Of a DNA stretch of 64,000 nucleotides, positions 1 to 64,000 are shown one piece after another; within the stretch, counting starts at the first letter, position 1, and each line of letters opens with the position of its first letter. A program made the position numbers and the translations under genes. The stretch is from Obrimoposthia wandeli. Its lineage: Eukaryota. The notes beneath the pieces are model-generated. The model was given only the letters and a program-made list of their open reading frames with translations. It was not told the DNA's origin and searched no databases. The stretch is taken from assembly GCA_977020255.1 (NCBI GenBank), contig CDROCS010002633.1, forward strand, positions 558,001 through 622,000. The letters run 5' to 3'.

Positions 1-790
1 TTCTTGAAATTTCAATGAACAATACAGTTGTTGAATCTCACTTTTAATATTCGCACGTTAAATATCAAAACGGCATTGAATTATAGTTCTGATACTAAAG
101 AAATATTTACATTTTTATTTGGGTTTGATCATGATCCCAATAATTGTAAAAAGTAAGTTAAATTTCTTTATGTGGGACTATTAGATTAGATATAACCAAA
201 GTATATTTTGCCGGGTGTTTTGCTAACACTTAAACATGTTTCTAATAAAGCGTCATATTGTCTTAACTAAAATACAATTTCAATGATCATCGAGTCTGTA
301 AGTGCAAAATTGAAATTTGGACGCGAGGGAGTAGACTGGCATATTACCTGTTCATAATCGATCGTAAAACAATGAAAGAAGTATACCCATATACTCGTAA
401 ATATCTGTTGTATCATACTGTAGCCGACTGCTCTCTATTTGATGATGAATCACTACCTAAATATATGTTGGTCAAAAGTGATACATTTAGTGTTTCTACA
501 TCTTCGAATTCGTCGATATTCGATTATGTAAATATAAACTCTGTCAATTTAGCTCAGAACCCTGATTTCAGTGAAACTTATTATACCAACTTTGAAACAT
601 AGGTTATCTTGATAAGACTATAATCAATTGTTTTAGTATAAATGATTTTAAAAACTATTTTTCATTTTTGATTTGGCCTCTGACGTTGATGTAAATGCTG
701 CTCAATTACTGAGAAAAGGTAATTTAAAACTACAAATAAAATTTTACAAGGCCCTACCTAGACCTGCAAATGTATTAATTTAATGAATGC
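1..790 (+). pseudogene. Degraded Maverick/adintovirus major capsid protein remnant (distinct from E1 and E2 copies)
   Basis: Broken frames give PKYILPGV, LFDDESLPKYMLV, NLAQNPDFSETYYTNFE and FIFDLASDVDVNAAQLLRKGNLKLQIKF. These align in order with the capsid ORFs at 23815-24879 and 39449-40509. Confidence 0.75.
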
Positions 791-3700
791 AAGAAAAAAA
801 GTATATTAAAACAAACATCCTCAACACCCATTGACAACAAATTGTGGTCCTTTATGTATTTTAAGTGTTTACCAGAAATTACTGGAATTTAGGTGTTAAA
901 TTTTGTGTTGAATTATTAAATATTAGTGTATTAAAAAGTATTTTGCTTTGTAAAACTGTAAGATAACCGTTAGTACGTCGTTAAGTAACTGTAATATGTA
1001 TACTTGGACTGTACAAACAATGACTTTAAAATACATTAAAAACTTGAATTTTTCAAAATAATCCCGTTTTTTTAATCCCGGGACTTTGTTCCTTTGGTTT
1101 AGTACCGACACTATATATACTACTAACACTATTTAAATTTATACTTACAAATAAAAGTAGTTGACATTTTGAATATATTTTCTAGATTTTTTCAGACAAA
1201 CAGATTTTAAGTAGAAAGTATTTTTTATAAAAATTTTGCTACTTTCAAATAAAAGTTGTTGAAATTTGAAAATATTTTTAAAATAAAAAAGTATAGGTAT
1301 ACACTTTTAAATAGGTTCTGTTATTGTTTTTTTGTTGTGTCAAATAAATTTTAAATTCAGTGAAATAAAAAGAAAATTTATTTGTATTTTTCAACAATTT
1401 CTCCAGTGTTATACTTCCGATTTAATACTTAATATGCATCCCTCGACACAAATCAGAACAACCACAGTATCTCAAGTTAAAAATATCCTCGAAAAACAAC
1501 TTCCTGAGTAAAATTTCCTTATTTATTTTTATAGTTATTTTGTATACACAGTTTTTTGTATGCTATTACAATTCAGCTACATATTTTGTATTATACGTCG
1601 AATTATACATGTTATTAAATTATAAAGTATGAGGAGTTTACATCCGTTTAAAGTAATTGGAAATTAAATGAAGTCTTAACAATAATTGATTAATACAATC
1701 TTTTACCAGATACATGTTGACTTTGTATTGACTAGTTTATCTGTGTAATACAACATAAATAAAAGCATGCAAATTATAAGGTATCAGGTAAAGTATAATT
1801 CACGTATTTGCTTTAGGCAGTTAATTGCTAAAATGACTGCAAAACATCAATGAACTACATATTGCAGAGAATGCCGTTTTCAATTGAAATAAAAGCTAGT
1901 CTATACCGGCGTGTTTGAGTCATAGTTAATGTGAGAAAATTCTTTATTAGCTTTATTAGCTTCTCTTGCCAGATACATTCATGATCATTAAGCACAAGTA
2001 CATCCTCAAGGCTCAAGTAAAGTAATATTTGCTTGATGTGTATGGAATCAATGGCTAGACAATATATTGACAATTTCAAATGAAAATGTAGTACCTAATC
2101 ACAAGAATTTGTGTAGTGTAAAGAAATTTCTATGGGAATTAGCATGTACACAAAATGCAAAAGTGCAATCTTATAATAATATTGTCTCCTTTAATCCTTT
2201 GTGATGAAACAAACAAAAAATAGGCAGGAAGCATTTAGAGCTAATGAAACGTTGAGAAAATTTTTATTGACACTCTTTAGATATATTTACTTCAGAAAGT
2301 AATTGTTTTAAATACTTGCTTTACGTTTGTCATAAATTAAACTTTTTTAAAAAATATATATTTTGTTAAATAATAATATGTACCAAAAGTTTATTAGAAC
2401 TTCAAAAGATTCAATATTATTAACTTTAGTTTTATTTAATTTAATAAAATAGTACAATTTAATTATTTCATAATCAGTTTTGTTTGAAATTTTGATATTT
2501 AACATTACTTTAAAACAATTTATTTTATCTCTTAGTTCAAAATTTCTCAATTTATATAGATATTTAGCAATTATTAATGATACAGGTGAAATCTTATAAA
2601 TATCTACCTTTTCATCATTTGATTATTTTAATTTTTAGATGTGCTCAGTTGGAAGTATTCCCTTTGAAAAATTTTAATTATTAGTTTTTTGTTAAAAATT
2701 ATTTCAAAATTAAATAGATTTTATGAAAAAATTAATTTAATATCAATATTCTCAAATTAACCAAATTTTCGGAAAAAATTGTTATTAGATATATGCAAAT
2801 TCGTCCAATTCTAAATATTGTGCATTAATTAATTTTCCAGTTCCAATACATGTGTTTACCTAAATTCAAAAAATATCATATTTCAATTTGGCTGAAATTT
2901 GATGTCAGAATAAAAACACAAGCAAGATAAAGTATTTATTGAATTCGGTTTACTGACATTTCCATTAGAATTTTAATTGACTAAATTTGTTTCTATAAAA
3001 ATTCACTGACCCACGTTACAAGGCAATGAAATTATTAAAAAAAATTAAAATCGGTACAATCTCGTGAAATAAGAAATCTGAGAAAAGTTGGATTCGTGAC
3101 GTTTAGTATAAATGTCCCTTTACATTTATTGGCATAAATTTTATAATTATTTCTTAAGAATTCCCGTTAAAAAAGCTGCTTGCTAACATAATTTTACTAA
3201 ACTTTAAATAAATGTAAATTTTAAATACAGTGTGATTAAAAAAGGAAATATTTAAATCATTATTTTAAAATTTTATTTGACATGAATATTAAAAAAACTG
3301 CAAATAATAGGGTTTGATTTAATAGAAAAATCTTTACAACACATCCTATATATGTTGTTTATTATTTAAATCTAATCAATATATTCTTCCTCGTAGATGA
3401 TATACAGTAAATTTAAGGATTTCTCTTTTATTATTGGTTATTTCTCTTCTGACTTGTTCATTTAATTCCTGAGATTAGGCTAGCAAGCAGTTAAATTCCA
3501 ATTGAAATGTCTGCTAACAATAAGTTTTGAAAATTTAGCATCTGGATATTCAGAATTGCACCGGAAAATTCAGATTGGTATTGAAATCATATGTAAATCC
3601 ACACAATTCAGTTACTTTTTCCGAAGGAAGAAGAGTTGTTGAAAACACACGAGGGATTTCAATCCTCCTAATGTTTCAGTTTCACAAATGCGTTTGTCCA

Positions 3701-6700
3701 ATTAAATAAATTTGCTACATCGGTTCACAAAGTTCTATCTTCGAGCAATTTATCATTTAACCGATACGTAAAATATTCAAGGTTCCAGATTAATTTTTCA
3801 AATTAAACCATGTCACTTTCTGAGATTGATTGAAATTTCTTCGCAAGTACTTCAAAATTCTCTTAAAAAAAATCTTCGGGCAATTATTTGACTTTTCATA
3901 ATTAAAATTCCAAATTTCATTTTTTTTACAATTTTGATTACTGTTGATGTTGCGAATCGAATATTCTTGAGTTCTGTTTCATTTTAAAATTTTCCAATAA
4001 TATTTATCGGTAATCTTACGTACATTAAATAATGTTCAATAAATTTTATTCTGTCTTGGATGGATATTCTATTTTTTCTAAATGTGTACAATTTTCAAAT
4101 AGTTTTATACAGTAAAATAGACAAGTTTTAGTATTATTTAGTATTATCCCAAAGACGGAAGATTATTTTGGCAGTACAATATATGTCTAACGCATTTAAC
4201 GGAAAATAACCACAATTCAGATCGAAATCTATCTAGTTATGTTGAAGAACCTCCGAAAGAATTAAATATATTAAAATATTGTTAGAAATAAATTCAATAG
4301 TGGGCAGTGAGATGACAATGATGGGAGGGTAATGGATCTGGTAATGGAGGTCATCTTTTTATGTAAAAGTATTTTTAATATATTTTTAAGTATTTTAATT
4401 ATTATGTGTTTTACCAGGTTAATTTAATTTAACTTTGGTTATAGAAAGTAATTTTTAAAATGATTGATTTTTATGCTAAGTTACTAGAAACCAATGTTGA
4501 TGAAGATGAAAATAAAGAAGTTTAAAGTAGAAGTCTTATTTGTTATGTATTCCCGCCACCTCCGAAAGAAGTTATGTCGGTTTGGAACTCACTGAATCCC
4601 ATAAAGACTTAGGACCATGAAGTAAAATTGTTAAGTGTGTTTGACTTAGCTTGTGACAACCAACTATGTGTGTCTCCTGTGTTAAAGACAACTCGATGAT
4701 CCATGCTTTTGAAGTCATAAACTCTGAGAAAACATTAACCGGTTATCAGTAGAAATGAAATAACTGTTTATAAACTCTTTTCCGTCATTGCATCATTAGA
4801 TAATTCTGAAGGAAGTCACGGACACAGTGTTACAGTACAAAAAGGGAAAATGGGTGTTGTCATTATGAAAAAAAATACTGCACAAAGTTTCTGCCACAGC
4901 TGCTAAACGATGTTGACCCATAGTGCTGTTCTATGATGTAGTTAAACTCTAATCACACAAGTACAACATACAATTACCCAGCTAACGTGGACACCGGAAT
5001 GGAATACAACTTTGTATACAGATAGATATTGATAAAATATTATACTCCACGAAGGTTTTCGCTGGCATGTTCGAAATAAGTCTGTTCGTTTACAAACGTG
5101 AAAGTGTCATGGGAAATGAAACGCAAATCCCACGACAAATCAGTATTATGCATGTCTTGATATTTTAGGATATATATTTAGTTGACAAATCATATTAGGG
5201 GAATCAAAAACAATTTTCAGATATTATATTTTATTTTCATTTTTAGGGTAAACTTACTTTAAGTTTTATTAATGTTTGCAAATTAAAATGAAATGGAGTT
5301 CGTATGATACTACTTATGACAATCGTCAATTGGCGACTATTAGAATTAAAGGAGATTCCAATTTCTGAAATCTCTTTGATACGAAAATATTATTGCAACT
5401 TGTAATGCAAAAACATGATATTCTATTTGATTGAAAATTATGTAAATTTTGCTTTCATGTCAAAATGTACATTTGTTTACATTTCCCGTTATTTCCAGTT
5501 TTAAACGTAATAGTTCTCTAGAACAAATATGATGTCCATGCGACTGATATGTTTTAATACAGTGCTATATACATGTCTATATGCATAAAAGTCGATGTTT
5601 GTTAAAATAATGGAGAAATTACTTTTTACTTCCCAACCATCAAGGAGCACAGTTTGGTCAAAAATATTACGATTATTGGAAAATATATCTATTCAACTGA
5701 AGGTTGGTGAGATAGACATCATCATTTGGCTATCTCATATTTGTAATACCGATGGTGCGTGCAACAAATATAGTTTTTATCAAAGTCTTATCCTCGTGTC
5801 ACTTTCTCACTATCCTTCATAACATTTGCCATGTTTTTGTATTATTATTACAGTATTTTTATGTCAGTAACTTATTGTTTCTGTTGCATAAACCTACCTT
5901 ACATGGTTCAAGATGATGGGAAAACTTTATCTTTGCACACATGTTTATTGGGATGTTGGGCAAAAATTAAATTCTACGATTTTTGTTTCGATTTATTTTC
6001 GCGACACAGTCGCGATTTTAAAATGGGTCCAAAAATCGGAAAAAAAACTTTTATTTTCAATCCTACCTGGAGGCCGCTTAGAATTTTCCTTGGAATAGAG
6101 GTTAGTTATTTAGGCTTTGTTTATTTTGAGTTTTTTTTTTTTCGGGTGACAAAATTTGTAATCCTGGGGAAGCTCGAAAGTTGAAAAGAATGGGTTTTTC
6201 TCGGCTTTTCGCGTTAAAATGCTTAAAGTGTGCCAATCTATTAGATCGATAGTTATTTATTCATATATGAGATTAATAATGAATCTCATCTGTAATTGAG
6301 GAGAATAATAAAGCAGAAATGCTGTGCATAGTTTGTGGGGATAATTCTAATCTCAATTAGAATTAGACAATAACAATATGTCCTCCAGCCTTTTGCAGAA
6401 AAATGACTGTTGTTGGCTCGTCAAGAATTATCCATTTACTGCTGTCATGAACATGTGACAACAACTTCTTCGGCAGCAACAGCATGTTGGTGTTTATTTT
6501 CCTCCGCCATTGATTGCGACCGCAACTTCTGGGAACGGCGACTGGGGATTATTATCACATCCATCATTCTGTCACACAATCATCTTTCTGCCAACATCAG
6601 AGTCTAATGCTTTGAAATTTGTAGACAAAACAGCAATAATTTTCGGAAATTCTCTTAAAATAGAAATCGGGCTGTAAAAGAACACATAAAGTTATTATAC

Positions 6701-7859
6701 ACAAACATTTTAAAACCTTCAGAAAATACCTCGATTGTAATTATAAATAATTTTCCTAATTTCAATTTCTCCATTGTGAAATAGACTACAATAAAGTGTC
6801 AAAATTTTCTTTTATAATTTAATCCACCAAGATATTTGAAAATGATTTGCATACTAATTTTACTGTTAACTAATTTATTAAAGACATCGATATAAATAAA
6901 TAAAAATGTACCGACTGTCAATAATTATGCACTGCAAAATAAATATTTAAAGAAATCATTAACAATATTGATGATTCTATCAGATTAATTATTAAAAACT
7001 TAAATATAATACAACATAAATGTTTCCTGAATTGTTAGATTAATTCAGATTTTTCATAAATTCAACAAAATACATAACCCTGTTTAAAACTAATTTTTAA
7101 ATAAATTCATCTACATCATCGTTTCTGGTTAACAAAAATGACTCACTGAATATTCTTATTAGATTTGTTGCTAAATGTTAAAATAAGAATTTAGAAAAAA
7201 TACAAAATTATATCAAGTCCATAAAATACAATTATTACATTCTCTTTTCAAATTTTCAGTCCTTATAAAATCATGTTTGTATACAACAGCATTGATAGGG
7301 ATCAAATGGAGCAGCTAGATGAAAGTCGATTTTCTTTAAAGCAAATTGAAATTCTTTTACTTGCTCATTTAGGAAGTTTTTATATTCACTTTGACATTGA
7401 TCAATGTCAGCGATATGTGAATGTTAATTGAATTAATACCGAAATAAAAGTCTAGTTTAAGTGAAATCTTTACTTAATAAACATATATATATTTTTTAAA
7501 TAGCTAAATGTAGCCCTGATTATTTTTTCTACGCGCTGGGTTCCACCATTATTGAACAAAGAATAAAAGTTGTCGTATGGGGTCTATCGTAGACTTTATC
7601 AGAAAATAATCTCAAAATACCTCCGGTTATATTAAAATCAGAAAATATTGATGCCCTTTCTAAACGTCTATGTTAGACTCTTTGAATATTTTTCTTCCTT
7701 TTTGCACTATGCCAGTGGCAGTTGTCCTGTTGAAACGGAAATTGTATTCCCATATTTAGTTTTGAAATGGGAATCAGATATTCATATTTTGTGAAGTTAA
7801 AGTTATCATCAATACATCAATATATTATCAACAACGCTGTGACTTACTTTCCTGCAAGA

Positions 7860-8260
7860 TTCCTTTGACATTCGTCCCATTCATTCTGAATACGTCGTGA
7901 CCTAGAAGCATATGGTATCTTTGAGAACTCCCCTTAAAAAGAAATCTGGTCTATCCAGCACTCAAGGAATATCTCACAAGCCATTGTCGAACATCTTTGG
8001 TGTAGTGATGAAGTGCACCATATTGTTGATATTTTAGAATATGGAGATCCCCAATAGATACAATTTGAAGAAAGCTTCATCACTCCAGAAGAAATAGTCT
8101 GAGAATTCAAATGAATCGCCATAAAATTGTAGAATATTCTCACATAGTTGTAATGGTTTATCGGGGTCATCTTCATTGAGGGGTTGAACTAGGAGATATT
8201 TTTGGGGTTTCTATCCCATATCTTTTTACAAAGTGTCTTTTTACAATAAGTCTCATTACC
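7860..8260 (-). mobile_element. Degraded Tc1/mariner-superfamily transposase fragment
   Basis: Minus-strand frames read NEDDPDKPLQLCE..FFWSDEAFFKL and YQQYGALHHYTKDVRQWL, matching the DDPDRR..FSDEA and QQDGAPPH motifs. Many stops. Confidence 0.6.
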
Positions 8261-11200
8261 ATGGATGTTTAATTAAATTTTAGCCATATAATTTTTAACG
8301 AGCAGTTAAAAAAAGTTTGAAATAAAATAATACATTCAAAATCCAGTTAAAAAGAAAAAATATATAAAATTACTGAAAAAAATTCATATTTTAGTTTCAT
8401 AAATAACATTCGATTAATTTTTGAGTCATTGAAATTTTCAGCATGAAATTAAATTTACTCAATCTTATATATACAGTATATAGTTATTTTTCATTTTATG
8501 CACGCGACTTAATGAATATTTCAGGGCGTTTATTAAATAAAATAATGAAAAAAAATTCTGATAAAAATTACTATGAGAATTGAACCTTAAATAGCGAGGA
8601 GAAAAAGATTCTAAAATAATCTGTTGTCTTATACATGTTTGACTTGTTTATTGCGAAACTTTCCAACTATTGGTATTGCACTGTCTTTCTTCAAAGATAA
8701 ACAAAAAATCATTCGTTAAATAAAAATTTTCATTATGTAAAACAATAACTGTATAGAGACATAATATTTAAAAAAAGAAAAAAAGAAGACAGAATATGCA
8801 TAAAACATTTTGTGCTCAGACTAGAATGTTGTGGCAGATACCGCTTTGGCGTTGATAAGCACTTGGTAAACTTCGTGGTATAACATATTTAATACAATTA
8901 GACCACAATACAAAAAATTTCAGGTAGAAGAAGACGTATTATTTTATTTTATTTTGACCGTATTTCTAATTCATTTAAATGTCTAATTTTAACTCCAGGT
9001 ATATTAGCCCTACATGTCCAATATACATTGAAGGACAGTCTTATTTTTATAATTAACTTTTTTATGCTTACATAATTATTTAACCATTTCTGTTTTGAGG
9101 TACAACACACAGCTCGCAACTCTTACTGGAATTGTGAAAAGTGCGTTCCTCTATCTCCAAATCAACGTATTCTAATATCTGTCCACTTCTTCGTATTAGC
9201 TCTGATGGGGTTAGAGTTGTTACACGTCTTATGGAAGCCTCTAACTCGTGAGTTCTTAAATGTTTTACTGCCGTATCTAACCTGATTTGTTTCTGAGATC
9301 TAAAGGCAAATTTGACCATCGGTTTATATGAACTATCTTCAGTGGAATGACTTTGACACAGCTTGCAGGTGGTTCTTTATGAGATGACCAGCGGCTGTGA
9401 TTCTAACTAGAATAAATCGGGGTTCCTATAACATTAAATTACTTATGATTAAAGTGTATATTACGCAAGTATACGAATGATCAGATATATGTGGAATGGA
9501 GTTCTAAAATATGTCCAAAGGTATGTACCTATTCCTATTTCTGGTCACCATAACGGACAACATAGACAATGGAGTTAACGATTCATAACAGGCAAGGACC
9601 ATGATGGTTCCGTGACTTTAATTTTTATGAAGTGTATTATGAAGTGCAATTTAAAATATTACGAAAGTAACAAGCTGTTGTTTGCAAATATAACTGTTGT
9701 TTGTCGTTCGGACACTCAAATAATCGTTTCAAATCTTAAATTGTCGTTCCAATTCTCGAAAAGTCGTTCCAGCGGTTGCCTCCGAAATATAACTGCCGTC
9801 TATTGGTTGTTCAATATTATCGACCATCTCCTTGAATGTGTCAAAGATCTATCGTCTAAATCTGTATTCTGTATTGTGTTCCAACTATTATCTCTATCGT
9901 CAAAATCTCTTTACAGCTAGCTGATATTTCTCCTGTGCTGTTCGCCCTCTGACTCTATGGGTCTCCTACAATTACGTGGCTTTATGCTCCATTTTACAGA
10001 GTTCTTCTAATTCTTGTGACTAATGTTGTCACACGGTTTCAAAACTAATCTGCTTTTATTTTAATTAATTGTGACTATATATGATCACAATTAAGTGGCT
10101 TTATTTATGATTTTAATTTTCTCAATTCAATATCTTAAAGGGAATACTGCCATCGGATTCACTCTTGCTCAAATGGTAATTGTTATGGATTTTGAAGGGT
10201 TTTCTAATGTTCTGTATTCATTTTAAAGGGAATAATTCAAGCTGTGTGTGTTTATTGTTCTATCGAGTTGTAACGTTCTTCATTAAAATTTATCTTGTCA
10301 GACGTTTTTGGACTTGTTTGCATTTGTATGTCTTCGTGTTTGATTCTTTTAGAATATTATTTACTGATGTCACTGACACATTGATTTGTTGTGAGCCATC
10401 GCATTGAGAAAAGCAAACACGACCACCATAGTCTACATTGCATTCGGTTTTATTCTCTGATATAATTTCATCCAGTTTTTTGGTGAACTTATTTTGGAAA
10501 AATTATTTAAACACCAAAAACTTTAAACTATTTTAAATAATTTACTGACATAGTTGTTTAAAACTAATAATATTACACTAATGTTTATTTGAAAGTAAAA
10601 TAATATTACTATTAATAAAATTTAAAAATTAAAATGAATTAAGTTTGTAAATAAAAGTAAAATAACTATAATAACAAAATGAGTAAAATATATTATTGTT
10701 ATACAATTTTGAAACTTTGAGAACAGTCTACTTGCCGTGAGAACCGATTAATTAATGAATTAAGTACACTCATCTACTTGCCGTGAGAACGTATTTTCCG
10801 TACCATAAATGTACTGTTGTTTTTAAAAATAGTCTATTTGCACATTTTATATTGAAATCAATGAGATATTTACAAAATTTTTCATCATTTAGAAAGTATA
10901 TGTATATTTATTGCTTCTTTCGACTTGGCATGTTAGAATCACAAAACACTTGCCAATCTTCTTTATTATTCTTATCAATTAATTATCTTTTGTCTTGGAA
11001 ATTCCGCTGAACTCGCATAAATTTGAAGTTGGAGATTAAAAGGATGCTTGATGAACAGGTTTTTGTGACTTCGAAGAAAAGATGCCGCCACTAATCGTGA
11101 GACATGGGACGGAGCGTTGTCATAAATCAAGACAGAATTCTTCCAATCAAAACTCTGAAAGAGGTAAACAACCTACTGGTGCCTCTTTCGAAGAAGCTCG

Positions 11201-14200
11201 ATATATAAACAATCATCGATGTTTTGACTATGAGCAACAATCTCATAATATGTATCTCCTCCAAAGGTGGCTTCCATTATCACATATGATTATGTAAACT
11301 TCTCTACACTATCTTTTTTCTAGTAGGGCATTCCATGAACGATTTGTTGACTTGGTTTCAATTAATTGAAAAGGAAGACATTTCCCATCTATGTAGATGA
11401 TCTTATGAAGATAATTTAATTATTTTGGCATTCACTTTGAACACAGACTTTTCAACTTTAAATTGTGATGTTGAATGTAGTGGGATGTTGATAGCACAAC
11501 AATCCAAATAGGGGTGAAATAAGTCAAACAGTTATTTGACTATCTACTTGAACCATTTCACGCATTCCCTCTTCTTTGTGTTCATTTAAAGCAGTAACCA
11601 GCCTGCCACTGTGAGATGAATCCCCGAAAGACGTCCTGATACCGTATTTCACTTCTCACATAATCTAGTGACCATGTATTCAATGAGAAATTATAAATAT
11701 CACCTGCATAAAACTTGTTATACATAATGGTTGCAATAAAAATCGAAAATTTTATTTGGTGCATTCCATTTTATTTTCTACGTTATCTTATTTGAATGAT
11801 GAAAAATTTATTAAAAGTAAAAATTTCAATTTAAAAAAATATAAACTTTAACCTTTATAAGAAATATATAATGCAACTATTGAAACTTTTCGAACATATA
11901 TATTTTAAAAAATATATTAAAAATAGCTTTTTATTTTATAATATTACTTAGATATACTTTATTTGAAATTATTCATTCATTATTTCATTAGATCTAGAAA
12001 AATGTGGATAAAAAAACTGTCATTGTTATGAATCAACTTAATATTTAAAATAAATCACTTTATTTTGGAAAGTTATTAAATTTTGTGGTTATATTTCAAG
12101 TGAGTTTTATATTTTTAAAAAATATTTCTTCAACAATCAGATATTCTAATTTGCTTCTCAGAAGGTTATATGCTTGGAAGCGATACATTGTACTGATTAA
12201 AGGGGAAGTATAGAATTAGTATTGTACATAAATCCATCTTTGACCCAGATTACGGTTAAATTTTGAAACTCTCGAATTTATATAGTGAGAATTTTCTTTT
12301 GCATAAATCTTTTTTATAGTTGTATCTTTTATGAATGAATATTGTAACGCTATTTGTCAGTTTTAACATCAAACTGAAATAAATAAATACATTTAAGCTG
12401 ACATTTATTCACGATAATTAATTTAATAACCGTTGAGCTCCTCATATATTATGTAAGACATGCGTAGGAAATTTCAATCAAAGAACTAAATAATTTAAAA
12501 AAAACAATCGCTTTCATATCATTTAACTGGATTTTTAAATTTTCAAAAAATAAATTCTATATAAATCTGATTTTGATGTAATAAAATAAGAAGTTGAAAA
12601 GTATTAATTTTTTTAAAAATTATTAACATGCATTCATTTAATTTCTCATTTTAAAATATATTGTTTCGTTATTTGAACTTTTGTTTGCTTTGTATGAGTA
12701 CATCTCACAAAAAGTTTTAATGTTTTTTTGCAGTGAAATGTTTACTTTCTTATATTATTTTGTAAGTTTTTGTTACACTATCATTTATAATAGAATAAAT
12801 CCATTTGATCATATTTAAGGCATGTATTAGGAGGGTTTTACAATTCAAAAATCACAACAATAGTTTTATATTCAATTTCTGAAAGAAGAATCGAAAGAGC
12901 AAGATTTCGTGATACCAAAGAACTCCCCCAAACAGGTCCATAAATGATAAGTGAAAAATGACTAAGTGTTCTGGCATTAGTCCAGTTTTGTGACAATTAA
13001 AAAAATTCGCCATTTGTAAAAAATACAAGAACATCTGATACTTTATGAAATACAAAATTAAATTTATTGAAAATTATTATTAATAAAGTAATAATAATAT
13101 TAATAAATAAATATAGATTCAAAATTTCAATTCAAGTTTAAAGTAATAAATGAAAAGGTAGTATTTTATTTATTTATAAATTTATTATGAACAATGAAAA
13201 GCCTTCAGAAGTTGTAAATTATATAATCCCATAAAACACATTTTCACATTTATTATATATAATTATTTATAATAGTTCATTTAAATTGATTTGTATTCTT
13301 GAGAAAGTTAATGGATGTAACATTTTTAAAATAATCTTTCGAAAAGTTTAAGTACTGGTTTTAAATGAAGAACTATTAGAACTAACTTAATTTGAATAAT
13401 TCCAAAATTTGTTGGTATTAGTATAGCTTCCCCACAGAAACAATTAAAAAAATCGCAATTACAGCTGACAGATTTTCGACTTAACAAATAATAAAATTTT
13501 AAAACATCATTTTTAAATAAGAAATATATAGAAATATGCATGTAATAAATAAAAAATAATAATAACAAAATAATTACAATTTTAAAACACATATTTAAAG
13601 TTATAAATTAATATTCTCCTTCATATTTACTTTATATATACTTTTTATTTTTTTAATTTTACATATATTTTTTTTCTTATTTATAATATTAAAATTTTAA
13701 TATTTTTAACAATAGTATATAATCAATGATTAATAATTTTTAATAATTTATAATATTTTAATTTTAATATTTGTAAAAAACGTATACTTACAAATTATCA
13801 TTAGTATAAAATTTCGACAAAAAAAAATTGTAAAGTATAGGTCAGTAAATTAACCGAAATTAATTGAAATTATCAGCTGTTTTAATGATCAATATAAACA
13901 AAGTGTGGGCGAACCCAGCATTCAGCGAATTTGTTTACTATTTTCAAGCTATAATTAATTGATTTATATGTACAAATTTGCTATTTTTCGTATGCAATTT
14001 TAAAGAAGCTTTTATGTAAAATTTAATTTATCAATCAAACAAAAACGTAACACAACATTAATTTTTGGAAAATTGTGAAAGTATTATTGAATATAGCCAT
14101 AAAGTTTAAGGCGTGAAACAAAACAAAGTGATTTGGATGGATATATTCGGTGGAGCTAGATATATTTATTTGGTGCATGTGTGTATGTGATTGATATTGT

Positions 14201-14601
14201 TGGGGCTAAGTAAACATCATAGCGTCTATAAAACACACATACATAGATCGAGCGGGGGTGAATGGATATATTTATCCCAGCGCAGCTTTGGAGGCCGATA
14301 AAATGTGGTCATAATCGAATATCGGAACGAGCTTTCTTTGATGTGCTTGTGAGCGTGTGATGGCAATTCTGGCAGAGAGGATAATCTGTTCAGAATTACT
14401 GCTTCAAGGAGCTCAGGGAAGACAATAACAACGACGAAGAAGAAGAAGTAGACTAATAATGCTTGTGACGGATCCAACATCAGCTTCAAGACCAAAAGAA
14501 TGGGGGGTGGTGGCCCCGCAAACAAGAAGAGACTATATTTCAGCTGTATCTCAGTGTTGACTTTGCCCCCGGCTAAAATAATGAGAAAATTGGCAGTTTG
14601 A

Positions 14602-14719
14602 ATGACAGAAGAAACTCGCCAGATGGCTGACGAACGCGAAAATCTTCAGGACTCGAGCCAAAGGGCTGTGGCGAATATCCGAGCAGTTGTGGTCATTAAG
14701 GGAGAGGCCACATCGTTAA
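14602..14719 (+). CDS. Shaw: Probable first coding exon of Shaw/Kv3 channel (MTEETRQ...GEATSL)
   Basis: ATG at 14602 follows an in-frame TGA. The 118 nt run to a GTATGT donor (phase 1) splices in frame to the ttgcacag acceptor at 15349, giving ...[15 protein letters not shown]. The region is GC-richer than its flanks. Confidence 0.5.
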
Positions 14720-15349
14720 GTATGTCTGAGAGATAATTGCAATCATCCAATATCATCATAAACCCGTAATGTATAGAAACATGTAAGACAAAAAATATAT
14801 CCTACTAAAAATAAACTATGCATAAACTTTATTAAAACATGACTAGTGGTTTTCAGAAAATCCTAAATTTTGATGTCTTCATAATCTTACTCGATAAACT
14901 TTCTAGGCACATGAGGTTTGTTTCCAACAATTTACTATTCAATCTATATTTCCTTGACACCTTCATGTTTCTTAAGATCATCTATAAACTTCCATATCTT
15001 TATGTTCTTAGGATGCTTTGCTATTGAATTTGAATACAGGAATTTCAATATAATTCAGTCGTTTCATCTACGTACATTTCTACATTTCTAAAATTTCGAT
15101 AAAAAACATATCATGAAGTTCCTAATGACACTAATAGCTTTAGTATTAAAATCATTAAATATTTTAATTGAAATGTTACAGAATCAAAACCAAAAAATTA
15201 TCATGAAAAAATATTTTTTTATAAACACAAAGGTGAAAATTTGTAAGGAAGGGCCTTAAATTTCATTATAATAATTGACATCCAACGAATGAAATTCCTG
15301 ATAATATCGAATTTAATGGCCACATATTTGATATCATATCTTTGCACAG

Positions 15350-15642
15350 GCCAGCCAACCATGACGGATGTGGACAACCGCGTCATCCTGAACGTGGGAG
15401 GTATCCGACACGAGACATACAAGGCGACCTTGAAGAAGATCCCGGCTACGCGACTGTCACGATTGACGGAGGCCCTAGCCAACTACGACCCGGTCCTGAA
15501 TGAGTTCTTCTTTGATCGACACCCGGGAGTATTTGCGCAGATCCTCAATTATTACCGCACTGGCAAACTGCACTATCCCACTGACGTGTGTGGCCCACTC
15601 TTCGAGGAGGAGCTGGAGTTCTGGGGTCTCGATGCTAACCAG
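15350..15642 (+). CDS. Shaw: Shaw/Kv3 (KCNC-like) voltage-gated K+ channel, T1/BTB tetramerisation-domain exon
   Basis: [30 protein letters not shown]...[46 protein letters not shown] is a typical Shaw T1 domain. Acceptor AG 15348-15349, donor GT 15643. Confidence 0.95.
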
Positions 15643-18599
15643 GTTTGAAGCAACTACATTGTTCTCACTTTTCAAGTCATTTGATGGAACATTAAGATTG
15701 CTTAAAATGTCAAAACGGAACTAAATTAATTTCTCTTTTGTCGTTGTTTTAAACGGAACAAATCATATTCAAAGAAAAATGTTTTCAAAAGAATATACTA
15801 CTGTATATATTGAATTGTTAACTTGAAATAAAATTGCCCAAGCGATGTTTGACTTCAAAGGTAAGCACTTTACCGAATAAATGTTTCCTAAAGATGCTAC
15901 AGAAACGTTCTAAGGAAGCTGACGTGGCTGGGATTTGAAAGTAAACCTTTGCAAACTTTGGCGGGTTGACACATTTTCAATGTAATCAATAGATTTTCTG
16001 TTGGGTGTATTTTAAAATCAGAGTCAGAATCAATAATGCTGATATTGAAAGTTACACTGATTTTTGTTGCAAATTTTGACCTTTTTGCAGATGGTTCGTT
16101 AGCTTTGACATATATTTCATAAGCACCCTCTTTATGCGTAGTTGTTAAATGCTTCTCTTACCGTTTCCAGAACTCTCACCTTATTCTCTACGCTTGCTTA
16201 AAAAATCTCTAAATTTAGGATCCAAGAAAGAGGAGACTATATGGTCACTCATAGAAATTCTTCATCAAGTGTTAATGACTACAACTTCGAGCAACATAAC
16301 CCACAACACAACTAAAAAAGTCAATTAACCGCTGAATGTTACATCAACCGGAAAACAATTGTACTTGTTTAACTGTGTAAGTGTCTATTATATACTTAAG
16401 GAAAGGTGATGTGGCTAACAATTTTATTAGTCGTTTCGTGCGATGTACAATTAAATTTATAAGTTTAGTGATTAATGAAAAGTGGCATATTACTCAATTT
16501 TCTTTTAAATTTAGTTTTCTTAATTAAAAAAATGACAGGTTAAATATTTTTAAAATAATAATTCTAAATCTAATTAATATAATTTTAATTCAATCAATTA
16601 AAAATTTAAAACTCTTGCAGCTAAACATATTTAATATTAATGACTCACTGACTTAATAGTTATTTTCAATGGTTTCGTAATAATATTTTTAGGACATGTT
16701 AAGTATATTTAATAAACAAATAAGGGAACATTTTTGAAATGACCTCTTTACTTTATATTCATACAATATTTACATATTAACTTTATAAGAAATTCAGTAT
16801 CGGTTTTTATCAACCTATATTTATTAAGTCAAAGGCTATTAATGTACAAAGATTATTAATATTTTTATTCATTTGTTTGAACTATCTAAAATTAAAAATA
16901 TAGTTTAATAACAATTCAAATACAAGTTCTTGTAGTAAATACAATTTTAAAAACTTTGTATAAGCACTTGAATAAGTTTAAATAAACTGTGTTATTATTT
17001 TATTTCTAAGTACATATATAAAATTAACTTTAACTTCAGAAACGAATTGTTATTAGCCATATTTTTTGTATCTATTTCTGATATTTCTTCTATTAATCAT
17101 CTGAAATGTATTATTAAATAATACTTTGAAAGACAATTTTGAATATACACTTAAAAGGTTATGTACTTCTACAGAATATATTTCTTACACATACATGTTT
17201 GTCGTTTTACTGTTTAAAAAATAAATTATATTGGATGAACTTGTGATTGTCATATTATTTATTAATATTTTATGCTGTAGGAAAATACATTTGTAGTGTT
17301 ATTTAAATAAAATAGCTTCCAAATTTATTTGTAAAATTATTTTGATATAACATAGTAGAAAAAATAAAATTTTATACTAAATTTGTACATTAATAATTTT
17401 TTTATTTAATGCAGATGGACACTTTAATTGAAAATTAAAATCATTTATTTTTATGAATTTCAAATTAAAATGTTCTATTGCAAATGAAATATTATAAGAC
17501 AAACAATTTATTATTTGCCATTTCCAACAGCATTGGATTGAAATGTTAACATCAAATCGTTTCAAGTTACTTTTTTAAACTATGAATAAAATATATGGTG
17601 AATTGTTACATTCACAAAGTTTTATAAGTAAATTTGCTAAATATTTAAACAATAAAAAGTTCTAAATAATAAGAACATAATGAAAAAGAAGAGTGCAAGA
17701 ATAAAATTATATCTGACCAAATCTTAATTCATTTTTTAAATAAAATTTCAGAAATTATTGAATAATAATAAATAGCCAAATGTATATTTAAAAGAAATTT
17801 AAATTTGACTGATTATTCGTTCAGAGGCTTGCTTTTGCCTCTTTCTAACTTTCTAACTTTGAACAACCTACGATTTTGTACGATTTAGAAGTTATCCTAC
17901 GGTTGACCAGAACACAATTTGATCTGAATATCAGCAAACTTTGAAAAAATTTTCACACCCGAAACATAATGGGTAAATTATGTTAGAATGTTTCAAATTC
18001 AGAAAATTTCTTTGGCAAATTCGGTCAATATATGTGTTAATCCACGATTTTAACCACAGACTGTAGTTTGACAATCCATTACAAGATTGATGCGGGGCGG
18101 GAGACAGTTTGGTCTTGGTGAATGGTGTATAGAAGAGAATGACATTTGGCCGAGGTCTCCCGCTGGGTGGGCTGCTTCTTCTAGTTTCGGAGGGGCTAAT
18201 GTCGACATTTGGTAGCCATTTGCGCTGCTGCTGGAGTTGTAGTCTGGCCCAGAACAGCAACTCCTGGCTACTACAATGGTATAATCCACGATTATCTCTG
18301 AAACTGTCTTAAACAAATTTAATTGTGTGGCAGACACAGCATTTGAAAACACAAAATCCAACTTTTATCGAAATTTTATTTTACAAATGTTTAAAATCTC
18401 AACAAATTTGACATACATTATTTTGTACTTTTTTTAAAAAATCACAATGGTCACATTTATTTCGTATTTTCGTATGCAATTTTGCTAAATTTAATTAACC
18501 CAAATACTTGTTTTAACCTTCATTTAGTAGCTCGAATAATGAACTTGAGGCAGTACTTGCCAGTTTCGGAAAGTTACATGAAAAATACGGCTGGCAGAG

Positions 18600-18900
18600 C
18601 GGTATCTTGACGGAAATGGCACATATATGCATAATCGATTTCTCTATCATACGGTCGAGATCATATCTAACTATATAGAGAGAAAGAAAATAGTTTACGG
18701 ATGCTTGGCTGGCCTAAGAATAACCCAGATCTTATCTCCTTTAAAAATATTTGGTAGGCAGAAAAAAGAGCTTTAGAAACGGGAAAATGAAACAACAAAA
18801 ATGCAGCTCATATCCAGAATAATTTAATATTGGAATCATGATGCTGATATCCAAACACCCCTAACAAAACTTATCTGATCAATGCTTCAAGCACCAAACG
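18600..18900 (+). mobile_element. Degraded Tc1-type transposase C-terminal fragment
   Basis: LGWPKNNPDLISFKNIW resembles the LxWPxxSPDLNPIENxW motif. Multiple stops. Confidence 0.55.
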
Positions 18901-19093
18901 AGGACACAAAAATATTAAGTAATTTTTGTTAATTTAATATAAATATATATATTAGGGTTATGACTTAAAACCATTTTAATTCTTAGAAATTCCGACTCAC
19001 ATCTATAGTTTCAGACATTATTTCATCAATTGTATTCTAAACTAATTCATCATTAGTACTACGCATTTTCAAATATGGTTATACATCATAAGT

Positions 19094-19396
19094 TTATAAC
19101 AAAAGCAATATATTTGAAACGATTAATATAACATTATAATAATAATCCAAATCTTTAAGTCCAACTATTATAATTTTTCCCCTTGAGAATACGTTAACAC
19201 ATAATGGATTATATTTATTTACTCTGAGTACAGGAAATAATTTTGATTCGAATATACAACCTGATCCAAATTTCATTGATAAATAATGTAAATTGATTTT
19301 CTTTACAATATCCATAGTTACTGTTACTGATTGAATTATTTCTATTTGTATACCATATTGTAAATTCTCGTTTGTAATTGGTTTATTGGTTGACAA
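19094..19396 (-). pseudogene. TBP-like protein, C-terminal repeat (E0)
   Basis: QSVTVTMDIVKKINLHYLSMKFGSGCIFESKLFPVLRVNKYNPLCVNVFSRGKIIIVGLK resembles the TBP repeat (YEPELFPGL...LIFxSGKIVxTGAK). Homologous to 35299-35475. Confidence 0.7.
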
Positions 19397-19590
19397 ACAT
19401 CAAAATAGAGAAAGTGACATCAAAGAACACACCAGAAAAGAGGATCAAATCCATTGCAAACACATTAAAGAAAAGAAACAAGAAGCAGTCTAAGGATTTT
19501 ATTCAAAATTTAGTTTGTAATATCTTCAATGATATCATATAATTGAAGAAATCACAATTATAAGATCCTTATCATAAATACGGAACGGAT

Positions 19591-19920
19591 ATGTATTTAT
19601 TCAAAAATCCTATCACATACCACTTCTCCAACCATGTCAATGTGAAGAAAATCAAGTTAGATATCCATGAAGAAGATGTTAAACAATTGAATGAACTCCT
19701 GCAACAATTGGATATTGGATATAAAATTGATAGAGATTTTATATTGATCAGAGCTGATGAACGTATTTTTACTGATTATTGAATGTTGAAAATGATATGA
19801 AAAATGAAAAAATGAAACCTCTTCATCATGATTCAAGGTTACAAGAAAAAACATGATGGAATTATAAAACCAATACGAAAGATTACCGAAAGATGTGTAA
19901 TGTTATAGAAATTATTATTA
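19591..19920 (+). pseudogene. Conserved accessory protein, possible OB-fold family (E0 copy)
   Basis: LDIHEEDVKQLNELLQQLDIGYKIDRDFILIRADERIFTDY and downstream IQGYKKKHDGIIKPIRKI align with the ORFs at 28650-29036 and 34455-34904. Confidence 0.6.
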
Positions 19921-20545
19921 ATAAATATTGATGTTTCATCTTAGAATCTTATTGACTATAAGCAATATCATAAACATTGTAAAGGTTTCATTATTGACTA
20001 TAAACATCAACATAGAGTGAGTTTTCACTATATATAAAATCAATATGTTAAAATAAAGTGAGATGGTGATCTGATAATGCAGGGTGGCATATCTGAGAAA
20101 GCAGGTCTCTTATGACTTAAATTTAAAGTTTATATAGAATTTAATTAAGTTAAATTTGGCGCCAAATTCAAATAAGGTGAAGGTTATGTTAAATGATGGT
20201 TATATTAATCTTCATATGATTTTAAATTTATTAAATTTGAAATCACCATGAAGGTTAATTTAATGTAAATTTAAGTAATTTAATTGAAATCAGTGGAAAA
20301 TTTAAAGTTAAATTTAGTTAATTAAATGATTTTAATTAATTTAATTTAAATGACGTGGAAATATCGATTTTGAATTTAAAATTGGAAAATTTGAGTAAGG
20401 ACAGATATTATTTTTTATTAATAGTAACATGGGGTACCCCTCCAAAACAGTGACGATTCAGCAGCACCCAGACAAATTGTCTAAAAGTCCATGATTCATA
20501 CCTAAAATCCATATCTAAGCATAGGAACTAGCAGCAACCGCCAGG

Positions 20546-20635
20546 AAAGTGACGATTAAGCGGCTTGGCAGCAGAACAGAGCCTCTCCCGGGGTGAGAGC
20601 TTTGTTCTGCCTCCAAGCCGCTGAATCGTCACTTT
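20546..20635. repeat. 90-bp imperfect palindrome just inside the E0 terminus
   Basis: Arms aaagtgacgatt-a-agcggcttgg-ca-gcagaaca and tgttctgc-ct-ccaagccgct-g-aatcgtcacttt are reverse complements with few mismatches. Confidence 0.9.
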
Positions 20636-21441
20636 ACACTACTATAGCGAAAGAAGATAGAATTGATTGTCAGAGTTTATTTAGACAATTTTTGCCTTTC
20701 TAAAAAGCCTAAATAATTAACTAATTCTTTTCTGAATATGGTTGAAGTTTATAACCACTAAATCATAACTTTGCTTATATTATTAACATATTATTCTGAA
20801 AATTGGTTGTTTTATGAATCATCAGGATTCAATTAAAAATATGCTATAATACTAAAAATAGCTATTGAATTCCGCTACGCTTGATGAACCTTTATCCAAT
20901 CAGTTACAGGCCATAGCTTACATGTATTGTGATATTTAAATGCTTTGTATAATTATATATATATAAAACTTATCCTTTCTCCAACCCATAATCTTCTAAT
21001 ATTCTACATTTTAATTTTCTGAATAACCTAATTGACGTTCTCCGTAATTAGTCATGAGTTCATTTTTGAAAGAATAGTTCAATTCGATGAAATAAAATAT
21101 GTCAAAATGGCATCACCCATTATAAGTTGGAAGACTCTGTCAAGTATATGATGTTGATGTCCACGTATATTGGAATATCATGATCATGACAAGTAAATGC
21201 CCTTTGCAATTTACAACTATACGTGCTTTCAACCCAGTTTTTTCTAATGTTCCACATTTCTTTCTTGAACTTTCTCGATATATATGATAAACCAAATTTG
21301 CGAAAACAACAATTTTGCAAAATTCTTAAATAACGCAAGCAACAATTTTGAAAAATAGTGCTTATTTTATTAATTTGATAAAATCGAAGCGATTTTCATT
21401 TGTTTTCCTTTTTAGAAGAATATTTATTTCACAATTTGAAA

Positions 21442-21645
21442 ATGGATCCAATGTGCAAACTATTTGAAGATAAAATAGCCCAGATGATCAAATCCAAAGA
21501 AGTGAATGCCTCTGCTGTGATGTCGAGACAACAGTACGACGAGATCCTGATTCGATTACGACATCTAGAGTCGGATACGGATGCAAAGAAGAGTGCCAAG
21601 GACTATCGACTGATGAGGAAATACGATATTATAGAGTATGGCGTC
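21442..21645 (+). pseudogene. KRBA2/SCAND3-like (Ginger2-type) integrase-transposase, N-terminus, interrupted by Maverick E1
   Basis: LFEDKIAQMIKSKEVNASAVMSRQQYDEILIRL...KKSAKDYRLMRKYDII is a typical N-terminus of this family. It is cut at the AGTAGG terminus at 21646. Confidence 0.6.
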
Positions 21646-21699
21646 AGTAGGTAGAAGGATGGAGACTAAACCACTTGACCCCCCCTTGTGCGCACACAA

Positions 21700-22740
21700 T
21701 GTTAAAGGATTTTACAACATAAGGGTGTCACACCATAGAAATGACACACCATAAAGGTATATGTTGACTCATCATAAGGATGTCACACCATAAGGGTATC
21801 TTGCCACACCATAAGGGTCTGGCTCAGAAAGGTTAAGATAGGGGGGGAAGGGTCAATTGATCTAGTCTCCACTCTTCTTTTTGTCAACCACTAAATGGTT
21901 ATGGTCGTCCATAATTTAAAGGGTCAGGCAGAGTTTTTGACTTGAATGTTTTAAGGTATGGTCATGACCGTCTATAATCAATCAACATATCTAAAGGGTC
22001 ATTGTCGTCCATAAATCAAAGGGTCAGACTCAGTTTTGACTTGAAGGTTTGAAGGTATAATTAAGGTCAACTATGGTTTGCCATCACATCTAAAGGGTCA
22101 TGGACGTCCATAAATCAAAGGGTCGGGCTAAAAACAAAATCGAGTTTTAAATATCAAGGTTTGAATACATGGTTGTAATCATCTTTAGAAGACGAATTCA
22201 CCCATAAAGTATGGCCATCCATAAATCAAAGGGTCGAGCTAAAGACCAAATCAAGTTTTAAATGTCAAGGTTTGAATACATGGTAGTAATCATCTTTAGA
22301 AGACGAATTCATCCATATAGGTATGGTCGTCCATAGATGAAGGGTTAAAGAAAGTTGGAATTTCATAGTTTTAAGTACATGGTTGTATTCGTCAACTTAT
22401 TACGAGTTTAATCATGTAAAAATGTTATGGTCGTTCACAAGGTAAGAGTTAGATTTGGCATAAATTAAGAAATTATATAGTATTCAATCAATTATTCTAT
22501 GTGAAAGTTAAAGTTCCCTCTTATCAGTTAAGGATTGTATGATATAATCACACACACACTATTCTATGTGAAAATGTAGGCTAAAGTTCACTCTTATCAG
22601 TTAAGGAATGTGGTTTTTAATAACACACACACTATTATATGTGAAAATTTAGGCCAAAGTTCACTCTTATCAGTTAAGGAATGTATTACGTAATAATACA
22701 CACAATTATATGTGAAAATTTAGATCAAAGTTTTTTCCAG
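21700..22740. repeat. E1 subterminal tandem repeats
   Basis: Three repeat types: cacaccataa(a/g)gg, atggtcgtccataaatcaaagggtc, and ~60-bp tatgtgaaaat..aaagttcactcttatcagttaagga units. Confidence 0.8.
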
Positions 22741-22830
22741 GCTTACACATCTAAAGAATTATGATAAAATTTCTTTAAATAACTTAAATTATATATTAAA
22801 ATCAAAATAAAATATCATTAATAAATATAT

Positions 22831-23283
22831 TTATATACAATTTACATAATCAATACATAGAGAAAAACATTTCAAATAAGCACAATGTTTTCCGTGTTTT
22901 CTAAACGAACATCGAAAATTTTTTGGCATTTTCTTTAAATTTTTGAAAATTTTATTATAATTCACAATTCTCAAATTTGGAAACATTCGTTTCACTAAAT
23001 GATTTTTCTTTCCATAAATAGAATCCATAACATAGAATATTGTTTCAACATCATCAATATGAATATCAGAGCTTTCACCTTTAAACCAGGATAACTGATG
23101 ATGATGATTTATCAAATATAGATTTTTTCTTTTAACTGTAAATGATAAACTACTCCATGGTATTTGATTTTTAAACACGTAATGAAATGGACAAGTCATA
23201 TCATTCACATACATTATACATAATTCCTTTGGAATATATTCTCCATTATTATCAATAAAACATTCTAAATCAATAAAAGCCAT
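22831..23283 (-). CDS. DEDD/DnaQ-fold (Maelstrom-like) putative nuclease, E1 accessory gene
   Basis: Intact 150-aa ORF. N-terminal FIDLE (DxE), PKEL, FHYVF and HHHQLSW motifs; C-terminal C-x4-H-x2-HCA-x3-C cluster. Confidence 0.55.
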   Translation of the reverse strand: MAFIDLECFIDNNGEYIPKELCIMYVNDMTCPFHYVFKNQIPWSSLSFTVKRKNLYLINHHHQLSWFKGESSDIHIDDVETIFYVMDSIYGKKNHLVKRMFPNLRIVNYNKIFKNLKKMPKNFRCSFRKHGKHCAYLKCFSLCIDYVNCI

Positions 23284-23335
23284 TTGAAAAAAATAAAATG
23301 AAATACTATAATGATATATTTGTTTATACTTAAAA

Positions 23336-23708
23336 TTATTTGTGTTGAAGTTTCAACCATAAAAGACTCAGAGGTCCGCAGTTTTTAGTTAATTGATTAT
23401 GACATTTAACTCGATTATAGTAGACTGAAATGTTTTCTTTTTCAAGTGTACCAACTTTGAAGGATAATAGAATCCAAAAAGATCAAACACTCGAATCTCG
23501 AATCTGTCAACGAATATTGCTATCCAATGTTCGCCTGGTAGATTTGAAGTATGAGTATTGATAATGTAGCCTCCGGGTTTTAATGATGGAATTTTATCCA
23601 ATGAATATTCTCCATTAAACTTGTTATTCAATAATATTTTTCCGGATTTATAAATTTCTAAAGTACTAATTTAAATAAAGAATATAATATACAATAAGCT
23701 TACTTCAT
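23336..23708 (-). pseudogene. Adenain-like cysteine protease (E1), with 38-nt intron 23666-23703 and a later frameshift
   Basis: Splicing gives MNTLEIYKSGKILLNNKFNGEYSLDKIP...YIINTHTSNLPGEHWIAI...VFDLFG. A shifted frame continues YNRVKCHNQLTKNCGPLSLLW. Confidence 0.85.
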
Positions 23709-24900
23709 ACAATCACAGTTTTATTTTTCGTAATCTGAATTTCGGAATCAAATATTCCGTAAATCAAAACACTTCTTGGAACAACCAAAGGAGAATTAAA
23801 TATAATTTCAAGTCTTAAATTACCAGTTCAAAATCTGGTGCTAATAGAAAAGTGAAAATCGAACTTCCTGATTTAAAATCAAAAACTCTGATACCATTAT
23901 TCAAGTTTTTATCTAAAATATTCATATTTTGAATAATTGACTGCATATATGCTAATGAAAAATTGTTATTATTTAGATTATAAGTCTCTCGATAATCTGT
24001 ATTTCTAGCTAATGATATTGTTGAAAAATTAAAGGTATTGAACGTAGAAGATCTAACTTTATATTCCTTACCACCCTGAGGTGAAGCTTTGAAAGCAATC
24101 AAAATGAACTTGGGTAAACGATAGTCTCCGAATATTTTATCTTTATTAAGTTCCAAAGAACCCCGAGGTATTGAATATGTTACTAACTGAGTTTTTCTAA
24201 TTGGGTAAACTGCATTCTGACTTTGCAAACCTACCTGATGTCCAATCATTACTGAAGAATCAACCTTTACTCGTCTAATATACAATCTAGCATCTAGAAT
24301 TTGAATAATTGGCTTTGAAGTTTCTGAATAGAGCGAAAAATTATGCTGATTTCTCATAAATCTCAAATGAACATTAATCCCTGGAATCAAATATTTTGGT
24401 TCATCAAAGAAATCTAATCTAATTGAATTACACAATGAAAATATTTTAGATTCACTAATCCATTGTTTACGACTTTCTGCATCATCATCATACCCGGAAC
24501 ATTCAAGGTTAGTATACTTGGTATCACTACTAAAATTCAAAAGAGTATCGAATATAGCCTTATGAGTATACGTTCCATTTCCTCCTTCAATTTTTACATT
24601 ATTAAGTGTTAGAATAACATCTCTAAACAAAGTTTGAAACATGTAATTCTCTGGAATTACATCGATATCTTTCATTAAATCAGTACCATCTTCATTTACA
24701 ACTTTTAATTTAATATTTAACAAAGTATCATTCAAATCCAGATAATCTTCTTCAGATGCATGAATATTAAATTCTATGTCATTTAAATTTCCACCAGTAA
24801 TTGAATTGATTGGAAATATTTCTTCAAAACTTGAGTTTTCAATCACTACTTGAGGTAGTGGTCTATCGAAAATACACAATTCAGATTTTACACTAGTCCT
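23705..24900 (-). pseudogene. Major capsid protein (hexon-like/PY), E1
   Basis: KSELCIFDRPLPQ...IEFNI..EDYLDLNDTLL..KVV...FFDEPKYLIPGINVHLR...LPKFILIAF. Start codon mutated to AGG; deletion near the C-terminus. Confidence 0.9.
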
Positions 24901-25303
24901 TTTTGGAAAATAGTACCTTTAAGACGTTTGTTTATACTATTTAAATTATTTCTTTTACGTTTAAGACCCTTTCCATTTTGTTCAATACAATTTGCGACTT
25001 TATTTAAACTCTCAACAGTATTATTTTTTAATTTTGGAATCAAAGTTTTGACTTCATTGATTGTATTTTCTTTGAGAGATAAAATTAAGTTTTTTGGATA
25101 AAATTTGTTAACGCAGTTCCTACCGTTTTGCCAATTGCATTGGCAGCACTTGTAGCAGCTGATAAACCAGCTTTTTTAATAAATGGAATAGGTAATCCAG
25201 AAATAGTTTGAAACCAACCAGATCCATATTGTTTACCAATGAAATAGGGAAGTTCACTGCCCTGTTGACTTTTGTTATAAAATTTTATATTTGATGTATT
25301 CAA
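24898..25303 (-). pseudogene. Basic core/membrane-active virion protein (PZ-like), E1
   Basis: SQQGSELPYFIGKQYGSGWFQT..PFIKK is homologous to 38911-39288. Frameshifted; basic C-terminus. Confidence 0.7.
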
Positions 25304-25331
25304 TTTTATATTTTAAATATATTTATATTGT

Positions 25332-26348
25332 TTATACTTTACGTAAATGAAGTGTTAAACTAGTTTTTGCTCCATATGAAAATGGAATTAAATTACCAGA
25401 ATCATCACGTATATTTACCTCGATTCTATTAATACTTGAATCTCTCATTTTCAAGTACATTGGATTATCAATTTTAACATTTACTACATCTCCATATCGA
25501 TATTTTAATGATTTTAACCAAATAGACTTTAACAGTGGAACATAATCAGATCCTACTAAGACAGAATCTGTTAAACTAGTATAAATATACATTTGATTAT
25601 ATGAGCTAGAAAGTTTTGGTTCTTGAAAACGTTTAATTCGTTTCTCAAAGAAAACGTTATTTAAACCTAATAAATAAGCAAGTTTTTCGTCAAATATATC
25701 TGATTTTACATTTTTCTTTATTACAATATAAATAATCTGTTTGAATTTTATATTACAGCTTTTAAAAACCTCTTTGCATTTACTGGCTATAATATTACAT
25801 AATGAAGAACTATCTTGTATCAAATAATTTTGATCAAATTTTTATTTCGTATTCATATTCAGCTTAAGAATAAATTGTAATTCTCATTTTAGCATGAATA
25901 TTTTTATTTATGTCAACAATTTCATCACTTGTTATAACATGACTAGAAATTTTTTGTATTTCATTAAAACCTATAATTTTTGATTCTTCTTAAGTTTCGA
26001 ATTTTAACAACATTCGATGAATACTATTAATTGTACTTATTTCTAATTTTTGATCCTTTGTAATTTTGAAATTGAAAACATTATTTAAATTACTAAAAAT
26101 TAATTCATTTAAAATTGCAAAAGATACATGGAAAGTTTTCATTTCTATCTTTTCCATTTTATAAAGTATTTTCAAATTAGTTTGTATTGTTAAAGGAGTA
26201 TAATTAAATACAAATTCAGTCAAGGCAACCTCCCATTCACCATCTAAATTTAAAGAGAGTTTTCCCAATCTACAGTAAATTGATTGGCTGTATTGTTAGG
26301 TTGAGTACTTGGACAACTATTACTAGGTAAAATAATATATTTTGACAT
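25332..26348 (-). pseudogene. Minor capsid/penton protein (PX), E1
   Basis: MSKYIILPSNSCP..NNTANQFTVDW..LDGEWEVALTEF at the N-terminus and MYIYTSL..VLVG..VPLLK...IEVNIRDDSG..TSLTLHLRK at the C-terminus. Frameshifts. Confidence 0.85.
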
Positions 26349-27371
26349 TATTCAATTTGAGAAGCGAATATCCAAGAAGGTTCAGATTATCCGTGCTACT
26401 TTACGTAATAATGTTTATTCTTACCACGACCTTTAGTTTCTAAAATTTCTTGTATTCGATATAGTTTAGGTTTATCAATTAATTGTAACTCTTGTTTATA
26501 AAATTTTCCTTTGATGATGACGTTATCAATATCTTTTAAAATATACATTATTGGATTTTGTTTATAATTAATATTATAAATTTGAAAAACTTCATCACTC
26601 CAATTTTGATTAAAATTTTTGATAAATGGCCTTGTACTTATTTTTGATGTTCGAACAAAATTATCAATTTTAATTTAGATTTAACTTTCTTTTCTTTTGG
26701 ATTTTGTTTCAACCAAATTTCAAATGCATTTTTATTATTTACATCTACAGGTTTTAAACCATCTAAACCTCTATGTTTAGAATTATTATAAGCCTAAATA
26801 ATTTTTGGTAATACATTCACTCATTTCTTATTACCTTGTTTAGTAAAATATTTCTTTAACCGTTCTCTTAACGTTCTATTAAATCTTTCAACTACTGCAG
26901 CTTTATATTGAGAATATACTGAATAATGATTGATATTTTCAGTTTTGAATAATTTCTTAACATGTGAATTAAAAAATTCTTTACCTTCATCAGTTTGGAT
27001 ATTTACTGATACATCATCAACAATTAAAGATTCTATTGCATGTAATAAATCAATACCCGATTTTGATTTAACACCAACTGCCCTTGCGAAACGACTAAAT
27101 ACATCAATACAAGTTAAAATATATTTGAATCCTTCATTTACTGAAGAATAAGGTATCATTTTCATTAAATCCATCTGCCATAAGGAATTAATTCCATTAG
27201 TTTTATATTATCTAGTAGGAAATTTACATTTTAAAGGTTTATTCAAACTATATGTAAATTCATTTCTTAACCATTTTTGTGTGTTTGTTTTTGATTGTTT
27301 GACTCTAATTGTCAATTTTCTAACCCTATATACCCGTCTGGATCTTCTGGATTGTTCCAAATCTTTTCCAT
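26348..27371 (-). pseudogene. Retroviral-like (rve) integrase with C-terminal chromodomain, E1
   Basis: WQMDL..YILTCIDVFSRFA...IQTDEGKEF...VVERFNRTL (DDE core) and a chromodomain-like WHG-x-SEPSWI tail. Internal stops. Confidence 0.92.
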
Positions 27372-27498
27372 TGCAGCATGCAGAATTAAATTTACAAATA
27401 TGTTAGACAACTTTGTATTGTTTATCCCCATTATTATAAAAGTTCAATATATTTTAATCTGTTTATATGCTTGTATAAAACGAAAGTGATGCATAGTT

Positions 27499-27912
27499 TT
27501 AACTTCTTGAACTTATAAGGCCACCTATTAAAGATGCTATAATAGGAAGTATGGCCATTATGAATCCACCATTTTGATTGTAAATAATGTTTCTTTTATT
27601 AATTTTACCGCGTGAATTTGCTAAATTTATTAATGAATTTTTATATTTTAATATATGAGGATCAAGTTTAATTTTACCATAAATTATTTTATTTAAAATT
27701 TTTATTAAATTATCAACTACATAAATTGGAAATGATTTCAACATTTTCATTTTATTCGTTTTTGATACGTCAATTAATGTTTTGAAATAAGGTAAACTTT
27801 TTGAAAATTCAATATTATTATTACGATCATATAATACAGTGTTTATTAATTTTTTAACTTCATCTTTATCTGTCCTTTTACTATGTTTAAGAATACTCTT
27901 TTTAAAATTCAT
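27499..27912 (-). CDS. PW-like small virion protein, E1
   Basis: Basic 137-aa ORF ending QNGGFIMAILPIIASLIGGLIS, homologous to 36580-36843. Confidence 0.65.
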   Translation of the reverse strand: MNFKKSILKHSKRTDKDEVKKLINTVLYDRNNNIEFSKSLPYFKTLIDVSKTNKMKMLKSFPIYVVDNLIKILNKIIYGKIKLDPHILKYKNSLINLANSRGKINKRNIIYNQNGGFIMAILPIIASLIGGLISSRS

Positions 27913-27932
27913 TTTATTTTAAAACTTTATTA

Positions 27933-28563
27933 TTATTTATTTTGTTTATAGACTGTAATACCATTACGGTTAAATATATCAGTAACAATTCTTAAATCAT
28001 CAGGATATGATTGAGTAAAATTTAAAAATAAATAACCATGAGGTAAAGATGAAGCATCATGAAACGCATCAATTAAATAACTCTTGTTATGAGGAAATGC
28101 TTGACGAGCAATAAAATCTATCACTGTTTGATCTCTAGGATTTTTGAATAAAATCAGATAATGTACATTAAGATTACGAGTACGATGATTTCCTCCTTGA
28201 TGAAATAAATTTTGGGTTATAAAAATTACAGTAACTTCTCTATGTCTTGCAATTTTTGTAAATAAATCATTAAAATCAGATTCTTTGTTATCCTCTTTAT
28301 ATAAGTCATCAATAACAATTACATCACCTTTTACGAGTCTTGTCATCCAATTTTCATCAAAACCGTTAATAATCTTAATGTTTTTTATTTTATTAAATTC
28401 TTGGTTTGTTAAACCAGCTTCTCCGTCACCACCTTGATGCCAATATATTTTATTAAATTTATTTTTAAACATTTTTGAATTTAATTTATTTACAAACAAT
28501 TAAAGTTTTTCCTGAACCACTTGGTCCTACTACTTGAATAGTCCAATTGTTAGTTAATAACAT
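27933..28563 (-). pseudogene. A32/FtsK-like packaging ATPase, E1
   Basis: Walker A GPSGSGKT (frameshifted from the body), Walker B VIVIDDL, and RHREVTVIFITQNLF..LNVHYLILFKNPRD. Confidence 0.9.
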
Positions 28564-28649
28564 TATATAAATATTAATATAAAATAAATATATCAGAATA
28601 AGTACATGTTTATAATAATAATAACAACATTTTATTAAATATTTATTTA

Positions 28650-29036
28650 TTAAACATCAAAATATTCGGTCGCAGTATGAATCCTCCAGATGAGAGTTGT
28701 TTCATTCTTTTTATTTATTTTATATACGAGAATTTTTATTTCGAGCACCCAACTTCTTCCATCTTCTTGAATATCCGAAATCTTTGTTCCGGAACAATCA
28801 TAAAATTTGCACTTATCTCCGCGCATAAATATACCCTCATTCTCAAGTTCAACGTCAATCTTCAAATATTTGATGACATCATTGAATTGTTGAATGTCTT
28901 TGTTGTCAAAATCAGAGACTCGGTAATTGTACGAAGATTTCGATAATGTCACTGGCATAGTCATTGGATGAATCCATGCAGATATCAAGAAGAACATATC
29001 ATACTCGTAATACTTTTGAACGGCTTTATAAGACAT
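28650..29036 (-). CDS. Conserved accessory protein, possible OB-fold family (E1 copy)
   Basis: Intact 128-aa ORF that aligns by eye with 33868-34305, 34455-34904 and 19591-19920. Confidence 0.55.
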   Translation of the reverse strand: MSYKAVQKYYEYDMFFLISAWIHPMTMPVTLSKSSYNYRVSDFDNKDIQQFNDVIKYLKIDVELENEGIFMRGDKCKFYDCSGTKISDIQEDGRSWVLEIKILVYKINKKNETTLIWRIHTATEYFDV

Positions 29037-29109
29037 TTAAAATTGAATGATTTAATTAGAAATTATTTCGTATTTATATAATTTTTTTTAATGTATCTCA
29101 TGATAATGT

Positions 29110-29991
29110 ATCTCATGTATTAGTACCAGATGAGAGTTATCATCAAAAGCATATGCCTGTCGCATCTGGTATGTTATTTATGAGTACAGATGAAATTGAA
29201 ACCAAGTATCAACATAATGTTGGTGATGACTGCATAGTTAAATTTCTTCAGTCAATAGAGAACTTGGCTAAAGAAAAGGTTTTGCCATGGTATTTAGATG
29301 CTCTTAAAAACGTAATGATTCCCTTAACAAATGCAGAGATTCGTACATTTAGCAATTCCGATGAATGTTATTTATGTCACGAATCATCTGAAAAATATGT
29401 TAAAGATCATGATCACTTTACTGGCAAGTATCTAGGTCCTGCATGTAATGAATGTAATTTATCAAGAAAACTTCGTCCAACTTTACCTATTGTGTTTCAT
29501 AATCTCAGAGGTTATGATTTACATCATATTTTAAAACATGTATTGAATAAATTTACTGACTGGGATATAAATATTATACCACAATCAACGGAAAAGTTTC
29601 AAGCCATGATTGTAAGATTAGGTAAAATAACTCTGAGATTTATAGATTCTTTGCAATTTTTGCAATCATCTTTGAAAAATTTAGCTAGTAAATTATCAAC
29701 TATTCCATTAACAAGAGCAGTTTTCCATCTAAACTCATTGATTGCAAAGGAATATTCCCATATGATTTTGCTACATCATTAAATGTCCTCCAGAATAAGT
29801 TAAGTTTACCAGTAAAATGGAATGATAAAATCACAGACACTGAATATCAAAAAGCACAAGATGTTTTGAAAATAACCAATTATAGAAATATGTTGGATTA
29901 TATGTTAGTTTACTTAAAGACTGACGTATATTTATTAGCTGACGTGTTTCAAACATTCAGAAGAAAAGCTCTCAGTGAAGATGGTTTAGAA
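29110..29991 (+). pseudogene. Protein-primed DNA polymerase B (EndoVII-like Zn module plus exonuclease part), E1, cut by hAT
   Basis: CYLC..KDHDHFTGKYLGPACNECNL, IVFHNLRGYD, RFIDSLQFL, KGIFPYD and DVYLLADVFQTFR. Ends at the hAT TIR. Confidence 0.9.
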
Positions 29992-32029
29992 CAGGGGTGG
30001 GCAAACTTTTCAGTTCAAGGGCCACATTCTAAAATTTCAAAAATTTAAAGGACCGCATAGTATATTTAGTTAAAATAAAATAAAAAGGTTTTTAAAGAAA
30101 AAAATATAATTTTGTTTTATTAATATTTTAAAGTAGAAACTTCACATGAAGCACATTTATTTGAAAAACAAAGTAACTCAATAAGTAACAGAACAATGTC
30201 AATGAGAATGATGCATCTGACTGCAGTCTTTTACCAGTTTGTTAAAATCAGGTGTCAAGTTGGTTGTGCCAACACTGACTGAAGATTTGAATCGGTGAGA
30301 AGAGATCTGTTTTTTGACTTGTTAACTTTCATTATAGAGAAAGTCTGCTCACAAATGTAAGTTAGTAAAAGGTGAGCTGAGCAAATCGAACTGTCCTTCA
30401 ATTGCCTTGAAATCCGCAAATTGTCTGATAAATTCCTCTTTTAAAGCCATCATCTGGGAACAGTACTTGTCTGATAATGCTTGTGTAACAGCTCGTGTTT
30501 TCAACAGAGGAAAATGAACAAAGTTTTACTCATTCAGCTGCTTGGCTAAAAGTTAAAGTTTCAATTGAAAGACTTTCACTCCCAGGTATAATTCATGAGC
30601 AAATAAACCTTTGCCTTGTAGTTTTGTGTTTAATTCACTCAGCTTTTGCATTATGTCCACAGCAAATGCAAAATCACAAACCCATTCGTCACTCTCCATT
30701 TCCTTTGAAAAGTCACAAGAGATTTCTTTCATAGTAAAAAACATGACAATCTCTGCTTTTAGGTCCCACACCCTCTTTAGTACCTTTCCCATGCTAACCA
30801 CCGGACATTTGTGTGGTACAGCACATCAGTAAAATCTGCCTCGTTGTCTTCCAAGAAACTTCGGAATTGCCTGTGTTTCAGTCCACGCGCTCTTATTGAA
30901 TTCACTGCACGCACCACTGGATCCATATCATGTTTTAGTTTTAAAGAAGACTTACAGAGGTTTTCTTGATGTATAATACAATGAAAAGACAACGCACTGT
31001 GCAGTGGAAAATCTTCTTTGATTTTATAATTCATCAACTTTACAAGGCCAGAATGTTTACCTGTGAGTGAAGGAGCACCATCAGTTGTAATACTTGCTAG
31101 TTTATACAGGCTTAATCCAGACCTGATTAGACTGGTGTACATATCTTTTCCAGTAACTGTGTCTTTGAGTGACTCCATAGATGACAATTCCTCTGTAATC
31201 TCAAAGTTTTTGCCAATTCCTCTGATGTAAATGAGTAACTGAGCAGTATCCTAAATATCAGTACTCTCATCTAAAGCTATAGAAAACCACTGGAAACTAT
31301 CACTAGCTGTTAACAGCTGTTCTTGAATATTCACTGCAATTGCATCTATGCGACGAACAATTGTTCTTCGAGACAGAGATATAGCTTCTATTTTTGACTT
31401 AACTTCAGGACACACTGACAGCATCAACCATGCAATCTTTAATAAATTCTGCTTCTGCAAATGACTTGTTTTGCTTTGCAATGTTATTGGCCAACATAAA
31501 ACTTGCCTTTGTCGCATTACTTTGTGAATATAATGTTTTCTTAAACAATGTTTGCTGTTGCTTCAAACTTTTTTCCAGATCAGTAGCTTTCTTTTGCAGT
31601 TCTTGCTTTGATAAATTTTGTCCAAAGCTAGCGTGCTTCGTTTGAAAGTGCCGTTTCAAATTGTATTCCTTAAACACAGCAACTGTTTCATGACAAATCA
31701 AACATACAGCTTTAACTCCAATGTCAGTAAAGAAATACATTTCACTCCACTCTTTGTTAAAAACACGGCATTCGTCTACAATTTTTCGCTTCTTAGATAG
31801 ATTCGAATAACTCATTTTGGGTAAAGTTTATAAATGTCTATTTCAATTTAAATTATTTTAACATCAATTTAAATTTCAATAAAAGTTAAAAGAAAACAGT
31901 TTATAACATTAAAAATTTTTCAAAAATAAAAAATCTCAAGATCATCATTTATTCAATTTCTTCACAATTTCTTTTTGTCCCAAAATAACATGCGTATATA
32001 ACTTGGTGGGCCGCATAAAAACCTTTGGG
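29992..32029 (-). mobile_element. hAT transposon (GTF2IRD2/SPIN/Charlie-Buster type), one end lost
   Basis: TIR CAGGGGTGGGCAAACTTTT at 29992, preceded by gtttagaa (NTYTAGAN-type target). The subterminal gggccgcataaaa near 32010 is truncated. Confidence 0.85.
30130..31815 (-). pseudogene. hAT transposase (GTF2IRD2-like), frameshifted
   Basis: KRKIVDECRVFNKEW..YFF..AVCLIC..KEYNLKRHFQTKH, FSIALDESTDI, SITTDGAPS, FHCIIHQE and YHTNVRWL. Confidence 0.9.
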
Positions 32030-32710
32030 GTGAAGAAAGTTTTCAGCATCGGGCCGGAGTGTCGTATTGTTCACGGAAAGCCTCATCATTTGCAGTCACA
32101 GGGCTCCATATAATACGCCAATCGGGATATCGAAGCGATATTGGTTTGCTGGCAACAAGAGAACAGCACTACAAAAGGAAAAAAACACTCGCTTTCACAC
32201 TGGAATTGGTCGCATGCCGTATGAAGCGATGTTCGGGCAGAAGCCCCATCTTTGTGTTGCTACATCAAATTTGCCTGATGAAGTCAGTGAACTTCTGGAG
32301 ACGGAAGAACAACTCGCAGAAAATCTTGGGTTGAAATACAGGGAAGAAGTGACTGATGTACCTGATGTTGAAGAATCAGAGGTGGCAAACAATACTGATG
32401 ATGCATTATCTGCTGATCTATCATTGCTGCGGAGAAAGCTGCGGTTCTGACATATGTAATGAATGTGGTCTATCCTGTCATGTAATCGCTCCATGGGCCT
32501 TTTCTGATGACCAATTGGAGCAAGACAATGAACATTGATCTCTTCTTGCTCATTATGCCACCGGACACAGGTAATTTCGGTTCAACAACTGGGATCCAAG
32601 AAAAGGCAGTTGCAGCAAGCAGATTTAATTATGACTCGTTCAGTCAAGCGCTTTTAACCTGCACAGATCGGCGACACTGTCATGGTTCATGTTCCCAACC
32701 ACGTTATGAT
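32030..32710 (+). pseudogene. KRBA2/SCAND3-like integrase, C-terminal part
   Basis: PECRIVHGKPHHLQSQGSI*YANRDIEAIL, KNTRFHTGIGRMPYEAMFG and a Cys-rich tail. Same strand as the N-terminal piece at 21442. Confidence 0.75.
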
Positions 32711-33366
32711 TAATAATAGAATTTACCAATAAGCCACAATTTTGAAAAATGTTGTATTCGCAAATTTGGTCTAACATATATATATATGACATACAAAAAA
32801 CATTTATGAATACCTTGAAGATTATTAGATTTATCATTCAATAAATTTATTGATATGTGATAACTAATTTTAAATTTAATGGAAATCATTTGCATTTGTT
32901 TATATAAAATTAACAAAATTAAAAATACAATTTTGGGAGATATTAATATTAATCTTTGTAATTTCAATTTTTACAATTCTTCCTCATCTTGCACATATAA
33001 GCTTTCTCAACATTTTTAGACATAAGCCAGATTTATATAATGTATTTATTCCAATTTCAATTGGGATTTTGTTCACTTAAATGACATAGTTGAGTTGAAT
33101 GCTTTAATAGCGAATTTGTCTCTTTTAATTTCGCCAAAACCATATTTATGGTCGGTATTTTATGTTCAAGCATAAAATATTGTAAAATTATGCCCTTTCT
33201 ATTAAATTTAAAAGCATTTTGTTCAAGTATAAAAACTAAATTATTGATATATTAAATTTCAAACAAGATATAATAATTACAAAACAATATTATAAAGAAG
33301 CCTCTGTATATATAAAGTTTTAGTTAATATTTAAAACCTTACAAACATGCAATTATCATATGAGTG

Positions 33367-33620
33367 AGTAGGTGGATGTGTCCGGTCTAATCCACACCCC
33401 CTCCCCTCTGTCCTTTAAAATCGTGTATGTGTGTGGAGTGAAATTTCGTGTAGGTGTGTGGAGTGAAATTTTGTGTATGTGTGTAGGAAAAAATTAAAAG
33501 GAGTAACGCATAGGGGGGGTATCCCTGTCCTTTAAAACCGTGCATGTGTGTGGAGTGAAATTTCATGTATGTGTGTCTCCATTCCACCCAAAGGGGGGAA
33601 GGGAGGGGTACATACCCCAC
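33367..33620 (+). repeat. E2 terminal repeat region
   Basis: agtaggtggatgtgtccggtctaatccacac followed by tandem gtgtgtggagtgaaattt units. A near-identical copy lies at 60916. Confidence 0.85.
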
Positions 33621-33867
33621 ATTTTTTAAAATTTTACTGCGAATCTCAAAAGTGGTTAGAGAAGACCACGGGAATCCATATTGACCCCGGCGGCTTATCG
33701 CAGACGAGATTTCAAATAATATATTACTACTATTTTTTAGATTAATAAATTACTACATGTTAAATATCTATGTCAGTTTTAAAATTTATAGGATAAAAAA
33801 TCGGTCAGATCTATATAATTTAGAGGAGAAAAAACAAAATACGAGTTAAAATTATTTTTCAAAATAT

Positions 33868-34305
33868 TTAGTAAACATAAAACAACATATTGGCTTCACT
33901 CAAAGTCCAGAGAGGCTGCATTTTCCCGTCATCAGCAAAATATTCATTGAGACGTATTGAGATATTCCATAGTTCTTCATCTAGAATTGGTGCAATCAAA
34001 TATCCTAGATCATCTTTAAAATCCAGACTGGGATCAGTTTCAAGCTCGAAACAATTTCCTTCATATACATAATCAGGAATGTAAAATCCCAAAATATTTT
34101 TCAATTGATCAATATCATATGTTGTTAAAATTTCGATGAGATATTTATTCTTCACTTTTGATATTTTCACAGGATTCATAACTCGTATAATTTGATGCCT
34201 CTTTAATATATTACATAGTTTTCCTTTTGAAATTCTTTCTGGATAATAAAAATTTGCTACACATCTCTTATCCATTCTAAAATAAGGAAACTGATTAAAA
34301 AACAA
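33868..34305 (-). CDS. Conserved accessory protein, possible OB-fold family (E2 paralogue a)
   Basis: DIDQLKNIL..PDYVYEGNCFEL..FKDDLG..WNISIRLNEY..QPLWTLSEA aligns with the neighbouring ORF. Confidence 0.55.
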   Translation of the reverse strand: MFFNQFPYFRMDKRCVANFYYPERISKGKLCNILKRHQIIRVMNPVKISKVKNKYLIEILTTYDIDQLKNILGFYIPDYVYEGNCFELETDPSLDFKDDLGYLIAPILDEELWNISIRLNEYFADDGKMQPLWTLSEANMLFYVY

Positions 34306-34423
34306 TGTTTATAAAAAAATACATATAAGATACATATACGTTACAAATATTTAAAAATAAAACTGATTATTAAATGAAAGTAACATAGTAAAACCGATTA
34401 CAATTTATTACACGTAAATATTT

Positions 34424-34904
34424 AAAACATAGACATATGAGCACGTTCAATTTTCTACATAGGCAACTTTGTTCCCATTTCATTTTTCTTGTAACCATAA
34501 AGTCGAATTGTTACAGTCCATTGCTTCTTTTTCGGAAACGCATCAATATCAACATATCTTCCATAGTCATCTAGAAATGCTTCATCGGGTCCTCGGATAT
34601 AAAATTCGTTCTTATTGAAAGTAAAATTCGGAACTGCCTTTTCAACTTTCTGTTTAAGATATTGAAAATCTGGTTTTTGAATATTTGATAGATAGTAGCT
34701 GAACTTTCTTCTTTCAATTGTCACAGGATTTACTAAAACAATCAGTTGAGCCTTCTTCAAGAATCTGACTTTGTATTTGAAATATTGTTTCACTTCTTCA
34801 TACATATCCTTATCCGATTCTTCAAACATTTCCGAATCTTCGTCACCGCTTAATACCCGTTGGCTATCCTCCATTGTTGATAATTGTCTTTGATATGAAT
34901 GCAT
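34424..34904 (-). pseudogene. Conserved accessory protein, possible OB-fold family (E2 paralogue b)
   Basis: DFQYLKQKV..PNFTFNKNEFYIRG..FLDDYG..WTVTIRLYGYKK..LPM*KIERAH. The TAG falls where homologues have Trp. Confidence 0.6.
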
Positions 34905-34919
34905 TTACTGTGATTTGTC

Positions 34920-35129
34920 CTCCAATGGCGTATTCTTTTATACTAATTTTTAACAAAGACATGAATCTCATTGGTTAATATAACAAAAGCATTGATTGGA
35001 CTAAATTTGATTGGAAGAAATATATCATCCAATTATAATATGTTTGCAAGATAATTACAAGAAACGTGCAATAAAAAAGCAGGTTCAGACATATATAAAG
35101 AAGATTTTACAGAATACAATTTTAGTCTA
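34920..35129. promoter_or_regulatory. Divergent TATA/CCAAT promoter region of E2
   Basis: TATATAAA at 35092-35099, about 30 bp before ATG 35130. Several CCAAT/ATTGG boxes on both strands lie between the head-to-head genes. Confidence 0.5.
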
Positions 35130-35475
35130 ATGAAACTCTTAAATATAAATTATAAAGGTAGAACAGAAGATTATGTTTCGTACTTACCATTCAATGAATG
35201 GAAGCCGAGACAATATGTGGAAAAGTTTGACAATTTTACAGTTGTTGTTTTTCCTACAGGTTAGTTTTTTATTTTATTTTCATATTGATTTCTTTTAGGA
35301 AATTGTCGTGTTATGGGATGCAAAATACCAATACCTGGGTTCAATTTACCATTTGGAATTCGAATCACTGCAATACAATCAATCACGATTTCGGCTAATC
35401 TTGTGAAACAGATAAATCTTTTTAAAACTGCTGAGAAAATGAAAGAAGAATGCATGTTTGAACCAGAAATTTTGA
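35130..35475 (+). pseudogene. TBP-like protein (E2), spliced via 39-nt intron 35260-35298, 3' truncated
   Basis: MKLLNINYKG...TVVVFPTG|NCRVMGCK...IQSITISANLVKQINL..CMFEPE shows both TBP half-repeat signatures. The GTTAGT..TTTTAG intron removes an in-frame TAG. Confidence 0.7.
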
Positions 35476-35756
35476 AGTGGATCGTCTTGCCGACGAAATA
35501 TTTTTTGGAAAAATTAGGGGTAAAGAAATTTTATCAGAATTAAAAAATAATGATATAACAAGAGATAACATTGAAATATTGGTTAGATCACACGTTATTC
35601 GAGAATTTAGAAATCGTACACAAATAAATAAAATTATAGCCCAATATTCATTAATTAATTTTTGTATTTCATCTACAATAGCTCTACCATTGTACATTTC
35701 AATAATGAAACTTCTATGATAATATAAACAATATTAAAAATGAAAGAGTATATGCA

Positions 35757-36400
35757 ATGGAGCTAAATAATAATGTTGTTTTCAAATACTTCGTCCCAGT
35801 GGAAGTGGAAAGACACATTTCGTATGTAAATTGTTGCAAAATGAATCTCTTTTCAAATCTAGTTTCAAAAATATTTATTTGCATCATGGTGGAGGAGGGG
35901 AAAGCGGATTAACCAAAACAGAAGTTTGCAAGTTGAAGGGAATACAATTTATTGAAGGATTTGATGCAAATTGGTGTGAAAGATTGAAAAAAGAAGATGT
36001 AATAATAATTGATGATTTGTATCAGGAAGCTAACAGGCAATCGGACTTTAATAATTTATTTACAAAGATTGCAAGACATCGTGAAGTAACAGTTATATTT
36101 ATCACTCAAAATCTTTTTCATCAAGGTCACCATAGAACAAGAAATCTTAATGTACATTACTTAGTTTTATTTAAAAATTCTAGAGATCAAACAGTTGTAG
36201 ATTTTGTGGCCAGACAGGCATTTACCCAAAATAAGAACTTTCTAGTTGATTCATTCCATGATGCTGCTAAACAAGCACATGAGTATATATTTATTGACTT
36301 TACACAAGCTTGACCAGATGATTTACGTGTTTTAACCGACATATTTAATTCTAAGGGAGTAACTGTTTATAAACAAATAGAGAACAATCATAAAAGATAA
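35757..36400 (+). pseudogene. A32/FtsK-like packaging ATPase, E2
   Basis: PSGSGKT, VIIIDDL and RHREVTVIFITQNLF. One N-terminal frameshift and a TGA at 36311-36313. Confidence 0.9.
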
Positions 36401-36402
36401 AT

Positions 36403-36843
36403 GTACAATGCTTTTTAAGAAGTTGATAGTAAAACGTAAAGCAAAGCCTAAGAAATCAAAAAAAACAATCATTAAGAAAAAAACAATATTTAAATTGAAC
36501 CTTTTTTATTAAAATAAAGAAAATACAAAGAAGCCTACCCTATTTTAAAGCTTTAGTCAAAGCCTCTTCTCATAAGAGAATGATTATTCTTAACGCATTT
36601 CCATCTTTTGTTGTAGATGATTTATTGGAAGTTTTGTATAATATAGTTTTGGGTCGAGTAAAAGTTGGAAATCAAAAAAATATATTAAAGAAATATAGAA
36701 AAACTCTTCTAGATATTGCTAATGTAAAAAGTAAAATAAGGAAACGAAATTTTATTCTTAAACAGAATGGTGGTTTCATAGGGGCTGTTATTCCAGTTGT
36801 TGCTTCAATTATCAGTAGTATTATAGCTGCGACACGATCATAA
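36403..36843 (+). pseudogene. PW-like small virion protein, E2
   Basis: LPYFKALVK..FPSFVVDDL...KQNGGFIGAVIPVVASII, homologous to 27499-27912. Confidence 0.65.
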
Positions 36844-36940
36844 ACAATTATTTCTAAAATCAGCTAAAAATATGGGTGCTAAAAAAATATATGCCCTTCT
36901 TTACCTAAATTTAAATTTTCTTTCTATTCAAATTGTTGTA

Positions 36941-37967
36941 ATGGAGAAGATATGGTTCAACCCAAAAGATCCAATTGGCTACGCAGGAGTTTCAAAATTA
37001 GCAAAAAGAACAAAACAAAATTACAAGAAAACGCAGAAATGGCTGAGCGACCAGCTAGCATACAGTCTGAACAAGTCGATGAGAAGAAGGTTTCCAACTA
37101 GAGCTTACAAAACCAGCGGCCCTAATAATTTATGGCAAATGGATTTGATGGAGATGATCCCATATTCTTCCACTAATAAGGGATATCGATATATTTTAAC
37201 ATGTATTGATGTATTTAGCAGGTTAGCTCGTGCAATTCCAGTTAAAGCAGTCTTCAATAGCTATGCTTGAAGCCATTAAAGAAATATTAAAAGAGGACAT
37301 TCCACAAAATGTGCAAACTGATTTAGGAAAAGAATTTTATAATAAGCAAGTTCAATCATTATTTAAACAAAATAATATAAATCACTACTCTGTGTTTTCA
37401 CAGTACAAAGCAGCAGTAGTAGAAAGATTTAATCGTACTTTAAGAGATCGAATAAAAAAGTATTTCACAAAAGAAGGAAATAAAAAATGGATCCAAGTTT
37501 TACCTAAAATAATACATGCATATAATCACTCGGAACATAGAGGTCTCAAGGGAATGAGACCTGTTGATGTTACTAATAAAAATTCTATGGATATTTGGAT
37601 GGATAGGAATAAAAAAGAAAATATTAAAAAAGCTAAATATAAGAAAAACGAATATGTTCGAATTTTGAAAATTAGCTCTACTCCATTTATTAAAAACTTT
37701 GATCAGAATTGGAGCGATGAAATATTTTGTATAAGTAAAATTGATCAAAAGAGTAATCCAATAATGTATACTATTAAAGATGCTGACAATAATATCATTC
37801 ACGGTAAATTTTACGAGCAAGAACTACAAGTAATATCAAATAAACCTAGCGTTTTCCGTATTCAAAAAATATTAAAATCTAAAGGTGCCGGTAAACATAA
37901 ACAATACTATGTTAAATGGCATGGTTATTCAGATCCAACTTGGATATCAGCATCTAATATAATATGA
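36941..37967 (+). pseudogene. rve integrase with chromodomain, E2 (one frameshift near 37250)
   Basis: WQMDL..LTCIDVFSR, VQTDLGKEF, VVERFNRTL and YYVKWHGYSDPTWI. Confidence 0.92.
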
Positions 37968-38910
37968 AGTCTATGTATATGGTTTTACCTAGTAACGGAT
38001 GTCCGAAGACTCAACCAGATAATTACGCTAGTAGCTTTATTATCGATTGGGAAAATCCTATAAATCTCCAAGGAGAATGGGAAGCGGCTTTAACAGAATT
38101 TTCCTTTTATTATTCTCCAATTACTATCAGAAAAAACTCACATACGTTTACAAAAGAAGTTGATAATGAAAAATCAATTGAAGTTGTGATTGGGTTTGGT
38201 AAAGGAAAATTCTATTACAATTGTATAGATAAAGAAGTGAAAGTTATATATGATAAAAACAAAGTCAGATTTAAAAATCGACTAAAACATTTTTTAAAAC
38301 CTATTCAAATTATATTTGGATCTGACAGAGAAGCTCTTCAATTCGGTTTTGACAGTGGACATGTATGAAGAGATCTGATATAGCCTCATCTAAATCGTTT
38401 AAAAATGTTCCTGATAGAGTAACAAAAGTGTTTTTAGTTGAAACGAGACCAAAGTATGTAGTGGAACTGAAAATGTTTTCAAAAGATTATAAATTAGATA
38501 GTGAAGTGAATTTCTGTAAATTAATACAGAAGGAATGTAGTGAATATTTCGATAAATGTGTAACATTAAAAAAATGGTAAAATAACGTTTACAGTAAAGA
38601 GAAATATAATACGAGTTTTATTTGATGATAAACTCGCTAAAAACCTTGGTTTAAACAGAAATACCTTTGAAACCCATACAATAAAAACCATAAAAGCTAA
38701 AAATAAGGCCAAACTTTTAAATGCTGTTAATCATTTATATATTTATACTAATTTAATAGAACCAACGCTTGTAGGAAAACAGCGAGTTCCACTTTTGAGA
38801 ACAATATGATATAAACAATATTGAAGTAAATATTAGAGATGATTCCGGACAACTAATAGATTTCACGTACGGGGCCAAGACAAGTTTAACAATACATTTA
38901 AGAAAACAAA
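37964..38910 (+). pseudogene. Minor capsid/penton protein, E2
   Basis: MYMVLPSNGCP..IDWENPINLQGEWEAALTEF at the N-terminus; YIYTNLIEPTLVG..VPLLR and IEVNIRDDSG..TSLTIHLR at the C-terminus. Frameshifts. Confidence 0.85.
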
Positions 38911-39288
38911 ATGGCGAATCCAGCAATAATTGAAGCTTATAGTCAAAGCCAACAAGGTGGAGAATTACCATATTTTGTTGGTAAACAATATAGATCTGGC
39001 TGGCTTAGAACATTAGGTAGATTTGCCTTTCCTCTTTTAAAGAGACTCGGGCGATTTATATCAAAATTAGGAAAGGATTACCTTTCATCTAAGGACAATA
39101 AACTAATACCAACTTTTAAGAAGCATGCACTTGATGAACTTGATAATGTTTTACCTGAAGTTGCTAATTTGATTAGAAAACGTAAATCAAATAACAGCCA
39201 AGGAGGTAGTGGATTTAAACGTAAAAAGAAGCAAAAAATTAATATAAACAAACGTAAGAAAGTTGAAGGAACAATATTTGCAAAGTGA
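38911..39288 (+). CDS. Basic core/membrane-active virion protein (PZ-like), E2
   Basis: Intact 125-aa ORF with SQQGGELPYFVGKQY, an amphipathic WLRTLGRFAFPLLKRLG helix and a Lys/Arg-rich tail. Confidence 0.75.
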   Translation: MANPAIIEAYSQSQQGGELPYFVGKQYRSGWLRTLGRFAFPLLKRLGRFISKLGKDYLSSKDNKLIPTFKKHALDELDNVLPEVANLIRKRKSNNSQGGSGFKRKKKQKININKRKKVEGTIFAK

Positions 39289-40509
39289 GTTGCGCCAAAC
39301 CGAATTGTGTATTTTTGATTAACCACTTCCACAAGTAGTTGTAGATAATGCTTCCTCTGAAGAAATATTTCTAGTTAATTCAGTTTCAGGAACCACTTTA
39401 ACCGATTTAGAATTTAATATTAATGGTTCCAATAGCGAGTATTTAGATTTGAATGATACTTTGCTTTATGTTCAAATAAAAGTATTACATCAAGATGGTA
39501 ATAATTTAGAGGGAAATGACAATGTAACACCTGTAAATTATCTCTTTAATTCTTTATTTAGTGATGCCATTGTTACTCTTAATAATGTCAAAATTGAAGG
39601 TGGAAATTCTTCCTATGCTCATAAAGCTTTGATTGAAAGTCTATTGAATTATAGTATTGATACTCAAAATACTAATTTGGCAACCATTGGTTATGATAAA
39701 ACAGTTGCAACTTACAAAGAATGGATTACAGATTCTAAAGCTTACGAAATGTGTGGGTCTTTGAGATTGAATTTCTTTGAACAACCGAAATATTTAATTC
39801 CCGGTGTTAATGTACATCTTCGTTTGAAACGTAATAAATGGAATTTTTCTTTGATAAGCACATACGTTCTAAAACCTAGACTTGATATTTTGGATGCAAA
39901 ATTGTATGTCCGAAGAGTTAAAACCGAGCAATCAGTTTTAATGGCACATAATATAGGAATGGGAAAAAACAATGCTTATCTATTAAAGAAACTAAACTTA
40001 TATCCTATTCTTTAGGTACGGGTACACAAGCTTTTAATAAGGATCAAATTTTTGGTGATGAAAGATTACCGAAATTCATTTTAATATCTTTTCAAAAAAC
40101 TGCAAAGTATCTAGGAAATTATACGACAGATGCAACTCAATTTGACAATCGTAATGTAGGTTCAGTGACACTTTCAAGAAATACTGATTATCGCGAAACA
40201 TATAAAACAAATTTCGAAGGTAACGCTTATGCTTTGGCTTATATGCAATCTATTATTCGGAATTTGGGCCAACTAGATAAAAATATAAACAATGGTATTT
40301 CTTTCACTGAGTTTAAAAGCAGCTGCCCCTTCTTCACATTTGTTTTGGCACCATACTTTGATATAAACCAATGTCAACTACCAAAGGATGGAAATTTACG
40401 ACTAGACATTAAGTTCAATGCAGCTTTAACACATCCTACTACGGTGCTTATTTCCGGAGTGTTTGATTCCGAAATGCAAATCAATAAAAACAGAACTATC
40501 ATATTATAG
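39285..40509 (+). pseudogene. Major capsid protein, E2
   Basis: ELCIFD*PLPQ...LEFNI..YLDLNDTLLYV..FFEQPKYLIPGV..FTFVLAP..GNLRLDIKF. Start GTG; stops and frameshifts. Confidence 0.9.
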
Positions 40510-40539
40510 AATGAAGTAAGACATTTTTTAAATTTATAG

Positions 40540-43500
40540 TCTTGAAGACTTACACCCTCAAATTCAGTTATGGGTGGGATTTCAGTTGTATTTTCTAAAT
40601 CTGCGAAAGTTTTCGCAAATTTATACGGAAAAATCCCCTTATCGTTAACCGAAGCTGGGAACACTGACTGTGAAATTGGCCATGCATTTAAAGATGCCGT
40701 TAAATTTTTTAAAGACCCACTCAAAAACTGCAGAGAATCTATGAATCTTAAACTGCAGAATTCAGTATATGCAGTTAAAGATAAATATTTCTATGAAGTT
40801 TGAGGTATACATGAAATTTCCCAAGAGCTTAATGTACCCAACGCATATTTAAGTATATGGTGCAAATCATATCCTTTGAGGTTATGAAACACGATGGGAA
40901 TTCGTGGTTTTTTAGGGAGACGACGGCCAAGGTTACAGAGGTTGCACGCCGCTCCCAAGTATCGCCCCGTAACATGATCGTGATCTCTGACTAACTTAGA
41001 CTGGGTTCCACACAAATAACATAATCTACAAGAATTAAAATTAACCCAGTCTATGCCTGTCATGATCATTGCTTGATGAGCATTAAGATCATACCACGGT
41101 TTGACAATTGTTGTTCCTAATTCTTCTAATTTTAACATAAAATTTAAAATACAATTTGGACCGGAAAATTTATGATACTGTGTAATATTGGGGCCTAAGA
41201 ATAGTAATCCTGCCGAAGCCGGTTGGTGAATACTCTCATACTGTTCATGCAATGCTAGAATTGACTCAAAATCTGCATACACCCTGAATTCCACGGGTAT
41301 GCATTTTGCCCAATCCCTGAATTTTAAATCCTTAAGCATGCTGTATAGCGTATTGTCATCAGGATTTAGAGAATATAATGCCAGATGTTTGCAGTAAGAG
41401 AGCTCGGATCGGAATTCATGTAAACATCTATGACACCACTTACACCTTATCCTAACCGGTATATGTTCGAGCAAAATTAAGTTGACCTGAGTCACCTCAT
41501 TTTTGCTTCTATAAATTACATCTACAAAATGATTTTTAAAAATTTCTTCATCTGCTACATTAANNNNNNNNNNNNNNNNNNNNNNNNNNNNNNNNNNNNN
41601 NNNNNNNNNNNNNNNNNNNNNNNNNNNNNNNNNNNNNNNNNNNNNNNNNNNNNNNNNNNNNNNNNNNNNNNNNNNNNNNNNNNNNNNNNNNNNNNNNNNN
41701 NNNNNNNNNNNNNNNNNNNNNNNNNNNNNNNNNNNNNNNNNNNNNNNNNNNNNNNNNNNNNNNNNNNNNNNNNNNNNNNNNNNNNNNNNNNNNNNNNNNN
41801 NNNNNNNNNNNNNNNNNNNNNNNNNNNNNNNNNNNNNNNNNNNNNNNNNNNNNNNNNNNNNNNNNNNNNNNNNNNNNNNNNNNNNNNNNNNNNNNNNNNN
41901 NNNNNNNNNNNNNNNNNNNNNNNNNNNNNNNNNNNNNNNNNNNNNNNNNNNNNNNNNNNNNNNNNNNNNNNNNNNNNNNNNNNNNNNNNNNNNNNNNNNN
42001 NNNNNNNNNNNNNNNNNNGAACGCAATCAATTTTTCAAAAGCCCCATAGGGGCCTCTTCTACTTTACGTAGGTCCGGGTCTCAATCTTAGTATAGTTGCT
42101 GCTGGTCCTCGGTAGCAGTAACAGTAGCTGCTTGGGGTCTCGGTTTCGTCATTAGAACTTTGAGTAGGTCCGCGTACTTTTTCAGTACTCTTACGTCATC
42201 GCCGGGTACAGTTTTGGGCCCTCGGCAGTCTCGATTGTAGCGGGGCCACCTTTTCGGCCAAATTTGTCGATAATACCAGACAGTATCTTTGCGCACTCCT
42301 CATTAACATCGTAGTTTCGCAGTAACCCAAAAATATCGTCTTGGGCCCCCTGCAGGAAGTTATAATTACTCCTGTTGTTTACCTGCGCTTCATTATTTCT
42401 CTTCCTGCCCATGTCGAAATTTTCAGATCTTATTATTTTTATTCAGAATTTTTAAATCATTATTAATTTGTTTTTTTTTGGATCATTGACAAAAGGCTCA
42501 TTTTCGGCACACGAATCCGCTGTTGTTTGTTGTTGGTTGTTGTTGTTTTTTGTTGTGTTTTTGTTGTTGTGTTGTGTTGTGTTTTTTTTTTAAGGGCCCT
42601 TTCTACTTTACGTAGGTCCAGGTCTCAATCTTCTCCAGTTCGTCGGCTGACAACTTATCCAGGGTCCCAGTTGTATGACTCGAGAATTTAGCCCACTAGG
42701 CTGCCGTATGTTCGATGGTTTTCAGGGTTAGTCGGATCTTGATATCCTTGATCTCCTTTGCTTTAAAACCAGCATTTGCAAAGATCCGGTTATTGATTTC
42801 AGGTCAGTAGCCGAGGGTCCCGATCCTTAGCGCGTAGAGTTGCACGAGTTTTTCTGGGTGGCAGGTCTTTAGCATTTCAACGAGCTCCGCGTATTTGGAC
42901 ACAGTTTCGGTGAGCCTCAGATCAAATGACATGTCAGAGTCAAACGGGATCTTGATCTCTATCAGCATCACCTTATAGTCAGTCTCGATCGTTATGTCTG
43001 GTCGTGGTCTGCGGCTGTTTCCGTTATCGTCTACACATAAGTGGGTCATCTCTTGAGTTACCTTACCTGGATATTTTAGTTCCATGACCCTTGCAGTTTC
43101 CCGGCAGATCATGTCGTGTCTTTGAATTCGTAGTTTTGCTATGAGCTTACAACCAACGATTGCATGGCTCATCGACTCTCGCTCCTGGCATCCCTTCCTG
43201 CATGGGGCGATCATATCAGTCCTGGGGCCTCGTACCTTCATGCGCCCGCACCTTGCGCGGTGGATGAAGAACCACCCTCAGTACGTCAGACGGCCCTTCA
43301 TGATGGCCCGGTTAATGTCTGTGTCTGATGTGGCGTTCTTATATATTGGACTCGCTAGCTTGTCTTCGAGAACCTTGTGACTTTGGCTGAGTTGCATAAT
43401 TTTATGCATCGCCTTACTTGTGGCCTTGTAGGTCTTGAACTGGATGAGAAAACTGCCTCCATGGGCGCTGGTTATGAAAAGATTGAGTGCTTGGTCCTTC

Positions 43501-46500
43501 TCAATCAGTTCTAGTTTGATATTTAGCTCATTCTGGAATTTCTTAGCCGCGTGGAACAGCCGCGTCCAAAGTCCCGTATCTTTCATGTTAGTGGCTAGGG
43601 TCCCTTCATTAACCCCTGAACTGCTTTGGAGAAGGTCATTGGCAGATTAGGAAACTTCAATTGTTCGGTGAGCTCACGCCTGAATAGGTTCTTCAGGTCC
43701 CTGTCGCGTGCATTTGCCATATTTATCGTCTGGATGATGGACTGGATGTTATATTCGTCCTCAATCCTTGTCAGCCCAAGACCTCCACGGTCCTTGAGCC
43801 CATAGAGAACTCCGATAGGGCTGTTGGCTAAGTCTAGTCCCGCGATTGGTTTTATGACTTTCCTTAGGAGTTCTTCGAAGCCCCTTTCGTCTGTTCGGTT
43901 GCAGGATAAGCGGGAGTGTACCAGGTTTCCCTGTCTGAATACAAATATCAGCTTTGAGTGAATGAAGGTATTGTATGCGTCAGTATTTTGATACGGTCTT
44001 AGATCGCTTTAGGCCACTGTCGTGGTCAGTCGAAGCACTTCAGCCAACAGCTCCTCCCAATGTTGCTTGGCGTTTGCAGTCCTGTCGCTGCCAAGGTATC
44101 GGTATGGCGTGTCCGCAGTTACCTCTGGTATTTTTTCCCCTCTCAAAATGAGATTGTCGACTCGTTTGTCTTTCCTGTATGGTATTCGTAGGACACCACA
44201 CTTGCTGGGCCGGAATGTCAGCTTTAGGGTACTCGCGGTCTTGTCAGCAGTATTGATCAGGGTCTGGAGTCCTTCTTTGGAGCTAGATATGAGTGCGAGG
44301 TCATCGGCGTATGCAAGGGTCCGGATTTCTTCACCTGTTTCAAATCTGTATCCTGAGCCATGGCTTTGGTTTGTGGCCTCTATTACCGGATTGATGCTCA
44401 TATTAAATAAGAGCATCGATAGTGGACACCCTTGTCGCACTCCTCGTTTTATTGGGATCCAGTCGATTTTCCTGTCACCGCAGACAATGTTGGTCATATT
44501 CTGCTTATATACATCTTCAAGCAGTCTGATAGCGGCTGGGGCCACGTTAATTTTTTCCAGCATTCCCCAAATGAAAGAGACTGGCACTGACCTAAAGGCA
44601 TCGGCCAGATCTAGGAAGGCGATGTAGGCGCAGCTTTGGTTCCTCTTTCGCAATACTTCCGAGGTGATCAGGCTAATCACCGTGTTGTGCTCGAAGCACC
44701 CCTCGTAGGCACCAAGGGATTTTTGTCGTGGATCCAGTATTTTATTCTTCCAGGCCCAATCACTCATCCGTCTTGTGATGATTGACACAAATATCTTGTA
44801 AACGCATGACATGACTGCGATAGGTCGCCAAGCTGTGATGTCATCGTAGCGCTGTTTCCTAGGTTTTGGGATGAACTTGGTCTTGAAGGTTCGCCAAGAG
44901 TCGGGAGTCCGTTGTTCGTCAATGCATGCATTGTATAGGCTTGCCAGTTTGTTACCATTATTGAAGCTGTGTAACATGTCCCTATATGTTACTTGGTCCG
45001 GTCCTGGGGCACTACTAGGTGCTGCTCTCAGCGCTCGAGTCACCTCCTCTGGAGTGATATGGCTGATCTCGAAGGTCTCTGGTGCTTTTCGGAAAAGGTT
45101 ATCGGGAACTGCATCCCAGTCAATTGGGGTTGGTTCGGCGCTCTTGCTTGTGAAGAAACCCCGTATGTTGTCCTCGTTTGGGCATGCTGTTGTCTTGTCG
45201 ATAGGGATCTCCGTGATTTTGTCAAATGCTGCTTTTTTTGAGAAGGCGTATAGCTTGTTAATTACGATATTCTCCTTGTTCTTGCCGTGGTTCCTTGGCT
45301 TGAAACAAGGGGCTTGATCGCAATCCAGTTTCCTCAGTAGGCAGGCTGTGGTCACAGACTTTTCTATAGCGTTCACTTCCTTTCTTTCCTGCTGGGGGTT
45401 ATTGCTCAGCACAATGGCCAAGGGTTCAGATATGTCACAATTCCCATTACCCGGTGATGCTGAGCAACTCAGTTTCCCGACTTCGGGAAAGCTGAGGCTG
45501 ATATATTGTTCTCCCATTCTGTCTTACTTTTAGGTGGTGGTAAAAACTGGTCTAAACCTGTAATTGGTATGTCCTTCTTGTGGCCTGATCTCAGCTGTCT
45601 TTCATTTTGGCCTCCCCTACCTGGAATCCTGTTCGGTTCCCCCGAGGTCGATGCAGTAGGATCTGCATTTAGATCCTGAAAAATGGCATCAATTATTGCT
45701 CCAGTATCTTTGGTAGTCTCTTTGAGGATTGTCTCCCCTGGGATTGTCTCCTCAGGGATTTTCATTCTTCTCTCCGTTACGATGGGTACAACGTCATCCT
45801 GGTTACTGATGTGTCGTGCATTGACAGGGTTTGGGTCCGCTATCTGCGGCATCTTACCTTCTAAGAATTTCTTCTCGGTTTCTGCTGCACTGTTTCGTAT
45901 GCCAAACTTTATTTTTTTGTCTGTGGAGAACCATTTTTTGAGCTCGTCCGATTTTTCAATGAAACCACCATTTGGGCCTATGATGTTAGTGGCATTCGCA
46001 GTTCCGTCTTATCGTCTCTGTGCGTGTGCTTTGATGAAAGTGCCACTGATTAGAAAGGGGGAGGCGCCTTTTTTGTTTCCGCTGAGGATTGTCATTCCTC
46101 TCTCCGTTACGATGGGTACAACGTCATCCTGGTTACTGATGTGTCCTGCATTGACAGGGTGTGGGTCCGCTATCTGCGGCATCTTACCTTCAAAGAATTT
46201 CTTCTATGTTTGCTGTAAGAGAGCTCGGATCGGAATCCATGTAAACATATATGACACCACTTACACCTTATCCTAACCGGTATATGTTCGAGCAAAATTA
46301 AGTTGACCTGAGTCCCCTTATTTTTGCTTCTATAAATTACATCTACAAAAGGATTTTTAAAAATTTCTTCATCTGCTACATTAACTGGGATATCAGTATT
46401 GTATTTGAATACATTAATACTGAAGTTATTAAGGTGTTCAAATCTTGATATCGCAGTTAATTTAACTGGAAAATCTATTCCATGATACTGCAATTCATTT

Positions 46501-47436
46501 AAAAAATAGGTATATTTACTGACACGCTCTCTATGCTCAGTAATTACATTCCTTTTGAGGATGGCAACACGCTATACAGAAAGCAAAGGTTATCACTGTT
46601 TTGTATGTTAACAATGGAACGTAAAAGTTGAAGAGATTTAGGTGAAGGAATGTATGAACTCCCCGAAAGATATATCATGTCAGTGAACTTTGTTAGAACA
46701 AAGCTAACATCGTGAATTCTAACTAGAGTCCATCCACTACTTACTTCGCTATAATTAGCAATTTTTTCATCTAGGTTTCTTCCAATTTCAGTTACAACAT
46801 TATCATAGAAAACAGTTGCTTTATGTGAAATTACCCAAGTTTTAGTCTCCTCATTGACATTTTTAAACTGCACTGTTGCGCAAAATTGAACCTTAGCCTG
46901 TCCTAATTTAGTCACTTCTGATTTTAAAAGATTTTCAATATTTGAATCTACACATAAAATTTCATTTCCTAATGACACCTTAACTATAACATATTTATTA
47001 TTTAGGTGATACTCTACAGTAGCGCCGTTTTCTCTACGTTTTTTTGGTGGGACCTTATTAAGAAATTGGCCTCGTCTCTTTCTTCCTACAGTCTCTGACA
47101 AACCTCCCCCTAATTGAACGGGAAGACAACTATTCATATTAACAGTTGATACAAACGCAGCTGAGGTTGAAGGTGCTGCTATTGGTGATGCTGCCGATAT
47201 TGAGGCAATCGCAGCTGATATAGACGATGCTGCTGTAGTAGATGCTGAAGTAGTAAATGCTGCCGCAGTTGTAGATGCTGCATTTGGAGTAGTAGCCGAC
47301 ATTGCTGACGAAGAAGCGGCTGTTGTAGAGGATGATGCTGCTGAAATAAATTTATTAAAAAATTAATATATATTTTTTAATTATTACCTCTAAGGCGTGC
47401 TAACATCGATGTAGGCACTCGCGATGGGGGAGGCAT
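40540..47436 (-). pseudogene. Protein-primed DNA polymerase B, E2, with 47-nt intron, split by a retroelement, C-terminal polymerase domain deleted
   Basis: N-terminal SGWTL..GSSYIP..IVNIQNSDNLCFLYS and GIDFPV..FEHLNNFSINVF; then VYADFES, RDHDHVTGRYLGAACNLCN, VFHNLKGYD and KGIFPY. Confidence 0.9.
42019..46205 (-). mobile_element. R2/NeSL/Utopia-type non-LTR retrotransposon (RT plus CCHC plus REL), degraded
   Basis: SAPGPD, WRPIA, GCFEHN, LDLADAF, GVRQGCPLS, LAYADDL, YRYLG; CRKGCQERESMSH..C, RHD, RPD..IEIKIPF and KY. ORF ends at 42603. Confidence 0.92.
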
Positions 47437-47462
47437 AGCTGTCGTAGCGGATCACGGCTGTA

Positions 47463-48233
47463 TCAATGAATTTCCTGAAAAAAAATTAACATAAAATATA
47501 TATAATTACAATAATATATATTTAATTAAAAATAATATATATAATTAAAATTTTAAAAAATAATCTGAAAAATAATAATAAAAAATATCTAATGAAGGCA
47601 ATCCAACTGTAGCTGGAATGAAGTCCTCTTCATTGACGGAATCCATCCATTCCTCGATGGTCTCCAACCAGAAGTTATCGCTCCACTGAGGCTGCTCCAT
47701 CTCGAAATCTGACTGGGTGATATTTTCCATCCTGTCATTGTTCGAGAATTGGGTTGCTGGCGCCAACTCCTCAAAATCTTCTTGGGAGATGTCGTTCATC
47801 CACTCATTGTTAGTCATTTGAGTGGATGGGGCAGCAGCAGAATCAGGAGCCGGGAGAGAAGGAGCAATGGCAGGACCGTAAAATGGTTGATCGACTGCAA
47901 CAGAAATTGGAGCAGGAGCTGGAGCGGCCTGCGAATTGCGCACCAATTGCACGATATCCCTCTTCTTGTTGTTGGCCGTGAAACAGGATAGGTGAACTCG
48001 ATGTTCACCGAAGTAGTCTCGAAACTCCTTCTCCTCCATTGTTCTGCAGAAGGGGCAGACAAACAATTGAAGCCCGCGAGACTTTGTCCGATAGTAGGCG
48101 GACATTATCTCCATGCAGGTCTCTCCTCCATGCGGAGCCGAAGCACCACAATACGCATGGAATAGGTTACACGTAATCTGAAATAATAAATATTAATAAA
48201 GAAATAATAAGTATAGATTCTTACCATAGTCAT
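47463..48233 (-). CDS. Spliced RING-like/acidic-repeat accessory protein, E2
   Basis: MTM|ITCNLFHAYCG..TC..VCPFCR via a 47-nt GTAAGA..TTTCAG intron (48178-48224). Three WMxxI(S/T/N)xxDF-like acidic repeats. The 3' exon structure is uncertain. Confidence 0.55.
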
Positions 48234-48474
48234 TATTTCAAATAATCGGGGATTTTAATGAAGAAAGTGTTTGCTTATATACTAAAATTTATGCACATAT
48301 GCTCTTTTCCTATTGGATTAAAAAATTGAATTTATTCCTCCACTGAGAAGGATTGTTTATCTGTTATTGGTTGATAATTTTATTTTTATTCCTCCAATTA
48401 AAAGACTTATTTGTAATTGGATGAAAAATCAAATTTTTAAATAATGAATTTCTCCAATTAGAAGAATTGTTTAT

Positions 48475-49483
48475 CTACATGTCAAATGATAATAAGATAG
48501 ACTCCCCCAATTCGGCTTCCTATGTGAATAATTAAAATAATTAACTAATTTATAATAACTTACTTCCAATTTAGCCGGAGTCGGTAGGTATCGCTGCTCA
48601 CTCCTGGGATCATCCTGGCTACATTGACTCGTCAAGTACTGCGGTTCAATCAGCCTCTCCACCGTGGTCACTGACGGTGCCAAATCCAGTTGAAGTTTCT
48701 AAAAATGAAAATAACAAAACATTTTAAATAAATTAATAGACTAACCTCATTCGTCGCCTTTATTCTCCTAACAGGACGTATCGGAGATTGCGGCCTTTTG
48801 AACGAATCAGGCCCCGTATTGTCCGCTATCGGAGTTTGAGTTGTAGAGGGAGTGAGACCATCCCAATCGTCGGTGAACAGGCGCCACTCGTCCTCGTCCA
48901 ATTCTGCCACCATCGAATCGTTGGCTCTTGGGGCTCCGATACTTGGCTGTATCCATTCGTCGATGAATGGAGTCAAGTCCTCCTCACCATTCGACGGAAC
49001 GTCATCGGTGAATAGCTCCTCATCTGAGTCTGGTGCGAGTACTATCTCCGGCTGAGACAGAGAGATCAATTTCCAGGGGCGTTTGATTGCCGCCTCAAAA
49101 TTATCGAAGAGATTGGATCTCCTTGCTGCTACTGCTGAAGTTGCCGGACGAGTGGTTTCTGTGTTTTGCCTGGGAGTACAGTCTTCCCAATTCTCAAACG
49201 AATCCTGACTAGTCAGGTCGATATATTGGGATCTCTATACCCCACCTCTCATGCTCATTGGTTCTTCTCTTGGAGTTGAGCTGGCCAATGGCGGTTCTTC
49301 TAGCAACAGATCGGCTCTTGCTGCTGCTTCTCCTTTGTCTCCTTCGCTCACCACCGACGAGTCTTGACTAAGTAAGTCAATGTACTGCGCCGGTGGTAGC
49401 GTTCGCTGCTGTACTGGAGAGGGATCCCCATATAGTTGAACCTCCATATCTTCATCCAAATCGACGTTGTTGAAAATTGGCAT
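48475..49483 (-). pseudogene. Spliced acidic, disordered accessory protein with SIM-like motifs, E2
   Basis: One premature TAG (49235-49237). Two phase-0 introns (48699-48745 and 48520-48563) keep the frame. Repeats of YIDL(L/T)SQDS and LFTDD. Confidence 0.6.
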
Positions 49484-49869
49484 TCTTGATTCATGATTAA
49501 TGAAAAATAATGAAAAGAGGTTTCCTTATATACAAAAAACAACAGACTAACCCTCTTTTATCGTCCAATGAAAGCGTGTTATTCAAATAATTTATTTGAA
49601 AAATCTATAGGCTTTTATCAATTTTTTAACTACCTTTGAATGCGAGTATGTCATTGGATAAAAAAATATTTTATTTGAAAATAGTTTTATTTTCTTAAGT
49701 TTTGTTGCTTAAGTTCAACGTCCAATGAGAACGTATTATTCAAATAATTTATAGTATTTTCTTAATTTTTGTTGATGTTTGAATACATATATATCCTTGG
49801 ATTTAAAATAGTAATATTTTCTTGACCGTACATGTTTGAAGGGTAGAATTTTTATTTCAGAGATCATTT

Positions 49870-49962
49870 AAGGTCAAGTTAAGGTCATGACCTCATGAGG
49901 TAAAGGTCATTTAAGGTCATCATGGGGTCAAGGTCATTTAAGGTCATGATCATTTAAGGTCA
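49870..49962 (+). repeat. Cluster of eight (A/G)GGTCA units
   Basis: taaggtca repeated, including the perfect palindrome AGGTCATGACCT at 49882-49893. Confidence 0.85.
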
Positions 49963-52169
49963 TAATGAATTAATGAACTCATCCGAATAAAATGAAAATG
50001 TTGAAATCATTTCCAATTTATGTAGTTGATGATTTAAAAAAAATTGCGACCCTATATATATGTATCTAGTTATAAATTCTTATAAGAAAAATATTTTTCG
50101 AGCCCCCGATGCTTTCTGGTCACCTGGCCTTGTTTGTTTGCTTCAGCTTGTTGAAGAAGGCAATATTTATAAAATTGCCAGGCTGATTTGACTGTATCCA
50201 TATGGACTTACTCTATGATAAGCAAAACGATTCCCCATGCTGTATCCAACTCGTTTCATGAATATTGCGTTGTAAGTTTTAAGTTGCTGTGTATCGATAT
50301 TGCGATGTTCAGCCATCAAAAGAAAGAAATTTACGAGTGCCACATCCATTAGGTTCATATTAAAATGTAATATCACCTTTCGTACGATCATCTAATGTTC
50401 GTTCCACTGGTGGTAACTCGCGTTTTTTGACTAAATTGATCCTAAATTTGATGTTTATGTCTCTCAGTTTGTTGATCAACACTAGTGAAGTAGAGTAATT
50501 GTCACCCTCTAAGTTATAACCCTTGTCCAGATAAGGAGTATTTTATTGGTCACCAGCCACTTCAGCCACAGAAGAACATTGTTCAAGAATGTAATCCCTC
50601 GCAGAATCTTGACAAATAGAGACCAATCAATTGAGGCAGAAACCAGAAGACGCTTTGGACAACCAAAAACATTTTGTTCATATCCGTTTGATTGTTCAAA
50701 TCAGTACATTATTGTGACATTTGCATTATCAAATCCAATTGACTTGAATATAATATTCCATTTACAAAGTTGAGAACATTATTTTGAATAAAATTGTCTA
50801 CTCCAAAGTATCTGCAAGCTAACCTAAAAGAAAACTTTAATTAGACTTTATGAAGTATGTTGACAGCAGCGTTTCTCAAACTGTGGACTATGACTCAAAT
50901 TATCAACCAAAGTAAATTAATCCAGTTTTCAAAAATAAATTACCCACTGCAAAAAATCAGACGTCTGTTGAGTATTTGTCTTACACGACAATTCTACAAT
51001 AAATTTTGACTGGGCCACAGTTACAAGATTTTGATCAAATTCTAAGAACTAAAAGTTAATTCATTCAAAATAATCGAAAGAGAATGACAGCACCTCGAAT
51101 AGATTTGGTGAAGTAAATAAGAGAAAGAGAAGTTATAGAGTTATTAATTAAATGACATTTTGCTTGATGGGATATCATTATTGCGATGTATAATTTGCAA
51201 CAGAGTTGAAAATTGTCATAGGTTAGCCAGTAAATTAAAAAAAGTGTTTTCCTATATTTTGCATACATCACCTGTCACAATCTTCGACCTAAATAAAGAG
51301 TTATTTAAATAATTATTTAACTGATTTTGTAACTTCTACTAAATATTGTAAAGTTAGACTTAAGTTGAACATATATATATTACTTATAAATAAAGTAGTA
51401 AATTATAAAAATATCGATACTGGCTCCAACTCGTATTTGAGTAACAGACTTGTAATCCCTGTCAGATATCTCCATTTTCTTTCGATTTATTTTCTTTATT
51501 GTTTTATTAAATATAAATATACTTACCACCATTTGTTTATTCTAATTATTATATTTAAAAGATTTTTTTATAATTTTAGGCCTTATTTATGCATTACAAG
51601 TTAGTTAATAATAGACTTGGTAAAAAATAAGTACAGTTAGAATAAACGAATAAATAGCACTAGTAATATGTAATGATAAATTTCGTTAATTTCCACTTCC
51701 CGATGGCACTTGGTGGCAATCTATATTTGAACAATGGAAAATCTATAGATACGAAATTGTCCTCCACCCCAACAACAGTCCCACTCACCTATACATCCTG
51801 ACTATTTTACCTATCGCGGACTCGGGTCACACCTGCTATTTCAGGCTTGTTTACACGTCTGTGCATAATACGGTCATGTTCTAAATTCAGTAATCCATAC
51901 CCTGTACCGGCCTCCTCTCCGAGGTAGACAAATAAATTGGCTATTAACCCCATACATCTGTCTGGAGTGAAAACAAATGTCTGTGTGCAATGTACATGAC
52001 TGAGTAAAAACCCTAAATGTATAGATTTTTTTCAATGAAATATACACAGATTTTTCTCCCATTGCAGATCAATTTACTAGTAGTGACCGCGCTGTTTGAC
52101 CCACAAGTTAGGTACGATTAGCTTCTGAAATTTCAGACAGGTTTTGCTGACAGTGTATCAGTTTTCACT

Positions 52170-54700
52170 TGTTTTAAAACTTTTATTTATAAACGACAAG
52201 CGGCAAACAGTTACGCCACACACCGGTGGACGCAACAAAAAAGGAGGAGAAAATCACGATAAGGTGTGTCCTCAGGATGCAAACAGGTCTGGGCACAGTC
52301 CGGAGCAGACAGCGTTGGGCATCAGAGCAATGATGTAGTGGAGCTAGTAGTCTTAGTATCATCTGGAGACACTGCAGCTCTCCATGTTGCTTGTGACTGC
52401 AGGTGTGACAGCCTTGATGTTCAGTGTCCATGTCACCAGCAGCAGGCGAAGCATGTTGGGGCTGATAGCCAATGTAGATTGATTCGCAGCGACGTAAAGC
52501 AGCGATGGAGACACAGACATATCAGACAAACCAGGTACAGAGTGCACCGAGACTATTTACAAACTTTGGACACAATAAAAATAAAACAAAGACACATCGG
52601 ATGAAGGTAGAGACTGTCAGCCAAGCTGATGAGCTTGATAGATCTGGTGGCTGGCCTTCAGAGCAGCGGTGACACATTTATGCGCTAATAACGTGCATAC
52701 GCTTTTGGGGATGCTGAGTCTCTTCAGGAATTCGTCATTTCTGGGGTCCCAGGAGCCGAGGGCGCCCACCACAAAGGTCTCGACAAGAACACACTGTCCA
52801 GTGCGCGCTCTGAGATCCTCAGCTAGTGGCTCATACTTTGTCTCGTTGTTGAGTCGGGCCTTGTTGAGATTAGGTAGTGTGTCGTATGGCGACTTGAAAT
52901 CTATGATGTATATGATTCTGGTCAGCGGGCAGGTTGTCTGGATGTCAGGCCGCTGGGCCAGCTCAGAACCATCGACTGTGGAGTCGATTTGTACTTTGTA
53001 GTCACATGAAAGCAGACTTTCGCAGAGGAGTCGCTGGATTTCGTTGTGACGCCCGGTCCTGAGGTCACGATGTTTGGGACATATGGACAGGACATGAAAG
53101 GCCGTTTCTGAGGCATTACCGCATCGACGGCAGAATCTGACGGAGTCAGGACCAACATTGGTGGGAGCGCTGCGAAGTTGCAGTATATTGCAGCGAGCCT
53201 TGAACGAGAAGGACCAGCAGTGGTCTGAGAGATCCCGATTGTTGAGTAGCTTGTTGGAGAGAGGAGACTGGGAGAAGGCTGAGACACAGAGCCCCTGTAG
53301 CTTCATTTTGTTCCACTCCTCATAGTAAAAGAGCGAGAGGAGGTCGTGTAGATAGGCGCACACATCTCCTTTGTTGGCCGGTTTGAAGAAGGCATCATGT
53401 GGAGCCGTACTGGTAGCTTCTATACTGAGAAGCACGGCACTGTCCATGCCTACGGAGAACTCGGCGCAGATTTTGCACTTATTCTTTAGATGCCTAACTG
53501 CTTCACGGACCTTTCTCCACCAGGTAGTTTGACGGTCGTGTGAGGGGCAATGAGCACCGTTCAACCATGCAATAGACTCTGCGAGTGAGAGTGGGTGATC
53601 GGCCTTTGGCAGTCTTGACTTTGCGTGGCGAATGAGCTCAAGGCGAGAGAAGTTGGCCACGGATAGATCGCGACTCGCAAACAGGCGAAAAGCGTGGACA
53701 ATGCTCTGGATGGCGTAGTCGTCGCCTGCAGGGACAATTTCCAGGCCACCTTTCTCCGTGCTCGCATACAGGAAGGCATTTGTCAAGATTTTGGCAGGAA
53801 CCTTTAGGATAGACTTGAGTAATCCTCTTACTTTCTCATCGTATCCGGTTCCTTGTGTTGCGTTGACAGATTGGCGACCGTGAGCAGAGGATAGCGTCTG
53901 AACTGGAACTACTCGATTGCGGAGGTGGAAGGGAAGCCGAGATTGTACAAAGGTCTTGAAGGCTCTAAACTTTTGGCGAGGAGCAAGGGTGCTTCCGCAG
54001 ATAGCAGCAAGGTCTTTGAGGTTTTCGTCCAGCACACTGTTGAGGTCTTGTCGCCGCTTAGGTGAGAAAGGCACTCCCAAATAAAAGTATGGAGCATGAT
54101 CAGCAGACGAGGGAATAGAAGCCGAATCTATTAACAGAGGTGCAGGTGCAGCAGCGTTGCTATAGTAGAGACACTTAGCGGGTCGAAAGACTAGGTTGAC
54201 ATAAGAAGCCATAGTCACAGTCTGAGAGAGCAGTGAAATCATCTCAGATGAAGAGGTGGTCATGAGGACCAAATCATCGGCGTAGGCCATGACAGGACAG
54301 AGCGATACAGAGGCCGGAAGATGGAAGGAAAGTGTGCGAGGAATCAGAAAATCGATGCACAAGCAGAATAGCGTCATGGAGAGTGGGCAGCCCTGTTTGA
54401 CACCACTGTTGAGCGGTATTGGCGATGTGAGAACTGGGCCACATGAGTAGCAGCTGTTGTTTTCTCGGTAGATGTCTCTAACGACTGCGAGAGAGCGCGG
54501 GGAGATCTCGAGCTTGGACAGTATATGCCAGATGAGTGCGTGTGGAACAGAGCCGAAGGCGTCTGCGAGATCCAGGAAAACCAGATGGAGACCTAGTTTG
54601 CTGGTCGGGACGCGTCCGTAGTTGTGTCTCTGCACATACTCGATGACCGAGTTCAGGACAAAGTTGTGCTCAGAGCAGCCGTCCGAACTAAGGATTGCTT
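52170..54700 (-). mobile_element. Second R2/NeSL/Utopia-type REL retrotransposon, 5'-truncated, open reading frame
   Basis: Uninterrupted frame from ~54695 to 52617: DGCSEHNF, LDLADAFGSVPH, GVKQGCPLS, YADDL, YFYLG, CRRCGNASETAFHVLSIC, RHN, RPD..IDFKSPY and VGALGSWDP. GC-rich 3' UTR to about 52170. Confidence 0.92.
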
Positions 54701-55925
54701 TTATTGCTTTTCTACCGACTGTACCCTGTAACACTGTAACAATATACATAACTTTATTAAAATCCAGACTACGTCTGAAAGAAAGTCTGTGTTCCACAAA
54801 GACTAAAAGCCGTGGGATCCTCATTTATTGAAGATTTTACATTATCTACAACTACAGTTTACGTTTTGGTAAATATGCTATCGTGGTAGTGGTTTTAAAA
54901 AAATTGTTGTCATCGTAAAAAATATTTCCTAAATTTATGAGAACTTCATTTGTTTAAACATTATTGTACGACAAATAAACAAAAAATCATTTCAAATCCT
55001 GGTATTATAATGACTGTTTTATGTATCCATTTTGTTTTAGTTTTACAATCAATCGATTTTTCATTTAATTACGTTATTAAACCGCGTTTTTAAAACGGAC
55101 TTCTAAAATTGAAGGACCAAATAGAAACATTAAGATTCCATAAGAGACTAATAAAGAAATAACCCAACTGAGCATATCTGAATATTAAAATAATCACTTC
55201 TAAATAGAGTTAAAATTTGAGAAATTAAAAAAAAAACTTTTAAATTCATTTTGTTTGAAAGCTCTCTAAAAGCCGAAATGAAAAAAACTTGATTTGAACT
55301 AAAATAATTTATTTTAATTTTAAACACCATTCAAATTAATTTTTGTAACCTTTTTACATTTTACATTTTAAAATTGGAACAAAAAATAATGCCGGAGGCA
55401 GTTACAAGACTTTTAATCATTTTTTATTACTTATTTTCTATTTTAATATATAAATTTAGCAAATATTAACCCATAATTTCATCGTCAATTTAATATTATT
55501 AATTAATAAAATTAATAGACAACCTGTAGAAATATCTGCTTTGCTGAAATTTTAAAAATGTAATTTAATTTTGACAGATGTCTGAAATAATTAACTAACA
55601 TTTCAATTTCAATGTCTAAAATCGCTCGCGGGCAAAAATAACAGATTCATTCAGAAATGTTTGACGTTTGGGAAATAAAATTACCTATGTAACGATTTGT
55701 ATATTTTTATTTATTATTATAATATTCGTTATCATGATGTGACTTAAAATCTGTTCTGTTTTCTGATAATGCACATTTTAATAAATCACACTACGACTTT
55801 AAGATGTATTTAAAATTTCATCAGATTAACCTTTATCTGTACGTAACAAAATAATATCAGAATTCTGATCAAACTCAGTTCCGGTGATAAAAACAAAAGC
55901 ATTCATATTAAGAATTAGTCTAGAG

Positions 55926-56192
55926 CGGCGGTTTCCACACTTTTGGAAAGGTGTCCCAGTAGAAAACAGGAAAACATTTGTGCCACCTTTTAAAATAATT
56001 AGTAACACAATTATATTTATTAATTCAATAGCTTTTTTTAATAAACAAATTTCTAACGTAAAATAGCTTTGCAAAATTATTGAAGATTACTCTTTCATGG
56101 TAATGTTCAATCATTTTATTTGAAGTATCGAGATAGATTTTTAACTCGACTCTTTAACAAAATCAGTCGCGCCCACACTTTGGAAACCGCTG
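55926..56192. mobile_element. hAT-type MITE
   Basis: Ends cggcggtttccaca / tttggaaaccgctg are imperfect TIRs. Flanks gtctagag / atcttgat resemble a decayed NTCTAGAN target duplication. Confidence 0.5.
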
Positions 56193-58419
56193 ATCTTGAT
56201 TGTGTGGCCTACTTCAGTCAGAGTGACCTAAACGATAATTTATTAAGTTTGTATACCTAGTCTCAATTTACAGTATTGTCGCTTGTGTGTGGTGAGGCCT
56301 ATTGAAAAACTAATGTCGGTTATGTTAAGGGATTTAGAATTGAGTCAGTTAAGTCTACAGTTTATGGTTTTGTAAATTAGCGATTATCTGGACCGTGACT
56401 GATCGGTTTAGTCGAGCTGGGAGCTGTCAAGTAAGTGACATAGGGTGACGAACAATGGTTACTCTATGAGTTCTGTTAACACAGGTTGATCGCTCTAAAC
56501 TCAGAGATGACGACTGGGTGTGTATGTCAAACTAGAGCCATTCACTGCTAAGTTGCGATTCAGTACAACTCTAGTAGTTAGAATTAGGTGTAATATGGCT
56601 ATCATATTTGAGAACCGGCGGTTAAATATGCGTTGATAATAATAATTTCATCTTTTTATTAAGGGCTATTATACAAAAAAGCAATTTACGCAAATATTTA
56701 AAAAATAACTAAATTACTAAGAACTAAATAACTACTTATATTTTATTCTATAAATAAGCAACAATATAATATATGATACTATTCATTGTCGTCACTGATA
56801 TTCAAATTTCCAATGTTTAGCAGTTCATCCATATACAATCTGTTAACAGTGCTGGCATCATCACTGTTCGAATCATCATCGTTATCTCTATTTTTGTTTT
56901 CTAAGTCCCAAAAATATCGTACTCAGACCTATACATAGCATTCGAAATGCAATATTTCTTAAATGATTTAACTATCATGTAACGACTAAATAATACAACG
57001 TTTTAAGACAAGGTTACATATTTTCACAAGATAGGTCTTTTTCATATTTCCACCTTTTGTAAACTGATTATCACTACATGACATCCATTCGTTCAATTTG
57101 AGCGTGTCTCGTACATTTCAAAGGTTGTAGCATATATGTCAAACCACATGGGCCAAGGAAGATAAATCTAGTGGGGGAGGATGAGGGGATTTCGGGAAGG
57201 AAGTTGAAAACGAATTAAGTAGGAAGAACGGGAATCCATTAGTTCACGAAGAAGAACTCAGACTCCATTAGTTCACGAAGAAGCACTCAGACAGGAATAC
57301 TTCGAGACGCAGCCACCATATCCCATCTTCAGAGGCCGCGAGAAGTGAGAAGTGAGAGGTGAGTAAATTTGATATATAAAGAGAAATTAATTCTCGGTTA
57401 TTGCAGAAAAATATCAGAATATCAGAAAAATTCGGAACTACAGATATTCAAGTTAGTAAATTTAGAACTACAGATATTTAAATTGAACTGATGAGCAAAA
57501 AACACAAATTACATAAAGTACATTTTTTGAGTAAAGACGAATTGAATTTTAAAGTATATTTTTGAGTAAAGAAGAATGTACATTTTTGAATAAAGACGAA
57601 TTGAATTTTAAGTACATTTTGAATAAAAGATGAATTGAAAATGTAAGTACATTTCGAGTAAAACGACGTTATTGATTAAGTCGGCAATAACATATTAAAT
57701 TTAAGAGTTATATATACGGATAGAAAGACACGGGTAATAATTTGAAGGGTAATTATAGCAGGAGGCGTATAAAAGTATATGCATAGAAATGCGTCAACCC
57801 TATTGTGTATTCTGTAGTAATTTTAAGAAGTTTTAAATTAAATATAGTTATTTTAGCGAATCGAAAGAACATTCATTCCGAGTTAAATTCCTTGTGAAGT
57901 TCGTTTGCCTCTTAACATATAGATTAGCCGAGGGACAACCCACGAGACAATATTCCACGTGCTGACAGATTCAGAGGAGTATTGTTACGTCGATTGGTCC
58001 CGGCTCTGTTTCATCGATATTCGGTCTTGGTGATGTCAGACCCTTCTGACATAGAAGCTAACTCAACTGATAGACTATCCACTCTGCGTTACATCACACC
58101 ACACTAGATTTGGGCCCCTACCAGCTATTCTGTGAACACAACTCCCTGAACACACTACAAAACAATAAGACACAAAACCTTCAGATTGAAACTAGAATTA
58201 AGTAGGACACGAACAGGTAGGCAACATCCATATGTAGGCCCTATCGCTACAGAACTCACGTTGTGTTCCTCAATACGAGGATCTAATCGAAGAGTTTCAA
58301 ATAGAAACCCCAACATATGAACGCATCTAGAACTAATAAACTTTATTTCTTAATAACTCTGTCTTTTACACCATACAATATTTTCCCAGTTTAACATCAG
58401 GGCATCGTCCATTCATTCT

Positions 58420-59120
58420 TTTGCCTTGACCCAAGCAGTTTTATCCTAAGGAAATTGATCCTTTGAAAATATGTTGCGCTTGAAAACTATATATGGAGGA
58501 AGCCTTCCCCATCGGCAGTCATCGCTAACATTATAGTTAATCTTTTCTTTACATTGACTGAAGTATTTCCTTAAGGTGGAAAATCGAACGTTATTGGCGT
58601 TTCCAATTTGAGAAATTTCCTATTTATTTCGCTGTCTCATTTGCATTACAAACTTCTGTAACTCGATAATTTTATTCTCATAATCCTCAGGAGGTTTTTG
58701 ATCAACATACGTTCCATACATGCCTTTTACAAAGGCTTTGGAATCATGAGTCATAGAATAGTCGAAACACAATTTCCTTCTTTGCGTGTTTCTGTTCCAA
58801 GTCGGATATTTTGATGATTTACTTCTATTTGTGTGCTTCTTTCTGCTCATAGTTAAAAGCGACATTTCATTTTAGCCAATCTCTGATATGACCTTCTGAC
58901 ACATTAAATTATCTACCGGCAGCACGATTTCTATTATAAAACAATTAATAAGTAATATATAATAAATTAATAAAGTAATTTAATTATTAAAGGAATTAAT
59001 AAACTATGAAACAAACTTCTTTAGCAAATTAATACTGCACTATATACAGGAAAACTGCGATTTTCTTGAAATTTTCGTCTGAAATTGAGGGTGCGCCTTA
59101 TATACGGCTAATACTTATAT
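58420..59120 (-). mobile_element. pogo/Tigger-type transposase relic
   Basis: QKPPEDYENKIIELQKFV..QIGN, KRLTIMLAMTADG and LPPYIVFKR motifs across broken frames. Confidence 0.6.
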
Positions 59121-60188
59121 ACTAAAAAATGGCTAAATGATTGTTTTCGAATTTTCGTAATTGCTAAAAAATATTATTAAAATTTCTTCATAATTTTTTT
59201 AATTTCTGCTTAACAAAATAATTTGTAAAGGTTTTTGTGTAGATTAAATCATTGTAGGTTTTAAAACTTATTTATTATAATTCATTTACGGTGAACATTT
59301 CCAACATGAAGTGTAATGCAAAGTTTCATACGTTTCTTGTAATAGTTAACAGCATTATCGCACATTTCCCCTGTTATGTTTCTTGATTCATCCACCATAC
59401 AATTTGTCAACTCTTGAATAGTTTTGGGTTTTCTTTTAAAAAATAGAGTTTCAAAGTAATTAAATTTTGTTAAAAAAAATTATTAAAAAAATTATTTTTC
59501 TCAAATTTTCAACAATTTTTTTATATTTTAAATTTTAAAATTCTTTCGCGTCAAAATTAAATTGTTTCTAAATATGTTGATAAACATTCTGATATACTTT
59601 TTTCGTACATAAATAATTTTCAATATATAAAAAATGTTGAAATTACTTTTAGTTTATTTTGTAGACTTTCACTGCAACTTAAGTTTAAAAACCTGTATCA
59701 GAATTCATGAGAATTTACTTTGGTCCACTAGATATGTGAAGATGACGGATAATTCTTAGAAAAGAATGTCTGATGAGGCTATAAAATAAATTTGAAAAAG
59801 AATAAGATTTTATATTACACATATTTGTCATATTTTTAACAGTGTATTTAATTTTTATAACAAATAAATCTACAAAAAGATATTCAAATATGTACGGTAA
59901 TCAGACGAAAATAATCAAACACATGTCTGTCTGTAATGACCGTTCAAATTTATATTTTTTTTAAAAATTTTGATAGTAGTATTAACGTTATATAATTTTT
60001 AGTATTTTGTGCTTATTAGTATTATGTATTATACATATCTTAGTAGACTTTATTATAATTTTGTTTACTGCATTAATGTGTTGATCATTCTTATGGACAT
60101 TATAACTATATGTGAGTTCAGCATATATTTCCCAAAAATACGTAACAAAAATAGTAAATACATAATTTTAGCGAACTCGTGTGAGCAG

Positions 60189-60416
60189 GTGGAACCTTGT
60201 TGCTGGATGACGTATACGGTGCACCGCGACACTCAGGAGATTCTGCAGATTTTGGACCGCGTCGACATTGACAAAGAACACGAAAGCGACATTGAGCTCT
60301 ATCGCCGATTCGGACTTGATGCCGAATTCGAGGCCCAAGAGCTCAATGCTTGGCAGCGATTTCGACCAAGAGTGTGGCTCATGCTAGAGCAATCCAGCAG
60401 CTCTCTCGGAGCCAAG
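60189..60416 (+). CDS. Shaw: Shaw/Kv3 channel exon (end of T1 to pre-S1)
   Basis: VEPCCWMTYTVHRDTQEILQILDRVDID...ELNAWQRFRPRVWLMLEQSSSSLGAK matches Shaw-family sequence. 228 nt, ending at an AAG|GTCAGT donor. Confidence 0.93.
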
Positions 60417-60915
60417 GTCAGTGTCCTTGTCTCAGTGGTGCAGACACATTCAGCAACTATCTTTATCTCCTCTTAAAATAATCCACAAATGTAAAATAGA
60501 ATCATGTTGAAATGCAGATGTAAAAACGATGATTTCACACTTACATATAAATTCAGGCAAGGTATTGTTATACACTCTCTCTTCCAAATTTCTACTGACT
60601 ATATGGCTTTCCTCTTTGTCAGTTCAGTCGCATTTTAGAAGTGATTCAGTGTATCTCTGTTTGCGGTAGTAAAATATGTGAATATGATACTTAATAGATT
60701 GTTATTAATTTCACTTTTTAAAACATAATCTTGAAGCAAATATGCAATCAATTCCAGTTGTAAAAGACTTTGAAATAATTCGTTCAAATTTTCCACAACA
60801 AATTCAAACAATGGATTATTATAAAGGTGGGTTTTTCAATCATGATTCTCTACATTGATGATGCTTGGGAGTTAAAATCGGGTTAGATTTACTCCAACTT
60901 GAATCAAGGCATATT

Positions 60916-61070
60916 AGTAGGTGGATGTGTCCGGTCTAATCCACACACCCCCTCCTGTCCTTTAAAACCGTGCATGTGTGTGGAGTGAAATTTCGTGTAG
61001 GTGTGTGGAGTGAAATTTTACTCCACACACATGCACGGTTTTAAAGGACAGGGAGGGGGGGTTCCCTAAA
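60916..61070 (+). mobile_element. Further E2-family Maverick terminus (independent insertion)
   Basis: The first ~110 bp are nearly identical to 33367 onward, starting AGTAGGTGGATG. Internal ~40-bp-arm palindrome. Confidence 0.8.
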
Positions 61071-61139
61071 AAAAACGGGTGATGGGTCAAAGTCGATGGG
61101 TGATGGGCGTTAGGCCGGTGGTGGTTATCCACCAACACT

Positions 61140-61220
61140 ACAGCACACAACACCACATCATTCCACACCACACCACACCACACCACACCATACCACACCA
61201 CACCACACCATACCATACCA
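61140..61220. repeat. (CACCA)n-like simple repeat running into an assembly gap
   Basis: cacaccacaccatacca units. Confidence 0.85.
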
Positions 61221-61679
61221 NNNNNNNNNNNNNNNNNNNNNNNNNNNNNNNNNNNNNNNNNNNNNNNNNNNNNNNNNNNNNNNNNNNNNNNNNNNNNNNN
61301 NNNNNNNNNNNNNNNNNNNNNNNNNNNNNNNNNNNNNNNNNNNNNNNNNNNNNNNNNNNNNNNNNNNNNNNNNNNNNNNNNNNNNNNNNNNNNNNNNNNN
61401 NNNNNNNNNNNNNNNNNNNNNNNNNNNNNNNNNNNNNNNNNNNNNNNNNNNNNNNNNNNNNNNNNNNNNNNNNNNNNNNNNNNNNNNNNNNNNNNNNNNN
61501 NNNNNNNNNNNNNNNNNNNNNNNNNNNNNNNNNNNNNNNNNNNNNNNNNNNNNNNNNNNNNNNNNNCCGAAACATTCCACCCACCGCCCGCCCCTTCAAT
61601 ATATATCCTATATTTTTTCTTCTGAATCCTACTAACATTATATACATCGCTTTTATTTTCATTCAATCTAGCTATCTAG

Positions 61680-62700
61680 GCTATATTTTCTTTACCAAAA
61701 CCTCCTAAACATTCCTGCTAAATCCCTTCTAAACCCTTCAAAGCTTTAATCTTTCTTCTGAACCATCTAAACATCATCGTTAAATTTCCCTCTAAATTCA
61801 TCTAATTTCTTCTTCTGAAACCTCTTGAACTCCCCATTAAATCTCCCTCTAAATTCCTTTAATTTCTTCTAAAACCTCCCTATACATATTCTCTTCTGAA
61901 CCAATTTGAGTTATATTTCCTCTTCTGAAACCTCTTGAAATATCCGTTAAATCTTCCTTTAATCTCCTTTAAGGTTATATTTTCTCTTCTGAAATCTCTT
62001 GAACTCCTCGGTTAAATTCTCCTTTGAACCCTTTAATTTCCCCTATGAACCAATTTTAGGTTTTAATTTCTTTTTTCTGAAACTTCCTAAATACTCCTTT
62101 TAAATACTTCTCTAAACGCCTTTTAAGGCTATATTTTCTGATACCTTCTAAATATTCCTGCTAAATCCCTTCTAAACCCTTAAAATCTATAATATTTCTT
62201 CTGAAACCTCTTGAACACTTTTTCAATTTGTCTTTTATAACCATTCTATAACCTTCTAAATAGCTCGTAAATTTCCTCTTTGAACTCTTCTATGTAATAA
62301 ATTATTTTATAAACTTCCTAAATACTTTGTAATTTTTTTCTTTGAACTTCTAAACATCCCGTTAAATTCCATTCCTAAATCTCTTAAATAAATCACATCA
62401 ATTTCACTTCATAATCCAATCTAGGCTATATTTGTTTCTTTTGATACCTCCTAAAAGTATCGTTAATTTCTCCTCTGAACCGCTACTTATTTTATTATCT
62501 TTAATCTTCCATGTATTAATTACTCTTCTAGAGAACCTTTTGAACAAATCGTGAGTTTCTCTTCTAAAACTCTATCCATTATTTTCTATTCTTAAACCTT
62601 ATAAACCCCCATGTCATATCTCATCTAAATGTAACAAATCTCATACATCTTGTTAATTTCTCTTATAGAACCTTTTATGTATAATTTCTTTACTAGACCG
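61680..62700. repeat. Degenerate tandem repeats (cttctgaaacctcttgaa / ccgttaaattt), probably Maverick subterminal DNA
   Basis: The motif recurs many times downstream of the 60916 terminus. No ORF. Confidence 0.5.
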
Positions 62701-64000
62701 ATCATAATTTATTTAAAGTAATAAATCGACTGGTTGTTGATGTTTGAAAATAAGTTTCCATAATATTGATAACATCAATGAATCAATAAGCTTGTAGAGT
62801 TTTGAAAGAATTTTCTTGTTTGATATATCGCTCAATGAAAAATTATTTTTTGAGAATATAATTATCAATAGACTCAAGTAATATGAATTAATTATGACTG
62901 AGATAAATACATACTCTAAACATTATTGAATAAATTATATCAATAAATGATTCTTGAAAATAATAATTTTAGGTTTAAATGAATCGAAAGAGAGAATATA
63001 ATTTAATCCATTTCTAGTCCTGATGTAATAATTTCTAAACAAAATGTTCCAATATAGTATTGATATCCGATGTTTACTAGTGATAATTTAATTAATTATT
63101 TATTACATAGATTAATTTCCTTAAATAAGCTAATCTTCAAACAATATTCTTTGAAACTAATCATTTTTTAGTAACAAAACGTTTACAGATTCTTTTACAA
63201 CAAAAAAACTTTTTTAAAAGAAAGTAGATAACATTTTAGATTTAATGAATCATTTTGAAATTTAATAAAATTCTTAGTTAAAGATGCAGATTAAAATTAT
63301 TAATATACTCTTGATCGTAAATTGACTAATTGATCATAGTAATCTCTCTAATTATCCGTATAATTGTCCGTAATAAACTCTCACTTATTGATCATTATAT
63401 ACTCTCTTCAAATTATATCTTTATTACACGGAGGAATACTTTAAATATGTTGAAGAGAAATCCAATTAGTGCACCTACCATATAAGAAACCATGAAAACT
63501 TTATTGACGCGCTGGCACATAAGAATCGTCAGGAAATACAACTTATTTATTCTGAAAGTAATTCTGTCCTTTAACTAAAATCAAAGAAAATTTATAGAAA
63601 TATGGATAAATTCATTGAAAAATGATCAATTATTTGCATTATAATTTGCATTATTCTAAAAATCCATGGTAAATTTATCTTCTAATCTATAAATATAAAT
63701 TGACTGAAAATCGAACTTTCTACTTCGAAATTTACATTATTCAGAAAAATTACACAGTAAATTCATTCATTTGTCAACTAAAATCATTATAAATTATCTA
63801 ATATTCAACTTTGCATCTTAATTTACATTATTCTGAAATATACACGAAAAAATGTATTCTAAAATCCATAAATATAAACATAAAATGATTAAAAATCGAA
63901 CTTTTTATATCCAAATTAGAATTCTTTTCTAAAGTGTCATAATGTAGACGTGCAAGCTACACTGTTGTCAACAATGATTTCAGATGAGTTATTAGACACA

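Follow-up and report, generated by a model that had tools for sequence, protein, structure and literature searches.

A short TBP-like gene in Polintons of Obrimoposthia wandeli and a TATAAACA box before their packaging and putative capsid genes

The locus raises the question whether a Polinton carries a TATA-binding protein (TBP) of its own and, if so, on which promoters this protein would act. The window, i.e. the whole stretch of 64,000 nt that was analysed (contig CDROCS010002633.1, positions 558,001 to 622,000, assembly GCA_977020255.1), contains a degraded Polinton copy, E1, with a TBP-like gene, and a second TBP-like fragment in an element designated E0. The features are collected in Table 1.

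Table 1. Features of E1 and E0 in the window (positions are those of the window).
Feature	Position	Strand	Evidence or remark
E1, degraded Polinton copy	33366..48503	.	left end 33366-33367
TATAAAC box before minus-strand ORF 33868-34308	34307..34313	-	
Canonical TATA box of TBP-like gene	35092..35100	+	sequence; 30-38 nt upstream of ATG
TBP-like exon 1, from ATG 35130 (N-lobe strands; helix H1 absent)	35130..35259	+	alignment; model of relative P0001
39-nt phase-1 GT-AG intron with in-frame TAG and TGA	35260..35298	+	comparative; splicing inferred
TBP-like exon 2, ended after FEPEI by a deletion of ~210 nt	35299..35473	+	sister-copy comparison
TATAAACA box, 34 nt before packaging-ATPase ATG 35757	35723..35730	+	
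Packaging ATPase (Pox_A32-like), broken near start	35757..36313	+	PF04665, E 8e-6, above cut-off
TATAAACA box before small ORF / pX-like core gene block	36368..36375	+	
Retroviral-type integrase with chromodomain, frameshifted	36827..37967	+	PF00665, PF00385, at or below cut-off
TATAAACA box inside putative minor capsid gene, ~120 nt before next core-protein ATG	38810..38817	+	in relatives, ~100 nt before stop of putative minor capsid gene
TATAAACA box within core-protein ORF, before putative major capsid gene	39243..39250	+	
Putative major capsid gene, broken	39290..40509	+	named by size and position
E1 pPolB pieces	40534-41563 and ~46170-48500		split by N run and reverse-transcriptase element
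E0 TBP-like exon 2, 5' part deleted	19094..19387 (ORF 19094-19399)	-	PF00352 match
TATAAAC box overlapping stop of E0 TBP-like exon 2	19092-19098		sequence

Hallmark genes of Polintons were found in the elements of the window (pPolB, PF03175; retroviral-type integrase, PF00665; packaging ATPase, PF04665) and in their relatives (adenoviral-type protease, PF00770; a PHROG polymerase). E1 itself has lost the protease region. The putative capsid ORF of about 408 aa is conserved and lies where a double jelly-roll major capsid gene would be expected, with no Pfam, PHROG or PDB sequence match. The names major and minor capsid, core and exonuclease-like are those which we take these genes to deserve, as is the name pX-like, for which a weak Adeno_PX match was also obtained. 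The E1 polymerase is interrupted by a reverse-transcriptase element (window ~42020-46200), on either side of which lies a 179-nt repeat (41385-41563 and 46206-46384); an ORF upstream of this reverse transcriptase gave a weak match to PF15518 (L-protein N-terminal endonuclease, E 4e-4). A small ORF starting with MG, a possible N-myristoylation site, follows a TATAAAC box and overlaps the integrase start in the window (near 36860), in two metagenome loci (L060 ~5590, L059 ~3020) and in the element G000:C3275. Outside E1, another left end of the E1 family begins at 60916-61061, and a host exon with a BTB_2 domain, like the N-terminus of voltage-gated potassium channels, lies at 15247-15648.

Relative to its sister copies the E1 gene lacks about 210 nt after 35473 and, because of this deletion, the reading frame ends there. 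Judged by its sequence, the window copy is a dead relic that could not make the protein, a point that the preliminary description of this locus had overlooked. The full-length product in sister copies is about 152 aa, close to the roughly 150 residues of the element family as a whole. Against the Pfam TBP profile PF00352 the window copy alone scored weakly (E 0.013-0.024, under the cut-off), while other element copies reached 48-54 bits and the E0 ORF 34.3 bits (E 2.1e-8), above the cut-off of 22.9. The peptides quoted in the preliminary description and its minus-strand E0 ORF were as described. Its proposal that E0 supplies the missing C-terminus held in so far as E0 does contain a TBP-like exon 2, but E0 comes from another family (identity between its sibling L002 and the E1-family exon 2, 53-54%) and the true C-terminus is that of the E1-family sisters. 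E0 is without exon 1, intron and promoter.

Four Polinton families of this genome carry the TBP-like gene: the E1 family, the E0 siblings, a young family and a fourth family, G000:C3275, which is the one without the intron. A read-through query from E1 gave at least 150 matches in the genome at 88-100% identity (150 of 150 scored candidates), and both exons were open to the usual stop in 20 of the 30 E1-family copies fetched. All 150 scored candidates of the E0 query matched as well; they were E0 itself, 16 siblings, most of them decayed, and 133 members of the young family (57-59%). Polintons are recognised by terminal inverted repeats (TIRs), AG...CT ends and a 6-bp target-site duplication. 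Two TBP-bearing copies of the young family, of about 15.1 kb, have 6-bp duplications and TIRs 96-97% identical; for E1, the left end was located. The fourth family element is about 11.6 kb long, with TIRs and an intronless TBP ORF of 154 aa. A second Polinton of this family occupies 21646-30050 of the window, with its TBP gene deleted and all eight of its TATAAAC sites on the structural-gene strand.

The TBP and TRF genes of the host are separate low-copy loci. Besides two canonical TBP genes that lie head to head, the host has two intronless divergent TBP/TRF genes and an intron-rich paralogue (G000:C238, 870.3-874.0 kb; C60; C1092; C968). Intronless bacterial-type GroEL genes were found on G000:C1360, C3834, C5518 and about 20 other contigs, which suggests that these contigs of the assembly are bacterial.

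The 39-nt GT-AG intron with its in-frame TAG, reported in the preliminary description, was confirmed, and an in-frame TGA was found in addition. In three families of this genome an insertion is present at one single phase-1 site, in the F-x-x-G codon, with differing sequences and lengths of 39 nt (E1 family), 36-39 nt (young family) and 33-39 nt (E0 siblings). Among 30 E1-family copies, GT was kept in 29, AG in 30 and an in-frame stop in 30; among the decayed E0 siblings the intron end was damaged in two of four. The metagenome contig L079 has a 40-nt insertion at the same site, through which the reading frame is broken. Of the 56 metagenome loci fetched, 48 could be scored and 47 of them are contiguous at the site, as is the fourth family. 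A GT-AG insertion was thus found where homologues are contiguous, as for a spliceosomal intron, and comparison indicates that the intron is probably spliced. No intron interrupts host TBP at this site, although introns of 47 and 48 nt occur at other places in it, and the shortest of 19 distinct introns of host chaperonin genes measured 41 and 42 nt. A length of 39 nt is near the host range, and 33-36 nt below anything in this small sample of host introns. In a quick tree of 51 rows, a single origin was rejected neither for the four intron-bearing rows (p 0.9) nor for the four families of this genome (p 0.87), and because of this neither parallel intron gain nor separate invasions are claimed. 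Intron-like GT-AG segments of 41-46 nt occur in other genes of related elements, including two unnamed genes near the TBP gene (upstream in L053, L055, L056, L058 and L068; also L079). One of the unnamed intron-like genes, without a family match, is linked to the TBP gene at many loci.

The fold was examined in a relative, P0001, which is not a protein of this genome. Its AlphaFold2 model (105-row alignment, pLDDT 96, pTM 0.84) has strands only in the N-lobe, with no helix of four or more residues before residue 82, and a complete C-lobe. The model was superimposed on TBP over all 146 residues, including both lobes, with a Z of 14.3 and an rmsd of 2.4 A; the next unrelated fold reached Z 6.7, and Foldseek gave E 2e-10 for TBP. 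The TBP fold claimed in the preliminary description is confirmed by the agreement of the Pfam match, a PDB sequence search and this predicted model.

Residues were numbered as in yeast TBP (Table 1 of PMC12529657) and transferred through a cellular TBP that fits every residue listed in that table. In 105 relatives the acidic residue 186 (E or D) is kept in 105, E188 in 105, F116 in 104, F190 in 104, F207 in 105 and P191 in 97; N69 is kept as well. Three of the four intercalating phenylalanines are therefore retained, and the fourth, F99, is Pro in 104 of the 105. Other changes are nearly invariant (V122 to R in 104, L205 to N in 105, V71 to N in 102), and T124 to M, N159 to S and V161 to T are fixed or nearly so; the DNA face is more polar than that of cellular TBP. 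The basic positions of helix H2 are gaps and the basic patch of the N-lobe is absent; the spacing from N69 to F116 is 37 vs 47 in cellular TBP and from G125 to Q158 19 vs 32. Longer relatives, such as P0208, P0212, P0177 and P0218, keep the N-lobe helices, yet in them position 122 is already R and position 205 N.

According to PMC7221094, the C-lobe glutamates contact TFIIB, the N-lobe patch is the shared site of TFIIA, TAF1, Brf1/2 and Mot1, and most viral TBPs have lost the glutamates and come with a TFIIB of viral origin. The element family appears to be the opposite, with the glutamates kept and no TFIIB match. In the ORFs of the elements scanned no TFIIB was matched, a very diverged one being conceivable; in the genome, PF00382 gave 12 TFIIB-type matches on six contigs, and the eight matches fetched had no element gene nearby.

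The family was compared with known systems. With cellular TBP/TRF (PF00352; PDB 1cdw, 1ytb, 1mp9) it shares the two-lobed saddle, the complete C-lobe, F116/F190/F207, P191, N69 and E186/E188, but the cellular core is about 180 aa against about 150 aa, H1 and H2 are absent in the element protein, and the identity is 23-31%. The beta/gamma-herpesvirus vTBPs (KSHV ORF24, EBV BcRF1, HCMV UL87; PMC12529657) likewise have a polar DNA face, with polar residues at V122 and L205 among others, and use a non-canonical TATTWAA late box before structural genes. Unlike the element TBP, which is a single bare domain, ORF24 is a multidomain protein of 752 aa in a six-protein complex, with four Phe and no TFIIB-contact acids, which binds Pol II directly. 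Structural matches of herpesvirus vTBPs to the element TBP were weak (E 1e-3 to 2e-2), and they are analogues, of which the element TBP is not a member. The giant-virus TBP-like proteins (PMC7221094) resemble it in having no eukaryotic N-lobe signature, and BFVD matches reached E 8e-9 at 8-19% identity; they differ in that most are accompanied by a viral TFIIB and that C.L3.2/C.L3.4 are conserved in about 40%, where the element residues are acidic in 105 of 105. A TBP-like gene in a Polinton-related virus is known as a label in the legend of Fig. 5 of Starrett 2021 (PMC8502044), for a MELD virus with an adintovirus-like PolB; no analysis of its structure, promoter or intron was found in the text of that paper. 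The preliminary description, which placed such genes outside the canonical Maverick set, had overlooked this label. No TBP match was found in the supplementary file of that paper, and in the literature on Polinton TBP or promoters, subscription journals and Repbase aside, no account of the short TBP family or the box was found. The present analysis contributes evidence on the intron, a control family with no TBP, a test of selection and the assignment of lobes to bases of the box.

The promoters themselves were approached through the TATAAACA box, which was first spotted by eye and then tested by counting. In 11 TBP-bearing elements TATAAAC ranked first among the 7-mers lying 25-60 nt upstream of ORF starts (34 of 111, 2.1 expected). 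In nine elements it occurred 82 times vs 28 expected, with no enrichment of TATAAAA, TATAAAT or TATAAAG, and the next base was A in 40 of 42 cases. Two counts in host DNA gave 13 seen for 8.6 expected and 7 for 7.8. Upstream of packaging, pX-like, putative capsid, exonuclease-like and protease genes, the distance of the box from the ATG is mostly 31-38 nt. After upstream regions had been de-duplicated at 65% identity, ATAAAC preceded the ATPase gene at 13 of 14 loci, the pX-like gene at 8 of 8, the putative major capsid gene at 7 of 9 and the exonuclease-like gene at 7 of 9, and less regularly the protease (3/5), putative minor capsid (3/6) and core genes (3/6); since the elements are still related, these counts are not fully independent. 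Of 91 TATAAAC sites, 36 had an ORF start 25-60 nt downstream (background 2.5%), and the other 55 were not at this distance from the first ATG of an ORF of at least 80 aa; E1 has two further boxes inside the capsid ORF. The same interval held 9 of 195 TATAAA[AGT], 0 of 27 GTAAACA and 13 of 345 AATAAA sites. The distance from box to ATG is tight, and that from box to upstream stop ranges from -115 to +279, the box often lying inside an ORF. A reading of the box as poly(A) signal is disfavoured by this variable distance. ATAAACA matches a Forkhead-type site, but the absence of GTAAACA at the promoter position is against a Forkhead reading.

The promoter of the TBP gene itself is different: TATAAAC was found before it at 0 of 37 loci and a canonical TATAWAW at 21 of 37 de-duplicated loci (6.3 expected) and in 29 of 30 E1-family copies. 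The other 16 of the 37 loci have no canonical TATA box. In TBP genes of this kind TTGTTT(T/A)A was often present about 50-65 nt upstream (noted at L051-L056, L062, L064, L066, L078, L079, L083, L086, L091, L093, L094 and L097), and an initiator-like TCAT/TCACT close to the ATG is common. An unrelated Polinton family of the same genome with no TBP within its aligned body contained 25 TATAAAC vs 28.8 expected, and had the box before 1 of 64 ORF starts. This control is one family in one genome, and 3 of 10 fetched control regions had a TBP match outside the aligned body (at 1.3, 6 and 9 kb), two of which were E1-family copies. With a single control family, box and TBP could co-occur by shared ancestry.

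How the protein might read the box follows from two published points. Position 7 of the cellular consensus YWTAWADN does not admit C, and it is at step 7/8 that the second Phe pair is inserted (PMC1935006); P191 fixes the first T of the box (PMC12529657). With the first T fixed by P191, the C-lobe would lie over the 5' half of the box and the N-lobe over its 3' half. In TATAAACA this mapping would set the intact lobe against the canonical half and the rebuilt lobe against the C. We favour, as a fairly probable reading, that the element TBP reads the TATAAACA boxes and recruits host TFIIB and Pol II to the packaging and capsid genes; the position of the box and the residue pattern are observed, and from these we infer binding. 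At an early stage host TBP would drive transcription of the TBP gene from the canonical TATA box of that gene, and in three families the transcript would be spliced. The Phe pair and Pro of the C-lobe would read the 5' TATA half like any TBP, and the rebuilt N-lobe (F99 to P, V71 to N, V122 to R, T124 to M) would accept C at position 7. E186/E188 would dock host TFIIB, which is invoked because none was matched among the element ORFs scanned. Loss of helix H2 would remove the surface for TFIIA, TAF1, Brf1 and Mot1, and thereby allow escape from the regulation of host TBP. The earlier suggestion that the element acts on its own promoters stands in that a box precedes its own genes; it needs amendment in that TATAAACA is non-canonical and not an ordinary TATA box.

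It is about an even chance that this amounts to an early-to-late switch in a transposon-virus of 11-15 kb, by one TBP of 150 residues that has shed its regulatory helices, is re-specified for TATAAACA and engages host TFIIB/Pol II, convergent with the TATT system of herpesviruses. 'Late' is here a label by analogy, the box preceding non-structural genes too, such as the IAP gene. In the young family this gene (BIR + RING) directly follows the TBP gene (L019/L020 1840-2742; G000:C265, C293, C1655); ahead of it, a TATAAAC box overlaps the stop of the TBP gene. Among the variable cargo of relatives (L072 225-719, L056 4008-4316, L077 1918-3327, L079 1710-2168) are an E2 ubiquitin-conjugating enzyme, a dual-specificity phosphatase, an LRR protein and a RING protein.

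Other functions of the protein were weighed against the same observations. It is unlikely that the element TBP acts as a general activator which has escaped regulation and works on ordinary TATA boxes, with TATAAACA read by host TBP or another host factor and the co-occurrence due to descent. Cellular TBP can bind a C-containing variant through Hoogsteen pairs (PMC4402545; title of PDB 1qn3), and because of this tolerance in crystals host TBP might read the box unaided; the Forkhead-type match and the single TBP-less family tested also fit such an activator. This is countered by the 0 of 27 for GTAAACA, by a box fixed in strand and distance, by a C7 outside YWTAWADN and by the near-invariant polar changes of the DNA face, which imply a changed specificity. 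That the protein serves as a decoy, which would dampen host transcription or defence by sequestering host TFIIB/Brf or by sitting on host promoters, is in our opinion improbable. The invariant TFIIB-contact glutamates and the host-modulating cargo nearby (IAP with BIR and RING, E2 enzyme, dual-specificity phosphatase, LRR protein) would suit this role, which leaves the matching box before the element's own genes and the rebuilt DNA face unexplained. The Giardia TBP, without three of the four Phe, binds ssDNA (PMC12209930) and the N-lobe of the element TBP is reduced, but a similar non-transcriptional binder for replication or packaging is very improbable here with three Phe, P191 and both Glu kept and a box at TATA distance before genes.

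The family is distributed well beyond this genome. Of the candidate database proteins 164 of 168 matched, the 120 listed all having PF00352 and mostly 144-164 aa; at E<=1e-30 a profile search yielded 59 representatives, and it also found longer relatives in which more of the N-lobe is kept. Among 56 metagenome loci a Polinton hallmark gene was present in 26; of the 20 loci with at least 3 kb, 15 have one, two of these having supplied the query genes. The scan of prokaryotic genomes gave one 3-kb contig, and no relative was found on viral contigs scanned with TBP, ATPase and MCP queries and an ATPase alignment. The protein-cluster atlas returned TBP clusters for the element TBP and weak 0.90 matches for its neighbour. 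Thirteen independent pairs, taken from 39 intronless ORFs, had a median dN/dS of 0.20. In the quick tree, which covers a subset of the family, the short element proteins are set apart by one branch (SH-aLRT 95) and the cellular-type and host TBPs by another (100). By these comparisons the TBP-like gene is a conserved element gene under purifying selection. A fragment of host TBP/TRF captured once and passively carried, named in the preliminary description as the case that would count against an element gene, is scarcely credible: the presence of an intron would speak for it, but the intron site is unbroken in host TBP, a clade of the four own families with host TBPs was rejected (p-AU 2.3e-5), and the metagenome distribution and dN/dS of 0.2 oppose it as well.

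If the favoured reading is true, the element TBP would favour TATAAACA over TATAAAAA or random AT-rich DNA, with TATAAAAA and TATATAAG as the duplexes to be compared with TATAAACA for the C7 preference. The timing of Polinton capsid genes and the switch from transposon to virus were found undescribed in the literature searched, and one small protein and an 8-bp box make this timing directly testable. The box is also a marker for small unannotated genes in these elements. The family represents a natural dissection of TBP, in which the TFIIB surface is kept, the regulator surface is lost and the lobe facing the changed base is altered. If true, it would be the smallest viral late-transcription system known to us and a natural orthogonal TBP-promoter pair.

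Follow-up and report, generated by a model that had tools for sequence, protein, structure and literature searches.

A damaged, predicted spliced accessory gene with a duplicated SIM-like motif ahead of the PolB of an animal Polinton

To our knowledge, neither the way in which animal Polintons evade silencing by the host nor the way in which they activate their genes is understood, and guesses at their accessory genes have relied on LXCXE motifs only. Among the closest described counterparts are the Oncoids, a class of motif-defined, E1A-like genes situated upstream of PolB in adintoviruses (Starrett et al. 2021, PMC8502044). Motifs are the only basis on which Oncoids are defined (PMC11071296). 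For intact vertebrate Mavericks, an absence of introns was reported (PMC8097293), and dinoflagellate elements acquire introners (PMC11957031). Regarding SUMO, the (I/V)DLT core is known to prefer SUMO2/3 and occurs in PIAS1 as VIDLT (PMC4907222), and the EVIDLT sequence of adenovirus E1A binds Ubc9 (PMC5030357). The consensus of SUMO-interacting motifs (SIMs) includes acidic or phosphoserine flanks, with phosphoserine raising the affinity; it is degenerate, and many matches are false or non-functional (PMC8616421). In flies, piRNA targeting is connected with the silencing of chromatin through a SUMO ligase (10.1101/533091), which provides a motive for anti-silencing but not evidence at the gene described below.

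The window analyzed here, 64,000 nucleotides of Obrimoposthia wandeli DNA (GCA_977020255.1, contig CDROCS010002633.1, positions 558,001 to 622,000), contains pieces of at least two Polintons in animal DNA, the latter including a potassium channel exon at 15247-15645 (Pfam BTB_2), which is presumably of Shaw type. On the minus strand, a decayed Polinton carries an acidic gene, then a Cys/His-acidic gene, then PolB, with the acidic gene lying about 1 kb upstream of PolB in this deleted copy. PolB (40377-47476, minus strand) has a short 5' exon followed by a predicted intron of 47 nt (47387-47341), is frameshifted and truncated at its 3' end, and is interrupted by a non-LTR retrotransposon (RT at 44012-45523) and an assembly gap. 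A fragment of it matched PF03175 with an E of 0.0014, which is below the cut-off, and Endonuclease_7 was matched with an E of 2.8e-5. Furthermore, it is 42% identical to the PolB at 29060, which passes the cut-off, and its 5' part matched six of the seven viral PolB loci. On these grounds, it counts as the protein-primed PolB of a Polinton/adintovirus. The start of the gene (47341-47476, minus strand) seems to comprise the short exon, the 47-nt intron, and then a long Ala/Ser/Thr run, and the 5' exon may also end the Cys/His neighbor in another frame. Two different non-LTR retrotransposons with RT were seen on the minus strand (42600-46200 and 52617-54824), the first of which interrupts PolB with a 179-nt duplication (41385-41563 and 46206-46384) beside the assembly gap.

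A left arm (33367-40509, plus strand), which belongs either to the Polinton of this PolB or to an abutting one, starts with the end AGTAGG... and carries a cluster that runs toward PolB and comprises an ATPase, an integrase-chromodomain gene, and a gene that we take to be capsid-like. Pfam matches were found for rve (E 3.7e-6; 27.5 bits, cut-off 32.6), Chromo (E 1.7e-5; 25.0, cut-off 25.1), and, above the cut-off, Pox_A32 (E 8.1e-6), which is consistent with the rve integrase with chromodomain and the A32-like ATPase of Polintons. The stretch at 39323-40509, presumably capsid, had no Pfam match and is 54% identical to 24184-24861. Two orphan ORFs of 146 and 149 aa, without a Pfam match, lie near the left end (33871-34904, minus strand), and a second copy of the left end is folded back as a 47-nt hairpin at 60916-61062, beside CACCA repeats and a gap. 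In the other Polinton, PolB is interrupted by a hAT-like transposon with a Spin-doc zinc finger (30005-32000, minus strand). We also observed a TBP-fold ORF (19097-19399, minus strand; Pfam PF00352, E 2e-8), a relative of which, 41% identical, apparently spliced and frameshifted, lies in the Polinton left arm (about 35130-35500, plus strand); a limited literature search found no report of a Polinton-borne TATA-binding-protein-like gene.

The first-pass annotation had placed the acidic gene near the element end. This was not confirmed, since near 50 kb this truncated copy has no inverted repeat on the right side that would match the left end at 33367, and the similarity to the family breaks off at a rearrangement near 49970. 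RGGTCA-rich repeats (nine in 126 nt, 49850-49975) lead up to this junction, and at 49970-49975 the contig depth was 8-214 as compared to 10^5-10^6 within the gene. Beyond it, 62 nt (49984-50045) are 97% identical, in inverted orientation, to 27697-27758, which is coding DNA of the other Polinton family. The acidic gene is the outermost surviving gene of this copy, the end of which is lost.

The acidic gene starts with an ATG at 49483 (minus strand) and extends over three predicted exons. Exon 1 (48746-49483; 246 codons) is acidic, predicted to be disordered, and has a GC content of 50%. It is separated by a predicted 47-nt, phase 0 intron (48699-48745, GTTAGT..TAG, GC 15%) from exon 2 (48564-48698; 45 codons, GC 52%), which holds a degenerate third motif copy, QYLTSQCSQDD. 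A second predicted phase 0 intron of 44 nt (48520-48563, GTAAGT..TAG, GC 14%) precedes a six-codon remnant of exon 3 (48502-48519) that is cut by a deletion at 48502/48503. Both introns, with their donors, are where the first-pass annotation had put them (48745-48699 and 48563-48520). The Asp/Glu/Pro/Ser-rich frame of about 305 aa that it had reported also adds up (246, 45, and 14 codons; D+E 19%, S+T 16%, P 9.5%, and two Cys in 305); however, this frame is broken by a TAG at codon 83 (49235-49237), and its last eight codons lie past the deletion junction.

Despite the stop, the gene is clearly real and coding. The 246-codon frame contains a single stop as compared to 11, 13, 8, 5, and 11 in the remaining five frames, a frame as open as this (at most one stop) was obtained in none of 5000 shuffles, and the steps in GC content coincide with the GT/AG boundaries of the exons. 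These results argue against a functional TAG, used in readthrough or a two-ORF design, and against a non-coding region with chance introns. The window does show a stop at codon 83, as such readings would have it, but the other copies of the family lack it. We compared the contigs of four DNA runs, all from one sample, aligned to 47350-50150. From 60,211 to 92,865 contigs matched per run, mostly 90-99% alike, and thus, the family is very abundant; the summed contig depth is no copy number and supports only "very many." At the first base of the TAG (49237), 98.9-99.6% of the depth had another letter in all four runs. Therefore, the stop is a mutation private to this copy; readthrough was rejected on this ground, and a functional stop or a non-coding region is hardly credible. 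The GTAAGT donor of intron 2, although present in the window as annotated, is likewise this copy's own, as about 99% of the family depth differs at its +5 base. A 1-nt deletion inside intron 1 was found in 10-14% of the depth. Only 1 of the 11 listed indel places fell in coding DNA, which makes up 56% of the stretch (P 0.002), a comparison confounded by the preference of indels for AT-rich runs. Among the 40 of 367 variable places that were listed, none fell in a motif, the TATA box, the ATG, or a GT/AG, and because about one would be expected there by chance, this zero is no test of conservation across copies.

The second lesion is a deletion. Loose contig ends accumulated behind 48503 (99, 109, 79, and 79 contigs in the four runs) and before 48502 (54 and 32 contigs in the two of four runs for which they were listed), and the GC content falls from 61 to 26% at 48502/48503. 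Thus, a stretch was lost inside exon 3, and the last eight codons, the 305-aa length, and the C terminus are artifacts of this copy. On the exon side of the junction, inspection by eye showed that the loose letters continue for about ten stop-free codons, and the missing C-terminal part could change the reading of function. Contig pieces ending at 48745-48747 may be contig breaks and were left out of account. The frame joined on by the deletion (48471-48503, minus strand) is the 3' end of another gene, probably the tail of a DEDD/Maelstrom-like one: by eye, the loose letters beyond the junction together with the ten remaining window codons have the His/Cys pattern found at the end of the ORF at 22834-23283, and the ten window residues past the junction gave no BLAST alignment. 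That ORF (minus strand, 151 aa) follows a protease-like frame of the other Polinton, with a DxE start and a His/Cys end. It was close to unnamed arthropod-rich clusters (0.96-0.97), while the Maelstrom lead (0.86) stayed below the 0.9 line, and homologue searches with 22834-23286 were blank. Together, these data establish the locus as a nonsense- and deletion-damaged, dead copy of an accessory gene.

Upstream of the acidic gene, the 14-nt promoter word GTATATAAG(G/C)AAAC (49520-49533, minus strand) spans a TATA box, TATATAAG, at 49532-49525 (minus strand), 41 nt ahead of the ATG, in agreement with the first-pass annotation. The word has two matches in the window, here and ahead of the Cys/His neighbor (second copy at 48282). 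Initiator-like TCATT words follow it 21 and 31 nt downstream, and CCAAT boxes lie upstream. An out-of-frame ATG at 49494 (minus strand), 11 nt ahead of the main start, opens a short overlapping frame and counts against the explanation that we favor below. The three genes together contain four predicted introns of 47, 44, 47, and 47 nt with a GC content of 6-15%, one of them in the 5' part of PolB. In a background scan, the first settings recovered intron 2 alone (1 of 97 donor-like sites). After the donors and flank thresholds had been loosened, 3 of 653 donor-like sites passed, all of them within the module and with the neighbor's intron still missed; because this second scan was tuned after the fact, it is descriptive only. 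We consider it quite likely that the introns of 44-47 nt are removed by splicing.

The neighbor (47593-48282, minus strand) has a three-codon first exon, a predicted 47-nt intron (48224-48178), a Cys/His domain, and an acidic, W/F-rich tail. Its main part (47593-48233) contains one CXXC and an ETCME that comes near to LxCxE. The tail varies among other copies by units of about 72 nt, and a stretch at 47649 is missing from this copy. The neighbor is a better candidate for an Oncoid or an activator than the gene with the twin motif. Homologue searches with it found none (best 0.76).

The acidic gene contains two copies of a ten-residue motif, QYIDLLSQDS (copy 1; 49358-49387, minus strand) and QYIDLTSQDS (copy 2; 49199-49228, minus strand), spaced by 53 residues. 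Copy 1 has a SIM-like core that overlaps LxSxD; copy 2 has an IDLT core and is followed by F, giving LxSxDxF. These copies, and two of LFTDD, had been correctly located in the first pass. The twin 10-mers are identical at nine of ten residues, while the best of 1000 shuffles reached seven, and [IVLFY][IV]DL[TL] occurred twice in just 1 of 20,000 shuffles. At the DNA level, the ten codons differ at 9 of 30 nt, six of them in third positions, and the 30-nt flanks match only at the level of chance (6/30 and 9/30). A simulation of neutral divergence kept nine residues in 16 of 200,000 trials, a silent-site test that is inflated because the motif windows were picked for amino acid identity. Duplication followed by silent change and convergence would both imply selection on the peptide, and the twin motif is therefore very likely a selected binding site.

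We then considered its partner. Copy 1 (IDLL) matches the hXhh core, while copy 2 matches (I/V)DLT but, with two aliphatic core residues, fails the strict hXhh/hhXh pattern. The flanks, SQDSS in copy 1 and SQDSFE in copy 2, agree with the serine/acid consensus, and the context is predicted to be disordered. Two CK2 sites of the (ST)XX(DE) type, S46 and T91, follow the motif; because the whole product contains nine such sites, they carry little weight. SUMO or Ubc9 is, in our estimation, somewhat more probable than not as the partner.

In a reading that the first-pass annotation does not consider, the same residues could also form a weak ligand of pocket proteins (p107/p130/Rbf-type), D-L-x-S-x-D-x-hydrophobic with a downstream acid as in LIN52 (LxSxExL). 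Like E1A CR2, the protein would then dislodge DREAM and drive cells toward S phase. DLxSx[DE] occurred twice in 17 of 20,000 shuffles, copy 2 has an F two residues after the acid, both copies have a Glu ten residues after the Leu, at the place of LIN52 phospho-S28 (PMC4421984), both serines are coded by AGT, one base from a Cys codon, and the gene is in the Oncoid position. However, the acid is Asp and not Glu, copy 1 lacks the hydrophobic residue at +2, and the looser LxSx[DE] is common by chance (two or more in 1371 of 20,000 shuffles). LIN52 peptides fail to bind Rb (PMC4421984), and LXSXE is dispensable for pRb binding by canine papillomavirus E7 (PMC2932728). Furthermore, the kept Y-I ahead of DL is accounted for by the SIM but not by the pocket reading, which we regard as rather unlikely. 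Binding to pocket proteins and to SUMO/Ubc9 can coexist, as in E1A, in which the Ubc9 and pocket-protein motifs overlap.

FoldIndex was negative in 10 of 11 windows of the predicted product (exon 1, -0.09; the window 21-61 around motif copy 1, +0.08), which answered the call of the first-pass annotation for a disorder prediction. Single-sequence folds were uninformative (pLDDT 32 and 48), and a fold search gave no match at E 0.001. The most acidic, aromatic-studded part comprises residues 150-215. The first LFTDD (49001-49015, minus strand) lies where acidity peaks, with a net charge of -11 per 30 aa, and the second is at 48866-48880 (minus strand). A perfect 5-mer repeat appeared in 55 of 1000 shuffles, which makes the pair weak evidence by itself; all three nucleotide changes between the copies are silent (P 0.015). 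SQ/TQ occurs seven times against a shuffle mean of 2.8 (12 of 1000 shuffles), with two of the sites inside the duplicated motif, and the tail of the neighbor has five. The enrichment is mild. The proposal that SQ marks ATM/ATR sites is weak, and we rejected it as the main reading.

The SQ/TQ sites of both genes would suit a captured host cargo gene or a plain acidic transactivator, in which the repeats bind other partners (general transcription factors, Mediator, RPA) or are ATM/ATR sites and the likeness to SUMO ligands is incidental. The activation motifs of VP16 and p53 resemble LFTDD, which also speaks for such a gene. Nematode Mavericks carry GC-rich, intron-bearing cargo near the terminal repeat (10.1101/2022.07.12.499685), and the module here is GC-rich with predicted introns. 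On the other hand, no host homologue was found, and chance would seldom produce the exact IDLT core. In addition, the promoter word common to another gene of the element and the same type of intron in PolB indicate an integral module and thus argue against cargo. We consider this alternative unlikely.

The homologue searches covered 769 candidates for exon 1 (with the stop as X) and 1.84 billion proteins for the part after the stop, and neither found a homologue; low-complexity acidic queries such as these are poor probes. The lack of homologues, and with it of cross-species conservation of the motifs, counts against the explanation favored below. The acidic gene had no match in Pfam, PDB, or the protein collections, and the seven viral PolB loci contained no relative of either accessory gene.

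The explanation to which we give an even chance as a whole is that of a disordered early regulator, the twin motifs of which bind SUMO/Ubc9 while its acidic half activates. On this view, a highly amplified family of animal Polintons/adintoviruses would carry the gene as an "early" accessory gene. Its working copies would be transcribed by host RNA polymerase II from a TATA/CCAAT promoter of the type also present at the next gene, and their introns of 44-47 nt would be excised by the host spliceosome. The product would be an intrinsically disordered hub with no enzyme domain in the visible part, whose twin YIDL(L/T)-SQDS motifs most likely bind SUMO or the SUMO E2 Ubc9. The two copies could provide avidity for SUMO chains, with the following serines tuning the affinity by phosphorylation, and the acidic LFTDD/FIDEW region most likely serves as an activation domain. 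Either an activator would be brought to SUMO-marked chromatin of the element or the SUMO machinery would be titrated, so that PolB and other genes are transcribed. Anti-silencing as the purpose, as suggested in the first pass, is a tentative idea that we consider less likely than not. A bolder proposal, which we deem improbable, is that the undamaged element end forms a spliced, co-promoted counter-silencing cassette consisting of an acidic arm with twin SIMs, a Maelstrom-like nuclease of the DEDD type, and the Cys/His activator ahead of PolB. In its boldest form, the SIM arm would be fused to the nuclease as a SUMO-targeted enzyme against piRNA-guided silencing, explaining the very large expansion of the family. 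Against such a fusion, the clusters nearest to the other nuclease-like ORF in the window (22834-23283) consist of proteins of 167-181 aa that stand alone, and a weak search for longer forms found none.

With a high-copy family that has a predicted spliced module, a common promoter word, and a duplicated IDLT-type motif, whether Polintons engage the SUMO machinery as adenovirus E1A does becomes a question that peptides can address at low cost. If binding fails, the dead copy merely adds another accessory gene to the orphans. In the part of the literature that was covered, we found no report of SIMs in Polinton proteins, and the supplementary adintovirus genome maps may hold similar genes.

With multi-SIM proteins of the (I/V)DLT type, such as PIAS1, RNF4, Arkadia, and ICP0, the gene has in common the IDLT/IDLL core, the serine and acid flank, and tandem copies. 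It differs in the 53-residue spacing and in having no RING or other ligase domain in its surviving part, and its SIMs are putative. In common with LIN52 LxSxExL-pS28, it has L-x-S-x-acid, a hydrophobic residue at +2 in copy 2, and an acid at +10 (PMC4421984); with Asp for Glu, Glu in place of phosphoserine, and an incomplete copy 1 (LxSxDxS), it falls outside the LIN52 type. The cargo region of nematode Mavericks likewise lies toward one end and consists of genes that are rich in GC, poorly conserved, and interrupted by introns, but there, introns are absent from the core genes and the cargo consists of enzymes of host families (10.1101/2022.07.12.499685). Here, PolB also apparently has an intron in its 5' part, and the gene belongs to no known family. 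The introns in PolB, if true, depart from the intronless core genes reported for vertebrate and nematode Mavericks.

E1A is, similarly to this gene, acidic, disordered, spliced (here by prediction), and about 250-300 aa long, with IDLT followed by an acidic/phospho stretch (PMC5030357). In contrast to E1A, Ser and Asp stand here where LxCxE has Cys and Glu, the motif is duplicated, no sequence homology to CR1-CR4 was found, there is no CR3 zinc finger, and the end of the element copy is lost. The E1A/IE-like regulator proposed in the first pass is supported by the motif-rich, disordered, predicted spliced anatomy, by the silent-site pattern in the twin motif, and by the likeness to EVIDLT, but E1A homology, LXCXE, CR1, and a zinc finger are absent from this damaged copy. 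Like this gene, which lies on the same strand as PolB, Oncoids are situated upstream of PolB in animal Polintons and have CK2-type sites after the motif, and host manipulation as by the proteins of small DNA tumor viruses was proposed for them (PMC8502044). The surviving part of the gene, from which the C-terminal part is deleted, had no match to LXCXE; the gene had no strict match to the Oncoid CR1, (DEN)(LIMV)XX(LM)(FY), with three LF[DT] words present, and no paired CXXC, the single CXXC being in the neighbor (P0003). Because these three tests failed, we did not file the gene as an Oncoid, nor as E1A; at most, it may work like them. The words SUMO and splic- are absent from the main text of PMC8502044. 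Thus, the slot upstream of PolB is the known Oncoid position, whereas the motif set, with a twin IDL(L/T)-SQD in place of LXCXE, CR1, and CXXC in a gene predicted to be spliced, is undescribed in the literature covered.
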